The notes under the pieces were generated by a model. The model did not search any database, was not told the origin of the DNA, and saw nothing but the letters and a program-made list of their open reading frames with translations. Of a stretch of DNA of 64,000 bases, positions 1 to 64,000 are shown in pieces. The stretch spans positions 1 to 64,000 of IMG/VR virus record IMGVR_UViG_3300033485_000001, one strand, 5' to 3'. Position 1 is the first letter of the stretch; each line of letters opens with the position of its first letter. The translations under genes and the position numbers were made by a program. This DNA comes from a virus.

Positions 1-1
1 G

Positions 2-331
2 GAGAACTACAAGGAGCCGGGTCGTAGGGGCTACATGATCCAGCCGGCCATCGCGGGCCACGAGGGCAAGTACGCCCCCGGCGTGCCGACGGGTACCTGC
101 ATCTTCCTCGACAAGGACGAGCGGTGCATGATCCACCCCGTCAAGCCCATCGAGTGCGCGATGGCGCTCCACGACGAGCATCGGTTCAAGGAGAAGGAGA
201 AGAGGAAGATCGTGGATCAGTGGCAGGGCAAGGCTGCCCAGAAGATGATCAGAGACGTGTTCGGTGAGCCGCATGCGCCCAGGCTCTCGGTCTTGGAGGC
301 GATGCTCTGTGGACTAGGAGGATTGGGATGA
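2..331 (+). CDS. YkgJ-like Cys-cluster protein, C-terminal part (start probably left of window)
   Basis: CIFLDKDERCMIHPVKPIEC resembles the YkgJ/CxxCxxCC C-terminal motif; frame is open back to base 2. Confidence 0.55.
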   Translation, partial: ENYKEPGRRGYMIQPAIAGHEGKYAPGVPTGTCIFLDKDERCMIHPVKPIECAMALHDEHRFKEKEKRKIVDQWQGKAAQKMIRDVFGEPHAPRLSVLEAMLCGLGGLG

Positions 332-1644
332 TCGACGAGAACAAGCTCAAGCAGACGATCCGTGAGCTGCTCGAGGTGGGTGGGCTGCTCAAGACCGGCG
401 AGTTCGAGACCACGTTCAGGGACGAGACCAGTGACACCGAGTGGGTCGGGGTCGACATCGCGATCAAGCCCAAGAAGACGACCTGGAACGCTGCGCTGGA
501 CCGGCTCCCTCCGCAGAAGCCTCTGATCCACCGGCTCTTGGAGTGCATGAGCGGCAAGGACAAGGTCGAGCTGTTCCGACTGCTCTACGTCGAGATCAAG
601 CGTTGGGCCGAGCCCGACTCCGCGCTCCCAGACGACTACAGGGAGAAGCTGACGGCGATCTGCGAGGACACGCTTGAGGCGTTGTCCAGGGCACCCAAGA
701 AGAGCCAAGAGAAGGAAGAGGTGATGAACGCCAGGGCGGAGGAGACCATCAATCAGGCTGCGCCCTGGCTCATGGATCCCAAGGAGATGGACCTCAGCGA
801 GCGGATCATGATGGGCAGGCGTCACGGCGGCAAGAACATCCTCGTCACCATCAGTGAGGCCGAGGACATGCAGACCATTCGCAGGATCCGACAGGAACTC
901 GGTGAGCTGCTGGGAATCGAGTACCCACCGTTGTGGGATCAGATCATCGAAGCTGTCAAGGAGATCGTCAACGAGCCAGACCGCCTGCTCCTGCGGGTTC
1001 AAGAGGTCTGTGGTTTCGGCGCCAACACGTCCTGGGACGAGGTGATCGAGTCCATCAGGAAGCTGAACCAGCGGTCCGGTGCCAGGGGCAAGAGGCTCTT
1101 CGAGCTTCGCAGGGCCGTGGTGGCGATCATGTCCAAGTACCACGAGCTCAACATGGAGTACATCGAGCGGGAGAGCCAAATCGAGGAGCTGGACTCTCAG
1201 GAGCGTCATGATCAGGAGTACCTCCACGGAGTGCTCGTTGGGCTCCTCAAGGCGCACACCATCCTGAACAACGCCGATCCGCCCAGGAAGGACGCGCCCA
1301 AGGACAACCGCCGGATAGCTCGCAGGTACTGCACGGGGTGCAACAAGGTGATGTACATCCGGCCGCCCAAGGAGGACGTGGAGCTGCCTGTGCCCGACAA
1401 GGTGCTGTGCGAGTCCTGCTCCTTCGTGAAGAAGCGCGAGGAGGCACGCCGCCTCCAGCGTCCCGAGGACATGGAGGACAAGATCCCCGACATCGAGGCG
1501 ATGCTCACCAGGCTCTACCTCTGCGTCGTGGACATCGGCAACGCCATGGGTGCCCCGATCAATGAGGGCAGCAACATCCAGAAGCACCTCAAGCAGCTCG
1601 ACAAGACGGCGCTGGACCTCGGCCTGGACCTCGAAGAAGAATGA
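328..1644 (+). CDS. hypothetical coiled-coil protein with CxxC..CxxC zinc finger
   Basis: 438-aa ORF, ATGA overlap with upstream gene, CTGC...CESC. Confidence 0.75.
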   Translation: MIDENKLKQTIRELLEVGGLLKTGEFETTFRDETSDTEWVGVDIAIKPKKTTWNAALDRLPPQKPLIHRLLECMSGKDKVELFRLLYVEIKRWAEPDSALPDDYREKLTAICEDTLEALSRAPKKSQEKEEVMNARAEETINQAAPWLMDPKEMDLSERIMMGRRHGGKNILVTISEAEDMQTIRRIRQELGELLGIEYPPLWDQIIEAVKEIVNEPDRLLLRVQEVCGFGANTSWDEVIESIRKLNQRSGARGKRLFELRRAVVAIMSKYHELNMEYIERESQIEELDSQERHDQEYLHGVLVGLLKAHTILNNADPPRKDAPKDNRRIARRYCTGCNKVMYIRPPKEDVELPVPDKVLCESCSFVKKREEARRLQRPEDMEDKIPDIEAMLTRLYLCVVDIGNAMGAPINEGSNIQKHLKQLDKTALDLGLDLEEE

Positions 1645-1655
1645 CCTGATCTTGG

Positions 1656-1692
1656 TATAAGGGCTACGGACGGCGAGGAGTCGTCCTAGCCC
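1656..1692 (+). promoter_or_regulatory. TATAAG motif plus bulged 5' hairpin
   Basis: TATAAG 1656-1661; GGGCTA/TAGCCC and GGACG/CGTCC stems. Confidence 0.65.
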
Positions 1693-1728
1693 GTTCATTT
1701 TGTGGTGCATGTGATCAAAAGGAGGTGC

Positions 1729-3378
1729 ATGGACGAGAGATCAAGGATTGGATGGATCAAGACTCTCAATCTACTGTCCGAGACGTCGGGGCGGGAGATC
1801 GAGAAGCTCTTGGACAAGCTATTCGCGAAAAAGGTGATGGGTGCCCCGCACGTCCACGGGACGTTCGGGAAGGAAAGGGACGAGATGAAGAAGGTGAGCG
1901 AAAAGATGAGGAAGCAGAGCGTGGAGGAGAGACTCGAGGAGCAGATGGAGTCGTTCAAGTCGGTGGGCATCGAGTCGACCGGCACGAAGATCGTGCTGCC
2001 CGAGGGGATGGACCTCACCACGGGCATCGAGTGGCTGAAGCGCCACCGCATGGAGCTCGAGGAGGAGGTCAGCGTCAACGAGGTCATCAACGCCTACCCG
2101 CTCGACGCCGCGCTGGCCCTGGCGAAGGTCCTCCATCGCAAGTTCGGGTGGGCGCACATGAAGTCCGTCGACATGGGCTTCTTCGGCAAGCGGCTCCCGA
2201 CGATGGTGGGCGTGCCCACCGGGGTCGACACGAGCGAGCAGGTGCCGTGGGGGCAGATGGAGATCCCCGGCATCGACGGCTACATCCAGACCAACATCGG
2301 CAGGGGTGACGGCGGGATGCCGGTGATGCGGCTCGGTGGCGAGGTGCGCCGCAAGAACGAGAAGGACATCCACGAGCTCGCCAACGAGGTCCGCAAGGTC
2401 GTGCGCGAGGAGTCGATCTACAGGGGGAAGGCCATCAGGATCGACTTCCCCGACGACGGGGACGACTTCGACCCGAGCCAGGCGCCCAAGTTCCTCGACA
2501 TCAGCCAGGTCAGGCCCGAGGAGCTGGTGTTCAGCGCCGATCTCGACCGGCTCATCAGGACGGCGCTCTTCGTCCCGATCGAGCGCACCGAGATGTGCCG
2601 GCGCCACCAGATCCCCCTCAAGAGGGGCATCCTGCTCGAGGGGCCGTTCGGCACGGGCAAGACCCTGACCGCGTGGGTCACGGCCCGCAAGGCGCAGGAG
2701 AGCGGCTGGACCTTCCTCTACCTCTCCAGCGTGGCCGACCTCTCGAAGGCGGTGCAGTTCGCCAAGCAATACAGCCCGTGTGTGATCTTCGCCGAGGACA
2801 TCGACTCCATCGGCAAGGACCGCACGGCGATGGTGAACCGCCTGCTGAACGTCATCGACGGCGTCGAGAGCAAGAGCTCCGAGCTCATCGTGGTCCTCAC
2901 CACGAACGCCGTGACCGAGATCAACCAGGCGCTGCTCCGGCCCGGCCGCCTGGACGCCGTCGTGAGCGTGCGGGCACCCGACGCCGGCGCCGTCGAGCGC
3001 CTCATCCGGCTCTACTCCAGGGACCTGCTGCGGGAGGACGAGGACCTCTCGAAGGTCACCAAGGAGATGGCCGGGCAGATCCCCGCCTTCATCCGGGAGG
3101 TGGTGGAGCGCGCCAAGCTCGCCGCCATCGGCCGCCTGGCCACGGACGAGGCCCTGAACATCACGGCCGGCGACCTCGAGGTGGCCGCCAGCGGCATGCT
3201 CAACCACCTCAAGCTCCTGGCGCCCGTCCTCCCCGACGACCGCTCGGCGGCGGAGAAGGCCGCCGACATCCTCGCCACGGCCATGCGCGACACGAGCAAC
3301 GGCCACAACGGCGTGGACCACTCCAGCAAGCCCGCCATCAAGCCCTTCGTCCAGGTGATCACCGAGGTCACCGAGTAG
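1729..3378 (+). CDS. classical AAA+ ATPase (single AAA module, long N-terminal region)
   Basis: Walker A GPFGTGKT, Walker B VIFAEDID, SRH TTN...ALLRPGRLD; GGAGG before ATG 1729. Confidence 0.9.
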   Translation: MDERSRIGWIKTLNLLSETSGREIEKLLDKLFAKKVMGAPHVHGTFGKERDEMKKVSEKMRKQSVEERLEEQMESFKSVGIESTGTKIVLPEGMDLTTGIEWLKRHRMELEEEVSVNEVINAYPLDAALALAKVLHRKFGWAHMKSVDMGFFGKRLPTMVGVPTGVDTSEQVPWGQMEIPGIDGYIQTNIGRGDGGMPVMRLGGEVRRKNEKDIHELANEVRKVVREESIYRGKAIRIDFPDDGDDFDPSQAPKFLDISQVRPEELVFSADLDRLIRTALFVPIERTEMCRRHQIPLKRGILLEGPFGTGKTLTAWVTARKAQESGWTFLYLSSVADLSKAVQFAKQYSPCVIFAEDIDSIGKDRTAMVNRLLNVIDGVESKSSELIVVLTTNAVTEINQALLRPGRLDAVVSVRAPDAGAVERLIRLYSRDLLREDEDLSKVTKEMAGQIPAFIREVVERAKLAAIGRLATDEALNITAGDLEVAASGMLNHLKLLAPVLPDDRSAAEKAADILATAMRDTSNGHNGVDHSSKPAIKPFVQVITEVTE

Positions 3379-3411
3379 CGATCCTACCTTCGATTCCCAA
3401 CAGATCGGTGC

Positions 3412-3472
3412 TATAAGGGCTACGACAGGCCGGTGTCCTGTCTAGCCCTCCCTTCGGGGAGGGCGCCCTTTT
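3412..3472 (+). promoter_or_regulatory. TATAAG motif plus bulged hairpin overlapping a UUCG terminator-like hairpin
   Basis: TATAAG 3412-3417; GGGCTA/TAGCCC; GCCCTCCC-TTCG-GGGAGGGC then GCCCTTTT. Confidence 0.65.
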
Positions 3473-3491
3473 CTTAGCTAGGAGGTGCGAT

Positions 3492-3827
3492 GTGACAGCG
3501 AAGGTACGGATGGTGAGCGCCGAGGAGATCGCAGCGAAGGACGGGAGTCTGCTCCCCGAGGACTATCTCGTGAGCACGGATCCGGGGCAGGAGACCGGCT
3601 CCCAGTTCGCGGGCTGCTGTCTGACCGAGGAGATGAAGGAGGTGGTCCTGCGGACCGTTCGCAGGTACCTCGACAACCCGACCGCCGAGATGCAGCTCAA
3701 GCAGGATCGGCCGGTGAGGAAGCGGTACGAGCCCGGAGATCCCCACGTGAAGCTCGAGCCCAGCGAGTACATCACCCTGACCCTTACGATCAGGTGCGTG
3801 GCGGGGAAGTTCCAGAAGGAGGGGTGA
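3492..3827 (+). CDS. hypothetical protein
   Basis: 111-aa ORF after GGAGG. Confidence 0.7.
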   Translation: MTAKVRMVSAEEIAAKDGSLLPEDYLVSTDPGQETGSQFAGCCLTEEMKEVVLRTVRRYLDNPTAEMQLKQDRPVRKRYEPGDPHVKLEPSEYITLTLTIRCVAGKFQKEG

Positions 3828-3828
3828 C

Positions 3829-4053
3829 GTGGCCAGGTACCTGTCGGGCTACGTGAGGCGGGGCTACGACAACGTCCCGGACGACTGGGACAGCTACTGG
3901 TACAAGTGTGATCGCTGCGGTCAGAGGTATCATGCCTCTGACGGCGGCTGCGTGTGTGAGGAGGAAAGAGATGAAGAAGAGCCTGAGCTCGAGGATGCAC
4001 CGGAGGGCGAAGAGGAACAAGACGAAGAGGGAGGAGCTGAAGGGAAGGGCTGA
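3829..4053 (+). CDS. small Cys-rich protein with acidic tail
   Basis: CDRC...CVC; GGAGG upstream. Confidence 0.6.
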   Translation: MARYLSGYVRRGYDNVPDDWDSYWYKCDRCGQRYHASDGGCVCEEERDEEEPELEDAPEGEEEQDEEGGAEGKG

Positions 4054-4396
4054 GCGGATCCTCAAGTCCGCCCACCGCCAGGCCATCGTGATCAACGAGC
4101 CCGAGGTCTGGCCGCCGGCGGACATGACCATCCATGTCGACCCGCACGTGAGCGTCTACAACGTGCCCAGGAACGGATCCGAGGAGCGGCCCTTCCGGCG
4201 CCTCAAGCAGGCCATCAACTTCGTTCGGAAGCAGGGTGGCTACTTCCTCGACGTCATCAGCAAGAAGCAGGTGAGCGAGTTCGAGAAGACCGGCAAGGCC
4301 AAGCTCACGCTCCGCAAGATCGAGGTCAAGGAGGACCAGGGCATCTACGCCAACGTCGGCGTGCACCCGACGGAGCTCGTCGACGAGAGGGCGTGA
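3971..4396 (+). CDS. hypothetical basic protein
   Basis: ORF with RBS-like GAGG; overlaps the previous ORF by 83 nt. Confidence 0.6.
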   Translation: MKKSLSSRMHRRAKRNKTKREELKGRAERILKSAHRQAIVINEPEVWPPADMTIHVDPHVSVYNVPRNGSEERPFRRLKQAINFVRKQGGYFLDVISKKQVSEFEKTGKAKLTLRKIEVKEDQGIYANVGVHPTELVDERA

Positions 4397-4397
4397 G

Positions 4398-4862
4398 ATG
4401 GCGCGGGTGAAAGAGGAGAGGAGGAAGAGACCCAAGCTGGTTGAGCGACCGTGCCCTGGGTGCGGCCAGCTCAGGATCTGCGACGAGGGCTCGGTGATGC
4501 GATGCGAGAAGTGTCTGAACGAGCTGCGTCGAGAGAACAGGCTGGACACGAGGTGCCGGAAGGCTCGAAACCCATCTTGCATCAACTGCGCGGAAGATGC
4601 GATCAGAGAGTACCTCCTGCCGCCACCCACCAGGGGCCGGACGGACAAGCCTGGTCGGAAACGCTGGTGTGTGCTCTGCCAGAAGTGCATAGAGCACTGG
4701 ATCGAGAAGGGCGAGCACAGGTTCGTGATGAGCACCGGGATGCCGGCGGTCGGATCCCCCGACCGACCGCTCACGTCCGAGGAGATCGCTGACATCGGGG
4801 CGGCGAGATCATTGAGTCGGGATGCGACGACTGATCTCTTGACCATAGAGTGGAGGAGATGA
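4398..4862 (+). CDS. multi-CxxC zinc-finger protein
   Basis: CPGC, CEKC, CINC, CVLC. Confidence 0.7.
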   Translation: MARVKEERRKRPKLVERPCPGCGQLRICDEGSVMRCEKCLNELRRENRLDTRCRKARNPSCINCAEDAIREYLLPPPTRGRTDKPGRKRWCVLCQKCIEHWIEKGEHRFVMSTGMPAVGSPDRPLTSEEIADIGAARSLSRDATTDLLTIEWRR

Positions 4863-5143
4863 TGCCGAGGGAGATCCATGTGATCTTGAAAGACGGGAAG
4901 CCGGTCTACCGGGAGTGGAGCACCGTCGTGGACGCCTACACGACCACCCCCACTGCGAACCTCGAGGCGTTCAAGCAGCTCCTCTGGGAGTACGAGCTCG
5001 AAGAGACGAAGAGGAGGTTCGAGGAGGAGTTCCCGCAGCGGATCGAGCGGGCGCTCGCCAGCGGAACCTCGAGCCGGTTGCCTGATAGGAAGAGGAAGGA
5101 GGAGATGCTCAACGGTCGGTGGAAGAGGAGGCGTAGGTCATGA
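4859..5143 (+). CDS. hypothetical protein
   Basis: GGAGG RBS, ATGA-coupled. Confidence 0.6.
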   Translation: MMPREIHVILKDGKPVYREWSTVVDAYTTTPTANLEAFKQLLWEYELEETKRRFEEEFPQRIERALASGTSSRLPDRKRKEEMLNGRWKRRRRS

Positions 5144-5343
5144 CGGACGAGAAGACCAAGCCCGACATCCAGATCTTCACGTGTGGCCCAGGCCACGCGA
5201 AGTGCAAGTGTCGCTGCCCCCATTCCTGCGAGCACGTGTGGGACGGCCCGACCTGGACCTCGGAGGACGGGAACGCCCAGTCGGCGACCTGCTCGAGGTG
5301 CGGCATGGTCCAGATGGATCACGACATCTGGGTGCTGCCGTGA
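5140..5343 (+). CDS. small Cys-rich protein
   Basis: CKCRCPHSC, CSRC. Confidence 0.6.
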   Translation: MTDEKTKPDIQIFTCGPGHAKCKCRCPHSCEHVWDGPTWTSEDGNAQSATCSRCGMVQMDHDIWVLP

Positions 5344-5513
5344 AGCGCAAGATGACCATCGAGGAGGCGCTGGAGTGGATGCGTGAGCAAAATAGGCAGC
5401 ATCCCAACCCCTGCCCCGAGGACTCCTTCGAGGAGGTGCTCCAGACGTTCTCCCGCAAGCTCCTGCAAGACGGTCTGGTCGAGGACATCGAGATCGTGGA
5501 GAAGAAGTCATGA
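5340..5513 (+). CDS. small hypothetical protein
   Basis: GTGA-coupled start; fills the gap between neighbours. Confidence 0.5.
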   Translation: MKRKMTIEEALEWMREQNRQHPNPCPEDSFEEVLQTFSRKLLQDGLVEDIEIVEKKS

Positions 5514-5731
5514 GCGACGAGAGGATCATCCTGCCTGGGAGCGTGGGCTGGCTCCCGAACGACAACCCCAGGAAGGAGTCGAACTGGAAGTGCTGGGAGC
5601 TGCCCGGACAGTGGCTGTCCTGGTGCGACGAGTGCATTGATCACGACAAGGTGGAGGAGCACATCCTAGGCTGCGAGTTCTGTGCTGGGGTCTTCAAGAA
5701 GCTCTGCCACAAGATCGAGGTGAAGCCATGA
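5510..5731 (+). CDS. small Cys-rich protein
   Basis: CDEC, CEFC; ATGA-coupled. Confidence 0.6.
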   Translation: MSDERIILPGSVGWLPNDNPRKESNWKCWELPGQWLSWCDECIDHDKVEEHILGCEFCAGVFKKLCHKIEVKP

Positions 5732-5931
5732 AGAAGCTGTGGAAGACGACCATTGTGATCTGGTCCAGCGAGGACCCCTCCCACAAGTACGAGATGGTCG
5801 ATCTGGCCAGGGAAGCGACGGACGGAATGATGTACTGTTCCAACATGATCGCTGTCCCTGTCGAGGATCCCGAGAACGACCCGGACTGGGACGGGACCGA
5901 GTTCTTCGATGATGAGGACGAAGAGGAGTGA
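5728..5931 (+). CDS. small protein with acidic tail
   Basis: ATGA-coupled; ends DDEDEEE. Confidence 0.6.
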   Translation: MKKLWKTTIVIWSSEDPSHKYEMVDLAREATDGMMYCSNMIAVPVEDPENDPDWDGTEFFDDEDEEE

Positions 5932-5932
5932 G

Positions 5933-6442
5933 ATGCACAAGGATCACAACTGCGAAGAGACCAAGGCGATGATCGTACCATCGTGCCAGGTGCAAGAGCT
6001 GGCGCGGATGGAGGTCGAGGTGGACCGGCTCATCAAGTCGAAGTCCAAGAGGAGGGACGACATCATCGTGGAGTTCCTCGTCAGCCTCAAGGACAAGCTG
6101 CACAACCTCTCCTTCGACGAGCTGGGCGACGCTAACACGCTGACCTACGTCCGGGTCAAGAAGGAACGGCTGATCATGCTCCGCATCGAGTCGGAGCACC
6201 TCATCTACAAGGCGTACCTCGAGGGCTACCTCGACAGCAGCAACAGCGTCGACCCGAGGACCGGGATGCCGATCACGTTCATCCTCGTCGCCCGCGCCCT
6301 CGGGTTCAGCGATAGGGTGAGCAACACCTCCATCAAGTCCATGAAGGAGATCATGCAGCAGATGCTCTTCCTCATCGGCCAGGAGGACCCAGGTAACGAG
6401 CTCGAGGTGAAGGGACGGCCGCCGTGGATGGAACAGGAGTAG
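5933..6442 (+). CDS. hypothetical protein
   Basis: GAGGAG RBS; phage-typical codon use. Confidence 0.7.
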   Translation: MHKDHNCEETKAMIVPSCQVQELARMEVEVDRLIKSKSKRRDDIIVEFLVSLKDKLHNLSFDELGDANTLTYVRVKKERLIMLRIESEHLIYKAYLEGYLDSSNSVDPRTGMPITFILVARALGFSDRVSNTSIKSMKEIMQQMLFLIGQEDPGNELEVKGRPPWMEQE

Positions 6443-6444
6443 TG

Positions 6445-6816
6445 ATGAGGGTGTTACAGAGGCGTCCCTTGCCACCTGCGCTGGATCTCGATCTCATCAG
6501 GGGCGAGGCGACCGTCACCATCGATCCCCACTACTTCCTGACGCCGTACTACGTCGCCAAGGTGAAGGAGGTCCTCGGCACCTACCTGCGGACCTTCATC
6601 GGTGATGCTCGAAGGACCGGCGTTCAGATGTGTTGCGCCGTCCACGACGTCCTCATGCACGCCTGGGAGCGGGGCTGCATCTGGGAGCTGGATGATGCCG
6701 AGCTGGCTGCGATGGCTGGCGAGGGCTGGAACAAGTTCGAGGAGGGGTGTAGGCGTGTGGAGCCCAGAACATCGAGCTCGGATGAGGATGACGAAGATCT
6801 CCGAGGAAGAGCTTGA
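6445..6816 (+). CDS. hypothetical protein
   Basis: ORF directly after AGGAG; start uncertain. Confidence 0.55.
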   Translation: MRVLQRRPLPPALDLDLIRGEATVTIDPHYFLTPYYVAKVKEVLGTYLRTFIGDARRTGVQMCCAVHDVLMHAWERGCIWELDDAELAAMAGEGWNKFEEGCRRVEPRTSSSDEDDEDLRGRA

Positions 6817-7000
6817 GGGAGGCTGTTTCATGACGATCTGTGTGGAGGCGGCATGCCACACCGAAGAGGAGCTGGATGAAGAGGTCATGCTCCTGATCCA
6901 GGACTTCGACCAGAAGCGCAGGAAGGAGCGGAACTGCCTCCCGCTCACGGACTACGAGAAGCTCCTCCTGCGAGAGTTCCTGAAGAGTCTGATCGCATGA
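6788..7000 (+). CDS. small hypothetical protein
   Basis: GAGG upstream of ATG 6788. Confidence 0.5.
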   Translation: MTKISEEELEGGCFMTICVEAACHTEEELDEEVMLLIQDFDQKRRKERNCLPLTDYEKLLLREFLKSLIA

Positions 7001-7015
7001 GGGAAAGGAGAAGGG

Positions 7016-7552
7016 ATGAAAGTGCAGGTGGTGCTGAAGAGCGGCATGATCGGTACAGTCAATCTCCCCGACGTCTTCCAAAATGATCTTCTAAGCGAGG
7101 CGCAAGAAGACGTGATCGCGAACCTGGAGGAGGGAACGTCGTGCCCGTGCTGCGGGCAGTCGGTCAAGCTCTACCCCAGGTTCCTCAACGCGACCATGGC
7201 GCGTGCGCTGATGTGGCTCACCAACGAGTACCTCGCCACCAACGACTGGGTGGACAAGGCGAAGATTGGTCCTGCCTGGATCCAGAAGTGCGGCGGCGAG
7301 TTCGCCAAGCTCGAGTGGTGGGGCTTGATCGAGCCCAAGCTCAACGACGACACGAAGAAGCGGACGTCCGGGATCTGGAGACCGACCGACAAGGGGATCG
7401 AGTTCGTGTACAAGCGCCGGCGTGTCCGGTCCCCAGTGCTGCTCTACAACAACGAGCTGTTCGGCTTCGTTGACAACAAGATCACGATCGTGGACGCGCT
7501 CGCCAAGGACTTCGACTACCGGGAGCTGATGAACGGGTACAAGAACCTGTGA
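7016..7552 (+). CDS. phage protein with CPCC knuckle and winged-helix-like core
   Basis: CPCCGQ...L..WGLIE...SGIWRPTDKGIEF pattern; AAGGAG RBS. Confidence 0.65.
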   Translation: MKVQVVLKSGMIGTVNLPDVFQNDLLSEAQEDVIANLEEGTSCPCCGQSVKLYPRFLNATMARALMWLTNEYLATNDWVDKAKIGPAWIQKCGGEFAKLEWWGLIEPKLNDDTKKRTSGIWRPTDKGIEFVYKRRRVRSPVLLYNNELFGFVDNKITIVDALAKDFDYRELMNGYKNL

Positions 7553-7965
7553 CCACGGCAACGAAGTGCTCGGTATGCGGCAAGCCCATCACACGCTCTG
7601 GGCAGAAGACCTGCTCGAGGGCGTGTGAGGGCAAGCGCCGCAACAAGCACGTGACCCTGCGCTGTCGGGTCTGCGGCAAGCCCTTCGAGGTCTCTTGGCC
7701 CCGTAGGCGGAAGGCCAAGTTCTGCTCCGTCCCGTGCCGGAACCAAGCCGACCGCAAGGTCAAGCGCCGACCGAACAAGGAGCAGCTCGAGTTCTTGATC
7801 CAGCAGCTCACGCTCAAACAGATCGCAGATCAGTACGACGTGACCGAGACAACCATCGTGTGCTGGCTCTCGGACGCAGGGCTCAAGAGGCCAACCCGCG
7901 CAGAGAGGAACAGGATCAAACAAGAGGCAAGGATGAGGAAGAAACGAGAACCAGGCAGGAGGTGA
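7549..7965 (+). CDS. zinc-finger plus helix-turn-helix DNA-binding protein
   Basis: two CxxCGKP...CSxxC repeats, then LKQIADQYDVTETTIVCWL HTH. Confidence 0.7.
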   Translation: MTTATKCSVCGKPITRSGQKTCSRACEGKRRNKHVTLRCRVCGKPFEVSWPRRRKAKFCSVPCRNQADRKVKRRPNKEQLEFLIQQLTLKQIADQYDVTETTIVCWLSDAGLKRPTRAERNRIKQEARMRKKREPGRR

Positions 7966-7967
7966 CC

Positions 7968-8642
7968 ATGGGATTGCAGATGGTCGTGCACTACAAGCGA
8001 ACGCGAGTGCTTGGGGACACCATACTGCCGAAGCTGCGGAAGCTCTCGAAGGGGGAGCTGAACCACTGGATTGATCGAGATCTAGGCAACATCCTCGACA
8101 TGGCGGTCGAGACACAGCTCAAGAAGGGAGAGGTGGAGCTGTGGTGGGAAGACGACTTCGCCTACGGCATCTGCTTGAACAAGGTCATCAGGGTGGACGA
8201 GCACCTTCCGGCTGCCACCCTCGATCCCATCTACGTCATCGTCAGGCGGGCTTCCCGAGACGACGCCGACATGATCATCAGCGTCTTGAACCAGGAGACC
8301 TACGACAAGTCCATTGAGGAGCGGCGGTGGACAGAGGAGAAGCCTGAGAAGTCCAAGTACAAGCACCCAGACGATCCACCAGAACAGGAGGAAGACGTGG
8401 AGATACCGGATGGAGTGATCGAGGCCGTGAAGCAGAATGCGAAGGAGGAGCCCATCAAGGGCGAGTGTGTGCTGATCGAGTACACGACTGCCAACGACCC
8501 GGAGACCCATTTCGTCAGCACCGTGAAGAGCGGCATCACCCAGGTGTCGCTTGCGCTGATCGGGAATGGGGCGGACCCCAATAGCATCCACATCTGGAAG
8601 ACGCGGATGCGCGTGTCGTTCTCAACAACGCTGGAGGAGTGA
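7968..8642 (+). CDS. hypothetical protein
   Basis: GGAGG RBS; 224 aa. Confidence 0.7.
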   Translation: MGLQMVVHYKRTRVLGDTILPKLRKLSKGELNHWIDRDLGNILDMAVETQLKKGEVELWWEDDFAYGICLNKVIRVDEHLPAATLDPIYVIVRRASRDDADMIISVLNQETYDKSIEERRWTEEKPEKSKYKHPDDPPEQEEDVEIPDGVIEAVKQNAKEEPIKGECVLIEYTTANDPETHFVSTVKSGITQVSLALIGNGADPNSIHIWKTRMRVSFSTTLEE

Positions 8643-8643
8643 G

Positions 8644-9339
8644 ATGCCGAAGACAGAGTACAGGTGCGAGAACTGCGAGAGGATCTACGATCCGGACGAT
8701 GACCTCGGCGATAAGATCACCGAGAAGAACTGGCACTTCGAGCCGGGTTCCATCGTGCCCTACGGAGTCTGCGACTGCGGCGGCTACATCCACCGGATGC
8801 AGGTGGGCGAGCCTGTCTCCTACGCCAAGGAGGAGCAGGCGAACGCTGTGATCCAGAGCCAGTCGGGTTCCCACTTCCTGGAGGGCTTGCTCAAGCTGCT
8901 CTCCGAGGAACAGCGCCAGGAGTTCGATGTAACGGGCTGCGTCACGATCGGCTTCGGGCAGAGAGATCACAGCCCCACCAAGCGGTTCATCGATCGGCAG
9001 CTCAAGGAGATGAAGGAGTTCCCGGAGCTCATGAAGAGGGTGGGGAGGGAGTTCGACGCCCTGCTCGCCGCGAAGGCCATGCCCAAGGACTCGCCGAACA
9101 TGCAGACGGTCCCGGCGTTCGAGCCGAACTTCACGGTCACGAAGGAGCAGCTCGAGGAAGCGGCCAAGGCCATCCCCTCCCTCACCGAGCTGCTGGAGAA
9201 GCAGATCTCCCAGACCGCGCTCGAGGAGTACGCGAAGGTCGTGAACGGCCTGATCTCCCAGCAGCGTCGGGAGTGGAAGACGAAGACCTTCGCTACACGC
9301 TACGGCAACTGGAGACTCGTCGAGAAGAAGATGCCGTAG
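8644..9339 (+). CDS. hypothetical protein with N-terminal zinc ribbon
   Basis: CENC...CDC; GGAGG RBS. Confidence 0.7.
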   Translation: MPKTEYRCENCERIYDPDDDLGDKITEKNWHFEPGSIVPYGVCDCGGYIHRMQVGEPVSYAKEEQANAVIQSQSGSHFLEGLLKLLSEEQRQEFDVTGCVTIGFGQRDHSPTKRFIDRQLKEMKEFPELMKRVGREFDALLAAKAMPKDSPNMQTVPAFEPNFTVTKEQLEEAAKAIPSLTELLEKQISQTALEEYAKVVNGLISQQRREWKTKTFATRYGNWRLVEKKMP

Positions 9340-9345
9340 TCCTAC

Positions 9346-9444
9346 CCCCGATCAGGGGCCTCGGGTTCTCCGAGCGCCTCTTCCTTACGTGGTCATGATC
9401 AACTAACGAAGAGGCCCGAGGGGGCCTCACGAACCGTGACCGCG
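9346..9444. terminator. cluster of hairpins at a convergent gene junction
   Basis: CTCGG/CCGAG, GAGGCCC/GGGCCTC and CGTGGTCA/TGACCGCG stems. Confidence 0.45.
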
Positions 9445-9675
9445 TCAGCATCCTCGGCAGGCGCGGTCCTCCTCCCTCTTGGCCTGGACGGGGCACTCGG
9501 GCCACCCCGTCCAGGGCGTTCCGTACTCGTTGACCACGACGGCCCACACGCCGTCGCAGTCGTTGCACACGTAGAGCCTGGTGCTGTTCCCAGCCCAGGA
9601 CTCTGAGGCACCGTCCTTCTCGCCGGCGGCCTCGGCGGCCTCCAGCGACTCGTAGTGCCGGTGGTACGCGGACAT
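9445..9675 (-). CDS. small Cys-containing protein
   Basis: AGGAG RBS; CNDC. Confidence 0.55.
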   Translation of the reverse strand: MSAYHRHYESLEAAEAAGEKDGASESWAGNSTRLYVCNDCDGVWAVVVNEYGTPWTGWPECPVQAKREEDRACRGC

Positions 9676-9685
9676 GCGTCTCCTT

Positions 9686-10129
9686 TCAGACGTTGAGGGC
9701 GTGCTCCGACCAGAACGCCTTCGAGGCCGCGAGCGCCTCGGGGTTGTCCTGGATGGCCGGGTCCCACGGCTCCCTCGGCGCCTGCGGGCCACCGTAGGCG
9801 GTGTAGAGCACCACCTGGCCCTCGACGGGCTTGTCGTCCGGCCCGACGATCACGGTCATCGTCCTGACCATGACCTCGTCCCGGTTCACGATGCGGCTGG
9901 CGCCGGCGCGGTTGCCCCTCACCTCGTACCGGACCTCGGACTCGGGCACGGCGGCCTCCCCCACGATGGGGCCGTGGATCTGGCAGGGCAGGCTGGCGAG
10001 CCCCTCGGGGAGCTCGAGGGTGTGGATGCCGAACGAGCTCGCATCCCCCAGCTTCTCGAAGATGAACCGCAGGTGGGAAGTCCACAGAGCGTGATCGATG
10101 TGGGAGTCTTTGCTGATTACCAGTGCCAT
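9686..10129 (-). CDS. hypothetical protein
   Basis: AAAGGAGG RBS and TATAAG motif upstream. Confidence 0.7.
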   Translation of the reverse strand: MALVISKDSHIDHALWTSHLRFIFEKLGDASSFGIHTLELPEGLASLPCQIHGPIVGEAAVPESEVRYEVRGNRAGASRIVNRDEVMVRTMTVIVGPDDKPVEGQVVLYTAYGGPQAPREPWDPAIQDNPEALAASKAFWSEHALNV

Positions 10130-10153
10130 TGTAGGCACCTCCTTTCTACTGAT

Positions 10154-10159
10154 CTTATA
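10154..10159 (-). promoter_or_regulatory. TATAAG motif
   Basis: TATATAAGATCAGTAGAAAGGAGG on the minus strand. Confidence 0.6.
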
Positions 10160-10219
10160 TACAGGCCCGCTGACGATATTGCGCCTGACGGGCTAAGAAG
10201 AGAGCCTGGAGGCTCCCAA

Positions 10220-11428
10220 TCAGGTGGTCGAAGGGGGTGGGGACTCGTAGCTGTGGCCCAGGATCGGACCATCGCCACCGCGCACATACGGTTCCTTTCG
10301 GCGGAACTCGTAGTGCCAGTCTGTGCGCGGCCCGAGCCTGTACCGCTGGGAATGGCCGGGCACCACCGTCTTGTGGTGATGGCTGATCGAACCGCCGCCC
10401 TCTCGGACGGCTTGCCTGATGATCGGATTCAGGCGGATCCTGGTCCCGACCAACCAGGTCCTGGCAGAGATGAAACGCTTCATCTCCGCGAGTCCTCGGC
10501 GGTCCTTGCCCTTGGCCTTCTTCACAGGCGGTACTGCCGTCACCTGTGCGTTCCGCTCACGCAGGTAGAGGACGAACCCCATCACGAGGTTGAAGAGGAC
10601 CAGCCTCATCTCCTCGAAGTTCACCTCTTTTCCGAAGACCTCGGCTCGGAACTGCCCGCCGTCCGTGGGGCGAAGAAGATCGTGCTCTTTCTGGAGGAGC
10701 ACATCAAGGGCTTCTCCGTCCGTGAGCGGAAAGGATGACGAGTCGAACGAGATGTCGTCCAGTCCCGTGTCGGTGGGGAGCGGTTCCTGGATGAGGACCA
10801 TGACCAGCCGCTTCCCCCTGACCGAGGAGAGGTCCTTCCCAACGTACTCACCCTGTCGCTCGAGCATGTCCGTGTGGGACCTGGTCTCGAGCGTCCCGGT
10901 GCTGACCCCGATGCACCGGACGTCGTGCCATCCACGGCGAGTCTGCGTTCGGAGGAGCCCCTTCGGGATCTCCAGCCAGAACGCCTGGTAGGGCAGCTGG
11001 ATGTCCTCGGCGTAGACGCCGGAGAGCGTGGTGGCCGCCAGCAGGTAGCACAGGTCCTCGCTGGGGCGGTACCAGCAAGGTGTGTCGGACAGCTCCACAG
11101 AGCGCAAGCAGAGCCACACCCCCGTGAGCTCGTCGAGGATCCCTACCTGGGCCATGCGGGGGTCCCCGCCAGCCCACATCAGGTGCCGGATGTTCCCACC
11201 GGCGAACACCTCGGCGATGGGCTCGAGGCCCGCCTCGCCATCGGTGATGTCGGTCGGCCACCGAAGACCAACTGGCACCCTTCCGGAGAGGAGCCTCGTC
11301 ATGTTCCAGATCGTGAGCATGACGAAGTGCCGATAGGTGAGGGCGTGCTTCTGGACCAGGCCCAGAAGCTCCTCCATGAACCGCAGGTATAGACTCGTAT
11401 CTGGAAGACTCATGGTCCTGAATTCCAT
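10220..11428 (-). CDS. hypothetical phage protein with C-terminal VxGH...G...PYxRG motif
   Basis: 402 aa; AAAGGAGG RBS and TATAAG upstream. Confidence 0.75.
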   Translation of the reverse strand: MEFRTMSLPDTSLYLRFMEELLGLVQKHALTYRHFVMLTIWNMTRLLSGRVPVGLRWPTDITDGEAGLEPIAEVFAGGNIRHLMWAGGDPRMAQVGILDELTGVWLCLRSVELSDTPCWYRPSEDLCYLLAATTLSGVYAEDIQLPYQAFWLEIPKGLLRTQTRRGWHDVRCIGVSTGTLETRSHTDMLERQGEYVGKDLSSVRGKRLVMVLIQEPLPTDTGLDDISFDSSSFPLTDGEALDVLLQKEHDLLRPTDGGQFRAEVFGKEVNFEEMRLVLFNLVMGFVLYLRERNAQVTAVPPVKKAKGKDRRGLAEMKRFISARTWLVGTRIRLNPIIRQAVREGGGSISHHHKTVVPGHSQRYRLGPRTDWHYEFRRKEPYVRGGDGPILGHSYESPPPSTT

Positions 11429-11452
11429 GTAGCTTCCCTCCTTTCTGATCTT

Positions 11453-11512
11453 CTTATATACCTGTGATCACCCAGACTTCTGCTGGAGAGCTGGTTCCGA
11501 TCTTGCTATAAG
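11453..11512. promoter_or_regulatory. divergent pair of TATAAG motifs
   Basis: CTTATA 11453-11458 (minus) and TATAAG 11507-11512 (plus). Confidence 0.65.
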
Positions 11513-11551
11513 GGCTCTGGACGCGAAATCTCTTAGGAGGTGTATGTAGGT

Positions 11552-11656
11552 ATGTGTCCGCACTGCGTCGCGATGGTGGTTCTGGGTGTGCTGACCTGCG
11601 GGCTCTTCCCGCTCGTCAGGTGGTTGCGGTTCAAGTACGGAACGAGGAGGAGCTAG
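11552..11656 (+). CDS. 34-aa membrane peptide with N-terminal CPHC
   Basis: MCPHCVAMVVLGVLTCGLFPLVRWLRFKYGTRRS after TTAGGAGG; below the ORF-track size cutoff. Confidence 0.5.
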   Translation: MCPHCVAMVVLGVLTCGLFPLVRWLRFKYGTRRS

Positions 11657-12103
11657 GTGTCCAGGAAGAAGGGGACGAAGAAGCAACAACCAGTAGCAGA
11701 TCAGAAGCCAGAATCGACGGAAGAGGAATCCAGGAGGCCGGAGTGCTACGGCACCTTCGAGCCTGTTCCTGCGTGCCTCAAGGAGTGCTCCATGCTGGAC
11801 TCCTGCCGTCGACTCAAGGGCAAGTTGAACAGCCCCACCAGGGGCCTGTCCCGGAAGCGTTCCGACCGGGCGTTCTGCTTCAGTTGCAATGGCGGCAGTC
11901 TTCGTCTCGGCTGCATCGACCCGGTGTGCCCGAAGTACGCCTTCCTGCCAAAGTCCAAGCAGGAGGCCGGGCCTCCAGATCTGTGGTGGACCCAGCCGTC
12001 CTCGAAGTGGGACGAGCTTGAACAGGCCGCCCGCAAGGTAAAGCGTGAGATCAGTGAACCGAAGGATCAGGAGGAAGAAGATGGGGATGCAGATCAAGGG
12101 TAA
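11657..12103 (+). CDS. Cys-rich hypothetical protein
   Basis: GAGGAG RBS; several Cys clusters. Confidence 0.6.
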   Translation: MSRKKGTKKQQPVADQKPESTEEESRRPECYGTFEPVPACLKECSMLDSCRRLKGKLNSPTRGLSRKRSDRAFCFSCNGGSLRLGCIDPVCPKYAFLPKSKQEAGPPDLWWTQPSSKWDELEQAARKVKREISEPKDQEEEDGDADQG

Positions 12104-12380
12104 CCTGACCTGTCCCGACTGTGGCACGAAGCTCGATGGGGCCTCGTACACGGAGGACGTCGAGGCAGAGGTAGAGCCCTGCGACGGAGATGTCTCGATC
12201 TGCCGCTACTGCCTCGCCGTCCTCCGCTTCAGGGTCTCCGACCTGCGGGTCGGGTACCACTTCGAGAAGCTGACGGACAACGAGATCAGTGATCTACCAG
12301 AGGAGATGAAGGAGGGGCTCATGAAGGCCCTCGGCATGGCCATCGTCGCCAACGAGCTCGAGAGCCTGGAGAGGAGGTGA
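12081..12380 (+). CDS. zinc-ribbon protein
   Basis: CPDC...CRYC. Confidence 0.65.
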   Translation: MGMQIKGNLTCPDCGTKLDGASYTEDVEAEVEPCDGDVSICRYCLAVLRFRVSDLRVGYHFEKLTDNEISDLPEEMKEGLMKALGMAIVANELESLERR

Positions 12381-12685
12381 AGATGGATGAGATCAGGTGG
12401 AACCAGACGGGCGGCACGCTGCCCGAGATGGTGAAGGACGTCTCCGAACAGATCGGGGATGGCGGGGGCGCGTTGCTCATCGGCGGCCCCCAGTGGCTTG
12501 TGGCCCCGCCCGAGCTCGGCGGCAAGAAGGTCTACATCAAGAGCCAGGGCTACGTGGACGGGCCGTGCCCGGTCTGCAAGCAGGGGACGAGGACCTTCGT
12601 CTACGTGCTCGAGGACAACCTGTGCTGCTCCTGCTGCGAGCGATGCGGTCGGTACGGATGGTTCAAGAACAAGGAGGGAGAGTGA
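12377..12685 (+). CDS. zinc-ribbon protein
   Basis: CPVC...CCSCCERC; GGAGG RBS. Confidence 0.65.
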   Translation: MKMDEIRWNQTGGTLPEMVKDVSEQIGDGGGALLIGGPQWLVAPPELGGKKVYIKSQGYVDGPCPVCKQGTRTFVYVLEDNLCCSCCERCGRYGWFKNKEGE

Positions 12686-12687
12686 AG

Positions 12688-13236
12688 ATGCTGCCGATGA
12701 GCGTCGGGATCGCCGAGCTTCCGGAGTACTCGAACGAGGTGTTCGAGAGGCATGCCACCGAGGGCATCCGGAAGATCTTCGAGGAAGTAGGTGAGGTCCG
12801 GCCCATGGCGGAGGTGATGGCCACCATCAGCCCGGTGGACATGAAGAAGTCGGACAGGTTCTTCTCCATGACGATCCTGCCTCACGTCGGGGAGGTCGGG
12901 TTCGACGAGGACGTGAAGGATCAGCTCGCCTTCCTCCTCCGCAATATGGTCCAGGACTTCGAGGCCGTCGCCATCATGTTCGCCTCCGAGGGCTGGATGG
13001 TGAGGAGCAGCGACCTCGAGCGGATGGAGAAGATCCAGGCCCCGAGCGAGGAGCCGGACCGCGTCGAGGTGGTCCAGATCATGATGGAGTTCAAGAGGCC
13101 CACGACGAAGAAGCTCATCTTCGCCGAGATCAAGAGGCCATCGAAGGACAGGGTCGAGCTCGACCAGTGGCAGACCTTCGATGGTCAGGGCGGCGGGCGC
13201 TTCTACGGCATGTTCCCGCCGGAGGTGCTGAACTGA
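12688..13236 (+). CDS. hypothetical protein
   Basis: AGGAG RBS; phage-typical FASEGW motif. Confidence 0.7.
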   Translation: MLPMSVGIAELPEYSNEVFERHATEGIRKIFEEVGEVRPMAEVMATISPVDMKKSDRFFSMTILPHVGEVGFDEDVKDQLAFLLRNMVQDFEAVAIMFASEGWMVRSSDLERMEKIQAPSEEPDRVEVVQIMMEFKRPTTKKLIFAEIKRPSKDRVELDQWQTFDGQGGGRFYGMFPPEVLN

Positions 13237-13454
13237 TGGACGAGCCCCTACCAGCGGAGTACGGCAAGAGCTACCGCATCCGCGTGAAGTACAAGAACTG
13301 GATCGGGAAGCCTGACCCATCGGGGTTCAGCGAGTACTACGTCTACAGCGACGACCCCTCGTGGTTGCACGAGGAGGCTCTACGCCGGAAGCGTCTGGGC
13401 GACAAGATCCTGGCAACCGAGAAGCGGGAAGGGACGAAGTGGATCAAGATGTGA
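13236..13454 (+). CDS. small hypothetical protein
   Basis: TGATG coupling. Confidence 0.55.
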   Translation: MDEPLPAEYGKSYRIRVKYKNWIGKPDPSGFSEYYVYSDDPSWLHEEALRRKRLGDKILATEKREGTKWIKM

Positions 13455-13984
13455 AGAACCAGATGGTGGTCTGGAAGGAGGAGGTGAAGAAAGACCACCA
13501 GGAGCAGGGATTCATCGAGCGTCGGATCGTGATGCTGGTGCCCGAGTCAGACCTGGACTGCCCGGAGTGCGAGAGCGGCAAGCTGCGGCGGACGTACTCG
13601 CAGAAGATGAGGCGGTTCTACTACAAGTGCAACCAGGAGAACTGCGAGGGCTACATCGGGGCGCACCCTGACGGATCCCCACTCGGCATTCCGGCGAACA
13701 AGAAGATCAGACAGAAGAGGCAGGAGGCGCACGAGGTCTTCGACCGGCTCTGGAAGGAGGGCCACTGCAAGAGGACCACTGCCTACAGGATCATGGCTGA
13801 GAGGATGGGCATCGAGGACGAGCTGCACATCGCCAACCTCGGGTGGGCGGAGTGTGAGCAGCTCATCAAGCTCTCGAACGAGTTCCTCGTGGCAGGCAGA
13901 GCCTTCTCCGGCTCGCCTGTCGACGACGAAGACGAGGACGAGGACGAGGATGGCTGGGTGATCGTGAAAAAGGAGGAAAGGTGA
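13451..13984 (+). CDS. zf-C4 ribbon plus DUF3268-like zinc-finger protein
   Basis: CPEC...C..C.GYIGAHPDGSPLG.PAN..R..R..AH..FD.LW...R..AY..MA..MG....HI. Confidence 0.75.
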   Translation: MKNQMVVWKEEVKKDHQEQGFIERRIVMLVPESDLDCPECESGKLRRTYSQKMRRFYYKCNQENCEGYIGAHPDGSPLGIPANKKIRQKRQEAHEVFDRLWKEGHCKRTTAYRIMAERMGIEDELHIANLGWAECEQLIKLSNEFLVAGRAFSGSPVDDEDEDEDEDGWVIVKKEER

Positions 13985-15123
13985 TGGAAAAGGGAGAAGC
14001 GTTGAAGAAGAAGTTGAAGACGAACGTCCGGCTGGTGCAGGACACAGATCAGGGAGCCGTGAAGTACGAGGAAGCGTTTGAGGAGAACATTCCGGGTGGG
14101 ATGAAAGGAGAGCTTCGGGGTTACCTGCTCTGCAACGCTGCCAGCGTGCGGGAGTGGATCAGGCTCGTGGAGGAGGAGAAGATCTATCCGGTTGGGCTGA
14201 TCCCGTTCCAGCAGAACGTGATCGAGACCTTCGATCTCGAGATTGCACAGATCTTCATCGAACGGAACTTCTCGAACCGCAGGCTCGACCCTGCGACCTA
14301 CAAGAAGTACGCCCGGTCTCTGGAGGCTGGTCGCTGGAGATCCCACGGCGAAGGCGTCAAGGTCTGGCTGGACAAGGAAGGGAGCTTTGGCAAGCCGGGG
14401 TTCCTGGTCATGGTGGATGCGCAGCACCGATGCTATGCGGTGACCACGTCAGGCATCCCTATCAAGCACATGAGCCTCACGCTGATCACGGACAAAGAGG
14501 CGCTCCAGTACATCGACGTGGACGCTCGTGTGCGCTCGAATGCGGACATGCGCCGTATGCGCGGCGACCCACCCAGGAAGCCGGCGGTCATGGCTGGCAT
14601 CGTGCACGAGCACTTCGACTTCCACATTCAGCATCAGAACCTCTCGAAGGTCGAGCGCGACAAGATCATTTCGGACTGCCAGTTCTCGGAACAGCTCCAG
14701 GATCTTCACAGGGGCAGCATCAGCGCGGCTTTCGTGGCTGCTGCGCTTCGATGCATGAAGGCGGACGGGGAGGGGTCACTGGTGTTCTTCCAGGCGGTGG
14801 CCGATCCTACTAATTACAGTGGCTGCATCGACGAGATCGAGAGCTACCCGGTCAAGCAGGCCCGGAAGTTCATCGAGCGCCTCCGGACCAAGAAGTTCAC
14901 TGCTGACGAGAGGACCAGGATCGAGGCGTCCAGAATCATCCAGGCGTACATGGCCTGGAAGGTCTGGAAGCCGGCGATGTCGCAGTTCTCACTGACGATC
15001 CCGGTCAACGATGAGCACAAGAGGCCGAATGTTCCGGGGATCAACGCCATACGCGGGAGGGGTCCGCTTCCTAACCGGGTCGTGAAGGAGGAGAAGGAGG
15101 AGAAGGAGGAAGTTGTACAGTAA
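13981..15123 (+). CDS. ParB/DGQHR-like protein
   Basis: NRRL...YA..L..G.W...GE...DAQHR..A...SG...ID....RSNAD pattern. Confidence 0.7.
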   Translation: MMEKGEALKKKLKTNVRLVQDTDQGAVKYEEAFEENIPGGMKGELRGYLLCNAASVREWIRLVEEEKIYPVGLIPFQQNVIETFDLEIAQIFIERNFSNRRLDPATYKKYARSLEAGRWRSHGEGVKVWLDKEGSFGKPGFLVMVDAQHRCYAVTTSGIPIKHMSLTLITDKEALQYIDVDARVRSNADMRRMRGDPPRKPAVMAGIVHEHFDFHIQHQNLSKVERDKIISDCQFSEQLQDLHRGSISAAFVAAALRCMKADGEGSLVFFQAVADPTNYSGCIDEIESYPVKQARKFIERLRTKKFTADERTRIEASRIIQAYMAWKVWKPAMSQFSLTIPVNDEHKRPNVPGINAIRGRGPLPNRVVKEEKEEKEEVVQ

Positions 15124-15988
15124 GCAGGCTGAGAGGGCCTATGGCGACAAGCGATTGATGAGCCTGATGACACGGCCACCAAGGAAGTTGCTGGAGAGCT
15201 GGTTGGGGCCGGTCAAGATAGGAGGTGAGTTTTCGGTGGCGAAGAGGGTGGCGAACCTGGCTGCGGGCAGGTTCATCTTGGACTACCTGGTGAGACACGC
15301 CCTCACGCTGGGGAAAGAGAACGAGAAACGGATGGGGATGGGGCTGGCTGGCGAGAGCCCGCTGCATGCGGCGCTGGTGCCGGCAGCCCTTGGACTGATC
15401 AACGGGATGGATCTGTACGAGTCGGATTCAATCAAGGCGGCCACAGCCAAAGCTGCTCTGATCCAGAGTCTGGATCAGCTCCGCTCGATTTCTCCAATGG
15501 CTTGGGGTAGGACCTTCAACCATCTGCGTGTGGAGAGAGTCGACTTCACCTCAGCCCGACCTGACAAGCGCGTCGGGTACTGCTACTTCGACTTCGACTT
15601 CTGCCACAATCCGTTCAACCACGAGGGGGAAGCCAGGGGTGTGATCAGATTCGTGAACGAGAACATGGATCGAAGGGGGGAACTGATCGCGTTGACGATC
15701 ACATCACATCGTGGCTTCCACAGCAGCCCCGTAGAGCTGCTTAGAGCACAGGTCCAGGTATTCGAGAAGTACCTTGAGGGGATCGGGGCGCTAATCGAAG
15801 CCAAGACGAGCTACCCGTACAGCCAGGATATCAACATCCCGATGACCCTGTTCGTGTGGATACTCCGGGTCGTCGGCCCACAAGCGAAGAACCCCGTACA
15901 GATCATCGAGTTGCTTTCCAGGAAGAGCTCGGACGCTGCGAAGAAGGCGTGGGAGACTCGAAGGAGAATGAAAGGAGAAGCCAAGTGA
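15113..15988 (+). CDS. hypothetical protein
   Basis: 291-aa ORF, start uncertain; ends AKKAWETRRR. Confidence 0.6.
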   Translation: MYSKQAERAYGDKRLMSLMTRPPRKLLESWLGPVKIGGEFSVAKRVANLAAGRFILDYLVRHALTLGKENEKRMGMGLAGESPLHAALVPAALGLINGMDLYESDSIKAATAKAALIQSLDQLRSISPMAWGRTFNHLRVERVDFTSARPDKRVGYCYFDFDFCHNPFNHEGEARGVIRFVNENMDRRGELIALTITSHRGFHSSPVELLRAQVQVFEKYLEGIGALIEAKTSYPYSQDINIPMTLFVWILRVVGPQAKNPVQIIELLSRKSSDAAKKAWETRRRMKGEAK

Positions 15989-16272
15989 CGACCGAGTTCT
16001 TCCAGACCGTCATGGGTCGGCAGTTCTACGACGGGACGATGCCACGCATCGCCAGAGCTCTCGAGCGCATCGCCGATGGGCTCGAGGCCAAGAAGCCGGC
16101 GAAGCCCAAGTACATGTGCAAGACGTGCAAGGGCTTCAACGTGCAGCACGCCCACTGGGTGCGCGTGAACACCAACGAGGTGATGGACGTCTTCGGATCC
16201 TGGAACGAGCACGACGCTGCCTACTGCGAGGACTGCGGAGAGCCGTGCGAGATCGAGGAGTGCGCCGAGTGA
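15985..16272 (+). CDS. zinc-ribbon protein
   Basis: CKTC...CEDC; AAGGAG RBS. Confidence 0.65.
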   Translation: MTTEFFQTVMGRQFYDGTMPRIARALERIADGLEAKKPAKPKYMCKTCKGFNVQHAHWVRVNTNEVMDVFGSWNEHDAAYCEDCGEPCEIEECAE

Positions 16273-16892
16273 CGATCGAGTTCCAGCGGCAGCTCTTCAC
16301 GGCCGACTGGCACCTGGATCATAGGAACATCCTCAGCCCCACCGAGAGGAAGTTCGAGAACGTCCTCGAGATGGGCCGGGAGTTCTTCCAGCAGCTCGAG
16401 CAGATGGTCAAGCCGGGGGACATCCTCTACTACCTCGGCGACCTGACGCTGAATCACAAGATCGCTGGTGAGATGATCGAGCAGATCGTGAACGTCGTGA
16501 AGCAGGTGGTGTTCGTCTTCGGCAACCACGACGACGCCCGCAACGTCATCGCTGCGAGCAAGGGCGTCGTGTGGACTGGGGACATCAAGCAGATCAAGCT
16601 GCGGGTGACAGAGCCGCTGGCGACGGCGCACTTCGGTACGCCGCACACGGAGACATTTCCCTGCGTGCTCTGTCACTATCCGATGAGATCATGGAACGGT
16701 TCGACCCACGGGTTCCGCCATCTCCACGGCCACAGCCACGGCAAGGCACGGGAGTGGCGGAACGCCCTGGACGTCGGCATCGACAACGCCTACAAGCTCC
16801 TGGGAGCGTACCGGCCCTTCACGGCCGACGAGGTCCGGGAGCAGATCGATCGCATCAACAAGGAGGTGAAGTTTGAAGGCCGGAAAGACTGA
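16269..16892 (+). CDS. calcineurin-like metallophosphoesterase
   Basis: ADWHLDH, LGDL, GNHD, HYP, HGHSH, DVGID. Confidence 0.9.
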   Translation: MTIEFQRQLFTADWHLDHRNILSPTERKFENVLEMGREFFQQLEQMVKPGDILYYLGDLTLNHKIAGEMIEQIVNVVKQVVFVFGNHDDARNVIAASKGVVWTGDIKQIKLRVTEPLATAHFGTPHTETFPCVLCHYPMRSWNGSTHGFRHLHGHSHGKAREWRNALDVGIDNAYKLLGAYRPFTADEVREQIDRINKEVKFEGRKD

Positions 16893-17643
16893 GATCGTCT
16901 GCGTCATTGACCGGAGCGGGTCGATGGCCTCGATCAAGCAAGACGCCATCGGAGGGTTCAACACCTTCCTGGAGGAGCAGAAGAAGGTGCCGGGGGAGTG
17001 CGTGTTCACGTACACCCAGTTCAACCAGAACTACGACGTGGTCCACAACGGGATCAAGCTCCAGGACATGAAGCCGCTGGACGAGGACACCTACGTGCCC
17101 GCCGGTATGACGGCGATGCTCGACGCCATCGGACGCACGGTGGACGAGGTGGGGATCCGCCTCAACCACACCCCCGAGGCCGAGAAGCCCGAGCAGGTCA
17201 TCCTCGTCATCCTCACGGACGGCGAGGAGAACTCGAGCAGGGAGTACAGCTGGGAGCGGGTCGCCGAGATGCTCAAGCACCAGACCGAGAAGTACGGCTG
17301 GCGCGTGATCTTCCTGGCGCAGAACCTCGACTCCCAGACCACTGCTCGGAAGATGGGCCTCGACTCCAAGCTCTCGAACGTCTACGTGGCGAACATGATG
17401 AAGGGAGGCGGGGGCTACCGCTCCGCAGTCCGCGCTGCCTCCTACGCCGCCGCGAGCTCGAGGACCATGGGCGACATCGACAAGAGCGGGACCTCCGCCA
17501 TCATCGGCGGGGACGACCCGGATCCCGACGAGCCGCCCAAGCCCAACCGCGCCACCGGCAAGGGCATCGCCCGCGCTCAGGAGGAGAAGGCGAAGGAGGC
17601 CCGCCGACGTCGCCGTGGCAGCGGCGAACCCAACCTGAACTGA
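16873..17643 (+). CDS. von Willebrand factor A domain protein
   Basis: MIDAS DRSGSM, TAMLDAIG, LTDGEENSS; TTG start after GGAGG. Confidence 0.9.
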   Translation: MKAGKTEIVCVIDRSGSMASIKQDAIGGFNTFLEEQKKVPGECVFTYTQFNQNYDVVHNGIKLQDMKPLDEDTYVPAGMTAMLDAIGRTVDEVGIRLNHTPEAEKPEQVILVILTDGEENSSREYSWERVAEMLKHQTEKYGWRVIFLAQNLDSQTTARKMGLDSKLSNVYVANMMKGGGGYRSAVRAASYAAASSRTMGDIDKSGTSAIIGGDDPDPDEPPKPNRATGKGIARAQEEKAKEARRRRRGSGEPNLN

Positions 17644-17676
17644 CACCCCCACAAATCCCCCCGTTTCAGGGGGTAC

Positions 17677-17700
17677 GAAGGCTCCCGCGAGCCTTCCTCT
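17677..17700 (+). terminator. terminator-like hairpin
   Basis: GAAGGCTC-CCGC-GAGCCTTC then CTCTT. Confidence 0.5.
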
Positions 17701-17708
17701 TAGCCTGG

Positions 17709-17714
17709 TATAAG
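17709..17714 (+). promoter_or_regulatory. TATAAG motif
   Basis: CTCTTAGCCTGGTATAAGATCGTTG; 23/25 identical to the copy at 38307. Confidence 0.7.
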
Positions 17715-17738
17715 ATCGTTGGCTGACGAGTCTCTTAG

Positions 17739-17945
17739 ATGGAGGTGAAGATGCGGGAGAAGAAGCCGGAGGCGAAGTGCGAGTGCGGAGCGTCGCTACC
17801 TACGCACCTGCTCGGCCTCGGTCTCACGAAGCACGTCTGCTCGTGCAACAGGGCCTACGTGGAGAAGAAGGGCGTGTTCGTGCCGAATGGGACGGCGCCC
17901 AACCCCTTCGTCGACTACGAGCGTGAGCACGGAGGTGTGAAGTGA
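17739..17945 (+). CDS. small Cys-containing protein
   Basis: CEC...CSC. Confidence 0.55.
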   Translation: MEVKMREKKPEAKCECGASLPTHLLGLGLTKHVCSCNRAYVEKKGVFVPNGTAPNPFVDYEREHGGVK

Positions 17946-18343
17946 AGAAGATCGACCTGGAGGCGATGCAGCGCGAGCTCGACGAGAAGGGGCCGAGTGG
18001 GTTCAAGAAGGTCCACGAGAACAAGGACGGCTTCTGCGCGATGCTGCCGTACCACATGATCTCCTGGCGTCCAAGAGAGGGTGCGGGCGGTGTCGAGGTG
18101 CAGATCCAGCTCGTCCACCCTGACGGTAGGAGCAGGGGCATCATCCTGGTCGTGCCCAACGAGTTCCTGATCGACACGGCCCCTGGGGAGCACTTCGTCC
18201 ACCAGTTCGTGAGGAGGGACGAGTGGCGCTCTGGTGAATTTGGGGAGCTGGGCATCCAGCAGTGTCCGTGCTGCAAGGGATGCGGCTTCGTGCAGATCGC
18301 CGGTGTGGTCAACGTCGTGACCGAGGGGAAGACCGATGAGTGA
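17942..18343 (+). CDS. hypothetical protein with C-terminal CPCCKGC
   Basis: GGAGG RBS. Confidence 0.6.
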   Translation: MKKIDLEAMQRELDEKGPSGFKKVHENKDGFCAMLPYHMISWRPREGAGGVEVQIQLVHPDGRSRGIILVVPNEFLIDTAPGEHFVHQFVRRDEWRSGEFGELGIQQCPCCKGCGFVQIAGVVNVVTEGKTDE

Positions 18344-19151
18344 TCACACCTGGGAGGACCACGTCGAGCCTGCGCTCAACGCCACCGAGTGGGTCCTGGA
18401 GCGGCTGCTCGACACGTTCCAGAGCCTCGTCGACAACGAGCTCGAGGAGCATGGCGAGTTCGAGGTGGCCGTCGAGGACGTGAAGGAGATGATCAAGGAT
18501 CTACAGCGCCTCCGCGACAACTGCTACAACAGGCGCGAGGGCGACTACCAGGAGTACGAAGAGGAGGAAGAGGAGGCCCCTGCCGAGGTCGATGTCCAGA
18601 AGATCATGAAGGAGCAGGGCCTCAAGCAGGTGGACGGGATCCATTACAAGGAGGAGGCGTACACCGGCGCCAAGGCCGGGCTGATGATCCAGCACGAGGT
18701 GGTCATCTCGGACTACCTGAACGGCAAGGAGTCGTGGGAGATGGTGCTCGAGCGCGTCGAGAAGATTGACGGGCTCGTCACGTACCTGTTGAAGGAGAAG
18801 CACGGCCCCATGGCCGTCCGGCTCAAGCTGGGCAAGTACGCCTTCCTCTTCTACAACCCACGCACGAACCTCATGAGCCCCTTCACACTCCTGGACGAGG
18901 TGCGAGGCGACAGGAACGGGGTGCCGAACAGGATCCTGGCGCGGTGGGATGGGTTGAAGTATCCCGGTGCTCCAGGTGCAGTCAGGATCTTCCGCGACGA
19001 TGCAGTCGTTGCCAACAAGGACTGCACTCACTTCTCCCAGATCATCGCGCTGCTCGAAGACCTGCCGCCAGACTTCTTGGCAGAGGAGATCCACGAGAAG
19101 TGGCACCCGCCGAAGACACTCCGGGAGAGCATCGAGAAAAACCAGCGATGA
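18336..19151 (+). CDS. hypothetical protein
   Basis: 271-aa ORF in operon. Confidence 0.7.
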   Translation: MSDHTWEDHVEPALNATEWVLERLLDTFQSLVDNELEEHGEFEVAVEDVKEMIKDLQRLRDNCYNRREGDYQEYEEEEEEAPAEVDVQKIMKEQGLKQVDGIHYKEEAYTGAKAGLMIQHEVVISDYLNGKESWEMVLERVEKIDGLVTYLLKEKHGPMAVRLKLGKYAFLFYNPRTNLMSPFTLLDEVRGDRNGVPNRILARWDGLKYPGAPGAVRIFRDDAVVANKDCTHFSQIIALLEDLPPDFLAEEIHEKWHPPKTLRESIEKNQR

Positions 19152-19450
19152 CCACCCTCAAGGAGACTCTCGAGTGGTTGATCAAGAACTACGAGCCGGG
19201 AGAGGTCGTCGACCTGGATGGTCTGCGCGCCGACATCCGACCCGACACCAGGGATCCGCCAGCGGAGCCCTACAACGAGGACATGGAGGACGAGTGGGTG
19301 GAGGGTGGGACAGACGTGATCTGGAGCACCCTCATCGAACTGGACATCGTTCGCCCCATGCCAGGCGCCTGCGTCTTCGTGAAGAAGGCAAAGGCCCTGC
19401 TCGAGGCGATGAAGAAGCTGGAGGAGATCGAGTATGACGGTCCAATCTGA
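19148..19450 (+). CDS. hypothetical protein
   Basis: ATGA coupling. Confidence 0.6.
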   Translation: MTTLKETLEWLIKNYEPGEVVDLDGLRADIRPDTRDPPAEPYNEDMEDEWVEGGTDVIWSTLIELDIVRPMPGACVFVKKAKALLEAMKKLEEIEYDGPI

Positions 19451-19886
19451 GAGGTGCCAGACCTGCGGCCACTCCTGCATCGCCAGCGTGGTCGCGAAGT
19501 GCAGCGACCTGTTCCACTTCCGCTGGCCCGGAGGCCGAGAGCACGATGGGTACGTGCTGCCGCACGAGACGATCGGGCTGCGGGACAACGGGGCGTACCA
19601 CGACTACGTGCAGTTCCAGTACTGCCTCGTCTGCGGGCAGATCCAAGGCAAGTGGCCTGTGAAGGGCGCGGACAAGTACCTGCGGGAGTACGCTCCCAAG
19701 CGCCTGTGGGAAGTGATCGTCATCCAAGACGGCGGCTACTGGAGCGGATACTACTTCAAGTCCACCACGAAGGAAAAGATCGAGCGTGAGCTCCAGACCA
19801 ACGACGAGTTCCGCAAGTCCGTCAGCTTCGAGATCCACGAGGCCGATGAAGTGCCAGAGAACGTCCTCGTGAGGGACTTGGGGTGA
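19434..19886 (+). CDS. zinc-finger hypothetical protein
   Basis: CQTC...CSD, YVQFQYCLVCGQIQG. Confidence 0.65.
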   Translation: MTVQSERCQTCGHSCIASVVAKCSDLFHFRWPGGREHDGYVLPHETIGLRDNGAYHDYVQFQYCLVCGQIQGKWPVKGADKYLREYAPKRLWEVIVIQDGGYWSGYYFKSTTKEKIERELQTNDEFRKSVSFEIHEADEVPENVLVRDLG

Positions 19887-20182
19887 TCAAGAGCATCCGC
19901 CTTGTCGGCGAGCAGCGCGGGTACGAGGCGGCCGTCGAAGCGAACGAGGATGTTCTTCCAGAGCAGTTCGAGAGCGACGACGAGTTCCTCGACGCCTTCT
20001 TCGACAGCGCCACCGAGTACGAAGACGGCACCCGCGAGCTCGAGGGCTGGACCCCTGTGGGCGACGAGATCGTCGATGAAGAATCAGAGGATGAGATCTG
20101 GGAATCGTATCAGGTCGGTGTTAGGCTCGGCATCAAACGTCGGTGGCAGGAGGTGATGGGCATGTTCAAGGAGGATCGATGA
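19883..20182 (+). CDS. acidic hypothetical protein
   Basis: GTGA coupling; very Asp/Glu-rich. Confidence 0.6.
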   Translation: MIKSIRLVGEQRGYEAAVEANEDVLPEQFESDDEFLDAFFDSATEYEDGTRELEGWTPVGDEIVDEESEDEIWESYQVGVRLGIKRRWQEVMGMFKEDR

Positions 20183-20412
20183 GCGACCCCGTGGCGAAGA
20201 AGCCGACCTGGCAGGACGTGCTCGACCTCTCCATGATCGACCCGGTTGTCAACATGGTCGTGGTCGCCTACAGGAACGAGTCCAGGGAGGAGCAGCTCGT
20301 CAGGATGGTGGTCGCACTCTCCCAGTCCAGAGAGGATCTGATCAAGCGGTGGACGAAGGAGAAGATGGAACAGGTCGTCTCCGTGATGAAGATGAAGCTG
20401 GAGGAGCTATGA
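20179..20412 (+). CDS. small hypothetical protein
   Basis: GGAGG RBS. Confidence 0.6.
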   Translation: MSDPVAKKPTWQDVLDLSMIDPVVNMVVVAYRNESREEQLVRMVVALSQSREDLIKRWTKEKMEQVVSVMKMKLEEL

Positions 20413-20861
20413 TCGACAAGAACGAGTACCCCTGGACAAGGCCGGTCGAGTGGGCATGGGAGGATCCGGTCCGCGAGTACTACGTGGCTGGCTTCAAGAC
20501 CAGGGAGGAAGCTGTCGAGCACGTCCAGTGGACTGCCAACGAGGAGAGCTGGGAACGGTCCAGGAAGATCAACATCGGGCACGCGGTCTGGCCCGAGCCC
20601 GGTGTGTACGCCTCGATGGACGCCGGCGACCTGGCGGAGCAGATCGACGAGAACGCCTTCGATGACGGCTGCTACACCGACGACGAGCCACTGTTCGACT
20701 TCGATGATCAGAAGAAGGCGCAGGAGGAGCTGGTCACCTTCCTCAGAGGGTGGGCCAACAGGCACCTCACGCCGTGCAAGTGGACCTTCAAGAAGGTCGA
20801 GGAGATCATGATCGGTGCCAGTGAGGATGGGGCCGGAAGCCCCGATGAGAAGAAGGAGTGA
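20409..20861 (+). CDS. acidic hypothetical protein
   Basis: GGAGG RBS. Confidence 0.65.
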   Translation: MIDKNEYPWTRPVEWAWEDPVREYYVAGFKTREEAVEHVQWTANEESWERSRKINIGHAVWPEPGVYASMDAGDLAEQIDENAFDDGCYTDDEPLFDFDDQKKAQEELVTFLRGWANRHLTPCKWTFKKVEEIMIGASEDGAGSPDEKKE

Positions 20862-20866
20862 GAGGA

Positions 20867-21187
20867 ATGCCGAAGCAGGAGAAGCCGCTGAACCAGGCGG
20901 AGGTGGTCGAGGAGTTGGTCGGGAGGACCGGGCTCGAGAAGAGGCACGTGAAGGACTTCCTCGCCCACCTGCACGACCTGGTGCTCGAGCAGCTCAACAA
21001 GAAGGGCATCGGGGAGATCCGGATCCCCAACCTCGACGTCAAGCTGACCGTCATCAAGAAGCCGGCGACGAAGGCGCACAAGGGGCGGAACCCCTTCACC
21101 GGCGAGGAGATCATGGTCGCCGCCAAGCCCGCCCGGAAGGTCATCAAGATCAAGCCGATGAAGAAGCTCAAGGACGCTGTTGCCTGA
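20867..21187 (+). CDS. hup: HU family histone-like DNA-binding protein
   Basis: LNQAEVVEEL...GRNPFTGEEIMVAAKPARKVIKIKPMKKLKDAV. Confidence 0.9.
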   Translation: MPKQEKPLNQAEVVEELVGRTGLEKRHVKDFLAHLHDLVLEQLNKKGIGEIRIPNLDVKLTVIKKPATKAHKGRNPFTGEEIMVAAKPARKVIKIKPMKKLKDAVA

Positions 21188-21234
21188 CGGCGAGACCCGC
21201 AGTACACTCGGATCGATGGGGCTTCGGCCCCAAC

Positions 21235-21530
21235 GGGGGTGACAGGTTTCGACGGGTACCAAGACGGATGGGAGTGCGTGCCGAGCATGATCTCTAGCTC
21301 GTACAAACTGGGATCAACACACAGTTGCCAACACCGACAACTACGCTCCTCTCGCCCAAGCGGCGTGATGAGCCGTCCCGCCCTGGGTGCTTCGACCAGT
21401 GCAATGGGGCGTCATCAGAAGCAACTCCGCTGTGATGTAGTGGGCCGCCTGGAGCCTCGATCCAGGAAACGCACGTAGTTGCTCGCATCTCGAGGGTGCG
21501 CGGACGGGGGTTCGATTCCCCCCACCTCCA
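21235..21530 (+). ncRNA. ssrA: tmRNA, tag ANTDNYAPLAQAA
   Basis: 5' GGGGGTGACAGGTTTCGACG; 3' GGGGGTTCGATTCCCCCCACCTCCA with G3.U pair; pseudoknot CGAGC/GCTCG plus TGATCTC/GGGATCA; tag ORF 21327-21371 with double TGA. Confidence 0.95.
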
Positions 21531-21602
21531 TGCGGGGTGGAGCAGTGGCAGCTCGCCAGGCCCATAACCTGGAGATCGTGGGTTCAAGTCCCACCCCCGC
21601 TA
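21531..21602 (+). tRNA. tRNA(CAU), initiator (fMet)-type
   Basis: full cloverleaf; anticodon loop CCCATAA; 1:72 mismatch; A11-U24; T-loop TTCAAGT. Confidence 0.9.
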
Positions 21603-21633
21603 CCGATCGGTGAGTCGCCAGCTCACCTATCCC

Positions 21634-21677
21634 AGGCCGGCAGAGGACGATCCCCCCTCTGCCGGCCTTTCCTTTCG
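21634..21677 (+). terminator. intrinsic terminator after tmRNA-tRNA
   Basis: 13-bp stem AGGCCGGCAGAGG/CCTCTGCCGGCCT then TTCCTTTC. Confidence 0.75.
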
Positions 21678-21740
21678 CTACGGTCTGTAGTTCTGCAAGC
21701 TCCCGCCTCGGGGTATACTCGTGGGAAGAGTGGAGGCAGC

Positions 21741-22661
21741 ATGGGTTTCCCCACGAGCACCGACTATCCGGACGCCGTAGACGGCCCGCAGGTGCGTGCA
21801 GACAACGTGGACATCGTCTATGACGATGACTTCAACTATCGTGACTACCAGATCAGACAGATCCAGGCGTACCTCGGGCTCACGTCCGAGTTGATCGGTC
21901 AGGGCGTTGCGGGCAAGGGTCCCGGAGGCATGGTGAGTCCCATCGCCTCCGGGGCCGCAGCTCGCGCGATCCGTTTAGCTGCTCGTAACGCCTTCGCAGC
22001 GGGCTACGTCCTGAGCGTCGGCGACAACTACGACACGGCCTACACCGAGAAGCTGCTCCTGGACTACCTGGGTATCCTCTGGACGCTGGGCGGCATCGAT
22101 GCCTCCGCGATGCTGAAGGTCCCGAAGACCGCCCTTCCCGCGCCTGGGGTTGCCGGGCGTCTCCAGTGGGATCCTGTTGCTCTGTCTCTTGCCTACGACG
22201 ACGGCGTCGCGTGGAACTTGATCGGCGGCGCTGCCGCTGGCGGCTACCTCGACTGGGTGTGCAACTTCTCCTACACGGAGGCTGCGGCACCGATCCAGGA
22301 GCTGATGGGTTCCGGGGTCTTCGACGGCGGCACCGTCGGATCCATGGAGGTCTACTTCCGCGCCTCGCTGGACCCCAGCCTGTCCGCAGGATCGACGACG
22401 GTGACCCTCTTCGACCTCGGGGACGTGGGATCCCCGCCTGGGGTTCCAAGGACCGTAGGCACCCTCGTGGCAACCACGAACGGCCTCCAGTATCTGGAGA
22501 CCGCCTCCCCAGGGTTCACTGTGGTGGACCCGCCTGCGGTGCCGGGTCCTGGAGAGATCTTGTCGACACCGCGCCTCTACGAGATCTGCATCACCTCGGC
22601 TGCGGTGGTTGGGGACACGGTCCTCGTTTTCTCCTGCGGCCTTGACGTGAGGTCGCCATGA
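21741..22661 (+). CDS. virion or tail-fibre anchor-like structural protein
   Basis: N-terminal FPTSTD...DNVDIV...N..I..IQ..LG pattern typical of phage fibre attachment; Gly/Ala-rich beta composition. Confidence 0.6.
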   Translation: MGFPTSTDYPDAVDGPQVRADNVDIVYDDDFNYRDYQIRQIQAYLGLTSELIGQGVAGKGPGGMVSPIASGAAARAIRLAARNAFAAGYVLSVGDNYDTAYTEKLLLDYLGILWTLGGIDASAMLKVPKTALPAPGVAGRLQWDPVALSLAYDDGVAWNLIGGAAAGGYLDWVCNFSYTEAAAPIQELMGSGVFDGGTVGSMEVYFRASLDPSLSAGSTTVTLFDLGDVGSPPGVPRTVGTLVATTNGLQYLETASPGFTVVDPPAVPGPGEILSTPRLYEICITSAAVVGDTVLVFSCGLDVRSP

Positions 22662-23788
22662 TCTTCGTGAGGAACGTCAGGACTCCGGACCTGACAGCAA
22701 CGTGGTCGGCGCATGCCGCGACGATGCTGATTCGCGAGCTCCTCCTGCTTGCCGACTGGACCGATCAGTCCATCACGACAGGACCCATCGGGCCAAGCGC
22801 AGATGCGGCCTGGGCGACGTGCCTTGTCCTCGCCGCGACGTCTCCGAACGGGGTCCAGGTCGCGGCGGCGAACCCGCGCGAGATCTACGACCCGCTGGCC
22901 CGCTTCACCGCAGCGATGGTGAACCAGATCATCACCTTGAAGGGGACGCTCAACAAGGGGATGTTCAAGATCGTCGAGTACGTCGATACGAGCCACGTCA
23001 AGATCGACGTACAGACGGCACCGCCTCTGGGTTGGACGGACGAGTCCGACATCCCGGCGCGGATCGTCAACGTGACGCTGGCGCGGCTTGCGGCCGGGGC
23101 GCAGTTCCTCTCGCAAGCGCCGTCCTCGAACCTCCAGCTTCGCGTCCAGCAGCCGACGACCTCGACGTGCTACTGCTACGCGCGCCCACGCGGCGGTGCT
23201 GGGGTGGCGACCGAAGCCAATGCCGCAATGGATACTGGGATCGCGAATGGGACGGACACGTACTTGCGGTTCAATGCCGTGCTCGATGGACCGAACGCCG
23301 CGATCTTCTTCACGTCTGCCTACGGGTGGCGGTTCGTGATGTGCGGCGAGCTCACCGACACCGACACCGGGGACAACGACCCCGGCTTCCTCTGGTGGGC
23401 CTGGAACTCCAGCTATCACATCACGAACATGACGGCTGGATCGTCGCTGTGGATGCTGAACCATCTCGATGCGCGGCTCCAGGCGTACACCACGTTCCCC
23501 AAGGCGTTCACTGGAACCGACGTAGCGAGCATGTTCTACAACTCCCAGTTGCGACGATTGCAGGATGGACGACCGGGCCGGCTTCATCTGCGACGTCCAA
23601 AGGTTGTCGGTGCCGACTCGGCTGGGACGGCGTGCGTGAGGGGTAAGCTCCCACTGATTCGTGTCTGCGTGCTGGGCCTGGAGATCTACAGACCCATCGA
23701 TGCTGCTGGGAACTGGATCCATATGAGGGCTGGGCTCGTGCTGCCACGCAACGGACCCAACGATCCCTTGCCGATCACTGGAGGCTGA
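22658..23788 (+). CDS. cassette 1 protein A (putative tail/receptor-binding component)
   Basis: paralogous to 26104 and 29598 (GWTDE, QAP, NGPNDPLP). Confidence 0.65.
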   Translation: MIFVRNVRTPDLTATWSAHAATMLIRELLLLADWTDQSITTGPIGPSADAAWATCLVLAATSPNGVQVAAANPREIYDPLARFTAAMVNQIITLKGTLNKGMFKIVEYVDTSHVKIDVQTAPPLGWTDESDIPARIVNVTLARLAAGAQFLSQAPSSNLQLRVQQPTTSTCYCYARPRGGAGVATEANAAMDTGIANGTDTYLRFNAVLDGPNAAIFFTSAYGWRFVMCGELTDTDTGDNDPGFLWWAWNSSYHITNMTAGSSLWMLNHLDARLQAYTTFPKAFTGTDVASMFYNSQLRRLQDGRPGRLHLRRPKVVGADSAGTACVRGKLPLIRVCVLGLEIYRPIDAAGNWIHMRAGLVLPRNGPNDPLPITGG

Positions 23789-23789
23789 G

Positions 23790-25757
23790 ATGGCGAAGCA
23801 CTACATCAGGGACGCCAGGATCGCGATGGGGGTCAACTCCTACGAGATGGGGCAGCAGAAAGCTCGCCACATCCTGTACCACTTCCTTCGCGTTGCTGGG
23901 TGCGAGTGGCTCTGGGAGTGCGACGGAGCAAGAGGTCCGTGTAGCGAGAACGCGAACCACGTCTACGATGGAGATATGGGCGAGAGCGGGACCGGCTACT
24001 GGGCTTCAGAGGGGGGCGGCACGTTCTCGAAGGACTCAACGACGAAGTTCACTGGCACACAGAGCCTAGAGGTCGTGTCGAGCTCCGGTGGAGCAAGTGG
24101 AGTCAAGAGTTCTGCGCTGATCAGCATGCAGAACCCGCAGACGCTTACCATAGGTACTAGCGACTCGATCCTTTCCGTCGGCAATGGAAAGCTCAAGATA
24201 CACGATGCTGCCAGCGGCATCTACAAGACGTTTCATGGCGGAAGGGTCATTCTCTCTGGATGTAGTATCCCTGGCAACAATGGGACGTTTCCCATCGTTG
24301 GCAGTGAACACGTCGCTGTCTCGGACACGGACGTTTACATCTACAACCCGAGCGGCTCGACTGAGTATCCAACCGCTGCGACTGGCATCTTTCAGGCGAA
24401 GTACGAGCTCTCGATCTGGGCGCTGAACGACTCCGGTGTGTCGTGGGACGTGCAGGTTGATCCAGGAACAGGGAGCCCCGCGTCTGTCGGGTCGATTCCA
24501 TCGGACGGGGTCTGGACAAGGTACCACTTCACGTTCTACCGAACCGGAACTGGATCCAACTACATCTACGTCCTGTCCGCAACGAGCGGGAAGACGATCT
24601 ACATCAACGGCATCCACGTGTTCAGGTCGGCCTACGAGTACTTCAACGAGAACAAGTACGGCACTGGCGGAACGGTAGCAGCACCTGATCTGTTCACGCC
24701 AGGAGGGATGACGCCTACCGGAGACGACACAGGGAAGTGGCTCTTCATCTGGGACACCGGCGTTCCGAGCAACAGTGGTGCGTACAAGATCACCGGCCTT
24801 TCGGGAGGCGCGTACCAAGTCGATCTACGGTCTGGCTCGATGGTCTTCGATCCAGTGGGAAGCTCGGTGGTGAGATGGCGGATCGTTGACGTGGAACTCA
24901 CCGCTCTACCAAGCGCAAGCATCCAGGTTCAGGACTGCTGGCTGTGTGGGATCGGATTCGGGTTGGAGTCGCCACACAGTTCGCACTGGCGCCTGTTCAT
25001 GCGAGATACCATACAGGACGGCTATAGCGCCAGGGCGCGTCCTGCCATCCTCTGGGCTTCCCCAGAGGACACAGACTTCAACATCTCCTCTGGCACGTTC
25101 TACAAGACCGGACCCTCGACACAGAGAAGTAGGACTGGGCCGTACCTCTGGGAGGGGGGCGAGCTCTACTACTGGTCGGGTGGCAAGGCGTACACGTCTG
25201 TTGATCGCTCATCACGCTACTTCGTGATGACAGATGATGATGTCTCGTTCGTCACGCACTACCAGTGGAGCGTCACCAGGGTCGTAGGAGATGCCGTTGG
25301 GTTCGTGGGGTTCACAGGAACTGATCCGAACTACCCCGACGAGGAAGAGTTCGCCCTGCTGTTCGGCAAGCCGGATAGCATGTCGGGATCACCAGACAGC
25401 GAGATGGCCTTCACCGGCGCGGACGGCACGTTCCTCTCAGACGGTTCCGGCTTCACGCCGGAAGGGCTGGCCATCAGGACCATCGGGGCTGTGTTCGGCT
25501 ATGGGCAAGCCGCCCTGTCGGTCATCACGCAGGCGAATGCCTGTCCAAGCCCGTGGTCCGGTGAGGAGCACATCGACCCGCTGTTCATCGTGCGCGATCC
25601 TGACACGCTCGGCGGGGCTCCAGGAGAGCGCGAGCTGACGAACGGGCTGTTCATGGCCAGGCAGAACCTGCCCCAGCTCGCCACGTTCGACTCGGGGAAC
25701 TACCTGCACTTCACGTCCGGGCTCGTCTGGGAGTGGAACGGGGCGACGCTGGCATGA
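23790..25757 (+). CDS. cassette 1 protein B (putative receptor-binding protein, CBM-like segment)
   Basis: YHFLRVAGCEWLWECD, NNGTF, NSGAYKI, VDLRSG; paralogous to 27280 and 30767. Confidence 0.65.
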   Translation: MAKHYIRDARIAMGVNSYEMGQQKARHILYHFLRVAGCEWLWECDGARGPCSENANHVYDGDMGESGTGYWASEGGGTFSKDSTTKFTGTQSLEVVSSSGGASGVKSSALISMQNPQTLTIGTSDSILSVGNGKLKIHDAASGIYKTFHGGRVILSGCSIPGNNGTFPIVGSEHVAVSDTDVYIYNPSGSTEYPTAATGIFQAKYELSIWALNDSGVSWDVQVDPGTGSPASVGSIPSDGVWTRYHFTFYRTGTGSNYIYVLSATSGKTIYINGIHVFRSAYEYFNENKYGTGGTVAAPDLFTPGGMTPTGDDTGKWLFIWDTGVPSNSGAYKITGLSGGAYQVDLRSGSMVFDPVGSSVVRWRIVDVELTALPSASIQVQDCWLCGIGFGLESPHSSHWRLFMRDTIQDGYSARARPAILWASPEDTDFNISSGTFYKTGPSTQRSRTGPYLWEGGELYYWSGGKAYTSVDRSSRYFVMTDDDVSFVTHYQWSVTRVVGDAVGFVGFTGTDPNYPDEEEFALLFGKPDSMSGSPDSEMAFTGADGTFLSDGSGFTPEGLAIRTIGAVFGYGQAALSVITQANACPSPWSGEEHIDPLFIVRDPDTLGGAPGERELTNGLFMARQNLPQLATFDSGNYLHFTSGLVWEWNGATLA

Positions 25758-26104
25758 CTGTGATCCTCTCCAACAAGGTCGATGACAGGGAACCCTGGGA
25801 TGGGTTCATGCTCCTCAACGCCCAGGTCTCCACGTCAAGCAAGGCAGACGACTCCGCTGCATGGGAGTTCCTGACGCGGATCGCGCAGAACGACCATGAC
25901 TCTGCCTTCAGGTACTGGCCCTATCCCCTTCCCGGCGGGGTGCTGGCCAAGTACAGGAACAAGTGCAGGGACAGCTCAACGCTTCAGTGGGTCGAGTGGG
26001 TCACCGACTACGAGGACATCTACGGGACGGAGTACCCCGGTGCGGGCTTCGACCCCGGCACGTACAGGGTGATCAACATCACCTATGACCAGGGGCAGGG
26101 CTGA
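25754..26104 (+). CDS. cassette 1 protein C
   Basis: YPLPGGVLAKYRNKCRD...EYPGAGFD. Confidence 0.7.
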   Translation: MTVILSNKVDDREPWDGFMLLNAQVSTSSKADDSAAWEFLTRIAQNDHDSAFRYWPYPLPGGVLAKYRNKCRDSSTLQWVEWVTDYEDIYGTEYPGAGFDPGTYRVINITYDQGQG

Positions 26105-27267
26105 TGATCTTCGTGCGAAACCTCAGAAGCCCCACGATGGGGGCCGACAACCTGATCTCCCACGTCACCTCGCTCTACCTGAAGGAGCTTCTCCTCCTTG
26201 GCGGCTGGACCTTCATCTCCGACAACTTGGACGCAGCCTGGGCGACCTGTACCCTCGTCAATGAGCTCGGTGGTGCGAGTGGGTTCCAGGTCTCCGCCGC
26301 GAACCCACGCATCGTGTACAGCTCGGCTGGCGTCTTCACTTCAGCCCACGTCACGAACGAGTGCTCCATCTTCCTCAGAGCGACGAACAGCGAGAACAGG
26401 ATCGCCGCAAGGATCATCGTCTACATCGACGCGAACCACGTCGAGGTCGACTCGGACAGCGCCCCTCCCGATGGTTGGACCGACGAGGGCGGCGTCGGCG
26501 CGTACATCCCAGGGCGCATCATCAGCCCCAAGGCGGCGACGCTGGCAGTGGGGGCCTGGGTCGTGCTCCAGGCTCCGGTAGGGAATCATCACGCCAGGAT
26601 CCTGCGGAACGCCACGCTCGTCACGCGCTGTTTCTCCCGCCCCCTCGGCAAGCTCGGCACTGCGACGGAGACGCCGACGGCCGGCATCGACATCACCACC
26701 GTCGCGGTGAGCCGCTTCGTCATCCTGCACGCCGTCTTCGACGGGGACAACGCACTGGTCTACGGCACGGGCAAGGGAGCGACCACAGAGAACCCAGTGA
26801 TGCTGTGGGGAACACTGGAGGAGGCGGCGACAGGAGACTCCAACCCAAACTTCGTCTACGGCGGCGGCAACATGGCCGGATCCCATCCTGGGGCCTGGCC
26901 GATGGGGATGCTCGACGCAAACCCGACGCCCGCTGCGATCTCGGCGATGCCTGCCTCGGTGAAGTACTACGGGGACAGCATGGGCAACATCTACCACTAC
27001 ACCATCGATGCCAACCAAGCCTGGCGTCTCCAGAACGGCAAGCCGGGGAAGTACGCACTCCGTCGCCCGCTCGTTGTCCTGGCGAACAGAGCGACATACG
27101 GTAGCGGAGTTCGAGGAAGGATGCCAATGATCAGGTTTGGGAATACGAACCTGGAGCGGTTCAGGCCCGTGGAGGCGGCTGGGTCGTGGCTGCACCTGAT
27201 CTACGGCTTCTCCGTTCCAAGGAACGGACCCAACGATCCGCTGCCGCACATCGCATACGCGACGTGA
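26104..27267 (+). CDS. cassette 2 protein A
   Basis: MIFVRN start; GWTDE; NGPNDPLP. Confidence 0.7.
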   Translation: MIFVRNLRSPTMGADNLISHVTSLYLKELLLLGGWTFISDNLDAAWATCTLVNELGGASGFQVSAANPRIVYSSAGVFTSAHVTNECSIFLRATNSENRIAARIIVYIDANHVEVDSDSAPPDGWTDEGGVGAYIPGRIISPKAATLAVGAWVVLQAPVGNHHARILRNATLVTRCFSRPLGKLGTATETPTAGIDITTVAVSRFVILHAVFDGDNALVYGTGKGATTENPVMLWGTLEEAATGDSNPNFVYGGGNMAGSHPGAWPMGMLDANPTPAAISAMPASVKYYGDSMGNIYHYTIDANQAWRLQNGKPGKYALRRPLVVLANRATYGSGVRGRMPMIRFGNTNLERFRPVEAAGSWLHLIYGFSVPRNGPNDPLPHIAYAT

Positions 27268-27279
27268 TGGAGATCGACG

Positions 27280-29304
27280 ATGGCATTCCACTACGTGAGA
27301 GATGCTCAGTTCGTTTCGACGCCGCGATATCACGGTAACTGGGCCGAACGATCTCTCTTGATGTACCACTTCCTTCGTGTCGCGGGCTGCGAGTGGATCT
27401 GGGAGTGTGACAGCGAACGGAACACGACGTTGGACTGGAACCATGTCGACGACGGGAACATGGAGCTGTCCAGCACGACTCCGTACTGGAACCCACTCGG
27501 TACAGCACTTCTCAGCAAGAACGATTCGATCTTCCAGCGTGGGACGCGCAGCTTGAGGGTGATCGCCCAGGCGCAGAACGATGGCGTGAAGACGTCCGCG
27601 CTTCAGGGCATGACTGGGATCGCCACCGGATTCCTGGACGCCTACAACGAGGGGTTCTCTGGACCGCTCAGCGGGGTGATGACAGCGACCTGTTACTACT
27701 ACAGCGGTCTCAGCAAGGAGTTCAACAATGGCTACGTCACGATCTCCGGAGCCACGAACCCTCCGAACAACGGCACGTTCCTAATCCAGTCCAGGACGAC
27801 GACACTCGACATCAACTACTACAATCCAGATGGGGTTGGTGTCCTTCCCGACACGGCCTCGGTCGTGGCGCGTGTACGATATGAGATCGTTCTCTGGGCC
27901 AGGAACAGCAGCGGCGTGACCTGGAACGTTACTGTCGACCGTGGCGACGGATCCGACTACGTGGTGGGCACGATCCCTGACAACGGCGGCGTTTGGACGC
28001 AGTACCACTTCTACTACCTCACCCAGGGGAACGGCTCGCAGTTCATCAGCGTGATCGATCCGTCCACATCTTTCATCACGCCACACGAGATCTACCTCGA
28101 CTCGGTGACGGTGTTCCGCTCCGACTTCGAGTACCCACCTGAGAACGCCTATGGAGATGGAGAGGCCGGTCACTACCCACAGGACGGGGAGTTGATCAAC
28201 CCGGATCGGTTCAAGTCGGCCAGCTACGTCCCTGGGCCGACAGACGTGGGGAAGTACGTCTTCGTCTGGGATCCCACGAACCCGACGAATAGCGGCGCGT
28301 ACAAGATCATTGCTGACTTGGGTGGGGGTGTGGTTCAGGTCGACCTCCGTTCCGGCACGGCCGCCTTCACCGCTGTTGGGCCTGGGCTCCGCTGGAGGAT
28401 CGTAGACTTCCGCAGAGTCGAACGAGCGGGGGGCAACTACGAGTTCCCTGCGTACCAACTCGCGGGTGGCGTAGGGATCCAGTCGAAGCACAGCTCGAAG
28501 TGGCGGTTGATCATCAGACACATCCTGATGCAGGGCGGAACCATCCCCAGCAGAGGGACGAACCTCATGGCCGCTCCGGAGGATACCGAGATCGACTCGA
28601 CCTCGGGGCACTTCCGCAAGACCGGAGGCGGCGGACCCTCCACGCTGAAGAACAGGCAGTCCGAGTATTCGTACTGGGCAGGGAGCACTCCGCCTTCGGG
28701 GCTGCATCACATCACATGCCATCCCACGTCTGGGAATGCCAGCGAGACGACGAGAACCTTCCTCGTGACTGACGACGACTGCTCCTCCCTGACCGTGATC
28801 CATCGAGGCACGGTGTCTGGGTTGATAGGCAGCGTCGTCGTAGGTTACGCCGGAGCTGACTCGGATCATCCGGGCATCGAGGAGTTCATCCTGTGGGCGA
28901 AGTGCGAGCTGAGCAACTACCCCGACGAGATCGATCTGGAGGGTGGTACGTCGTATCTCTCCACGATGTGGAACGGAGCCACGGTGTTCTCGCCTGACGG
29001 CTTCGCCGTTCCAGGGATCCTGGGACTCATCAGCATGAAGGAAGGCGGCGACGGGAACGTGGTGAACAACCAGGCCAACGCCGGTCCGAATCCATGGTCG
29101 GGAGAGGAGACGCTGTACCAGCCCCACATCATCAGAGACCACGAGGGAGTAAACGGCTGTCCCTCGACCAGGATCGCCTCGGGTCTGCCCGTGTACCTGT
29201 GTCGAGTGAACATGCCGACGTGGACCACGTTCGACTCGGGGAACTACTACCACACGAGCCATGGCGTGTGTTTGAAGTGGAACGGGATCGGGACGCTGCC
29301 ATGA
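27280..29304 (+). CDS. cassette 2 protein B
   Basis: YHFLRVAGCEWIWECD; TFDSGNY. Confidence 0.7.
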   Translation: MAFHYVRDAQFVSTPRYHGNWAERSLLMYHFLRVAGCEWIWECDSERNTTLDWNHVDDGNMELSSTTPYWNPLGTALLSKNDSIFQRGTRSLRVIAQAQNDGVKTSALQGMTGIATGFLDAYNEGFSGPLSGVMTATCYYYSGLSKEFNNGYVTISGATNPPNNGTFLIQSRTTTLDINYYNPDGVGVLPDTASVVARVRYEIVLWARNSSGVTWNVTVDRGDGSDYVVGTIPDNGGVWTQYHFYYLTQGNGSQFISVIDPSTSFITPHEIYLDSVTVFRSDFEYPPENAYGDGEAGHYPQDGELINPDRFKSASYVPGPTDVGKYVFVWDPTNPTNSGAYKIIADLGGGVVQVDLRSGTAAFTAVGPGLRWRIVDFRRVERAGGNYEFPAYQLAGGVGIQSKHSSKWRLIIRHILMQGGTIPSRGTNLMAAPEDTEIDSTSGHFRKTGGGGPSTLKNRQSEYSYWAGSTPPSGLHHITCHPTSGNASETTRTFLVTDDDCSSLTVIHRGTVSGLIGSVVVGYAGADSDHPGIEEFILWAKCELSNYPDEIDLEGGTSYLSTMWNGATVFSPDGFAVPGILGLISMKEGGDGNVVNNQANAGPNPWSGEETLYQPHIIRDHEGVNGCPSTRIASGLPVYLCRVNMPTWTTFDSGNYYHTSHGVCLKWNGIGTLP

Positions 29305-29594
29305 GTGTGATCATCGTCGGCGCACGAGTTCAGGACCTTGTGGACTGGGAGTTCCTTGTACGGCCCTCTGGTGTCGATCCGACCATGGACAGGGACGAGA
29401 AGTGGATCTACCCGTCACGGGGTGGTGTGCGGGCGAGCTACAGGCAGAAGTGCCGCGACACCGTGACGGGGTTGTGGACGGAGTGGAGCTCCTTGCTTCG
29501 CGCAGATCCTCATGGGAAGGAGTACCCTGGAGCTGGGTTCGACTCCACTACGTACAGGGTCGTCGGGGTCACCCATGACAGGGTTCAGGAGTAG
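29301..29594 (+). CDS. cassette 2 protein C
   Basis: GGVRASYRQKCRDTV...EYPGAGFD. Confidence 0.7.
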   Translation: MSVIIVGARVQDLVDWEFLVRPSGVDPTMDRDEKWIYPSRGGVRASYRQKCRDTVTGLWTEWSSLLRADPHGKEYPGAGFDSTTYRVVGVTHDRVQE

Positions 29595-29597
29595 CAG

Positions 29598-30764
29598 ATG
29601 ACGTACTACGCGCACAACGTCTGGATGCCGCCGATGGCACTCGCCGATGGATACGGCCCCAGCTCCATGACGGTGATCATGCGACACCTGGCCTGGTGGG
29701 CGGGCTGGACCGAGGTCAGCCTGACGAACCCCGGCGACGCCTTCTGGACCACGTCGAAGTGCATCGAGGCCGTGGCCGGGATCGGAACCGGATTCGAGGT
29801 CCAGGCGTCGCAGCCCGGCATCATCTATGACCCCCTCGGACGCTTCACCGCTGCGATGGCGACGAACCGTTACGTCGTCTTCCTCAAGGGGACTGGGCAG
29901 AACAGGGTCGCGGCCCACATCGTGGCATACATCGACGCGAACCACGTCCGACTCGGCTTGGAGTGCCTCGACAGCGCAGGCTGGGCCGACGAGCAGGGCA
30001 TCGCGGCCCGCGTCATCGGAGGAAATTCAGGAGGCACGACAACGTTCGCGAACGGCGCCTTGGCCTCGGGTCAGTCCGTGCTTATCCAGGCCCCGGTCGG
30101 GAACCTTCGCGTCAGGATCTACTACCAGGACGTCAGTAACATCCTGTTCTACGCACAGCCGAAGGGCGGTGCTGGTACGGCGACGGAGACGACGGGTCGC
30201 GGTCTCATCTCATACGCCACGAACTGGATCAGGTTCAACGCCGTCATCGACGATCACAACCTGCTCGTGTGGGGAGTGGCCGACGAGGGTGGCAACGTGA
30301 CGAACCTGTTCGTCATGCTCGTCGGAGAGCTTGAAGACGTCGACACCGGAGACACTGATCCCGGCTTCTTGTACGGATACTCCGATCTTGAGACGAACAT
30401 CCCTTGGTATCTGGAGGTGTACCAGCTCAACGGTGCTGGAACTCCAGCGGCGATCACCGGCTACCCCGTCTACCCAAAGTGGCACACCGACACAGCATGG
30501 TCCAGCTCGTTCGTCAACCTGAGCGCGACGAAGCTGGATTGCGACAAGGCCCCGGTCTACAAGTTCCTGGTCCACCTCGACAACATCCTGACCGTCGGGG
30601 CCTGCTTCCGTGGAAGGATCCCTCTTGTCAGGGGGACGTGGACGGGCTTCGAGAGGTTCCGTCCGCTCGATGCGGCGAGGAACTACGTCCACCTCGTCAG
30701 CGGCCTGATCGTACCTTACGGTGGCCCAACAAAGCCTGCGCCCATCGGCGCGTGTGGAGCATAA
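29598..30764 (+). CDS. cassette 3 protein A
   Basis: GWADE, QAP, ERFRPLDAA. Confidence 0.7.
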   Translation: MTYYAHNVWMPPMALADGYGPSSMTVIMRHLAWWAGWTEVSLTNPGDAFWTTSKCIEAVAGIGTGFEVQASQPGIIYDPLGRFTAAMATNRYVVFLKGTGQNRVAAHIVAYIDANHVRLGLECLDSAGWADEQGIAARVIGGNSGGTTTFANGALASGQSVLIQAPVGNLRVRIYYQDVSNILFYAQPKGGAGTATETTGRGLISYATNWIRFNAVIDDHNLLVWGVADEGGNVTNLFVMLVGELEDVDTGDTDPGFLYGYSDLETNIPWYLEVYQLNGAGTPAAITGYPVYPKWHTDTAWSSSFVNLSATKLDCDKAPVYKFLVHLDNILTVGACFRGRIPLVRGTWTGFERFRPLDAARNYVHLVSGLIVPYGGPTKPAPIGACGA

Positions 30765-30766
30765 AG

Positions 30767-32752
30767 ATGGCACTCAAGCACTGGGGGCGAGACGCCCTGA
30801 GAGCCGAGGACTTCGCGGTCTACGCCGGCAACCAAGAGTTCGCCATGATGATGCAGTACCACTTCCTCCGGACCGCAGGGTTCGAGTGGATCTGGGAATG
30901 CGACGGCGAGGTGGGACCGGCCAGCGCGATCCCGAACCACTGCGACGATGGGAACATGGAGCTGAGTGACATCACCAGGTGGGATGCCTACGGCTCTCCT
31001 CCGGCCACCGTGACGAAGGACACGACCACGGTCAGGAGTGGATCTCGCAGCTTGAAGATCGTGGCTGCCGGCACCCATACGGGTGTCGTCAGCGACGCAC
31101 TCCTGAGCATAGGGAATCCTATCACGTTCTCGGGAAGCGCCGGTGACTCGCTGACTGGACCCGACGTGAACGGGACGATGGTCCTCTACGACGACGGATC
31201 GTCCTTCGGCTACAACCACACGAACAACAGGATGGTGTGCAGCGGGTTCTCGAACCCGGCCAACAACGGCACCTTCCTCGTACGGGATCCGGTGTATCAG
31301 GTACCGACCTCGTACCTCAAGTTCTACAACCCCAGCGGCGTCGCCCAGGTCAACCTGACCGGAGCGACGGTGAGGTTCGACAAGCGGTACACCATCGCGA
31401 TCTGGGCCTTGATCGGTTCCGGACTCGTCGATGGCTACTGGAAGGTGGAGGTCGATCCTGGCGACGGGTCGTGGGTCGAGCTGGGCCAGCTGGCTCTGGG
31501 GGACGACTGGCAGCTCAACATGTTCTCGTTCTACGCCGTTGGCACCGGGTCTCGATACATCCGGATCACCGACACCTACGGCGGCAGGACGTGCTACATC
31601 GACGGCGTCCACGTCTTCCGCTCCTCCTTCGAGTACGCCCCGGACAACGTCTACGACGCCGACCCCAACAACCCAACCGGCGTGCTCACGAACCCGGACA
31701 GGTTCTCCGTCTCCGGCGGCGGTTACACGCCGGGCAAGAAGGACATCGGGAAGTGGCTCTTCGTCTGGGATGAGAACCACAACAAGAACAGCGGCTTCTA
31801 CAAGATCATCGCCGACCTTGGTGGGGGCGTGGTCCAGGTCGACATGCGCTCTGGATCGGCCACGTTCACGACGTCGGGTGTCGGCGAGTACGTGAACTGG
31901 CGCATCGTCGACGTCGACGCCCAGGGTCACAACTGCTGGGACAAGAGCTGCAACTACGTCTACTCGTTCGGCTACGGCCTGAAGTCGCCGCACAGCTCGG
32001 GCTGGAGGTTCTTCCAGAGGATCAGTCACTACTACGACAGCTCTGTCACAACATGGGCAGCACCAGATGATGAGGCGGACTTCGACTTCAGCAGCGGGCA
32101 GTTCTACACCAACGGCCCCTCGACTCAGCGAAGCATGGACCTGCCGTACTCCTTTCAGGTGTACGCGCAACGCCATCACTGGCTCGGAGAGTACAGCTCG
32201 GGTACGGCGCCGACGACGCGGAACACCCTGATGACGGATCAGGACCGGAGCTTCGTCTTCTTCATCCATCGCGGCGTTCTTCCGTTCTCCCAGCACCACT
32301 GCCACTTCATTGGCTACACCGGAGCCGACCCCGATCATCCCGGCATTGAAGAGTTCGCGATGCTGACTCCGTGGAACACTGCGAACTACGACGACATCAG
32401 CTTCACCACGTACGGCTTTGGCTACTACGGGGTCGGGTTTGATCCGAACGGCATCGCTATCCCTACCATCGCCGGCTTCATCGGCTGGCAGTCATCGAAC
32501 ACCTACCCGTTCAACATCTCCAACGCCGGCCCGAACGCCTGGTCTGGAAAGGACTGGTTGATCCCGCTCATCATCGTCCGTGACCCCAACGGATCATACG
32601 GTTGCTTCTCGATCAGGGAGGCTGACGTCGGCCTGTACATGGGCAGATCGGCGAACATTCCCAGCTCCTACATGACGCTGGACTCGAATGCCTTCCAGTA
32701 TCTCAGGTACTCCCTGGTGATGGAGTGGAACGGCGAGTCCATCATCGCATAG
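30767..32752 (+). CDS. cassette 3 protein B
   Basis: YHFLRTAGFEWIWECD; NSGFYKI; VDMRSG. Confidence 0.7.
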   Translation: MALKHWGRDALRAEDFAVYAGNQEFAMMMQYHFLRTAGFEWIWECDGEVGPASAIPNHCDDGNMELSDITRWDAYGSPPATVTKDTTTVRSGSRSLKIVAAGTHTGVVSDALLSIGNPITFSGSAGDSLTGPDVNGTMVLYDDGSSFGYNHTNNRMVCSGFSNPANNGTFLVRDPVYQVPTSYLKFYNPSGVAQVNLTGATVRFDKRYTIAIWALIGSGLVDGYWKVEVDPGDGSWVELGQLALGDDWQLNMFSFYAVGTGSRYIRITDTYGGRTCYIDGVHVFRSSFEYAPDNVYDADPNNPTGVLTNPDRFSVSGGGYTPGKKDIGKWLFVWDENHNKNSGFYKIIADLGGGVVQVDMRSGSATFTTSGVGEYVNWRIVDVDAQGHNCWDKSCNYVYSFGYGLKSPHSSGWRFFQRISHYYDSSVTTWAAPDDEADFDFSSGQFYTNGPSTQRSMDLPYSFQVYAQRHHWLGEYSSGTAPTTRNTLMTDQDRSFVFFIHRGVLPFSQHHCHFIGYTGADPDHPGIEEFAMLTPWNTANYDDISFTTYGFGYYGVGFDPNGIAIPTIAGFIGWQSSNTYPFNISNAGPNAWSGKDWLIPLIIVRDPNGSYGCFSIREADVGLYMGRSANIPSSYMTLDSNAFQYLRYSLVMEWNGESIIA

Positions 32753-32759
32753 AGGGATC

Positions 32760-33047
32760 ATGGCAACAACGATCACGTCGATGGAACCAGTGGATCGAGT
32801 GGAGTGGGAGATGCCGCTCCGTGGATCTTCTTCGTCCAGCGCACGCTCAGGCTCGAAGGTGTACCCATACCCGATTCCTGGCGGTGTCAGAGCGAGCTAC
32901 AGACAGAAGTGCAGGGACACCGTCAGCGGATCGTGGACGGAGTGGGAGACCTACTACCAGGACATCTACGGGAATGAGTACCCTGGAGTCGGATTCGACT
33001 TCAGCACCTTCAGGGTAGTCGGGATCACCTACAGCCGCGAGCAGTAG
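32760..33047 (+). CDS. cassette 3 protein C
   Basis: YPIPGGVRASYRQKCRDTV...EYPGVGFD. Confidence 0.7.
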   Translation: MATTITSMEPVDRVEWEMPLRGSSSSSARSGSKVYPYPIPGGVRASYRQKCRDTVSGSWTEWETYYQDIYGNEYPGVGFDFSTFRVVGITYSREQ

Positions 33048-33069
33048 TCCATATCATCCCCCTTTTTGG

Positions 33070-33102
33070 TATAAGATCGTGTGCCGGCTGCTTGTAGCTG
33101 GT
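33070..33102 (+). promoter_or_regulatory. TATAAG motif plus hairpin
   Basis: TGGTATAAGATCG, then GCCGGCTG/TAGCTGGT stem before GAGGAGG. Confidence 0.6.
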
Positions 33103-33115
33103 GAGGAGGTGATCG

Positions 33116-33712
33116 TTGGGAAAGCTGGACGACTGGCTTCAGCGGAAGCTCGGGGGCCACGTCTCCCTCGGGCCGGTCACGGTGTACGGCTTCAACGCCA
33201 TGCACGTGGCCATCAACGTCTGGACGAAGAAGTGGGGCTACGTCTGCTTCCACCCTGATCTGAGGTTCCTGGGGCGTTTCGCCCCATGGATGCTCGGGAA
33301 GGAGTGGCCCTGGCACTTCTACGCGAGCAAGAACGCGACGCCGTGGGCGTCGACGTTCGCCATCGGACCTGGCATCGAGCATGACGAGAAGATCAACGCC
33401 GTCCGCCGCTGGGCGATGTGGGGGCACAACTACAGCGACGACTACAACCCGCAGGCCGAGAACGAGTTCTTCTGGGGCTACGTCAACGAGCTCAAGAGGG
33501 AGAAGGAGCTGCGGAAGGCGGAGGCCAACGGGATCTGTGGCGCCTGCGGCGAGAAGCTCACTCCAGTGGAGAGCTCGAACAGCAACGTCTGCCTCAAGTG
33601 CTTGCTGCGTGAGATGGAGCGCATAGCAAGCCGGATCAGAGAGCAGGAATCGATGATTCAGGCCCAGGCACCGGACGACTCTCAGGATCCGGAACGCGAA
33701 GGGTGGAACTGA
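33116..33712 (+). CDS. hypothetical protein with C-terminal zinc finger
   Basis: TTG start after GGAGG; CGAC...CLKC. Confidence 0.65.
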   Translation: MGKLDDWLQRKLGGHVSLGPVTVYGFNAMHVAINVWTKKWGYVCFHPDLRFLGRFAPWMLGKEWPWHFYASKNATPWASTFAIGPGIEHDEKINAVRRWAMWGHNYSDDYNPQAENEFFWGYVNELKREKELRKAEANGICGACGEKLTPVESSNSNVCLKCLLREMERIASRIREQESMIQAQAPDDSQDPEREGWN

Positions 33713-33714
33713 TC

Positions 33715-34239
33715 ATGCACTGGGAAGCGTGGTGCTTCGAGATGGCGAAGACAGCGTCGCTGAAGTCCAAGGACAGGTCCACGCGAGTGGGCTGCGTCGT
33801 CTTCGGCCCGGACCGCGAGATCAGGACCGTCGGCTACAACGGCTTCGTCCGTGGCGCCGATGATTCGAGGGAGGAGTGGCACCAGCGCCCCCTCAAGTAC
33901 AAGGTCACGGCTCATGCCGAGCTCAACGCGGTCTGCAACGCCACGCGCTGCGGCACCACGCTCAAGGGATGTGCGGCCTACATCACGCTGCCGCCGTGCT
34001 CGACCTGTGCGTTGGCCATGGTTCAATCCGGTATCTGTTCGGTCAACTTCCTCGTTCCCCTGGACAACAAGAACGGGGTGGATGATCGTTGGAAGGATGA
34101 CTTCCGCATCGCCCTCGACATCTTCACCGAGGCTACGGTGGACTACGAGGGCTACAGCGGAGAGTGGGACGAGAGCGGACTGGACCCGAAGGCCGACGAG
34201 GTCGAGACATGGATCACGAAGATCCAGGAGGGAGCGTGA
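33715..34239 (+). CDS. dCMP deaminase (CMP/dCMP deaminase family)
   Basis: SKD.STRVGCV, GYNG, HAELNA, PCSTC. Confidence 0.9.
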   Translation: MHWEAWCFEMAKTASLKSKDRSTRVGCVVFGPDREIRTVGYNGFVRGADDSREEWHQRPLKYKVTAHAELNAVCNATRCGTTLKGCAAYITLPPCSTCALAMVQSGICSVNFLVPLDNKNGVDDRWKDDFRIALDIFTEATVDYEGYSGEWDESGLDPKADEVETWITKIQEGA

Positions 34240-35144
34240 TGACCGAGCTGAAGGACGTGAGCCTCGAGCTGTGGATCGATGAGTCGAAGAAGACCGTCAT
34301 CAACGACGGGTACTTCAGCACGCTGAAGTCCCTCGGGGTGAAGGCCATCTCCGTGATGATCGATCCGTCGACGAGGGCGTGGGATCCTCAGTGGACCGCC
34401 AAGGACATCGAGCGGCTGCTGAAGCTGTCCGACAAGTACGAGATCGACATCATCCTGACCACCTGGCCGTTCCCGGACAGGGCCATGCTCGACGCGATGG
34501 CCAAGGACATGATGCAGCTGCTCCACATCGGCGCCGGCATCGTGGGTTGGGAGGTGGACACCGAGTTCAACTGGAAGCAGAAGTACGTGAGCGGCTTCCA
34601 GGCGCAGGTCATCGGCGGCGAGCGCAGGAGCGCCATCGACCTGGCCGGGGACCACCTGGTCGCCATCATGCGCGACGTCACCACCCAGAACGGCAAGCTC
34701 GAGCCCGGTGGGATCCGCATGGAGCTGACCACGTTCGCCGAGCACGTGGAGAACGGCAGGATGGCGGACGTGGCTCCGCACATGGACCGGCTGAAGGTCC
34801 AGGCGTACTCGATCAGGAGCAGGAAGAACGCGGACGGGACGGAGTTCCTCGTCCCCTGGGACCACACCTACGGCCCCGGCAACATGCAGAAGTTCACGCT
34901 GGACCGGACCATGATGGTCCCCAGGTTCAGGGACAGGGGCATGCTGCCCGAGATCGGTTACGGCATGGCGCTCTGGAGCCAGCAGTGGCCCGGCCACACG
35001 CCGGCGGAGGCCATGACCAAGGCCCTCGAGATGGCGCTTCGGTACGACATCACCTGCATCTGCGGGTGGTCGTCAAAGCACGTCTTCAACGGCAACCCCT
35101 ACGCCCTCCCGTGGCTCGAGAGCCTCATCGAGGAGGCGGCCTGA
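34239..35144 (+). CDS. putative GH18-like TIM-barrel glycoside hydrolase
   Basis: beta-alpha periodicity with GWEVDTE, QAY, GMALW, ICGWS. Confidence 0.45.
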   Translation: MTELKDVSLELWIDESKKTVINDGYFSTLKSLGVKAISVMIDPSTRAWDPQWTAKDIERLLKLSDKYEIDIILTTWPFPDRAMLDAMAKDMMQLLHIGAGIVGWEVDTEFNWKQKYVSGFQAQVIGGERRSAIDLAGDHLVAIMRDVTTQNGKLEPGGIRMELTTFAEHVENGRMADVAPHMDRLKVQAYSIRSRKNADGTEFLVPWDHTYGPGNMQKFTLDRTMMVPRFRDRGMLPEIGYGMALWSQQWPGHTPAEAMTKALEMALRYDITCICGWSSKHVFNGNPYALPWLESLIEEAA

Positions 35145-35809
35145 TGCCCAACGTCATCCCCGTCCGCTACGATATCCTGGAGTACCCGGAGAACATCCTC
35201 CAGAACATCGAGCGGGCTGCCCGGACGTGCTACAAGTCCGAGGACAAGATCACGAACGACTCTGCCGTGGCCCTCGTCAGGAATCTCATCGACAGCGGCC
35301 ATCACGCCATGCTCGAGTTCGGCGGCTGGATCGTGGTCAGGTTCTGGTCCAACCGTGGGTTCACCCACGAGCTGGTCAGGCACCGGCCGCCGAGCTTCGC
35401 GCAGGAGTCGACGAGGTACTGCAACTACTCCAAGGAGAAGTTCGGCAAGCAGATCACGGTCTGCGACCCGGAGGCGGTCCTGCGCATGAAGGTCAAGGAC
35501 CTCGACAAGCAGGCTGCGTTCAAGGCGCACCTCATCGAGACCTGGGCCATCTGCGAGAGCAGGTACATGGAGCTCGTTGGGATGGGCTGTCCCGCCGAGC
35601 TCGCGCGTGAAGGTCTACCGATCGGCCTCAAGGCCGAGATCGTCATCGGGGCGAACGTCCGCGAGTGGCGGCACATCATGAAGCTGCGGACCAAGAAGAA
35701 CGCGCACCCGAGGATGCGCGAGGTCATGCGTCCGCTGCTGGCCGAGTTCCGCTACGCCACGCCCATCATCTTCGACGACGTGGGCACCCTCACCGACGAG
35801 GAAGCGTGA
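35144..35809 (+). CDS. thyX: FAD-dependent thymidylate synthase ThyX
   Basis: AARTCY, GH.AMLE, THELVRHR..SFAQESTRY, N.REWRH...LR. Confidence 0.95.
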   Translation: MPNVIPVRYDILEYPENILQNIERAARTCYKSEDKITNDSAVALVRNLIDSGHHAMLEFGGWIVVRFWSNRGFTHELVRHRPPSFAQESTRYCNYSKEKFGKQITVCDPEAVLRMKVKDLDKQAAFKAHLIETWAICESRYMELVGMGCPAELAREGLPIGLKAEIVIGANVREWRHIMKLRTKKNAHPRMREVMRPLLAEFRYATPIIFDDVGTLTDEEA

Positions 35810-35899
35810 ACCAACTGATCATGATCTATCTCGTCTGCCGTATCGTGCGGCGGACGTTCAGGGCAATCCTTCAAGAGATCAAAGAACTTCCGGATCTGG

Positions 35900-35931
35900 T
35901 ATAAGATCGCTGAGACCACAGGGTCTCTTTT
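35900..35931 (+). promoter_or_regulatory. TATAAG motif plus hairpin with T-run
   Basis: GATCTGGTATAAGATCG; GAGACC/GGTCTC then TTTT. Confidence 0.6.
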
Positions 35932-35954
35932 ACCGCAGTCGGGAGGCTGCTGAG

Positions 35955-36479
35955 GTGGCTGTGATGACAGAGGAGAGAAGAGGAGGTCCCCAACAGAGGG
36001 GCATCAAGGAGTGGGCGCGCGTCGGCGAAGAGCCGATCGCGCATACCCAATGGGAGATGTTGATCGACGGCAAGCAGGTGGTGATGGCTGCCACGCTCGA
36101 GATCAAGAACCCCGTCTTCTACGACGGGAACAGGGGCCGACCCGTCATCGAGCTCACGCTCCAGAAGGACAGGTGGTCCTTCCGCTTCAGGATCCCGCGC
36201 CAGGGCCTGAGCGAAGCGGACGGTGCCATCGACGTCCTCCAAAAAGTGCTGGCAGCGAAGGAGAAGGCATACGAAGCCTACGACACCGCCTTCAAGACCT
36301 ACGAGGAGGAACGGGAGAAGGATCGCACTGCGCGCATCGCCGAGCACGAGAAGCGGACCGAGCAGTTCAAGGGCGGCCGGGGCAACGACAAGGCCGGCGC
36401 CGGCCTCGGCAAGTACTCCAAGCCCGGCAAGACGAAGAGGCACCGAGAGCGCGGCAAGGACGAGCGCGCCTCTCGGTGA
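35955..36479 (+). CDS. hypothetical protein with basic tail
   Basis: 174-aa ORF. Confidence 0.65.
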   Translation: MAVMTEERRGGPQQRGIKEWARVGEEPIAHTQWEMLIDGKQVVMAATLEIKNPVFYDGNRGRPVIELTLQKDRWSFRFRIPRQGLSEADGAIDVLQKVLAAKEKAYEAYDTAFKTYEEEREKDRTARIAEHEKRTEQFKGGRGNDKAGAGLGKYSKPGKTKRHRERGKDERASR

Positions 36480-36501
36480 TACACTCGGGGAGCACCTCCT
36501 T

Positions 36502-36545
36502 GGGGCGGCCCTGCACTCCTCAGCGGGGCCGCCCCGTCTTCTTCA
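36502..36545 (+). terminator. terminator-like hairpin
   Basis: GGGGCGGCCC/GGGCCGCCCC then TCTTCTTC. Confidence 0.6.
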
Positions 36546-36559
36546 GGAGGTAACCGAAC

Positions 36560-36910
36560 ATGAGCAGCTTGCTCCAGTTCAACGGCGTCACGCGCCGGAA
36601 CAGACACGGCTACGGTGAGGTCGGGCTCGAGTTCACTCGTTACGTCATGGACCTGAGCAAGACCATCGAGGGTAGCTACCTGGACCCCAAGGTTCCGTGC
36701 TCCATCTGCGGGAAGGAACATCCGCAGGTCGGCATCGCCTTCAGGCGGCCTGTGGGGATGCTCGGTTGCTGGGTGCAGTTCCAGTATCTGGGCGAGATCC
36801 ACGCACCTGATCTGTCCGTTCCCATCGATGTGCCTGAGTGGCCGAAGGGAACGACGGTCCTCTCGCCGGAGGAGAACTCGAAGCTCTGGCACAGGGAGGA
36901 TCCGAAATGA
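36560..36910 (+). CDS. hypothetical protein
   Basis: AGGAGG RBS. Confidence 0.65.
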   Translation: MSSLLQFNGVTRRNRHGYGEVGLEFTRYVMDLSKTIEGSYLDPKVPCSICGKEHPQVGIAFRRPVGMLGCWVQFQYLGEIHAPDLSVPIDVPEWPKGTTVLSPEENSKLWHREDPK

Positions 36911-37395
36911 TCGTGATAGAGCTGTTCGGTCCTGGGGAGGTCTCCGTAGAGACCCCCTACAACAGGCAGTTCGTCGAGGACCTGAAGACGATCCTGAAGG
37001 GCCGCAACATCAGGCGGTGGGATCCGGTTCGGAAGGCATGGATCGTTCGGACCGCAGCCTTCAATCGGGTCCATGAGCTGATCGACGACTACTACCCATC
37101 CGATGACTGGGCGGTCTCTCCAGAGGCTCAGGCCGAGATTCAGAAGGGGTACAAGGAATCGGTGGACTACGGGGTGAAGGGATACGCCCCTCCAGGTGCC
37201 GCAGCGGGAGGACCCCCGACCAGCTACGGCCCCTACGCGACGCTGTACGTGAACGACAGCGCGCCGGACTGCGTGGTGCAGGCAGCGCACAAGGCGCTCG
37301 CCAGGATGCACCACCCCGACGTAGGTGGTGATCGTGATGCGATGGCAAGAGTGAACGCAGCCTTTGAAGAGATCAAGAAGCTGCGTGGAATGTGA
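36907..37395 (+). CDS. J-domain protein with N-terminal HARP-like domain
   Basis: C-terminal AHKALARMHHPDVGGD...VNAAFEEI; N-terminal PYN..FVE.LK...RRWDP..KAW. Confidence 0.75.
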   Translation: MIVIELFGPGEVSVETPYNRQFVEDLKTILKGRNIRRWDPVRKAWIVRTAAFNRVHELIDDYYPSDDWAVSPEAQAEIQKGYKESVDYGVKGYAPPGAAAGGPPTSYGPYATLYVNDSAPDCVVQAAHKALARMHHPDVGGDRDAMARVNAAFEEIKKLRGM

Positions 37396-37593
37396 GGGAG
37401 GTGGCGTGGTGGATGTGATGACATTGGACCAGGTGGTGGCGTCGAACTTCAGAGGAGGTGTGAAGGACGCAGGGCCGGATGATGAACAGTTCATCCGGTG
37501 GACGAAGCCGCTGTTGATCGAGTCGATGACGGCGGACAGGTTTCGCAACCGGACCGGCGAAAGGCGGTCCAGGCATCAGAAGAGGTGGAAGTG

Positions 37594-38238
37594 ATGGGAG
37601 ACGAAGAGCTGAGCATCGAGGGGCTAGAGATCGCAAAGGTGGAGGAGATCCGGAAGAACGTGCCGGACATCCTCACGAACGAGAACTCGCCGGAGGAGCT
37701 GCGAAGGCTCGACACGTCCGATCCGAAGGCCGTGTTGGACATGCTCGTCGAGCACGCCAAGCAGGAGTGCGGCTGCAAGAAGCACAAGGTCATGAGCCTG
37801 GGCTTCACGATGTTCGCGGTCTACCTCTACGACCTGCTGACCGACACAGGGCTCGAGCTGTCGGATCGGCAGAAGTCGCAGCTCTCCGTGGCGTTCGCCG
37901 AGATGGCCTGGGGAAGCCACGCCTTCATCGGTATGGTGGCGGGCAAGAACGAGTACGCCGTCAAGCTCGCCATGGCCGTGCTTGAGGACAACGGCATGGA
38001 GGTCGCGGGAGTGGGTGGACCGCTGGGCGGACTCCTGGGGATGCTGGCTCAGAGGATGGGTCAGCGGGCACCCTCTGAGGGTGGGCCGGAGGTGAAGATC
38101 ATCGACATCCCCTCCATGCTCGTGTCTCGCTCGAGGTCCGAAGAGGAGTCCGAAGAGGAGGAGAAGGAAGAAGAGGAAGAGGAGGAGTCCGAGGACGAGG
38201 AGTCCGAGGACGAAGAAGAACCCACCGATCAGGAGTAA
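37594..38238 (+). CDS. hypothetical protein with poly-Glu tail
   Basis: GAGG RBS; acidic C-terminus. Confidence 0.65.
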   Translation: MGDEELSIEGLEIAKVEEIRKNVPDILTNENSPEELRRLDTSDPKAVLDMLVEHAKQECGCKKHKVMSLGFTMFAVYLYDLLTDTGLELSDRQKSQLSVAFAEMAWGSHAFIGMVAGKNEYAVKLAMAVLEDNGMEVAGVGGPLGGLLGMLAQRMGQRAPSEGGPEVKIIDIPSMLVSRSRSEEESEEEEKEEEEEEESEDEESEDEEEPTDQE

Positions 38239-38306
38239 TCCCCACCCCATCAAAACGATCCCGAAAGGGAGCATCCGGCCACCTGCCGAATGTTCTCTTA
38301 GCTGGG

Positions 38307-38340
38307 TATAAGATCGTTGTCCGAGTAGATCTTAGGAGGT
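38307..38340 (+). promoter_or_regulatory. TATAAG motif inside a TAAGATC-N12-GATCTTA inverted repeat
   Basis: perfect 7-bp arms abutting GGAGG. Confidence 0.65.
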
Positions 38341-38344
38341 GGAG

Positions 38345-38671
38345 ATGGCTGTGAGGTACTGTGGTGACCTGCGGGTCACGATGATCATCAATCCAACAGA
38401 TCGAGAGGGCTGGTTGTACCGATGCACGATCTCGTGCCCGACCTGTGAGTGCGTGCCGAAGTGCACGCCGTACAAGACCGACGTGAGGATGGCGAAGATC
38501 GAGACGTACAGGTTGGCGGAAGACAACCCGGAGGCGTTCGACAAGATCGCCAGGTCGGCGCTGGGGTTCGCTTCGGCAGAGGACGAGTGCGACATCATGC
38601 AGCACGGTCACTGGGACGAGGCGGGCGAGTGGGCGGTGTCCCGCAAGAGGGAAGGGAGCTGGGGTGAGTGA
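38345..38671 (+). CDS. hypothetical Cys-containing protein
   Basis: GGAGG RBS; CPTCEC. Confidence 0.65.
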   Translation: MAVRYCGDLRVTMIINPTDREGWLYRCTISCPTCECVPKCTPYKTDVRMAKIETYRLAEDNPEAFDKIARSALGFASAEDECDIMQHGHWDEAGEWAVSRKREGSWGE

Positions 38672-38790
38672 ACGAAAATCGTCGTTTCAAAGTGGTTGTG
38701 ATAGTAAAGGTCAACCGCTTCACCAACCCGTAAAGTGGTTGACTTATACTATTACAACCGTTTCAAAAGTTCAGAATGTAATTCTGAGGA
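38671..38790. promoter_or_regulatory. AT-rich island with two GGTTG-N13-CAACC sites
   Basis: 46/120 GC (38%); sites at 38694-38716 and 38737-38759 are 20/23 inverted copies. Confidence 0.7.
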
Positions 38791-38797
38791 GGAAGGG

Positions 38798-39250
38798 GTG
38801 GCCGTCCCAGAGGCTGTCCTCCCAGTCCTCATGACGGTCGCCTTCCTGGCGATCATGAGAGGCAGATTCAGGATCTGGAAGCGAAGCACCAACTACAGGC
38901 TGGTCCTCTCCATCATCGCGTCCCAGGACGCCGTAGGCCCGTTGAACGTCCTGGCCAACAAGGTCGGGGGCAACCTGCTCAACAGGGAGACCCGCTTCGG
39001 TAGGACGGTCGTGGTGTGGGAGATACATGATCAGGACGTTCTCACCGGGGTCATCGAGACCATCCTCGAGATGCAGCAGGAGGACGGACTCGAGCTCCCA
39101 GAACAGATGCAGCGCGAAGTCGATACGGCCTGGATCTTCTTGAACACCCCGGTCTATCGGGGCCGTCTGACGGCGGAGCGTCGGCAGCAGAACAAGGAGT
39201 CCCTGGAGGAACGGGCACGGCTGTACGAGCTGATGAAGGAGTACTGGTGA
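38798..39250 (+). CDS. single-domain LAGLIDADG-fold protein lacking catalytic acids
   Basis: AFLAIMRG in place of the LAGLIDADG helix; YRLVLSI, L...VGG.L, WEI, R..LYE.MK follow the family pattern. Confidence 0.6.
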   Translation: MAVPEAVLPVLMTVAFLAIMRGRFRIWKRSTNYRLVLSIIASQDAVGPLNVLANKVGGNLLNRETRFGRTVVVWEIHDQDVLTGVIETILEMQQEDGLELPEQMQREVDTAWIFLNTPVYRGRLTAERRQQNKESLEERARLYELMKEYW

Positions 39251-39275
39251 GGTAGAATCGTCGAGGAGGCAGAGA

Positions 39276-39638
39276 ATGACGATTCGAGCTCAGGCTCTTT
39301 CAGATGATCCGTTGGACGGTACCGTCGGCCTTCGTCTCAAGGGCGGCGACGGAACGACTGAGCACGATTTCGGCGACGTCGGATGGACGAGGACGTGGCG
39401 TCGGGAGGGTGACTTCCACTACTTCAACGTCGTCCAGCTCGTCGGCGGTGTGGGGGACAGTCAGGTGATCAAGATCAGTGGAGGGGCTATCGTCTTCGAT
39501 GGCATCCCCAACGGAGACTACGTCGCGTTCGACTCCAGCATCGTCTGGCACATCCCAGCGGCGGACCTCGACCCAGACTTCGATCCGGAGGGTGGCTCCT
39601 ACGAGACCGTGTGGATGCACTTCATGATCGACGAGTAG
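39276..39638 (+). CDS. beta-rich hypothetical protein (possible virion protein)
   Basis: GAGGAGG RBS; Gly/Asp-rich. Confidence 0.6.
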   Translation: MTIRAQALSDDPLDGTVGLRLKGGDGTTEHDFGDVGWTRTWRREGDFHYFNVVQLVGGVGDSQVIKISGGAIVFDGIPNGDYVAFDSSIVWHIPAADLDPDFDPEGGSYETVWMHFMIDE

Positions 39639-39652
39639 CTCCAGCAGATCGG

Positions 39653-39658
39653 TATAAG
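39653..39658 (+). promoter_or_regulatory. TATAAG motif
   Basis: GATCGGTATAAGGG, intergenic. Confidence 0.6.
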
Positions 39659-39700
39659 GGTTCCGTTCACCAAGGCGTTACGACGTCAGAGGAGGTCTGC

Positions 39701-40012
39701 GTGAAGGTCTTGTACGTCATCGACACGGGAAGCAACTACGACCGTCCGGTTCAGAAGGGCCAGTGGACCCTGGAGGATATCCCTACCCAGGGTTCCGAGA
39801 TCATCAACAAGTGGCTGAAGGAGAAGACCAGGAATCTGGTCGAGGAGCTGAAGTACGCCGAGCTCAGCGGCACCGGCAAGATTGAGGTGAGGGCGCTCAA
39901 GGACGACTACGACATCGAGGTCACGGCCTCCGTCAAGATCCGGCCGGCGACCAAGAAGAAGACCCCGGCGACTGCGGGCAAGGAGAAGGTCACAAGGAGG
40001 GCTGCACGATGA
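39701..40012 (+). CDS. hypothetical protein with basic tail
   Basis: GGAGG RBS, GTG start. Confidence 0.6.
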   Translation: MKVLYVIDTGSNYDRPVQKGQWTLEDIPTQGSEIINKWLKEKTRNLVEELKYAELSGTGKIEVRALKDDYDIEVTASVKIRPATKKKTPATAGKEKVTRRAAR

Positions 40013-40314
40013 GCCGCCACGCACTCCTGAACTTCCCCTGGGGCAGCCAGGTCGGTTCCTCTTGCAGCCACGCAGAGCTCCAGGTCGCGGCGGAGACCGA
40101 CGAGGACCTGCTGCTCGAAATCGAGAAGGTGCTCGAGCGGTACTACCTCCAGTTCTTCAAGGGCAAGCCCAACGAGGTCCAGTTCTGCATCTGCGAGGAC
40201 GGCGAGCCCGTGAACCTGACCAGGATCGGAGACAGGTATGATGTAAAGACCAGCATCACGATGATGCTGGTGCCGAAGATCGAGAAGAGGAAGGCCAAGC
40301 GCAAGGAGGAGTGA
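40009..40314 (+). CDS. hypothetical protein
   Basis: ATGA coupling. Confidence 0.6.
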   Translation: MSRHALLNFPWGSQVGSSCSHAELQVAAETDEDLLLEIEKVLERYYLQFFKGKPNEVQFCICEDGEPVNLTRIGDRYDVKTSITMMLVPKIEKRKAKRKEE

Positions 40315-40315
40315 G

Positions 40316-40825
40316 ATGAAGGTGAGAGGAAGGATGAGGTGTCCCACCTGCGGGGCGAGATGGTCTCTGGTTGGTGAGATCAAGGACAACGACGAGCTCT
40401 GTCCGAGCTGCCACCAGGTCGGCAACATCGAGACCGACACCAAGGGCGTCTTCGACAAGTGCAGCACCCCATCGCCGGCGGCCGAGAGCCAGGAGCGTCC
40501 TCCGCTGCCAATCTCTCAGGAGATCATCCGGCTCGCCACGAAGCTCTACGCCGAGCGGGTCAGGGAGTTCGAGCGAAGCCTGGACGACAACCAGCGGAAG
40601 TCGATAGGCTATGCTGTGGAGCGGACGCTGCACGCGCTGAAGCTGTGGTCGGATCTCCTCGAGCGTGTCGGCCTCCCGCTCGAGGAGGATCTGGACTTGG
40701 CGGCGGAGACCGTGAGCCCGAGGGCGATGGAGACGCTTCGGGTGAAGATCGATTCGGTGTTCGGAGAGGCTTCGAGCCTCCGAAAGACGTTCGAGAGCAT
40801 CCAGCGATGTGGGAGGCCAGGGTGA
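40316..40825 (+). CDS. zinc-ribbon protein
   Basis: CPTC...CPSC. Confidence 0.65.
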   Translation: MKVRGRMRCPTCGARWSLVGEIKDNDELCPSCHQVGNIETDTKGVFDKCSTPSPAAESQERPPLPISQEIIRLATKLYAERVREFERSLDDNQRKSIGYAVERTLHALKLWSDLLERVGLPLEEDLDLAAETVSPRAMETLRVKIDSVFGEASSLRKTFESIQRCGRPG

Positions 40826-41145
40826 GCTACGTGAGAGGTGCGGACGGACAGGTGATCGAGTTCACCGGACGACAGGTCCGGAAGAACTACGACAAGGCCG
40901 AGAAGAGGGCGGAACCAGTGGAGGAGCATCGGGCTTCTCCATTGGTACTGATCACAGGCAGGATCCTGAAGCCGCTCACGGCCTACATCAGGAAGCGGTT
41001 TGGGGTCAAGAGCATCACCGGCCAGGCGTCGTTCGGGAACGAGGGCTACGACTTCTGGATCTCCGTTGCCCTGGAGGACAACACCCAGTGGGCGGGCATG
41101 TTCTGCGAGTCTCCTGGCCGGAAGTTCAAGGTGTGGCGCGGATGA
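40822..41145 (+). CDS. hypothetical protein
   Basis: GGAGG RBS, GTGA coupling. Confidence 0.55.
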   Translation: MSYVRGADGQVIEFTGRQVRKNYDKAEKRAEPVEEHRASPLVLITGRILKPLTAYIRKRFGVKSITGQASFGNEGYDFWISVALEDNTQWAGMFCESPGRKFKVWRG

Positions 41146-41504
41146 CGATCGCAACGAAGAACGAGGTGACGGTGCGTGGATTCGTCGGGCGGTACATCCA
41201 CTTCCCGAGGAAGCGAGGAGATCCTGTCAGGTTCGACGTCGGGACCATCGAGCGGTTCAGGACCGAGGACGGAGAGCTGATCACGTCCAAGAACTGGCAC
41301 ACCATCAAGACGTTCGACGTCGGACAGGTGGAGGACATCGGGGCCGGCGACGTGGTGGAGGTCAGCGGTCGCATGGACACGGTCCTGGTGAACAAGGTCA
41401 AGGTGGTGGAGGTCGTGGCCGACAAGATCGAGATCCTCCTCACTCAGGCTCAACGCGACCTGCTACGAGATGGGAAGAAAGAACCCGATGATCTCGAGGA
41501 GTAG
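41142..41504 (+). CDS. ssb: single-stranded DNA-binding protein (OB fold)
   Basis: NEVTVRGFVG...F.V.T.ERF...GE...WH.I..F...GD.V.V.GRM.T...EVVA..I; acidic tail. Confidence 0.75.
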   Translation: MTIATKNEVTVRGFVGRYIHFPRKRGDPVRFDVGTIERFRTEDGELITSKNWHTIKTFDVGQVEDIGAGDVVEVSGRMDTVLVNKVKVVEVVADKIEILLTQAQRDLLRDGKKEPDDLEE

Positions 41505-41506
41505 CA

Positions 41507-41538
41507 AAGACGTCCGGCCCAGCGCCGGACGTCTTCTT
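41507..41538 (+). terminator. intrinsic terminator
   Basis: 12-bp stem AAGACGTCCGGC/GCCGGACGTCTT then CTT. Confidence 0.7.
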
Positions 41539-41553
41539 AGATTGTGAGGAGAC

Positions 41554-42660
41554 GTGGAGAAGGAAGAATCTCAGGAGATCTTGGTGCAGCTCGCGCAGTA
41601 CACGGCGGCCATCTGCAAGGCCCTCAACGTCCCATACGAGCAGGCTGGGAGGAACCACAGCGGTCCATTCGCTGAAGGCAGGCCGTTCGGTGCCATCAAC
41701 CACTACACGGCCTCGAACGCGGCGGTCTCGAGGCTCAAGCCCTACGGCCGCATCCCGGTCCTGCTCGAGCGGTTCGCTCGCGGGGCGAAGCAGGGCGTAG
41801 GCGTCCACTTCATCGTGTGGGACGCGATCGTTCCCCAGTTCAAGGAGATCAGGAACAAGTACTTGCTCATCAAGGACATGCCGTCCGAGATCTTCTACTT
41901 CGGCGACGACCTGGCCTTCTGGCACGCCGGCTGGGTGAACAGCTGGTGCTATGGCGTCGAGATCAGGAACTGCGGCCAGCTCGTCCACAAGAACGGCGTC
42001 TACTTCTGGGGCAACGGGCAGAATCGCTACCAGGGCCGCACCCCCATCAAGGTCGGCAACTCCTGGTGGGAGCCGTACACCAGAGGTCAGATGGCTTCGA
42101 CCCTATGGATCCATCGTCTGATGGCAGCTGTCCATCCGATCAGGCCGGAGTGGTTCCTGGGTCACACGCACGTCTCGAACACCAGGATCGACCCAGGTCC
42201 GCACTTCCCGATCCACGAGATGCGGGAATTCGCGCTCATGAACGACGAGGCGATCGAGACCAACGACTTCCTGAAGGAGTTCTCTGACGAGGGCACCGCC
42301 AGGGAGGAGACGTGGGTCAGCGAGGACTCGCTCCACAAGGGCCTCTACCGCAACGACTGGGACGGCGTCGACAAGTCCTTCAACCCGGACACCGTCGAGT
42401 ACGATGGCGACGGGATCAACGATGTGGCCACTGTCATGAAGGTCAAGAAGGACCTGCGCTCCATCGGCTACTACCCCGACGAGACAGACGCCGGCACCGT
42501 CACGGCTCGCTTCATGGACACGATCCGTGCCTTCCAGGGCCGCTGGAAGATCCGTGGGCCTCGCGGCCAGTTCGTGAACGAGCTCCCCATCACCGGGAAG
42601 CTCGATGAGGCGACGCTCAAAAAGATCGAGATCATGGTGAACCACCACACGAAGATGTGA
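41554..42660 (+). CDS. N-acetylmuramoyl-L-alanine amidase (Amidase_2) with C-terminal peptidoglycan-binding domain; endolysin candidate
   Basis: INHYTA, VHFIV, FWHAG, GVEIRN, FLGH...RIDPG..FP; IRAFQ...LPITGKLD.ATL. Confidence 0.85.
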   Translation: MEKEESQEILVQLAQYTAAICKALNVPYEQAGRNHSGPFAEGRPFGAINHYTASNAAVSRLKPYGRIPVLLERFARGAKQGVGVHFIVWDAIVPQFKEIRNKYLLIKDMPSEIFYFGDDLAFWHAGWVNSWCYGVEIRNCGQLVHKNGVYFWGNGQNRYQGRTPIKVGNSWWEPYTRGQMASTLWIHRLMAAVHPIRPEWFLGHTHVSNTRIDPGPHFPIHEMREFALMNDEAIETNDFLKEFSDEGTAREETWVSEDSLHKGLYRNDWDGVDKSFNPDTVEYDGDGINDVATVMKVKKDLRSIGYYPDETDAGTVTARFMDTIRAFQGRWKIRGPRGQFVNELPITGKLDEATLKKIEIMVNHHTKM

Positions 42661-42794
42661 GGTTGGTTGCGCGAGCTCGTGCGATTCTGCTAGGCTATCT
42701 ACTTGCCATGATCACACTGGTCACCGGCAGGTAGAATCTCAATACAGCTGAAGCTCAGGGTGATCCACGTGAGGTGGCGAGAAGGAGGTCTGGG

Positions 42795-43775
42795 ATGGGT
42801 AAGATCATCCCGAGGTTGCTGGCGCTTGTCAGCATGGTATTGGCAGCCGTCGTCGCCTTGTCGTTCTCCACTTGCACCGTTCCGGTGCTCGAGGAGAGCG
42901 ACGGCGGTGACGTCCAGAAAGGGATCGGCGACCCGGCGATCACCTCTCAGGAGGAAGAGGAGCCGGAAGCCGTCCAGAAGGTGTTGACGTGGGAAGACGT
43001 CGGCAGGGAGATACAGGACTCTCTGTCGGACTCCTGGCCAACGATCGACAGCGGGCAGATGTACGACCCCGCGTCGGTCATTCTGCGGTTCGCCGAGGAT
43101 CGGGACATGGATCCCGTCATCGCAGCGGACGAGTACGCAGACCTGGCCAATACGATCCTGGACATGCAGCCGGACTTCGTCGCCGGTCGTGAAGGAGGCT
43201 TCCAGCGTGCCCTCCTGGTTGCGCTGGACATCTACCGGGGCACCCACGAGATGCGAGACGTACCCTGCGCGCAGCTCGTGGAAGACTTCGAGGGAGAGGA
43301 GGGACAGGTACCAAGGATCAACGCCTACGTCATGGCGGCGATGGGATACAGGGAGTCTCGGTTCATGGAGCGCACAGAGCGCGGGTACCTGCGGACCAAG
43401 AACGGGCAGAAGGTTGAGAACTGCCGCTGGTGTCGCGGATCCCTCGGCGAGCAGGGCATGTTCCAGTTCATGCCCAACGGCTGGGCGCAGGCCCAGATGC
43501 CTCGAGGCTGTAGCCCGTTCGACCGGATGTGCAGCGTCCGAGGGGCTGCCAAGACCCTGGCGGTCATCAGGTGCATGTGCATCGAGCAGTTCGGCCAGAA
43601 GTGCACGGTGGACTCCTACGTCGCCGGCTACGGCGCGGGCAAGGTCCCGGACCCAGCCTACGCCAGCGGCTACAAGAGCGTCGTCAGGGCGCGAGGGTTC
43701 CTCTGTGAGGTCAGGCAGGACTGCGACGATTTCTGGCCGCGCGACTCCGACGAAGACTTCGCCCTCACCCTTTGA
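42795..43775 (+). CDS. membrane-anchored lytic transglycosylase-like protein
   Basis: N-terminal hydrophobic helix; AMGYRESRF catalytic-Glu motif; GMFQFMP. Confidence 0.6.
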   Translation: MGKIIPRLLALVSMVLAAVVALSFSTCTVPVLEESDGGDVQKGIGDPAITSQEEEEPEAVQKVLTWEDVGREIQDSLSDSWPTIDSGQMYDPASVILRFAEDRDMDPVIAADEYADLANTILDMQPDFVAGREGGFQRALLVALDIYRGTHEMRDVPCAQLVEDFEGEEGQVPRINAYVMAAMGYRESRFMERTERGYLRTKNGQKVENCRWCRGSLGEQGMFQFMPNGWAQAQMPRGCSPFDRMCSVRGAAKTLAVIRCMCIEQFGQKCTVDSYVAGYGAGKVPDPAYASGYKSVVRARGFLCEVRQDCDDFWPRDSDEDFALTL

Positions 43776-43793
43776 TCTGCTACAAGGAGGTCT

Positions 43794-44480
43794 GTGAAGA
43801 AGGAACGGCTCGTCATCGGAATCGACGAGGTGGGCCTCGGTCCCATCGCAGGACCAGTGGTTACCGCCGCCGTCGTCATGTACGAAGATCAACTAATCAA
43901 GGGCGTACGGGACTCGAAGAAGGTCTCCGAGAACCGACGCATGGACCTGGTCCACGACATCGACAAGCAGTCCCTCTTCTGGGTGATGGCCCAGTCCAGC
44001 TCGAAGATGATCGACAGGTACGGAATCAGGCTCTGCAACCGTGTGTGCATGAAGTGGTGCGCCAAGGTGGCGCTGAGCAGGTACCCGGATGCCATGGTCA
44101 TCGTCGACGGAGTCGATCCCATCTTGGGAGTCCCGAACCATCGGCAGCGAGTGATCATCAAGGCCGACGACAAGTTCGCCTCCGTCGGCGCGGCATCCAT
44201 CATGGCCAAGGTGTTCAGGGACAAGTACATGGTCCACCTCAGCACCCTCTGGCCGGAGTACCTGTTCCACAACCACAAAGGATATGGCACTCGGGATCAC
44301 ATCACCCAGTTGAACAAGTACGGACCGTGCCCGGAGCACAGACGGAGCTTCGGCCCGGTCAAGAAGGCTATGAAGAAGGGAGCGAAAGATGGTCACAACG
44401 ATCACGATGACGAGAGCGCAGCTCAAGGAGATGGAGGAGATCGACATCTTCAGCGACGACTGGTTCGAGCGACTGGCTGA
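43794..44480 (+). CDS. rnhB: ribonuclease HII
   Basis: GIDEVG.GP.AGPV, DSKK, VDG, IKAD...V.AASI.AKV.RD, HKGYGT, HRRSF. Confidence 0.95.
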   Translation: MKKERLVIGIDEVGLGPIAGPVVTAAVVMYEDQLIKGVRDSKKVSENRRMDLVHDIDKQSLFWVMAQSSSKMIDRYGIRLCNRVCMKWCAKVALSRYPDAMVIVDGVDPILGVPNHRQRVIIKADDKFASVGAASIMAKVFRDKYMVHLSTLWPEYLFHNHKGYGTRDHITQLNKYGPCPEHRRSFGPVKKAMKKGAKDGHNDHDDESAAQGDGGDRHLQRRLVRATG

Positions 44481-44679
44481 CATCACGGAGTGCCCGCCGG
44501 CGACGCTGCGGGACAGAATCCCGGACACGTCGTTCGTCGACTACGTGGCTGCGCGGGATGCCAAGACCAGGGCCAAGCACGGCTGGAAGAGGCCGAGGGG
44601 GGCCGCTGAGCGCGACATCCTGTGGTTCGTCACCCCGGTGCCGCAGAAGGACAGCGGAGTGATGCGCTACATCGAGTAG
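44389..44679 (+). CDS. hypothetical protein
   Basis: AAGGGAG RBS; overlaps the rnhB tail. Confidence 0.55.
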   Translation: MVTTITMTRAQLKEMEEIDIFSDDWFERLADITECPPATLRDRIPDTSFVDYVAARDAKTRAKHGWKRPRGAAERDILWFVTPVPQKDSGVMRYIE

Positions 44680-44688
44680 AATGGAGGT

Positions 44689-44925
44689 ATGAGGTTTCAC
44701 AAGAAGATCGGCCTCCTCGAGTTCAAACTGATCTGTGTCCACTGTGGAGCGGAGCAGCGGATGACGGATTACGCGAACCTGAACCTGGGCGACGTCATCC
44801 ACCCAGGTGTCGGAGGAAACGCGGAGTACGGACGCTGCAAGCAATGCCGCAAGGGGGGTCTGAAGGTCGTCGATCGCGCCGACCTCAGACCCCCCACCTC
44901 CGACCCCCCGTACCACCCCTTTTAG
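44689..44925 (+). CDS. zinc-ribbon protein
   Basis: CVHC...CKQC. Confidence 0.65.
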   Translation: MRFHKKIGLLEFKLICVHCGAEQRMTDYANLNLGDVIHPGVGGNAEYGRCKQCRKGGLKVVDRADLRPPTSDPPYHPF

Positions 44926-44929
44926 CTGA

Positions 44930-45214
44930 TCATGCGTCGATGTCTTCGCTCTGGTCGAAGAGCGGGAACGTGCCCTCCGGTGAGACCACCTGGAGCTTCT
45001 TGGACTTCTCCTCGACGTCGTCGACCATCTCCCGGAGCTGGCTCGTCCGCCGCTTGAGCTTTCGGATGTCTCGCTCGATCTCTCGCTTCTCCGATCCCAC
45101 GGCGTAGCCCAGCGCCGTGCCCAGTGCGACGAACCCAAGCCCGAGGAGTCCGAAGGCGACGACAGTCCCAGTGCCAGACTTCCTCTCGGGTTCTTTCTTG
45201 GCGGTCCTCTTCAT
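44930..45214 (-). CDS. single-pass membrane protein with coiled coil (YtxH-like architecture)
   Basis: VVAFGLLGLGFVALGTALGYAVG helix; GGAGG before ATG 45214. Confidence 0.65.
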   Translation of the reverse strand: MKRTAKKEPERKSGTGTVVAFGLLGLGFVALGTALGYAVGSEKREIERDIRKLKRRTSQLREMVDDVEEKSKKLQVVSPEGTFPLFDQSEDIDA

Positions 45215-45226
45215 GGTCTCCTCCAT

Positions 45227-45343
45227 GATCACCTAAGAAAGGAGGCTCGGACTCCAATCTCCGCCCTGTTGGGCAAGGAGGTGCATTTTGAGGGTCCGGC
45301 CTCCGAGACCAGGAAACATTCTTGGCCTCAGTGATCTTATACC
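45227..45343 (-). promoter_or_regulatory. TATAAG motif plus about 110-nt structured leader
   Basis: CTTATA 45336-45341; GGAGGC/GCCUCC, CGGAC/GUCCG and GCCC/GGGC stems followed by UUUCUU. Confidence 0.55.
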
Positions 45344-45591
45344 ACGACCATCATACCCTTTTTTCTTGACCTGTCCACCCATCGGGTGTACACCGGGATC
45401 CGTGGGACTGCTCACCCTAGACCAGATCGAGAACGTCTGGGAGAAGAAGGGACTCAAGCACAGGGCTCGGAGGTTCAGGAAGTTCCTCATCAGCATGGGC
45501 TTGGGTCCGATGATCGTGAGCGAGGATGTCTTCCTCCGTCACATCCATGACGAGTTCCTGATCAACTTCTTCGTGAGAGGAGTTCAAGAGG

Positions 45592-46434
45592 ATGCAAGAG
45601 GACAACAGCGGTTCCCCTCCGATGAGTCCAACTCAGGCGGCGAAGGCAAAGGCGCAGGGCCAGATGCAGAGAGGCGGGGGAGCTCCGGTGGTGCAGAAGG
45701 GGCCGGCGCAGGTCCAGATGCAGCCGCCCCCGCAGCCCAAGGGTCCGCAGGGCGTCTCGATGCAGCAGCTGGCGAGCCAGCTCCGCCCGGAGTCGAACAA
45801 GCAGGCAAGGTCCCCAGAGGAGATCCAGGCGGACATGCAGCGTCTGGCCGAGGGCATCAAGCGCCACGAGGTCGCCGCCAAGGGTGACGAGGAGCCCGAA
45901 GCCGAGGAGAAGAAGTCGGACGACGACGACGGGGACAACCTCCACGAGTGGCTCTCCGAGCCGAGCACGATGGATCTCTTCAACAACGCCCGCTACAAGA
46001 AGAAGGTGGAGTCCCACCTCGAGAAGATGGACGTGGAGAGCCTCATCATGCACGGCGAGGTCCTCCAGTTCGTCCCGATCCTCATGAAGAAGGGCAGCCC
46101 GCAGCCTCGCATCTCGGCGACCTTCAGGTCGGTCTCCGCCATGGAGGACCTGGCCATCAAGAAGAGGTTCTACGACGAGGAGGGTCCCGATCGGTTCATG
46201 ATCGATCGGTACTCTTTGATGAACCTCTGCATCGGGCTGAAGTCCCTGAACGGCACCGAGCAGCCGCCGCACCTCGACGAGAACGGCAAGTTCGACGACG
46301 CCGGCTTCAAGAAGAAGTTCGAGAAGCTGCTCAAGATGCCACACCAGCTCCTCGCACTCCTGGTCGTCAACTACATCTGGTTCGACGAGCGGGTGCGGAA
46401 GCTCCTCGTCGCGGACGAGTTGGGAAATGGTTAG
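45592..46434 (+). CDS. putative tail assembly chaperone (G-like)
   Basis: ends at a G GGA AAT slippery site; Gln/Pro-rich N-terminus. Confidence 0.6.
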   Translation: MQEDNSGSPPMSPTQAAKAKAQGQMQRGGGAPVVQKGPAQVQMQPPPQPKGPQGVSMQQLASQLRPESNKQARSPEEIQADMQRLAEGIKRHEVAAKGDEEPEAEEKKSDDDDGDNLHEWLSEPSTMDLFNNARYKKKVESHLEKMDVESLIMHGEVLQFVPILMKKGSPQPRISATFRSVSAMEDLAIKKRFYDEEGPDRFMIDRYSLMNLCIGLKSLNGTEQPPHLDENGKFDDAGFKKKFEKLLKMPHQLLALLVVNYIWFDERVRKLLVADELGNG

Positions 46435-46445
46435 CGACCCCGCTA
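46422..46445 (+). other. programmed -1 ribosomal frameshift signal
   Basis: X XXY YYZ heptamer GGGAAAT 46422-46428 in the correct frame; TAGCG-ACCC-CGCTA hairpin 3 nt downstream. Confidence 0.7.
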
Positions 46446-46850
46446 GGCTGGGCGCGGGCCAACGTCATCTACGACAAGATGGTGGGTCCGCCCGAACCGG
46501 GGTCCGTCATGGAGGCCCTCTGCTTGATGGTGCAGATACGCCGCGAGCTGAAGGAGCTCTATGCCACCCACGCCGTTGTCCAGGCGGTGTGGACGTCTCG
46601 ACATCCAGACAACGAGGACACCGGAGACGGAGTCCGATCGTCGTTCGAGTCCTACAAGAACGCGCTGATGCCCTATCTGAAGAACGAGATCAAGAGGGAG
46701 CACGACAAGATCGTTGAGGCCATGAACGAGGAAGCACGAAGAGGCCCGATGGTGGTAACGGCGATCGCTCCGATGAGAGTGAGCAGCAAGCTCCGTCAGC
46801 GTGTGCTCAAGGAGGTCAACCAGCCTCCGGTCCGGAGGAAGGGATGGTGA
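46422..46850 (+). CDS. -1 frameshift extension (T-like part of a G-T fusion, about 419 aa total)
   Basis: -1 frame open from GGG AAA TGG to 46850; no strong RBS of its own. Confidence 0.6.
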   Translation, partial: GKWLATPLGWARANVIYDKMVGPPEPGSVMEALCLMVQIRRELKELYATHAVVQAVWTSRHPDNEDTGDGVRSSFESYKNALMPYLKNEIKREHDKIVEAMNEEARRGPMVVTAIAPMRVSSKLRQRVLKEVNQPPVRRKGW

Positions 46851-47179
46851 TCTGTCCCCACTGCGCCTACCCTTACGTGGGTGGCGCGAACGTCATCGCC
46901 GAGCGTGACGTGACCTGTAGCCGGTGCAACTGGTCCGGGTCGTCGTCGAAGTTGCTCATCGTGGACGACGACAAGGTCCTTGACCCACGAGTGTTCGACG
47001 AGCTCTACAAGTTCCTCCACAAGGAGATCGCCCCCATCGTCGGCAGGACCCTGATGCAGCTCAAGCTCGTGTCAGTGGATCAGAACCCCGAGAACATCCA
47101 CCGGGTCGGGACGATCCTGCGTGACTACACGGGGGCTGGATTCGAGGCCATCGTTCGAGGAGTGCTGACAGATGGATGA
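46844..47179 (+). CDS. zinc-ribbon protein
   Basis: CPHC...CSRC. Confidence 0.65.
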   Translation: MVICPHCAYPYVGGANVIAERDVTCSRCNWSGSSSKLLIVDDDKVLDPRVFDELYKFLHKEIAPIVGRTLMQLKLVSVDQNPENIHRVGTILRDYTGAGFEAIVRGVLTDG

Positions 47180-47417
47180 GCCGAAGATCGTTCTACCGAA
47201 CCCGCCGCGCAGCACGTACTGCTGGCTGCACAGCGATCGCCTGTGCTCCGGGGACTGCGAGGCGTTCGATCCGTTCGCCGCTCAAGATGAGCAGGGAAAG
47301 AGGACAGCATGCAGACTGGTCAACAGCCTGGAGAGCCTGGGGAAGGCGTTCGTGACGATGGCCAGGTCAGGCAAGAAGATGCCGGGATCGGAGCTGAATC
47401 CCCCGAAGGTGACATAA
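47172..47417 (+). CDS. small Cys-containing protein
   Basis: CWL...C..DC...C. Confidence 0.6.
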   Translation: MDEPKIVLPNPPRSTYCWLHSDRLCSGDCEAFDPFAAQDEQGKRTACRLVNSLESLGKAFVTMARSGKKMPGSELNPPKVT

Positions 47418-47482
47418 TCTTCGGGATCATCAGCATCGGCTCTCATGACACGATCGGGTCAGGTGGTCGTCGCACGGGTTAC

Positions 47483-47887
47483 ATGATGGGGATCGTGGAT
47501 TCGGCCGGGCAGAAGTTCTACGTCGACATCCCCGAGAGCACCTACCGGGACTTGGTGGGCATCTACGCCGTGACCGTCCAGAAGTTCCAGGACGTCTCGA
47601 TGGGTGTCTCTCGCCCAGAGCAGCCGACCGTGGTGCCGCCGTCAGAGGAATCTCCGACTGGGACGCCGGCGGAGGTGGAGCAGATGCGTCGCATGATGCT
47701 GGAGGCCACGCAAGCTGCCAGTCCCGACGACGTCATGAAGAAGCTCGGCTTCGTGTCGGACGACGTGATGCAGCAGCCAGTGGCTACCTCGGATCCGGTG
47801 GAGGACCTGCTCGCGATGGCCTCCGACGATGAGGATTACGAGGACCCTGGTGAGGGGAGCTTCACTGAGGATGTGGAGGAGATCTGA
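47483..47887 (+). CDS. acidic hypothetical protein
   Basis: start uncertain. Confidence 0.6.
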   Translation: MMGIVDSAGQKFYVDIPESTYRDLVGIYAVTVQKFQDVSMGVSRPEQPTVVPPSEESPTGTPAEVEQMRRMMLEATQAASPDDVMKKLGFVSDDVMQQPVATSDPVEDLLAMASDDEDYEDPGEGSFTEDVEEI

Positions 47888-48300
47888 TGATCGGCGTCTG
47901 GGGCTTTCAGTGCCAGCACTGCTACGCCGTGTTCCACCTGACCTACGGTGAGGGCGACGTGGCCATCCTCGAGAGCCTCGTCGAGGACGGCAAGTGCTTG
48001 CGCTGCGGGCACGACCTGCGGGTCATGCTTGCGCCTCCGGCCGGGACCGTCGTGTACGAGGAGTTCGAGGCGAACGAGTACTGGAACAGGATCAACGGTT
48101 TGGGTTCCAAGGCAGAGCGGGTCTGGGGCTGCGAGAAGGTGCGCGGGCTCCTGCTGGAGCATCGCGTGGTCGGTTGCGACCTCGTGGAGTCCGAGACCCA
48201 CAGGTGCGTCATCAGGAGCCTGAAGCTGGAATCGGGTCACGTGTTGCACTTCGCCATTGGATTCGGCGAAGCGGTGATCTACAGGATCACGGAGGAGTAG
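47887..48300 (+). CDS. zinc-ribbon protein
   Basis: CQHC...CLRC; GGAGG RBS. Confidence 0.65.
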   Translation: MIGVWGFQCQHCYAVFHLTYGEGDVAILESLVEDGKCLRCGHDLRVMLAPPAGTVVYEEFEANEYWNRINGLGSKAERVWGCEKVRGLLLEHRVVGCDLVESETHRCVIRSLKLESGHVLHFAIGFGEAVIYRITEE

Positions 48301-48304
48301 GATC

Positions 48305-48634
48305 ATGGCCGGAAGAGTGACGGACTACGAGAGCAACTACGACGAGGCGGTCACCCCCAAGACGCTGCACGGCATCAAGGAGGTGAAGATGCTCATCATC
48401 CAGTGCGCCAACAACGAGGGTCGGACGCAGGTCCTCATGGGCATCGAGGTGGAGCCCGGCGACATCCGGACCTTCCCCGAGAAGACCTGGGACCAGCTCG
48501 GAAAGCCGAGCGCCTGGCTCATGGAACAGATCAACGAGCAGTACTACGGTCGGCAGCCCGCGACGCCGACGGCGACACCGCAGGTGGTCAAGAAGGCGCC
48601 GCCGGCTCCGGTCAAGATGGACGGCGCAGTCTGA
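48305..48634 (+). CDS. hypothetical protein
   Basis: 109-aa ORF. Confidence 0.65.
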   Translation: MAGRVTDYESNYDEAVTPKTLHGIKEVKMLIIQCANNEGRTQVLMGIEVEPGDIRTFPEKTWDQLGKPSAWLMEQINEQYYGRQPATPTATPQVVKKAPPAPVKMDGAV

Positions 48635-48644
48635 GGAGGTTGGG

Positions 48645-48956
48645 ATGGACGTCAGGCCGACAGGAGACTGGATCCTGGTGGACCCGAACCCGGACGAGAG
48701 CGTCTCGGAAGGTGGGATCATCTTCCCTGGCGACGCGAGAAGGACCGTGGTGAAGACCGGGGTCGTCAAGGCGGTGGGGTCGGGGAGAGCCAACAAGAAG
48801 GGCGTGCGGATCCCGCCTGATGTGAAGGTCGGCGACACCGTTGCCTACGTCTTCGCCCTTGAGAAGACGCACACGGGCGAGAGCATCAAGCTGCACCTCG
48901 GGACGGACGAGTTCATGATCAGGGAGCAGGATGTCCTCTACGTCGTCGAGCAGTAG
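48645..48956 (+). CDS. groES: co-chaperonin GroES (Cpn10)
   Basis: RPTGDWILV...SEGGII.P...G.V.AVGSG...VKVGDTV...IREQDVL. Confidence 0.9.
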   Translation: MDVRPTGDWILVDPNPDESVSEGGIIFPGDARRTVVKTGVVKAVGSGRANKKGVRIPPDVKVGDTVAYVFALEKTHTGESIKLHLGTDEFMIREQDVLYVVEQ

Positions 48957-49122
48957 CAGGAAGGTCCGACTGAGCTGTCGGATGGACGAGGGCCTGATGA
49001 TCTGGGTTCAGTGGTACGCGCAGCAGCGCGGAGTCACCGTCACCCAGATCATCAAGGAACACTTCCAGGAGCTGCGCGAGGAGTACTCGAGGCTGCACCG
49101 TAGAGAGGTAGATCAGATCTGA
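48931..49122 (+). CDS. ribbon-helix-helix DNA-binding protein
   Basis: VRLSCRMDEGLMIWVQWYAQQRGVTVTQII matches the Arc/CopG pattern. Confidence 0.65.
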   Translation: MSSTSSSSSRKVRLSCRMDEGLMIWVQWYAQQRGVTVTQIIKEHFQELREEYSRLHRREVDQI

Positions 49123-49697
49123 TGCCGACGAACTACGAGGAAGTGAAGCGCAACTTCGACATCCCGGCAGGGTCCACCCAGGATGACATCGCCGACATGA
49201 TCCGAGCGATTCTCAGCACCAGAGCTGTGGTTCGGAAGGTGGTCCTCGAGGTCACCCCCGGTCAGGACAGGCAGGGGAGGATCTCGGTGGACATGCTGGT
49301 GCCAAAGATCGGTCCGCCGGACGGGGAGCTTCTGGAGCCCGACCCAGAGAACCTCTGGCAGCTGATGGCTAGGATCCCCATCAACTCCGTCAGCTTGAAG
49401 AAGGTGAAGATGCGGGTCCCGGCGGTCATGCGGTCGGTGGCTCTGGTCATGCAGGCCGCGCTCGACACGTCCTCGGAAGCTCGCAGCCCAGTGGGGTGGA
49501 TGATCAACGAGGACCCCACCACCTTCCTGCGGTGGCTTGGGGTTCGAGTCGAAGCCGTCCCGTCGGTGTTCATGAACCTTCCCCTGCTCCGCGTGCCCTT
49601 CGTGGAGGCGGATAGGCTGGTGCTCCTCTGCGCCAGAAGTAGGAAGATGGACCCCATCCGCAGTGAGCGCGGGTTGGTGCTCATGATGGAGGTCTGA
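49122..49697 (+). CDS. hypothetical protein
   Basis: TGATG coupling. Confidence 0.7.
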   Translation: MPTNYEEVKRNFDIPAGSTQDDIADMIRAILSTRAVVRKVVLEVTPGQDRQGRISVDMLVPKIGPPDGELLEPDPENLWQLMARIPINSVSLKKVKMRVPAVMRSVALVMQAALDTSSEARSPVGWMINEDPTTFLRWLGVRVEAVPSVFMNLPLLRVPFVEADRLVLLCARSRKMDPIRSERGLVLMMEV

Positions 49698-49698
49698 C

Positions 49699-49992
49699 GT
49701 GGCAAGGAAGATCGTCTGTTCGATCTACGAAGAGCGTCCGGAGATGTGCAAGAACTATCCGCAGGCTGACGGCAGGTACGTCCCACCGTCGTGTGGATTC
49801 TTCTTCCCAGGAGATGGGACTCGTCGTGGCGAGTGCGACCCGGAGTGCGAGGCCGCCTGCTGTCGACTACCGAGACAGGGAGGTGAGCCTCTCGGGCTGC
49901 CGCTCGAGGAGTACCTGGGCGGCCTCCCGTGCAAGCACCTCGATCTGAAAGAGGAAGAGGACGAGGATGTCGAAGAGGAAGAGGAAGGATAA
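49699..49992 (+). CDS. YkgJ-like Cys-rich protein with acidic tail
   Basis: CSIYEERPEMCKNYP; CEAACC. Confidence 0.6.
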   Translation: MARKIVCSIYEERPEMCKNYPQADGRYVPPSCGFFFPGDGTRRGECDPECEAACCRLPRQGGEPLGLPLEEYLGGLPCKHLDLKEEEDEDVEEEEEG

Positions 49993-50542
49993 CGGCGTAC
50001 CCGACGAGACCGTCGCAGACGATCTCAAGGCGGCGCTGGCCAGCCTTCCGAAGACCGAGGTGCTCGACCACGGGATCAACAGGGACCGCGTGAGAATCCT
50101 CATGCGGATCCACGAGGACTCGACGTGGCTTCCAGTCCTCAAGCTGATCTTGCGTGAAGAGCGCCGCCAGAGCGGGACCGAGAAGTCGTGGTCCGTCCAC
50201 GTGTGCCGCCAGTTCATGCTCCGACCGGACAACGACGAGAAGCTCGGGTTCGCCTGGAACTTCATCCTGCGCAGCAGCTTCAGCCTCCGTGAGGCTGTGA
50301 CGGACATCTGTCGCGTGATCGATGTCGCCAAGAACGCGGTCACGTTCGAGGACAAGGCTCCACCACGCAGGCCGGGTGTCATTCCGCAGAAGCGGAAGCC
50401 GCTCAAGGAGGGTGTGGCCCGAGCAGTGAGAGGTGAGCTTCGCGAATATCCGCTCATGGCTAGGCCAGATCGGAACATGCCAGAGGTGGATCTCTTCGCT
50501 CCGCAAGGGAAGCGAAAGGGCGCTCACCTCATCGGAGGTTGA
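49967..50542 (+). CDS. hypothetical protein
   Basis: GAGG RBS. Confidence 0.7.
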   Translation: MSKRKRKDNGVPDETVADDLKAALASLPKTEVLDHGINRDRVRILMRIHEDSTWLPVLKLILREERRQSGTEKSWSVHVCRQFMLRPDNDEKLGFAWNFILRSSFSLREAVTDICRVIDVAKNAVTFEDKAPPRRPGVIPQKRKPLKEGVARAVRGELREYPLMARPDRNMPEVDLFAPQGKRKGAHLIGG

Positions 50543-51279
50543 CGATGGACTTCTTCGGACCCAAGCAGCAGAAGATCCTCGAGGCAGCGAGGACCGCCCA
50601 GGATGATCCTTCCAAGCTCCTGCCACACGAGAGGAAGCTCCTCGCAGAAGCCGGTCTGGATCTGCAAGCCGTTACCCGCCCACTCACGGCCGAGGAGCGG
50701 GAGGCCGTCGAGAAGAAGCGTCTGGCCATCAAGTCCCTGCTGACCGAGGACACGACGCTGCGAGCCAAGTTCAAGATCGAAATCATGTGCGGCTCGGACC
50801 GCTCGGTCGAGAAGCCCTTCCGTGGATCCATCGTCATCTTCCGAAGCGGCACGGCGCTGCACGGCGGCGGTGACGAGGTCGTCTACCCCTGCGTGGATCC
50901 ACTCTGCCCAGGGTTCATCCCACCCGAGCTCATCATGTCGGCGGTGAGGAAGGCCGGCTGCCCGAAGTGTCAGAGGATCTGGAATCAAGATCAGCTCAAG
51001 GAGATGTTCCTCGCCATCCTGCCGGCGCAGAAGTGGGCCTACGTCCTGTCGAGGTTCTTCGTCCGCCTCGGTCACGACGCGGACCTCTACCTCAAGGGAG
51101 CGCCTATCGACATCAGAAAGAACACGGCGCTCGAGAAGGAGAAAGATCACGGCGGGGTGCAGCTTGCAGTTGCGCGAACGCATCGTCAGCCGGTAATCTA
51201 TCCGTTGGACAGGATCTACAAGGACCTCAGCAACGGAGCGGACCTTGAAGCTCGCTTCAGGTCCTTCGTGACGGCGTGA
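50539..51279 (+). CDS. hypothetical zinc-finger protein
   Basis: C....C...CPKC; GGAGG RBS. Confidence 0.7.
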   Translation: MTMDFFGPKQQKILEAARTAQDDPSKLLPHERKLLAEAGLDLQAVTRPLTAEEREAVEKKRLAIKSLLTEDTTLRAKFKIEIMCGSDRSVEKPFRGSIVIFRSGTALHGGGDEVVYPCVDPLCPGFIPPELIMSAVRKAGCPKCQRIWNQDQLKEMFLAILPAQKWAYVLSRFFVRLGHDADLYLKGAPIDIRKNTALEKEKDHGGVQLAVARTHRQPVIYPLDRIYKDLSNGADLEARFRSFVTA

Positions 51280-51593
51280 AGATGAGCACTCTCAAGCAGA
51301 TCATGGAACGCATCGAGACGCTACGTGCGAAGCGTGAGCTGATCGATGCCGTGAAGGAGTGGGTGAACAAGAGCTTCACCGGGAACACTTCGATCAGCGG
51401 ACGTGTCATCACGGCCGAGATCATCGATGAGATGCTCGTCGACATCGACAGTGCGCTCACGGCTGCTGTCGACGAGGAGTTGATGACGCTGGAGTCCATG
51501 GAGGTCCAGAATGGGAAAGGCGCGAAGGGGTCTGAGGGGCGGTCCAAACCCGCAAAAGCTCGAAGCTCGCGAGCTGGCAAAGCGAGCTCTTGA
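51276..51593 (+). CDS. helical hypothetical protein
   Basis: GTGA coupling. Confidence 0.6.
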   Translation: MKMSTLKQIMERIETLRAKRELIDAVKEWVNKSFTGNTSISGRVITAEIIDEMLVDIDSALTAAVDEELMTLESMEVQNGKGAKGSEGRSKPAKARSSRAGKASS

Positions 51594-52041
51594 TGTCGTA
51601 GGAGCTGTCGAGAAGAAGCTGATCGGGTTCATCCAGGGGTTCCAGCAGAACCTGAACCAGATCTACATGAACCAGAAGGCGATCGGGGACATGTGCTACA
51701 CGAACAACGTGCACGCCACGATCCTCCGCCAGGTCATGTTCGACAAGGGGCTCCTCACCGAGCAGGAGTACCACGAGCGGGTCGAGAAGGAGTTGGCCGT
51801 CCGCGATGCGATCCAGAAGAAGCAGGCGGAAGAGGCGGCGCAGGCCGCTGAGGAGCTAAAGAAGAAGCAGGCGGAGGAAGCAGCCGCGAAGGTCGCGGAA
51901 GCTGCGCCTGCCCCTTCACAGGAGCCAGTCGAGGAGCCCAAGGTCTTCGGCGGGGATTTCGGAACGGAGGAAGCGGATGGGCAAGCTGCACAAGGAGAAC
52001 AAGGACACCTCGAAGATCAGGTGCCCTCACTGCAAGAGTGA
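51511..52041 (+). CDS. coiled-coil hypothetical protein
   Basis: GGAGG RBS. Confidence 0.65.
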   Translation: MGKARRGLRGGPNPQKLEARELAKRALDVVGAVEKKLIGFIQGFQQNLNQIYMNQKAIGDMCYTNNVHATILRQVMFDKGLLTEQEYHERVEKELAVRDAIQKKQAEEAAQAAEELKKKQAEEAAAKVAEAAPAPSQEPVEEPKVFGGDFGTEEADGQAAQGEQGHLEDQVPSLQE

Positions 52042-52126
52042 GACGGCCACCAAGCGACTCGTGGAGGGAAGGCTGATCCTGTACTGTGCGCGGTGTCGAG
52101 GCACGTTCAAGACCACCCCGATCTAG
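51977..52126 (+). CDS. 49-aa zinc-ribbon protein (not in ORF track)
   Basis: MGKLHKENKDTSKIRCPHCKSETATKRLVEGRLILYCARCRGTFKTTPI; GGAGG 6 nt upstream. Confidence 0.65.
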   Translation: MGKLHKENKDTSKIRCPHCKSETATKRLVEGRLILYCARCRGTFKTTPI

Positions 52127-53457
52127 GGCAGCCGCTCGTCGAAGGCTTCGTGAGCGGACTTGTCAGGATGCCACTCGAGGAAGATAGGAGCCGTGAGCGC
52201 GTTCGTGTCGTCACCCTCGGCGATGAAGGTGCGCGACTCGTACTTGATCCGGGCCACGCCGACGATACCCCGGTGATTCGCGGCACGGCGGAGGACGTAG
52301 GCTCGCTGCTCCTCGGTGAACCCAGAGCCGCAGTTGCAGATGTAGTGCAGCGCCCCGCTTCCGCCGTACTGGTAGAGCGCGACCACACCAGGCAGCTCCT
52401 TCAGGCGGCCCTTGCCGTAGCGACCTGCGTTGCGACCATCGTGGCTCCATGCGCCGTCGGGATCGAACACGACCAGGAAGTCTCCTTCCTGGATCGGTTT
52501 CCACTTCCACGCCTCGGGGCGTTCCTCGCGGCCACGGAAGTTCACCACAGCCTCCCCGAAGACAGCCTCGCCATCGTAGACCACGAGGCCCTCGAGATTC
52601 TCCTCGTTGACCATCTCCATCAGCCCGTCCAGCGTTCCGGTCATCGTGGCCATCACGTCGAGGTACTGGAACCGGCGCGTGCCGATGCGCCGATACATGA
52701 AGTCGATCCACTCCTTGACCGGCATCTCGGACATGATCGAGAGGCCGTTCCAGTAGGGGATCCCGAGCACGATAGCCTTCGGCCTGCGGAACGGATCCTC
52801 CTGGAGAAGTCGAGCCCTCTCGGGCAGGCTGCGGTCCAGGGTCTGCACCAGCCTTCGGTTGTCCTTCCCGCCCTCTTCGACCACGAGCTCGGTGAGGAGG
52901 ACCGTCTGCGGTGGAAGACCAGCCTTCGTGATCTCCCGGACGAGGTACGGGTACTTGTCCGTGCAGGGATCCATCCTTCGCGTGAAGACCCTGACCATCC
53001 CCTCCTCGTCGACGAAGATGGGGTGCATCATCCCGTCCCGCTTGATCGTGTAGATCGCGCGTCCGGAGTCGATGACCTCCTGAAGCGCGGCCATCTCCTT
53101 GGTGTCCGGTTCGGGCTGATGACGGCACTTCATGAACCTCACGTTCTTCGCCGGGTTCGCGAAGTCCAGGTCGTCAGCTCGTCGCGACTCGATGATCTCC
53201 CCAGTCTTCGGGTCGATTTCCTGATATCCGAGCCTGTCGATCTTGTCTCGAATGTGACGCTCGGAGACAAGGATTGCTTGGGTCTTGGCGTCCTTGAAAC
53301 CCTTTGTCCCGAACTTCCCAACCGATCCTGGGCGGTCATGGGTCTGCTTCATGCGACCACCGGCGACCCCACTTTCCATGTAGACGATCTCGCCGTCCAC
53401 CCAGATACGCCACTCGAGCGGGTTCACCTTCCCGCTCTGCCTGAACACTCTTGGCAT
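52123..53457 (-). CDS. lig: ATP-dependent DNA ligase with WGR-like N-terminal domain
   Basis: motif I IKRDG, EGLVV, KWKP, OB-fold CGSGFTEEQR, PIF.EW.PDK. Confidence 0.85.
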   Translation of the reverse strand: MPRVFRQSGKVNPLEWRIWVDGEIVYMESGVAGGRMKQTHDRPGSVGKFGTKGFKDAKTQAILVSERHIRDKIDRLGYQEIDPKTGEIIESRRADDLDFANPAKNVRFMKCRHQPEPDTKEMAALQEVIDSGRAIYTIKRDGMMHPIFVDEEGMVRVFTRRMDPCTDKYPYLVREITKAGLPPQTVLLTELVVEEGGKDNRRLVQTLDRSLPERARLLQEDPFRRPKAIVLGIPYWNGLSIMSEMPVKEWIDFMYRRIGTRRFQYLDVMATMTGTLDGLMEMVNEENLEGLVVYDGEAVFGEAVVNFRGREERPEAWKWKPIQEGDFLVVFDPDGAWSHDGRNAGRYGKGRLKELPGVVALYQYGGSGALHYICNCGSGFTEEQRAYVLRRAANHRGIVGVARIKYESRTFIAEGDDTNALTAPIFLEWHPDKSAHEAFDERLP

Positions 53458-53489
53458 CGTCACCTCCTAACATCCATCGGGCCTGGACC

Positions 53490-53495
53490 CTTATA
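53490..53495 (-). promoter_or_regulatory. TATAAG motif upstream of ligase
   Basis: TGGTATAAGGGTCCA...TGGATGTTAGGAGG. Confidence 0.6.
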
Positions 53496-53512
53496 CCAGA
53501 GAGGAGATCGGA

Positions 53513-53731
53513 ATGAGCACCCCTGAGATCAAGATGACAGTCGAGAACATCGAGGGCGTCACCAGGCGCCAGGTCGTCGATGTCATCGTCGAGCAAGAGC
53601 TGAACCAGTTCGACAAATTCCTGACCGCGACCTTCGGCGGCACGCAGCCCATGGCCAGCTTCGAGCGGGCGATGGTGAAGAGCTACATCATGTGCAAGCT
53701 CGCCGAGCAGATCGCCAAGATGCCGGGCTAA
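53513..53731 (+). CDS. small hypothetical protein
   Basis: GAGGAG RBS. Confidence 0.65.
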   Translation: MSTPEIKMTVENIEGVTRRQVVDVIVEQELNQFDKFLTATFGGTQPMASFERAMVKSYIMCKLAEQIAKMPG

Positions 53732-53808
53732 AAAAGTCCGGGGTGCAGCCCGCGTTAGCGTTGCGTCTCGACGTTTCAGCTGCCCGAGGTCCTCAGTGAT
53801 CTTATACC
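53731..53808 (-). ncRNA. candidate small RNA (about 70 nt)
   Basis: TATAAG motif 53801-53806 with no ORF downstream; GGGCAGC/GCUGC-A-CCC stem and a UUUUU end. Confidence 0.35.
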
Positions 53809-53844
53809 CATCTAAGAAGTGGTCCTCTCGGGACCACCCCTCCC

Positions 53845-54186
53845 TCACTTCTTACCCTCCAGCTCCTTGATCCGCTTGATCAGAGCTCGGACGTCCTTCC
53901 GGTACTCGTCCATGACGTACCGGAGGTCTTCCTCCCCCTTGCGGATCCGGGCCAGGGCCTTCGTCTCGAGCCCCCTCAGCGCCTTGCGATGCTTGGCGTC
54001 GAGCTTCTCGAGCTTGGCCTTGGCCAGCTCCTTCTCCTGGATGCGAGCCAGGCTCACGGCCCGGCTCTCGGCCTGATCCCAGGTGTCCATCAGGACGTTC
54101 CCCCCGATGGATACCCAGCCCAGCCAGGAGCAGTCGGCGAAGAGCTGGAGGGAACTGCTCGTGAAATGGAGCGCGCTTTTCAGCAT
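53845..54186 (-). CDS. coiled-coil hypothetical protein
   Basis: AAAGGAGG RBS; TATAAG at 54208-54213. Confidence 0.7.
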   Translation of the reverse strand: MLKSALHFTSSSLQLFADCSWLGWVSIGGNVLMDTWDQAESRAVSLARIQEKELAKAKLEKLDAKHRKALRGLETKALARIRKGEEDLRYVMDEYRKDVRALIKRIKELEGKK

Positions 54187-54207
54187 AGCTCCCTCCTTTC
54201 TATTGAT

Positions 54208-54213
54208 CTTATA
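54208..54213 (-). promoter_or_regulatory. TATAAG motif
   Basis: TATATAAGATCAATAGAAAGGAGG. Confidence 0.6.
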
Positions 54214-54283
54214 TACTGAAGGTGACAGCCATTTTCGTTCTGGTGTGGTAACCTCGTGGAATGAGAGCCCGGAGTAGCCCCAG

Positions 54284-57200
54284 ATGGTGATGTCGTCTCA
54301 TCAGATCGGCGCCATGGCCATGCAGCAGCAGGCCATGTTCGGCAACTTCCAGTCCTACGCCCAGCAGATCACCCCTCCCTACGGCGCCGGTCCTGGGATG
54401 GGAGCCATCCGACCTCCAGCTATGGGCGGGTACCATACCGGGTCTCCTCCGATGATGTCGCCGCCCCCGCCACCGATGCCGGGCTGGAACCCAGGCTATG
54501 GAGGTGGAGTCGCCAGCATGGCGATGGGGGCGATGTACAACCCCAACGCCGGATTCCAGGGGGCGATGGGGGAGCAGATGGCCGGCTCCTTCCTGGGCGG
54601 ACTCTCTACGGTCGGATCCGGAGCAGCGCGCATCGCTGGCTACGGCACCATGGCCGCTGGTGGCTTGAGCATGCTCGGCGTCGGCGGCGTGGGAATGGCG
54701 GCTCTCGGAGGCATACCCGGAATGCTTGGGGTCGGAGCCCTCGAGGCGGGGGCCTACGGAGCGCAGCAGCTCTACAGCGGGTTCCAGGAGCGCCAGGGGA
54801 TCAACCGCGTCCTCCGTCAACGCTTCGGCGGCATGATGGGCATCGGGGGCGGCAGGGGAGGAACCGGCTTCAACACGCAGGAGATGGGGCAGATCTCCAC
54901 GATGGTTCGTGGCATGGCCAACGAGGACATGTACACGAGCTTCGACGAGCTCACGCGGCTCATGGATCGGACGGCCCAGATGGGCCAGTTCCGTGGAGTC
55001 CAGAACGCCAGGGACTTCCAGACCAAGTTCCGTCAGGTCGTGGGCAACCTGCGAGAGATCGCGCAGGTGATGAACACCTCTCTCGAGGGCGCCACCCAGT
55101 TCATGGAGCAGATGCGCAACCAGGGCGTGTTCAGCGGACAGGACATCTCCGCCACGCTGGCGAGGACCAGGTTGGCTGCTGGAGCCTCCGGCATGTCACT
55201 GGATCAGATCATGGCGATCCGGGGTCAGGGCACCCAGATGGGTCGCATGATGGGGATGCGTGGTCGCCAGGGTGCCAACGCCATGATGAACATGGCGACC
55301 AACATCGGCGTTGGGATGCAGACCGGCGCCATCAGCGACGAGCTGATCGCAGAAGCAACTGGTGGCCTCCAGGGTGCAGAGGGCGCGCAGGCCGCCGCCG
55401 GGATGCTGATGCAGTCCAACGCCCGCTGGATGCGTCGTGGCGCTGGGCGTGTGATGCTCGCTGGCCTGTGGGATCCCAGCACGGGCGGGATCAACATGGA
55501 GCGCCTCCAGCAGGCGATGGGCGGCGGGACGAGCTTCCAGCAGATCAGGACGATGGGCCGCGCCAACGTCGCAGCTACGGGAGGCCGCAGCTCCGAGTTC
55601 TTCGCGAACGAAGAGCGCATCGCGGGAGCTCTTCAGGAAACTGGACTCGCCGGCGCTGTCCAGTTCGGGATGCTCGAGCAGCACATCCAGCGAGCTCGCG
55701 GCATCGGTGGAGACGACCCGTTGGGGGAGCGATTCATCCGGCGGCACACCGGATGGGATCAGGCCCAGTTCGAGCTTCAGCGGGAGATGTACCGGAACAT
55801 GCCGCAGACGCTCGAGAACCGTCGTCTGCGAGAAGCTCAGGGGATGGAAACCATGGCCCGCACCCGTTCCATGGAGGGTCGCGGCATGGCTGGGGCGCAG
55901 AGGCGTCTACAGCATTGGTGGGAGACGGGGGTCTCGAATCCGATCAGGCAAGCTGGTGATGATCTGGTCACCTCGTTCACCACTGGTGTGGATGAGCTGT
56001 TCGCTCAGATGGAAGGCACGGTCAAGACAGCAGTCTCCGAGCGCACCAAGAGCATGTTGGCGGAGTACGCAGAGACCGGGAAGCGTGGCCGAGACCTCAT
56101 GAGCTTCCAGCGGTTCCAAGAGCTTCGGAGCGGACTCAGAACCGGGAGGAGCAACGAGGGCGGCTTCATCGGTGATATCGGCCGATGGGCAGGACTCCGT
56201 CCAGAGACGATCGCCAAGCAGCTTTCCGGTATCAACGCCTACGGCTCCAGCATGGGTCTGAAGGCGGGGGCTTCTCAGCGTGAGCAGGTGGACTTCCTCA
56301 ACAGGTTCAACGAAGAGCTCGGCATGACCGGGGCGGACTTCGGGTTCAGCGGCAAGGAGGTCACCGTCGCAGGGGAGCGGGCACGGCAGATCCTCATGAG
56401 TAAGATCGGGACTGCTGGTGATGCGTTCCAGGAGTTTTCCAGGAGCCGCGCTCGATTCGGCACCATGACCGGGAACGAGAAGGAAGCGTTCATCATGCAA
56501 CGCTTCAGCATGTACCAGCGCGACTCTGCCCTTGCTCCCATGCTGTCCAAGGCCAGGACTCAGGGCCAGAAGTACGCGATGGTTCGCATGTTGGACGAGG
56601 GGGCTTTCGGCGCAGGCAGCGACATCGCAGTCCCAGTGCGTGACCTGGGCGCCGGGAGAAACTACGAGCAGCTCCAGTCCGATCTCGCGGCGGCCAAGGA
56701 GAACGAGGCCGACGTCGTCAGGCGACTTGCTGGCGGTCTCGTCGGGGACTACGGCAAGGACTGGGTCTGGCAAGAGACCACGGAGAGCGCCGGCGGATTC
56801 ATGGGCTCACTCGGTTTTAGGAAGGCCAGCGGCAAATACCGCAAGGTCGGCGGTAGGGAGCTGCGACAGCTCAGGGAGCGGGCTCGTGAGGAGGGCGGTC
56901 CTGGAGCAGCAGAGCTGGAGCGTACCGAGACGAAGGAAGCCCTCACGGGTCGGTACATCAGCGGTCTGACGGAAGCCATGAAGAGCGAGCGCGTCCGTCA
57001 GCTGCTGATCGATGCAGCCAACGGAGATACGGGCGCAATCCGCGATCTTCAGAACATCTCGTTGAGCAAGGAAGCCTCTGCGACAGAGGGTATCAAGAAC
57101 AGGAAGGCACTCCAGGAGCTGACGCAGAAGCTGTCAGACGAGGGCCGTGAGGGTACCACCGCAGCTACGATCAAGGAGTTGAGCGAGGCAGGGAACCTCA

Positions 57201-58084
57201 CCCAGATGATCGCTGTGCAAGAGCGTGTGATGGAGAACGGTCGCGCGCTCGGTAGATCACTGCGGAACAACCAGGCCCTCGGCGAGGCGGCAAGAGCGGC
57301 CCCTGGGGCTATGGAAGCCTTGCAGGCCATCTCCGATGCTCAGACGTCTGGTAACTGGGAGGAGGCGAACTCGCTTCGTCAGAAGTTCTTCTCGACGTTC
57401 GTTGGCAAAGAGGGAACCGAGCAACTGGCTGGTGCTCTGGCTGCTGATCCTTCAGGTGCCGCACTTGGAGTCGGGTTGCAGCGAGCAGCTCGCATGGAGC
57501 GAGAGCTGACTGGTCGTCGGGGCGGAGACGCCGCGATGAGGGGCATGCTGGGGGAGGCCGGACTGGACGCCTCGGCGTTCGGCGGAGAAGCCTTCCAGAA
57601 GCTCGGGAGCTCCCAGCGTCGAAGGATGCAGGCCCTGATGTCGAAGCTGAAGGCCGGGCAGATGACGCCCGAGCAGCTTCAGCAGTACTTCACCGAAGAG
57701 GCTCGTGGTCAGGTCGGCGCGATGGGCCTCGGCAGGTTCGGACGAGAGATCAGCCCGTGGCTCAAGGCGATGCAGGACGGTCTCACCCCCGAAGAGGCGA
57801 GGAATCTTGCCATTGGCGAGGGTGCGGAGACAGCGGAGCGCGGTGCCACAGCGGGCGCTCCGGAGACACGTCAGACCCTGGCGGAGAAGCAGGTCGACAT
57901 CCTGACGCAGATGTTGAAGCTCCAGCTCGTACAGGCGCAGCGTGAGCCAGGACTGCTTGCCGACCAGGCGGCAGAGATCGCTCGCAACCTGAAGATCAAC
58001 GTCAACCTTACCACTGCTCCTGGTGGGAACTCAGTTCTGGCGCCCGAAGGTCAGCAGGGTGCTGGTACGGTGCTTGAGGACTAG
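54284..58084 (+). CDS. tape measure-like protein
   Basis: 1266 aa, helical and Gly/Ala/Met/Gln-rich, Gly-rich hydrophobic stretches, directly upstream of baseplate-like genes. Confidence 0.7.
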   Translation: MVMSSHQIGAMAMQQQAMFGNFQSYAQQITPPYGAGPGMGAIRPPAMGGYHTGSPPMMSPPPPPMPGWNPGYGGGVASMAMGAMYNPNAGFQGAMGEQMAGSFLGGLSTVGSGAARIAGYGTMAAGGLSMLGVGGVGMAALGGIPGMLGVGALEAGAYGAQQLYSGFQERQGINRVLRQRFGGMMGIGGGRGGTGFNTQEMGQISTMVRGMANEDMYTSFDELTRLMDRTAQMGQFRGVQNARDFQTKFRQVVGNLREIAQVMNTSLEGATQFMEQMRNQGVFSGQDISATLARTRLAAGASGMSLDQIMAIRGQGTQMGRMMGMRGRQGANAMMNMATNIGVGMQTGAISDELIAEATGGLQGAEGAQAAAGMLMQSNARWMRRGAGRVMLAGLWDPSTGGINMERLQQAMGGGTSFQQIRTMGRANVAATGGRSSEFFANEERIAGALQETGLAGAVQFGMLEQHIQRARGIGGDDPLGERFIRRHTGWDQAQFELQREMYRNMPQTLENRRLREAQGMETMARTRSMEGRGMAGAQRRLQHWWETGVSNPIRQAGDDLVTSFTTGVDELFAQMEGTVKTAVSERTKSMLAEYAETGKRGRDLMSFQRFQELRSGLRTGRSNEGGFIGDIGRWAGLRPETIAKQLSGINAYGSSMGLKAGASQREQVDFLNRFNEELGMTGADFGFSGKEVTVAGERARQILMSKIGTAGDAFQEFSRSRARFGTMTGNEKEAFIMQRFSMYQRDSALAPMLSKARTQGQKYAMVRMLDEGAFGAGSDIAVPVRDLGAGRNYEQLQSDLAAAKENEADVVRRLAGGLVGDYGKDWVWQETTESAGGFMGSLGFRKASGKYRKVGGRELRQLRERAREEGGPGAAELERTETKEALTGRYISGLTEAMKSERVRQLLIDAANGDTGAIRDLQNISLSKEASATEGIKNRKALQELTQKLSDEGREGTTAATIKELSEAGNLTQMIAVQERVMENGRALGRSLRNNQALGEAARAAPGAMEALQAISDAQTSGNWEEANSLRQKFFSTFVGKEGTEQLAGALAADPSGAALGVGLQRAARMERELTGRRGGDAAMRGMLGEAGLDASAFGGEAFQKLGSSQRRRMQALMSKLKAGQMTPEQLQQYFTEEARGQVGAMGLGRFGREISPWLKAMQDGLTPEEARNLAIGEGAETAERGATAGAPETRQTLAEKQVDILTQMLKLQLVQAQREPGLLADQAAEIARNLKINVNLTTAPGGNSVLAPEGQQGAGTVLED

Positions 58085-58092
58085 GTGATCAG

Positions 58093-58380
58093 ATGACGAC
58101 CTACGGCGAGTTCGGAGGCAAGGTCACTCCACCCGTCCCAACGACGGACGGTCCGGATTCGGACTACAGGCGCGAGAAGGTCATCACCACTGTGGTGGGC
58201 GGTCAGCGTGTCACGCTGATCATCCGAGACACCATCGTCCCCGAGGATCCGTACCTGAACATGGTCCGTGCTGCGGCATTCGTGTACATGAGCTCCGCAG
58301 GACCGGCGAAGAGGTTTCCCGTTCCTCCAGTCGGACGGCTGCTCAAGGATGCTCTGATCAAGACGGACATCGTGATCTAG
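58093..58380 (+). CDS. small structural-region protein
   Basis: AGGTGATC RBS; lies between tape measure and hub genes. Confidence 0.6.
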   Translation: MTTYGEFGGKVTPPVPTTDGPDSDYRREKVITTVVGGQRVTLIIRDTIVPEDPYLNMVRAAAFVYMSSAGPAKRFPVPPVGRLLKDALIKTDIVI

Positions 58381-58389
58381 GAGTTCGAC

Positions 58390-59715
58390 ATGGCGGTATT
58401 CATCGAGGCAAGGACCGACCCGTTCGTCGAGAGGCGTGAAGCGACGGCGCGGGACATCCGCGCCCACGGTCGTGGCCAGTTCGCGGGTCGCAGACCCTCC
58501 AGGGGGTACCAGCTCAAGGAGGACACCTTCGCCGTCATCCGGGTGATGGGTCCAGACGGGCAGTTCATGTCCGTCATCGACGCTGCGGGCGAGGAGTACT
58601 CGACGGAGACCAACACCGGCGTTACGACGCAGTACTCCAACTTCTTCATCCAGTCGATCTCGGAGCAGCGCCAAGAGAAGCAGCAGATCGTGGAGACCTT
58701 CGGCGACTCCTGGATCTTCTTCTTCGGAGAGGCACCTCGGCTGCTTCAGGTCAGCGGCTACCTGCTCAACACCGCCGACTTCAACTGGCGTGCCGAGTTT
58801 TGGGAGAACTACGACCGCTACTTCCGAGGCACCCGCCTCGTCGAGCTCGGGGCGCGGCTGTACCTCATGTACGATGACATCATCGTCGAGGGCTACATGA
58901 TCGGGGCCTCCGCACAGGAGGGGGCGGATCCGATGCCGGCGGTGCTTCAGTTCAGCTTCCAGATGTTCGTCACGGGCTACACCAACGTCTCGAGACTCGG
59001 AGACCCGGACTTCCCAGCGCCGACGGACATGGACTATGCCCAGCTCTCGAGCTACGACCAGGCGATCCAGAACTGGCAGCAGGGCAGGAATCTCCAGAGG
59101 GAGCTGTCTTCGCAGGCTGTCATCGAGGCGAACAGGAAGGGCTACCAGCAGGGCGTCGGCAAGCTCATGGCGGACACGCTTCAAGCGAACCTCATCGACG
59201 CGGGAGATCCTTCCATCTCCGCGTTCATCGCAAGGGCCTACCTGGCGACGAGAGCGATCGCCAACGCCGCCCAGATGTCCAGGCAGGAGGCATCGGGGAA
59301 CGGGCTGCGACCCAACCCCTTCGCCCCAGAAGGCGAGCGAGAGACCGCACTTCGGCAGCAGTTCACCCACAACATCGACGAGTACATCGGCACACCGGAC
59401 GATCGCACGTCAACTGATCTGGCGAACCCACTCTCCATGGCGGAACGCTGGCTCGAGATGGACCGCACCGTGGATAACGGGCTCGACAACATGCTCTCGG
59501 GCGGCGCCGACTCGGGGGGCACCGAGTTCTGGGACGTGATGGGCCGCGCCGGAAGGGCGCAGCAGGAGATCGTCGGGAGCGGCGGTACGCGGCTCATGAG
59601 TCAGAACATCAATCGCGGCATGTTGATTGGTTCTGCGAGCCAGAGCGGCAATCAGGCGGCCATGGCGAGGTCGGTACCCTTCGGCATGTCGATCCTCTCA
59701 GGGGAGATGCTGTAG
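58390..59715 (+). CDS. putative tail-tube initiator / baseplate hub component
   Basis: SNFFIQS..E..QEK.QI.ETFG...IFFFG..P....SG.LLN pattern; position after tape measure. Confidence 0.5.
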   Translation: MAVFIEARTDPFVERREATARDIRAHGRGQFAGRRPSRGYQLKEDTFAVIRVMGPDGQFMSVIDAAGEEYSTETNTGVTTQYSNFFIQSISEQRQEKQQIVETFGDSWIFFFGEAPRLLQVSGYLLNTADFNWRAEFWENYDRYFRGTRLVELGARLYLMYDDIIVEGYMIGASAQEGADPMPAVLQFSFQMFVTGYTNVSRLGDPDFPAPTDMDYAQLSSYDQAIQNWQQGRNLQRELSSQAVIEANRKGYQQGVGKLMADTLQANLIDAGDPSISAFIARAYLATRAIANAAQMSRQEASGNGLRPNPFAPEGERETALRQQFTHNIDEYIGTPDDRTSTDLANPLSMAERWLEMDRTVDNGLDNMLSGGADSGGTEFWDVMGRAGRAQQEIVGSGGTRLMSQNINRGMLIGSASQSGNQAAMARSVPFGMSILSGEML

Positions 59716-62700
59716 ATGCCGACCGCGCAACACCTTCGCCTCCGGTGCTTCCTGGAGGGGATCGAGGTCCCAATCGTCTCGGCCGCGCTCTCTATCCAAC
59801 CTGACGCACCGGCTCAGTGCCAGATCCAGATCCCCGCCACCGATAGGGGACACGATCTTCTGCCGAGGACCCTGGTCCACGTCTTCTACTACGACTACCA
59901 CGACGGTCCTGGGGACACCCTAACTGTTCGTGTCGGAGATGAAGATCAGGTTGTCACCTCCGATGCGCAGGCGGAAGCGCGGGAGGAGGCAGCGCAGGCC
60001 GCCAGCGTCTCGACTGAGGAGGGGTCTACGGATCCCACCACGACGGGATCGGTGGCCAGCAGGCCGGCGTTCGACACGTTCTTCTACAAGCAGTCGGGGC
60101 AGCCTGAGCTGATGCCCAGCCCCTTCAACGAGACAGCAACCCTTCCGTCTGAGGGAGCGTCTTCTTCATCTGCGGCAAGGATCGAGTCGTCGCAGGTCAG
60201 GCAGGATGAGAGCGAGGATCCACTCAGGGACGAGCCCGACAACGATCAGAAGTGGCGGCTGTTCTTCTGCGGTGAGGTGATCGGATACCAGTTCGTGAAG
60301 AGCTCCAACAGTCGGGGTCTGATCCTGGACTGTTTGGACCTCTCCGTCTACTGGGACACCTGCTACCAGTACAAGGTCAACGTGGCCTCGCTCACGGGCA
60401 ACGGCGTCGCCAACTTCGTCGGAGCAGGAACCACCCTCTTCGACGTGTTCTTCCAGAGCTCCACCAGCACGATCGTGGACGTGGTCAGCCGTCGCTCGTT
60501 CAGCAGGCCCGATCTGACCGGACTCCTTTCTGGTGTGGTTCACCTGCTCGAGCGTGTGGGTGGCGTCTACACGAGCAGGAGCCGTGGCTTCCGGGGCGTG
60601 AACGACTTCTTCTCCATCGCGGAGCTGCGCCTGCATCTGGTGGACATGATCTGCGCCTCGGAGAACGACGACTCCTCGCGGCTGATGTTCGCGCGTAGAG
60701 CCTTCAACTCCTGGACCCGTCGAGAGGGTGGACAGCTCGGTGAGATCGCCAGCTTCAGGGAGATCCTCGGTCTCCTCAACCGCTACATCTTCCACAACGT
60801 GATCCCGTGTCCGATCGCCAAGTTCGAGCCGCCCTCGAGGTGGGCTACGACGAGGAACACGAGGGTCCGCTACAACGTCGCCGACACGCCGCGCGGCAGA
60901 TCCATCCTCGAGCGAGCCACCTCAATCCGATCCTCTATGGTTCAGACACGGAATCTGTACGAGATGCTCAACGCAGAGACTCGAACAACGGGGGCTGTCA
61001 GAACCATGTTCAACCGCCTGGCCACGCACGCGAATACTCTTCGTGAGCTGGCTTCGGATTTCCAGCGTGCAGGAGCCGGATCAGCTGCTACGAGTACGCT
61101 GTCATCGAGGCAGAAAGCTCAGGAGGCTTCATCTCGTCTGGTCAACAACCCCGGAGACGACTCGCTCATCCACAGAATCACCGACGAGATGATCGAGGAT
61201 CTGGACGATGCCATCGCCGACTTCCAGGGCAGGGAAGGAACACGGAGCCAGAGTCGTACAACGAGGCACGAGACTCCGGCGCGAGTGAACTCGCAGATCC
61301 TGCGGCCTGACATCTTCATGGTCGCCCCTCCGCGCTGCAACGTGATCTTCCCAGAGCTGTACGGTCAGATGCAGTTCTCGAGGCAGTTCCTCCGTGAGGT
61401 GAGCCGGATGCGCCTCACGGTGTCCGACGAGATCTTCGGTCCGGACTCGCTGCTGGACAACCAGTACTACGCCCCCGACATCGAGGTGTTGGGACAGCGA
61501 CTGCGACAGGGAGACAGGTCTGCTGGCGAGAGAGCCGAGGGTGCGACGCTTCAGCAGGCTGCGTACAGCTGCCGCCTCATGGATCACGAGCTCTTCACCG
61601 GCGTCGTTCCGGTCTTCGAGCGCATGAACGAGGTGAACATCTACGCGGCGAGGGCACAGATGGTGACCAGGCGTGGAGCCTCGGTTCCCTACGCGATGAG
61701 GGCAGCGCACTTCCAGTTCTTCAAGAACCGCATGTCACCCAGGTCCATGTCGGTTTCGGGGAAGTTCAACCCGTACATCGCGCCTGGATTCCCTGCGCTG
61801 GTGATCGACAGGTACATGACCAAGGAGGGCATCGAGCTGTCCAACCTTCGCGGGCTGGACCTGCTCGGCGAGTCGCTATCGCGTGGATGGGCCAGGGTCA
61901 TCGAGGAGCGAGATCAGCAGCCCTATCTCGAGGTCAGCGACGACTTCGCTCCGATCGATGTGTGGCTCGCGCTTCGGGAGACAGTCCCGACGCAGTTCGT
62001 TGGGCTCTTGATGGCGGTGCAGCACACCGTCTCCCAGGGGATGGCCGGCACCTCCTACACGCTCACGACGGCGAGGACGCATCGAGAGAAGGACGAGCTG
62101 CTCGGATCCAACATCGTGCAGGTGGCGAGGAGGCAGGCCAGTCAGGCTACGAAGACCATCACCGTGGCGGCGCAGGAAGGCGACCCGCCGCAGGTCGGCC
62201 AGCTTGGTCCGTACTACGGTCTGATCACGCGGGTGGAGCAGGTGGAGCGGACTGGGGACTTCCACCTCTTCGGGACGTTCGGAGCAGATCGCCCGAGGCG
62301 GCAGCGCGTGCTCGTTCCGGTGGGCATCACGCAGCCGGCTCGCAGCTACGGCCCCGAGGTCGTGGGGATGGTGGGGAGTCGTGACACCGAGGTCACGTTC
62401 CGCGCCTATCAGATCACCGAGGAAGTGGACAGGTGGCGTGGTCAGCGTGTCGAGGTCCCCATGGAGGACTTCCTTCGCCCGCCTTGGATGAGCGAGGTCT
62501 GGGCCGGCGACCGCATCGGTGGCGTGTACCAGCAGTTCTTCGGGACTGGGGCCATCACCGACCCGATCGTCATCGACACCGGGACAGAGCGGGAGATTCC
62601 GGTTGAGGACCAGGAAGAGCGAGACGCTGAGACAGAGTCGAGGAACTACACGATCCAGGACCCCGTCAGGGCGGACGGGACGACCAACCAGTCGGCGGAC

Positions 62701-63153
62701 ATGGACATCACCGTCGAGCGAGCCATCGACCTGCTCGTGAAGTCCTACAGCGAGATCAGGCATGCCGGTCTCGACGTCCACGAGTTCATCCGGGCGTTCA
62801 TCTGGCGACCCGTCGCTACCATCGACGAGATGCTTGGTTCGCGCGACCTTGTAATCGATCCCTCGACGGGCCAGGCCACTTCAGGTATCGAGGGGTTCCA
62901 CAGCCGCGCCTTCGGCCGTGGTGAGATGGGCCGCAACCTGCGGAACCTGGTCCCGGAGAACATGACCGGGACGAGCGCGGAAGATCAAGAAGAGGACGAC
63001 TACAGCATCGCCGGCCGCATCCTCGGCATCGGTACGGGCGAGGGCGAAGACCGGAGGAATCTACTCACCAGGCTGGACAAGCGATCCGAGAAAGGCGAAG
63101 CCGTGATGGCCTACGTCCAGGAGCTCTGGGCGAACCGTGGTCTGCTTGGTTGA
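59716..63153 (+). CDS. putative baseplate hub protein (gp27/VgrG-like) with large insertions
   Basis: N-terminal beta-barrel pattern LEGIEVP...LLPRT.V.VF...LFF.GEV.G; 1145 aa; position. Confidence 0.5.
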   Translation: MPTAQHLRLRCFLEGIEVPIVSAALSIQPDAPAQCQIQIPATDRGHDLLPRTLVHVFYYDYHDGPGDTLTVRVGDEDQVVTSDAQAEAREEAAQAASVSTEEGSTDPTTTGSVASRPAFDTFFYKQSGQPELMPSPFNETATLPSEGASSSSAARIESSQVRQDESEDPLRDEPDNDQKWRLFFCGEVIGYQFVKSSNSRGLILDCLDLSVYWDTCYQYKVNVASLTGNGVANFVGAGTTLFDVFFQSSTSTIVDVVSRRSFSRPDLTGLLSGVVHLLERVGGVYTSRSRGFRGVNDFFSIAELRLHLVDMICASENDDSSRLMFARRAFNSWTRREGGQLGEIASFREILGLLNRYIFHNVIPCPIAKFEPPSRWATTRNTRVRYNVADTPRGRSILERATSIRSSMVQTRNLYEMLNAETRTTGAVRTMFNRLATHANTLRELASDFQRAGAGSAATSTLSSRQKAQEASSRLVNNPGDDSLIHRITDEMIEDLDDAIADFQGREGTRSQSRTTRHETPARVNSQILRPDIFMVAPPRCNVIFPELYGQMQFSRQFLREVSRMRLTVSDEIFGPDSLLDNQYYAPDIEVLGQRLRQGDRSAGERAEGATLQQAAYSCRLMDHELFTGVVPVFERMNEVNIYAARAQMVTRRGASVPYAMRAAHFQFFKNRMSPRSMSVSGKFNPYIAPGFPALVIDRYMTKEGIELSNLRGLDLLGESLSRGWARVIEERDQQPYLEVSDDFAPIDVWLALRETVPTQFVGLLMAVQHTVSQGMAGTSYTLTTARTHREKDELLGSNIVQVARRQASQATKTITVAAQEGDPPQVGQLGPYYGLITRVEQVERTGDFHLFGTFGADRPRRQRVLVPVGITQPARSYGPEVVGMVGSRDTEVTFRAYQITEEVDRWRGQRVEVPMEDFLRPPWMSEVWAGDRIGGVYQQFFGTGAITDPIVIDTGTEREIPVEDQEERDAETESRNYTIQDPVRADGTTNQSADMDITVERAIDLLVKSYSEIRHAGLDVHEFIRAFIWRPVATIDEMLGSRDLVIDPSTGQATSGIEGFHSRAFGRGEMGRNLRNLVPENMTGTSAEDQEEDDYSIAGRILGIGTGEGEDRRNLLTRLDKRSEKGEAVMAYVQELWANRGLLG

Positions 63154-63172
63154 GCTGTAACGGGGCGGTATC

Positions 63173-64000
63173 ATGGGTGCGATGAAGAAAGAAGCCGTAG
63201 GCGTGAGGACCGGGGGGTTCATGCAGACGAGGAGGGGGACACGTCCGCTCCACGTCGAGACCCTGCTCCGACGGCAGAGCCCAGGTTCGGCTGCGAACGT
63301 CTTCGAGCCCGTCAAGCCCACGGTGACGGACAAGACCTTCGAGCAGTCGCTGGCGGCCACCGCCGGGGACGAGTTCCAGCCCGAGCAGGAGAAGGATGCA
63401 GAGCTACGCCGCGACACCGTCAACGAGAAGCCGACAGCGGTGTCGCCGGCGCTCGTCGAGTCGGCGAAGAAGAGGCTGGTCGGAGAGCAGAACGGGAAGA
63501 AGGTCTTCCTCGTTGATGGTGGGGTCATCCGCGACAAGATCGACACGGACTTCGCCTTGGGTGGCAACTCGGCTCGGTACAGCTACGTCCCCGAGGGTGA
63601 GGTGTGGGTCGAAGACACCGGGAACAAGAAGGACATCGCGAACACGGTCGTCCACGAGGATCGCGAAGAGGGTCTGATGCGCCGTGGTCAGACCTACGAC
63701 AAGGCGCACGAGAAGGCCACCGAGGAGGAAGAGGAGCGGCGCAAGGAAGCCTCGGTCAAGGACATCGTCGCCAAGATAGCCCCCCACACGAACGACGTGG
63801 TCCTCGTGGCCTCGCGGCTGGCTCACGGCAAGCGAAGGCGGAAGGAGTCTGGGGAGGTCAAGAAGTCGTCCTTGATCACAGATCTCGAGAAGGAAAGCTC
63901 GGCGGCTGAATTCGCTCCTGGCATTCCGATCGGCAGGGTGGTAAAGAAGATCCCCTCTGTGAAAGAGAAGGATCCCAATGCCGAATGGACAGCAAGCCTC
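63173..64000 (+). CDS. hypothetical protein with zincin-like HExxE...H segment (runs off window; absent from ORF track)
   Basis: hand translation open for 276 codons: VFLVDG...GGN...YVPEGEVWV...VVHEDREEGLM..G.TYDKAHEKA. Confidence 0.7.
   Translation, partial: MGAMKKEAVGVRTGGFMQTRRGTRPLHVETLLRRQSPGSAANVFEPVKPTVTDKTFEQSLAATAGDEFQPEQEKDAELRRDTVNEKPTAVSPALVESAKKRLVGEQNGKKVFLVDGGVIRDKIDTDFALGGNSARYSYVPEGEVWVEDTGNKKDIANTVVHEDREEGLMRRGQTYDKAHEKATEEEEERRKEASVKDIVAKIAPHTNDVVLVASRLAHGKRRRKESGEVKKSSLITDLEKESSAAEFAPGIPIGRVVKKIPSVKEKDPNAEWTASL

Follow-up and report, generated by a model that had tools for sequence, protein, structure and literature searches.

The ten-gene operon U-A1B1C1-A2B2C2-A3B3C3, at positions 21,741-33,047 of the window (the whole stretch of 64,000 nucleotides of viral DNA that was analysed), probably encodes a host-adsorption device on the phage tail, in which exchangeable glycan-binding A·B(·C) units would be mounted on the protein U. 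A host-recognition device with three specificities is the most likely reading because the two large proteins, A and B, are predicted to have the tail-fibre fold of Pseudomonas phage JBD30, and one of them, B, contains a domain of a sugar-binding type. The four protein families are new, whereas the kind of system they appear to form is already known; families nameless in the databases are thereby given a structural and functional handle. An earlier note, made from the letters of the DNA, had proposed a virion adsorption system. The proposed role fits the gp47/gp48 fold, the carbohydrate-binding module (CBM)-type domain in B, the placement beside baseplate and fibre genes in three relatives and the position of U as an anchor, whereas a location in the virion of this particular phage is something that we infer.

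Layout and paralogy of the three units

The cassette belongs to the genome of an uncultured phage (178,539 bp) and occupies 11.3 kb of the + strand, with the anchor gene U followed by three A-B-C units. A tmRNA (21,235-21,530) and a tRNA-Met (21,531-21,604), both located by ARAGORN, lie ahead of it. The upstream boundary (21,635-21,740, + strand), as read from the sequence, comprises a GC-rich hairpin (21,635-21,667) with a T-rich tail on the 3' side of tRNA-Met, then a TATACT box resembling a -10 element, which may act as the promoter, and, 5' of the start codon of U, a GGAG-rich ribosome site. U (21,741-22,661, 306 aa) is followed by A1 (22,658-23,788, 376 aa), B1 (23,790-25,757, 655 aa) and C1 (25,754-26,104, 116 aa) in unit 1, by A2 (26,104-27,267, 387 aa), B2 (27,280-29,304, 674 aa) and C2 (29,301-29,594, 97 aa) in unit 2, and by A3 (29,598-30,764, 388 aa), B3 (30,767-32,752, 661 aa) and C3 (32,760-33,047, 95 aa) in unit 3, all on the + strand. 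The start of B3 was set at the ATG 2 nt past the A3 stop codon, and the upstream TTG of the mechanical ORF was not used. C3 is the final gene, with a spacer carrying a TATAAG box downstream. Neighbouring genes of the operon share ATGA overlaps (as B1 and C1, or B2 and C2, do) or 1-nt overlaps, or are separated by gaps of 1-12 nt. The three tightly coupled units behind an anchor-like gene were found where the earlier note had placed them. No promoter-like or terminator-like site above shuffle expectation was detected within the cassette region, and the ten genes would be expressed as one late-type operon. Long minus-strand ORFs over the region (e.g. 22,577-23,722 and 27,781-29,262) were rejected as shadow ORFs of high-GC DNA, codon-position GC favouring the + strand genes.

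The units are paralogous, with pairwise identities of 36-39% among the A proteins (A1 and A2, 37%), 38-42% among the B proteins (B1 and B2, 38%) and 44-49% among the C proteins. Chance similarity is excluded because all BlastP E-values are 1e-21 or lower (1e-58 to 1e-127 for A and B, 1e-21 to 1e-27 for C), and profile HMMs run over the entire 178,539-bp genome retrieved exactly three A, three B, three C and one U. The fixed motifs which had been pointed out at the outset all sit in invariant alignment columns of the three copies, namely GW.DE and QAP in A, YHFLR.AG.EW.WECD, NNGTF, NSG.YKI and VD.RSG in B, and GGV.A.YR.KCRD and EYPG.GFD in C.

Searches of Pfam (above cut-off), PHROGs, PDB sequences and 50,697 GenBank phages gave no sequence match to U, A, B or C. 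In a set of 1.84 billion proteins, the A family is represented by 79 clusters (50% identity); uncultured phages are the only source of U, A, B and C alike. The first impression that these families could not be recognised holds for their sequences, for which profile searches returned no match, but not for their fold, since the models of A and B match gp47/gp48 of JBD30.

Predicted folds of the large proteins

AlphaFold (AF2) models of A2 (pLDDT 81.6, pTM 0.86) and B2 (pLDDT 82.7, pTM 0.86) served as structural queries. The A2 model matched the 317-aa chain c/K of JBD30 (PDB 8rk3) with Z 16.2 and an rmsd of 3.9 over 237 aligned residues (next match, Z 7.3); the B2 model matched 8rk3_c with Z 18.2 and an rmsd of 4.1 over 262 of its 317 residues, the alignment spanning model residues 4-668, and for both models the next unrelated fold followed at Z about 7. 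A 305-aa JBD30 chain was also retrieved by Foldseek (probability 1.0). Chain identities were set by gene length (gp47, 318 aa; gp48, 307 aa), by which chain c/K is gp47. As judged from these models, A and B have the gp47/gp48 fold, which in B2 is formed by residues ~1-45 and ~290-674; the fold of A1 is assigned by way of the A2 model, and that of B1, including an inserted CBM-type jelly roll, by way of the B2 model. Proteins annotated 'virion structural protein' are found among the BFVD neighbours of the A model. A and B are distant paralogs of each other. Both begin with the same N-terminal strand-helix-strand, their C-terminal parts have a colinear motif in common (hhalign E 0.0037), their genes are adjacent in every locus, and the two models match the same JBD30 chain.

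It counts against the proposed device that a sequence-level link to gp47/gp48, which are themselves without a Pfam family, was not found and that the relation is drawn from predicted models and a single solved structure. When the A family profile was aligned to gp47 and gp48 with hhalign, the probability was 0.2%, on account of which A and B are classed as similar in fold and in way of working, and not as members of the gp47/48 sequence family.

Residues ~46-290 of the B2 model form a CBM22/CBM4-like jelly roll, in which a small beta domain (~111-189) is nested. The match to the CBM22 structure 4xun has Z 16.3 and an rmsd of 2.5, and over residues ~44-282 the entries 4xun, 4xup, 2w5f and 4bj0 give Z 15-16.3 with rmsd 2.2-2.5; matches to CBM22, CBM4 and CBM16 modules fall at Z 15-16 with the same range of rmsd, and Foldseek of the jelly roll returned a probability of 1.0 with TM by target of 0.6-0.72. 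Phage tailspikes and fibres are also among the structural matches of the domain (CBA120 TSP4, Kp7 gp52, Pa193 fibre). The Pfam family CBM_4_9 (PF02018) scores 14 bits for B2, under its gathering cut-off of 25.9, and is weak in the B family (three of 20 members at E<0.1, best 7e-4); for the B homolog in the relative L015, an unmarked, precomputed PF02018 match is on record. The domain thus differs from PF02018 modules in falling below the Pfam cut-off, in being inserted in another fold and in having its own nested domain of ~80 residues, which is the most variable part of B. The jelly roll with its hypervariable nested domain is likely the contact with host surface polysaccharide, towards which B would display it.

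Genomic setting and exchange of units among relatives

The cassette of the relatives L004, L012 and L014 is located between homologs of two genes of the present genome or immediately 5' of them, one of these genes coding for a Baseplate_J-like protein (PF04865, 26.6 bits against a cut-off of 21.1; phrog_6 baseplate wedge), the other for a DUF2793 protein with the PHROG annotation 'tail fiber protein'. In the P0014 contig, the module is found 3' of Phage_base_V and GPW_gp25 genes. The present genome has its cassette beside tmRNA/tRNA and dCMP deaminase, off the baseplate block, a position that speaks against a tail-borne device; here, in L002 and in the P0004 contig, the module is flanked by tmRNA/tRNA or an HU-like gene on one side and dCMP deaminase on the other. 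Such flanks would suit an accessory module among metabolic genes whose products act outside the virion, as intracellular or secreted carbohydrate-active or surface-modifying proteins (e.g. in superinfection exclusion or polysaccharide degradation). As a rule, CBMs occur as appendages of enzymes. The authors of the JBD30 structure proposed a hydrolase relationship for gp47 (PMC11445458). We nevertheless regard this reading as very improbable: the sole whole-chain structural match is a virion tail protein, no catalytic domain or enzyme family was found for the cassette proteins in Pfam or fold searches, the endosialidase matches in the fold searches cover only a small beta-barrel (residues 49-144), and the module is embedded in the baseplate/fibre block of L004, L012, L014 and the P0014 contig. 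Scattered fibre genes are frequent in large phages.

The N-terminal part of U varies among relatives, while its C-terminal domain of ~150 aa is conserved and always encoded directly 5' of an A gene. Homologs of U are found in L002 (55%), L014 (52%) and L004 (48%), the C-terminal domain alone makes up proteins of 205-210 aa in L001, L008 and L011, and in L003 it forms the end of a protein of 584 aa that has DHxH fibre repeats; the earlier description of this gene as fibre-anchor-like agrees well with these arrangements. U would be a short fibre or anchor, attached to the baseplate by the variable N-terminus and offering the conserved domain as a docking site.

As to C, no other part of the unit is as well conserved as its C-terminal 60 residues, and C1 has an N-terminal extension of ~21 aa that is present in the L014 ortholog, too. 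Made in step with B, C may be a small subunit serving as an assembly factor or clip. It could also be a non-structural assembly chaperone for B, absent from the virion, with U, A and B as the only structural components, a reading to which we give serious, if less than even, weight. Many tail-fibre genes have a small gene behind them, and C, with its 95-116 aa, is likewise small and encoded directly 3' of B, with an ATGA overlap in two of the three units; its position is flexible in relatives, with the order A-B-A-B-C-C plus a third C-like gene in L002, and a small gene between A and B in the P0004 contig and probably in L009. On the other side, neither C nor its family profile has a Pfam, PHROG or PDB sequence match or any likeness to a known chaperone family, and the strong conservation of the C-terminal 60 residues would suit a structural contact equally well.

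The comparison of copy number across related phages, which the earlier note had suggested, gave one, two or three units, L011 having two complete U-A-B-C modules with one U each. In L014 the three units recur in unchanged order, each copy orthologous to its counterpart in the present phage. The L014 orthologs of unit 2 are 80/91/71% identical, those of units 1 and 3 only 55-71% (A1 55%, B1 60%, A3 71%, B3 61%), and DNA identity amounts to 77-93% in a tract from ~25.85 to ~29.7 kb, against 55-70% outside it, a pattern indicating that unit 2 was recently exchanged between phages by recombination. In L014 the flanking genes are 41-45% and the cassette genes 52-91% identical, whereas in the syntenic relative L002 the flanking genes are 45-80% and A and B 35-40% identical; on these figures, the histories of backbone and cassette disagree. 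The three units appear in the B tree as old lineages. Of the earlier picture, in which the trio was duplicated twice and diversified, the three paralogous units stand, but not a recent local duplication, given the old lineages of the B tree, the array kept copy by copy in L014 and the exchange of units between phages. A multi-gene set can evidently be the repeated unit of host-range diversification, moving and recombining as a module.

Comparison with known adsorption systems

The closest counterpart of the A-B pair is gp47/gp48 of JBD30 (PDB 8rk3), two adjacent genes for proteins of similar fold which form heterodimers, with three heterodimers per lateral, non-trimeric arm used for first host contact (PMC11445458). 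Structural agreement with the models of A and B extends along the entire chain (Z 16-18); sequence similarity could not be detected. JBD30 uses one gene pair three times per arm, whereas three diverged pairs are present here; B has the insertion of ~245 residues (CBM plus nested domain) that gp47/48 lack, and the small gene C and the dedicated anchor U are without equivalent in the JBD30 pair. JBD30 is a 37-kb siphophage with the pair 3' of the tape-measure gene, while in relatives of the present phage, which are phages of ~180 kb, the cassette lies 3' of the Baseplate_J-like gene. Two points speak against the adsorption device as proposed: neither C nor the CBM has an equivalent in JBD30, and the JBD30 arms attach to the type IV pilus, not to a glycan. 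By analogy with JBD30, A and B would pair as A·B heterodimers, from which a non-trimeric lateral fibre resembling an arm would be built, and a heterodimer-built tail arm, until now known from this single solved phage, would be extended to large phages with complex baseplates.

How the three units are combined may be pictured in two ways. They may be exchangeable modules with common docking motifs and different exposed parts, so that the virion displays three different glycan-binding units, with a broader or more robust adsorption range; if their lectin domains differ in specificity, this would be a natural case of several receptors being recognised in parallel, and new scaffolds for glycan binding could be drawn from it. 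Against such parallel display, the number and order of units kept in L014 fit a serial arrangement at least as well. A1B1 would then be the proximal segment on U, followed by A2B2 and A3B3 with C as inter-segment clip, making up a single composite fibre with three lectin domains in place of alternative receptor binders. This is consistent with the exactly three gp47-gp48 heterodimers of the JBD30 arm (PMC11445458), with exactly three units, orthologous and in the same order, in both phages, with unit-specific traits kept in both (the C1 extension and a shorter A1, 373-376 aa against 388 aa for A2/A3) and with a single U for three units. One or two units suffice in relatives, however, L011 has a separate U for each unit, the exchange of unit 2 alone requires compatible interfaces and is easier with independent units, and docking-type motifs are kept in all three copies and not in unit 1 alone. 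We consider it unlikely that the cassette is a subfunctionalised JBD30 arm whose single segments are re-tooled by recombination, as with unit 2; if true, a multivalent, multi-specific fibre would here be constructed from non-trimeric parts by a new route.

Several receptor-binding proteins in one virion are familiar from CBA120 (TSP1-4), phi92 and Klebsiella phage K64-1, in which tandem diverged genes with conserved attachment parts and variable distal parts are thought to widen the host range. The cassette, read as a set of exchangeable adsorption units, shares this tandem arrangement with common attachment and variable distal parts. The proteins of these phages, however, are homotrimeric tailspikes or fibres, mostly beta-helix depolymerases encoded by a single gene each, whereas the repeat here is a three-gene set in which a heterodimer-type fold is combined with a lectin domain, and no enzyme can be recognised in it.

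Fibre-plus-chaperone pairs and switchable host-range cassettes are known as P2 H/G, Mu S/U with Gin inversion and the diversity-generating retroelement (DGR) of BPP-1; the likeness lies in a small protein co-translated after a large one of the distal tail, at a locus that sets host range. The operon, whose ten genes are all accounted for, contains no reverse transcriptase, template/variable repeat pair, invertase or long inverted repeats. A DGR or an invertible host-range cassette was ruled out by the lack of a reverse transcriptase or invertase and of near-identical or long repeats; direct repeats between units are 60-88% identical over 20-130 nt only, and inverted repeats at the locus reach at most 24 nt (74-83% complementary). 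The diversity of the cassette is encoded in parallel and not switched.

Composition of the cassette

Ten plus-strand genes follow one another without a real gap at 21741-33047 of the window, the initial 64 kb of an IMG/VR record of 178,539 bp rated 100% complete (≈ 62% G+C). The gene U (306 aa, 21741-22661), resembling a fibre anchor, is followed by three units of the genes A, B and C, namely A1-B1-C1 (22658-23788, 23790-25757 and 25754-26104), A2-B2-C2 (26104-27267, 27280-29304 and 29301-29594), and A3-B3-C3 (29598-30764, 30767-32752 and 32760-33047), with a repeat period of ≈ 3.45-3.5 kb. Neighbouring genes either overlap, by ATGA or by 1 nt, or are separated by 1-12 nt, and promoter-like and terminator-like sites within the region did not rise above shuffle expectation. 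The A-B-C triplication described in the earlier note was borne out by the identities between paralogs (A 36-39%, B 38-42%, C 44-49%; E-values as low as 1e-127) and by a profile search of the whole genome, which returned exactly three A, three B, three C and one U; every one of the conserved motifs listed there falls into invariant alignment columns.

Pfam and PHROGs gave nothing above threshold for A, B, C and U, the sole signal being a sub-threshold CBM_4_9 match in B, and PDB sequence profiles yielded chance-level rows only for B, U and C. Searches by megablast and tblastn with the region, B2 and A2 against 50,697 GenBank phage records found no relative. A word-indexed search of 5.8 billion proteins retrieved 19 relatives of B, 8 of A and 30 of C; searching 1.84 billion representatives exhaustively by profile gave 79 clusters of A. 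All of these are unnamed metagenomic proteins. The remark that the families could not be recognized therefore holds by sequence (no Pfam, PHROG or PDB assignment), but not by fold, since A and B gave models similar to gp47 and gp48, the proteins that form the tail fibres of Pseudomonas phage JBD30.

Predicted folds of A and B, and domain layout of U

In a structural search against representatives, the JBD30 baseplate chain 8rk3_c/K was far ahead for the models of both A2 (14-sequence alignment; pLDDT 81.6, pTM 0.86) and B2 (20-sequence alignment; pLDDT 82.7, pTM 0.86). For A2 the match had Z 16.2 and rmsd 3.9 over 237 aligned residues (next match Z 7.3), for B2 Z 18.2 and rmsd 4.1 with 262/317 residues aligned, spanning model residues 4-668. 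Foldseek also matches a 305-aa JBD30 chain with probability 1.0; the JBD30 record gives 318 aa for gp47 and 307 aa for gp48. According to PMC11445458, these two proteins resemble each other in fold and pair as heterodimers. JBD30 has three bent lateral tail fibres, each made of three such heterodimers; the fibres take hold of the type IV pilus and are anchored on both the distal tail protein and the upper baseplate protein. The link to gp47 and gp48 is at the level of the fold only, because hhalign found no sequence similarity between them and the A family. A and B are distant paralogs of each other: both have an N-terminal strand-helix-strand element, and a C-terminal motif is colinear between them (hhalign E 0.0037). 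To our knowledge, arms built from heterodimers are known from one phage; the four families A, B, C and U and their fold assignment are new here.

After residue ≈ 45, B carries an insertion of ≈ 245 residues, modeled in B2 as a jelly roll of the CBM22/CBM4/CBM16 type (Z 15-16.3, rmsd 2.2-2.5), in which a β domain of ≈ 80 residues, the NNGTF region, is nested. This predicted architecture, a CBM within a gp47-like fold, is new. The nested domain and residues ≈ 481-560 are the most divergent parts of B. Elsewhere, long variants of A (459-469 aa) have the NNGTF domain inserted, and neighbouring fibre-like proteins of 940-1550 aa in relatives have it as repeats. Large fibre-like proteins by the cassette in related loci from uncultured phages (L001:12332-15148, L011:13451-16282, L012:6226-10869, L004:15260-15820) contain two small sub-domains of B, singly or repeated, one with NNGTF and the other with NSG.YKI...VD.RSG.

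In the model of A, residues 49-144 fold into a small β-barrel of a kind common in phage tail proteins, and BFVD neighbours of the model include proteins annotated as virion structural. Assignment of A as an endosialidase or depolymerase was rejected, as such matches are confined to this barrel (Z ≈ 6). A relationship to nitrilase-type hydrolases has been suggested for gp47 (PMC11445458); this reading was rejected for A, as no such family was found in Pfam for gp47 or among the fold matches of A. In BFVD, the A model also matches three consecutive UniProt accessions (A7KUT2, A7KUT3, A7KUT4; 267-293 aa), a hint that another phage, too, has three paralogs of this fold side by side.

The C-terminal ≈ 150 residues of U are always found upstream of A in relatives, be it alone (205-210 aa), behind an N-terminus of the window type, or as the last part of a protein of 584 aa (L003:6509-8263) whose six DHxH motifs recur every 31 residues. 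Metal-binding repeats of the His-x-His kind are characteristic of trimeric phage fibres, for instance T4 gp37.

Copy number, exchange and proposed function

Comparison of copy number across relatives, proposed in the earlier note, gave one, two or three units per locus. A single unit is present in L001, L003/L007, L004, L009/L010 and the P0014 contig, two in the P0004 contig and in L011, at least two in L012 (a contig beginning inside the first A gene), and three in the window and L014; L015 has more than two B genes. L002 combines two A-B pairs with three C-like genes in the order U, a 323-aa gene, a weak C-like gene, A, B, A, B, C, C (7602-8862 and 14785-15397 highlighted), such that C need not directly follow its B; the second B of this locus (559 aa) is devoid of the nested domain.

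L014 keeps the gene order of the window with copy-by-copy orthology (U 52% identical; A/B/C 55/60/63% in unit 1, 80/91/71% in unit 2, and 71/61/57% in unit 3). Contigs of the L014 type are present in 18 assemblies. Sliding DNA identity between the two reaches 77-93% at window positions ≈ 25850-29700 (L014 ≈ 6550-10400), covering late C1, A2, B2, C2 and early A3, and 55-70% elsewhere. These identities delimit a recombination tract over unit 2, which shows an exchange of single units between phages. In the tree of B every copy of the window groups as sister with one from a different phage, B2 with that of L001 and B3 with that of P0006, so the units represent old lineages. This topology, together with DNA repeats between units that are only 60-88% identical, argues against a recent duplication in situ; of the proposal that the trio was duplicated twice and diversified, the diverged triplicate stands, but not a recent local origin. 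A DGR or invertible cassette was ruled out by analysis of direct and inverted repeats. Furthermore, cassette and backbone disagree: in L002 the flanking genes are 45-80% identical to those of the window, whereas A and B reach just 35-40%, and in L014 the flanking genes are 41-45% and the cassette genes 52-91% identical. Thus, both the cassette and single units move between phages. Such movement is typical of host-range determinants; a three-gene unit, repeated threefold and exchanged as a module, is new.

The genomic position varies as well. In the window's genome the cassette lies between tmRNA/tRNA and dCMP deaminase, and the syntenic relatives L002 and P0004 contig have it at the same place. 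In L004, L012 and L014, the module either separates or directly precedes the homologs of two genes, one Baseplate_J-like (82318-86103 of the whole genome; PF04865, 26.6 bits against a cut-off of 21.1; phrog_6, baseplate wedge) and one DUF2793 (86468-91078; PHROG 'tail fiber protein'). L014 (1-19849) has the whole U + 3×(A-B-C) array inserted between these two, which are adjacent in the window's genome (82318-91078), and the 11-kb cassette hence occupies different sites in related phages. In the distant P0014 contig, A-B-C follows Phage_base_V, GPW_gp25 and several unknown genes, with a holin later on; the Pfam families GPW_gp25 and Phage_sheath_1 were not found in the window's whole genome.

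Fold and synteny together make a tail and adsorption role the best reading, and a general function of the cassette in tail adsorption is probable. U would anchor A·B heterodimers at the baseplate periphery, the lectin-type domain of B may contact surface polysaccharide, C could serve as an accessory subunit or as a chaperone, co-produced with B in either case, and the three units might provide three binding specificities. Phages that recognize several receptors, and pairs of a fibre gene with a small gene, are well known. That the units act as parallel, exchangeable devices is favored by relatives with one or two units, by the separate U for each unit in L011, by the swap of unit 2 alone, and by conserved motifs in every copy. 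On the other hand, the units could be successive segments of one arm, as the JBD30 arm consists of exactly three heterodimers (PMC11445458), unit number and order are kept in L014, and unit-specific features are common to the window and L014; this arrangement seems rather unlikely.

Flanks and antisense frames

A tmRNA (21235-21530; tag ANTDNYAPLAQAA) is abutted without spacer by tRNA-Met (CAT, 21531-21604), after which a GC-rich hairpin with a T-rich tail (to 21667) lies directly upstream of the cassette. Because of these elements at 21235-21667, the mechanical ORF 21537-22661 overcalls U, whose real start is at 21741. The minus-strand ORFs at 22577-23722, 26341-27444, 27781-29262 and 30716-32338 (367-540 aa) were rejected as genes, as their codon-position GC looks non-coding; such long antisense frames over the cassette are best explained as shadow ORFs in DNA of high GC content. 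The spacer after C3 (33048-33180) features a TATAAG box, with a 176-198-aa ORF and dCMP deaminase (33703-34239) downstream.
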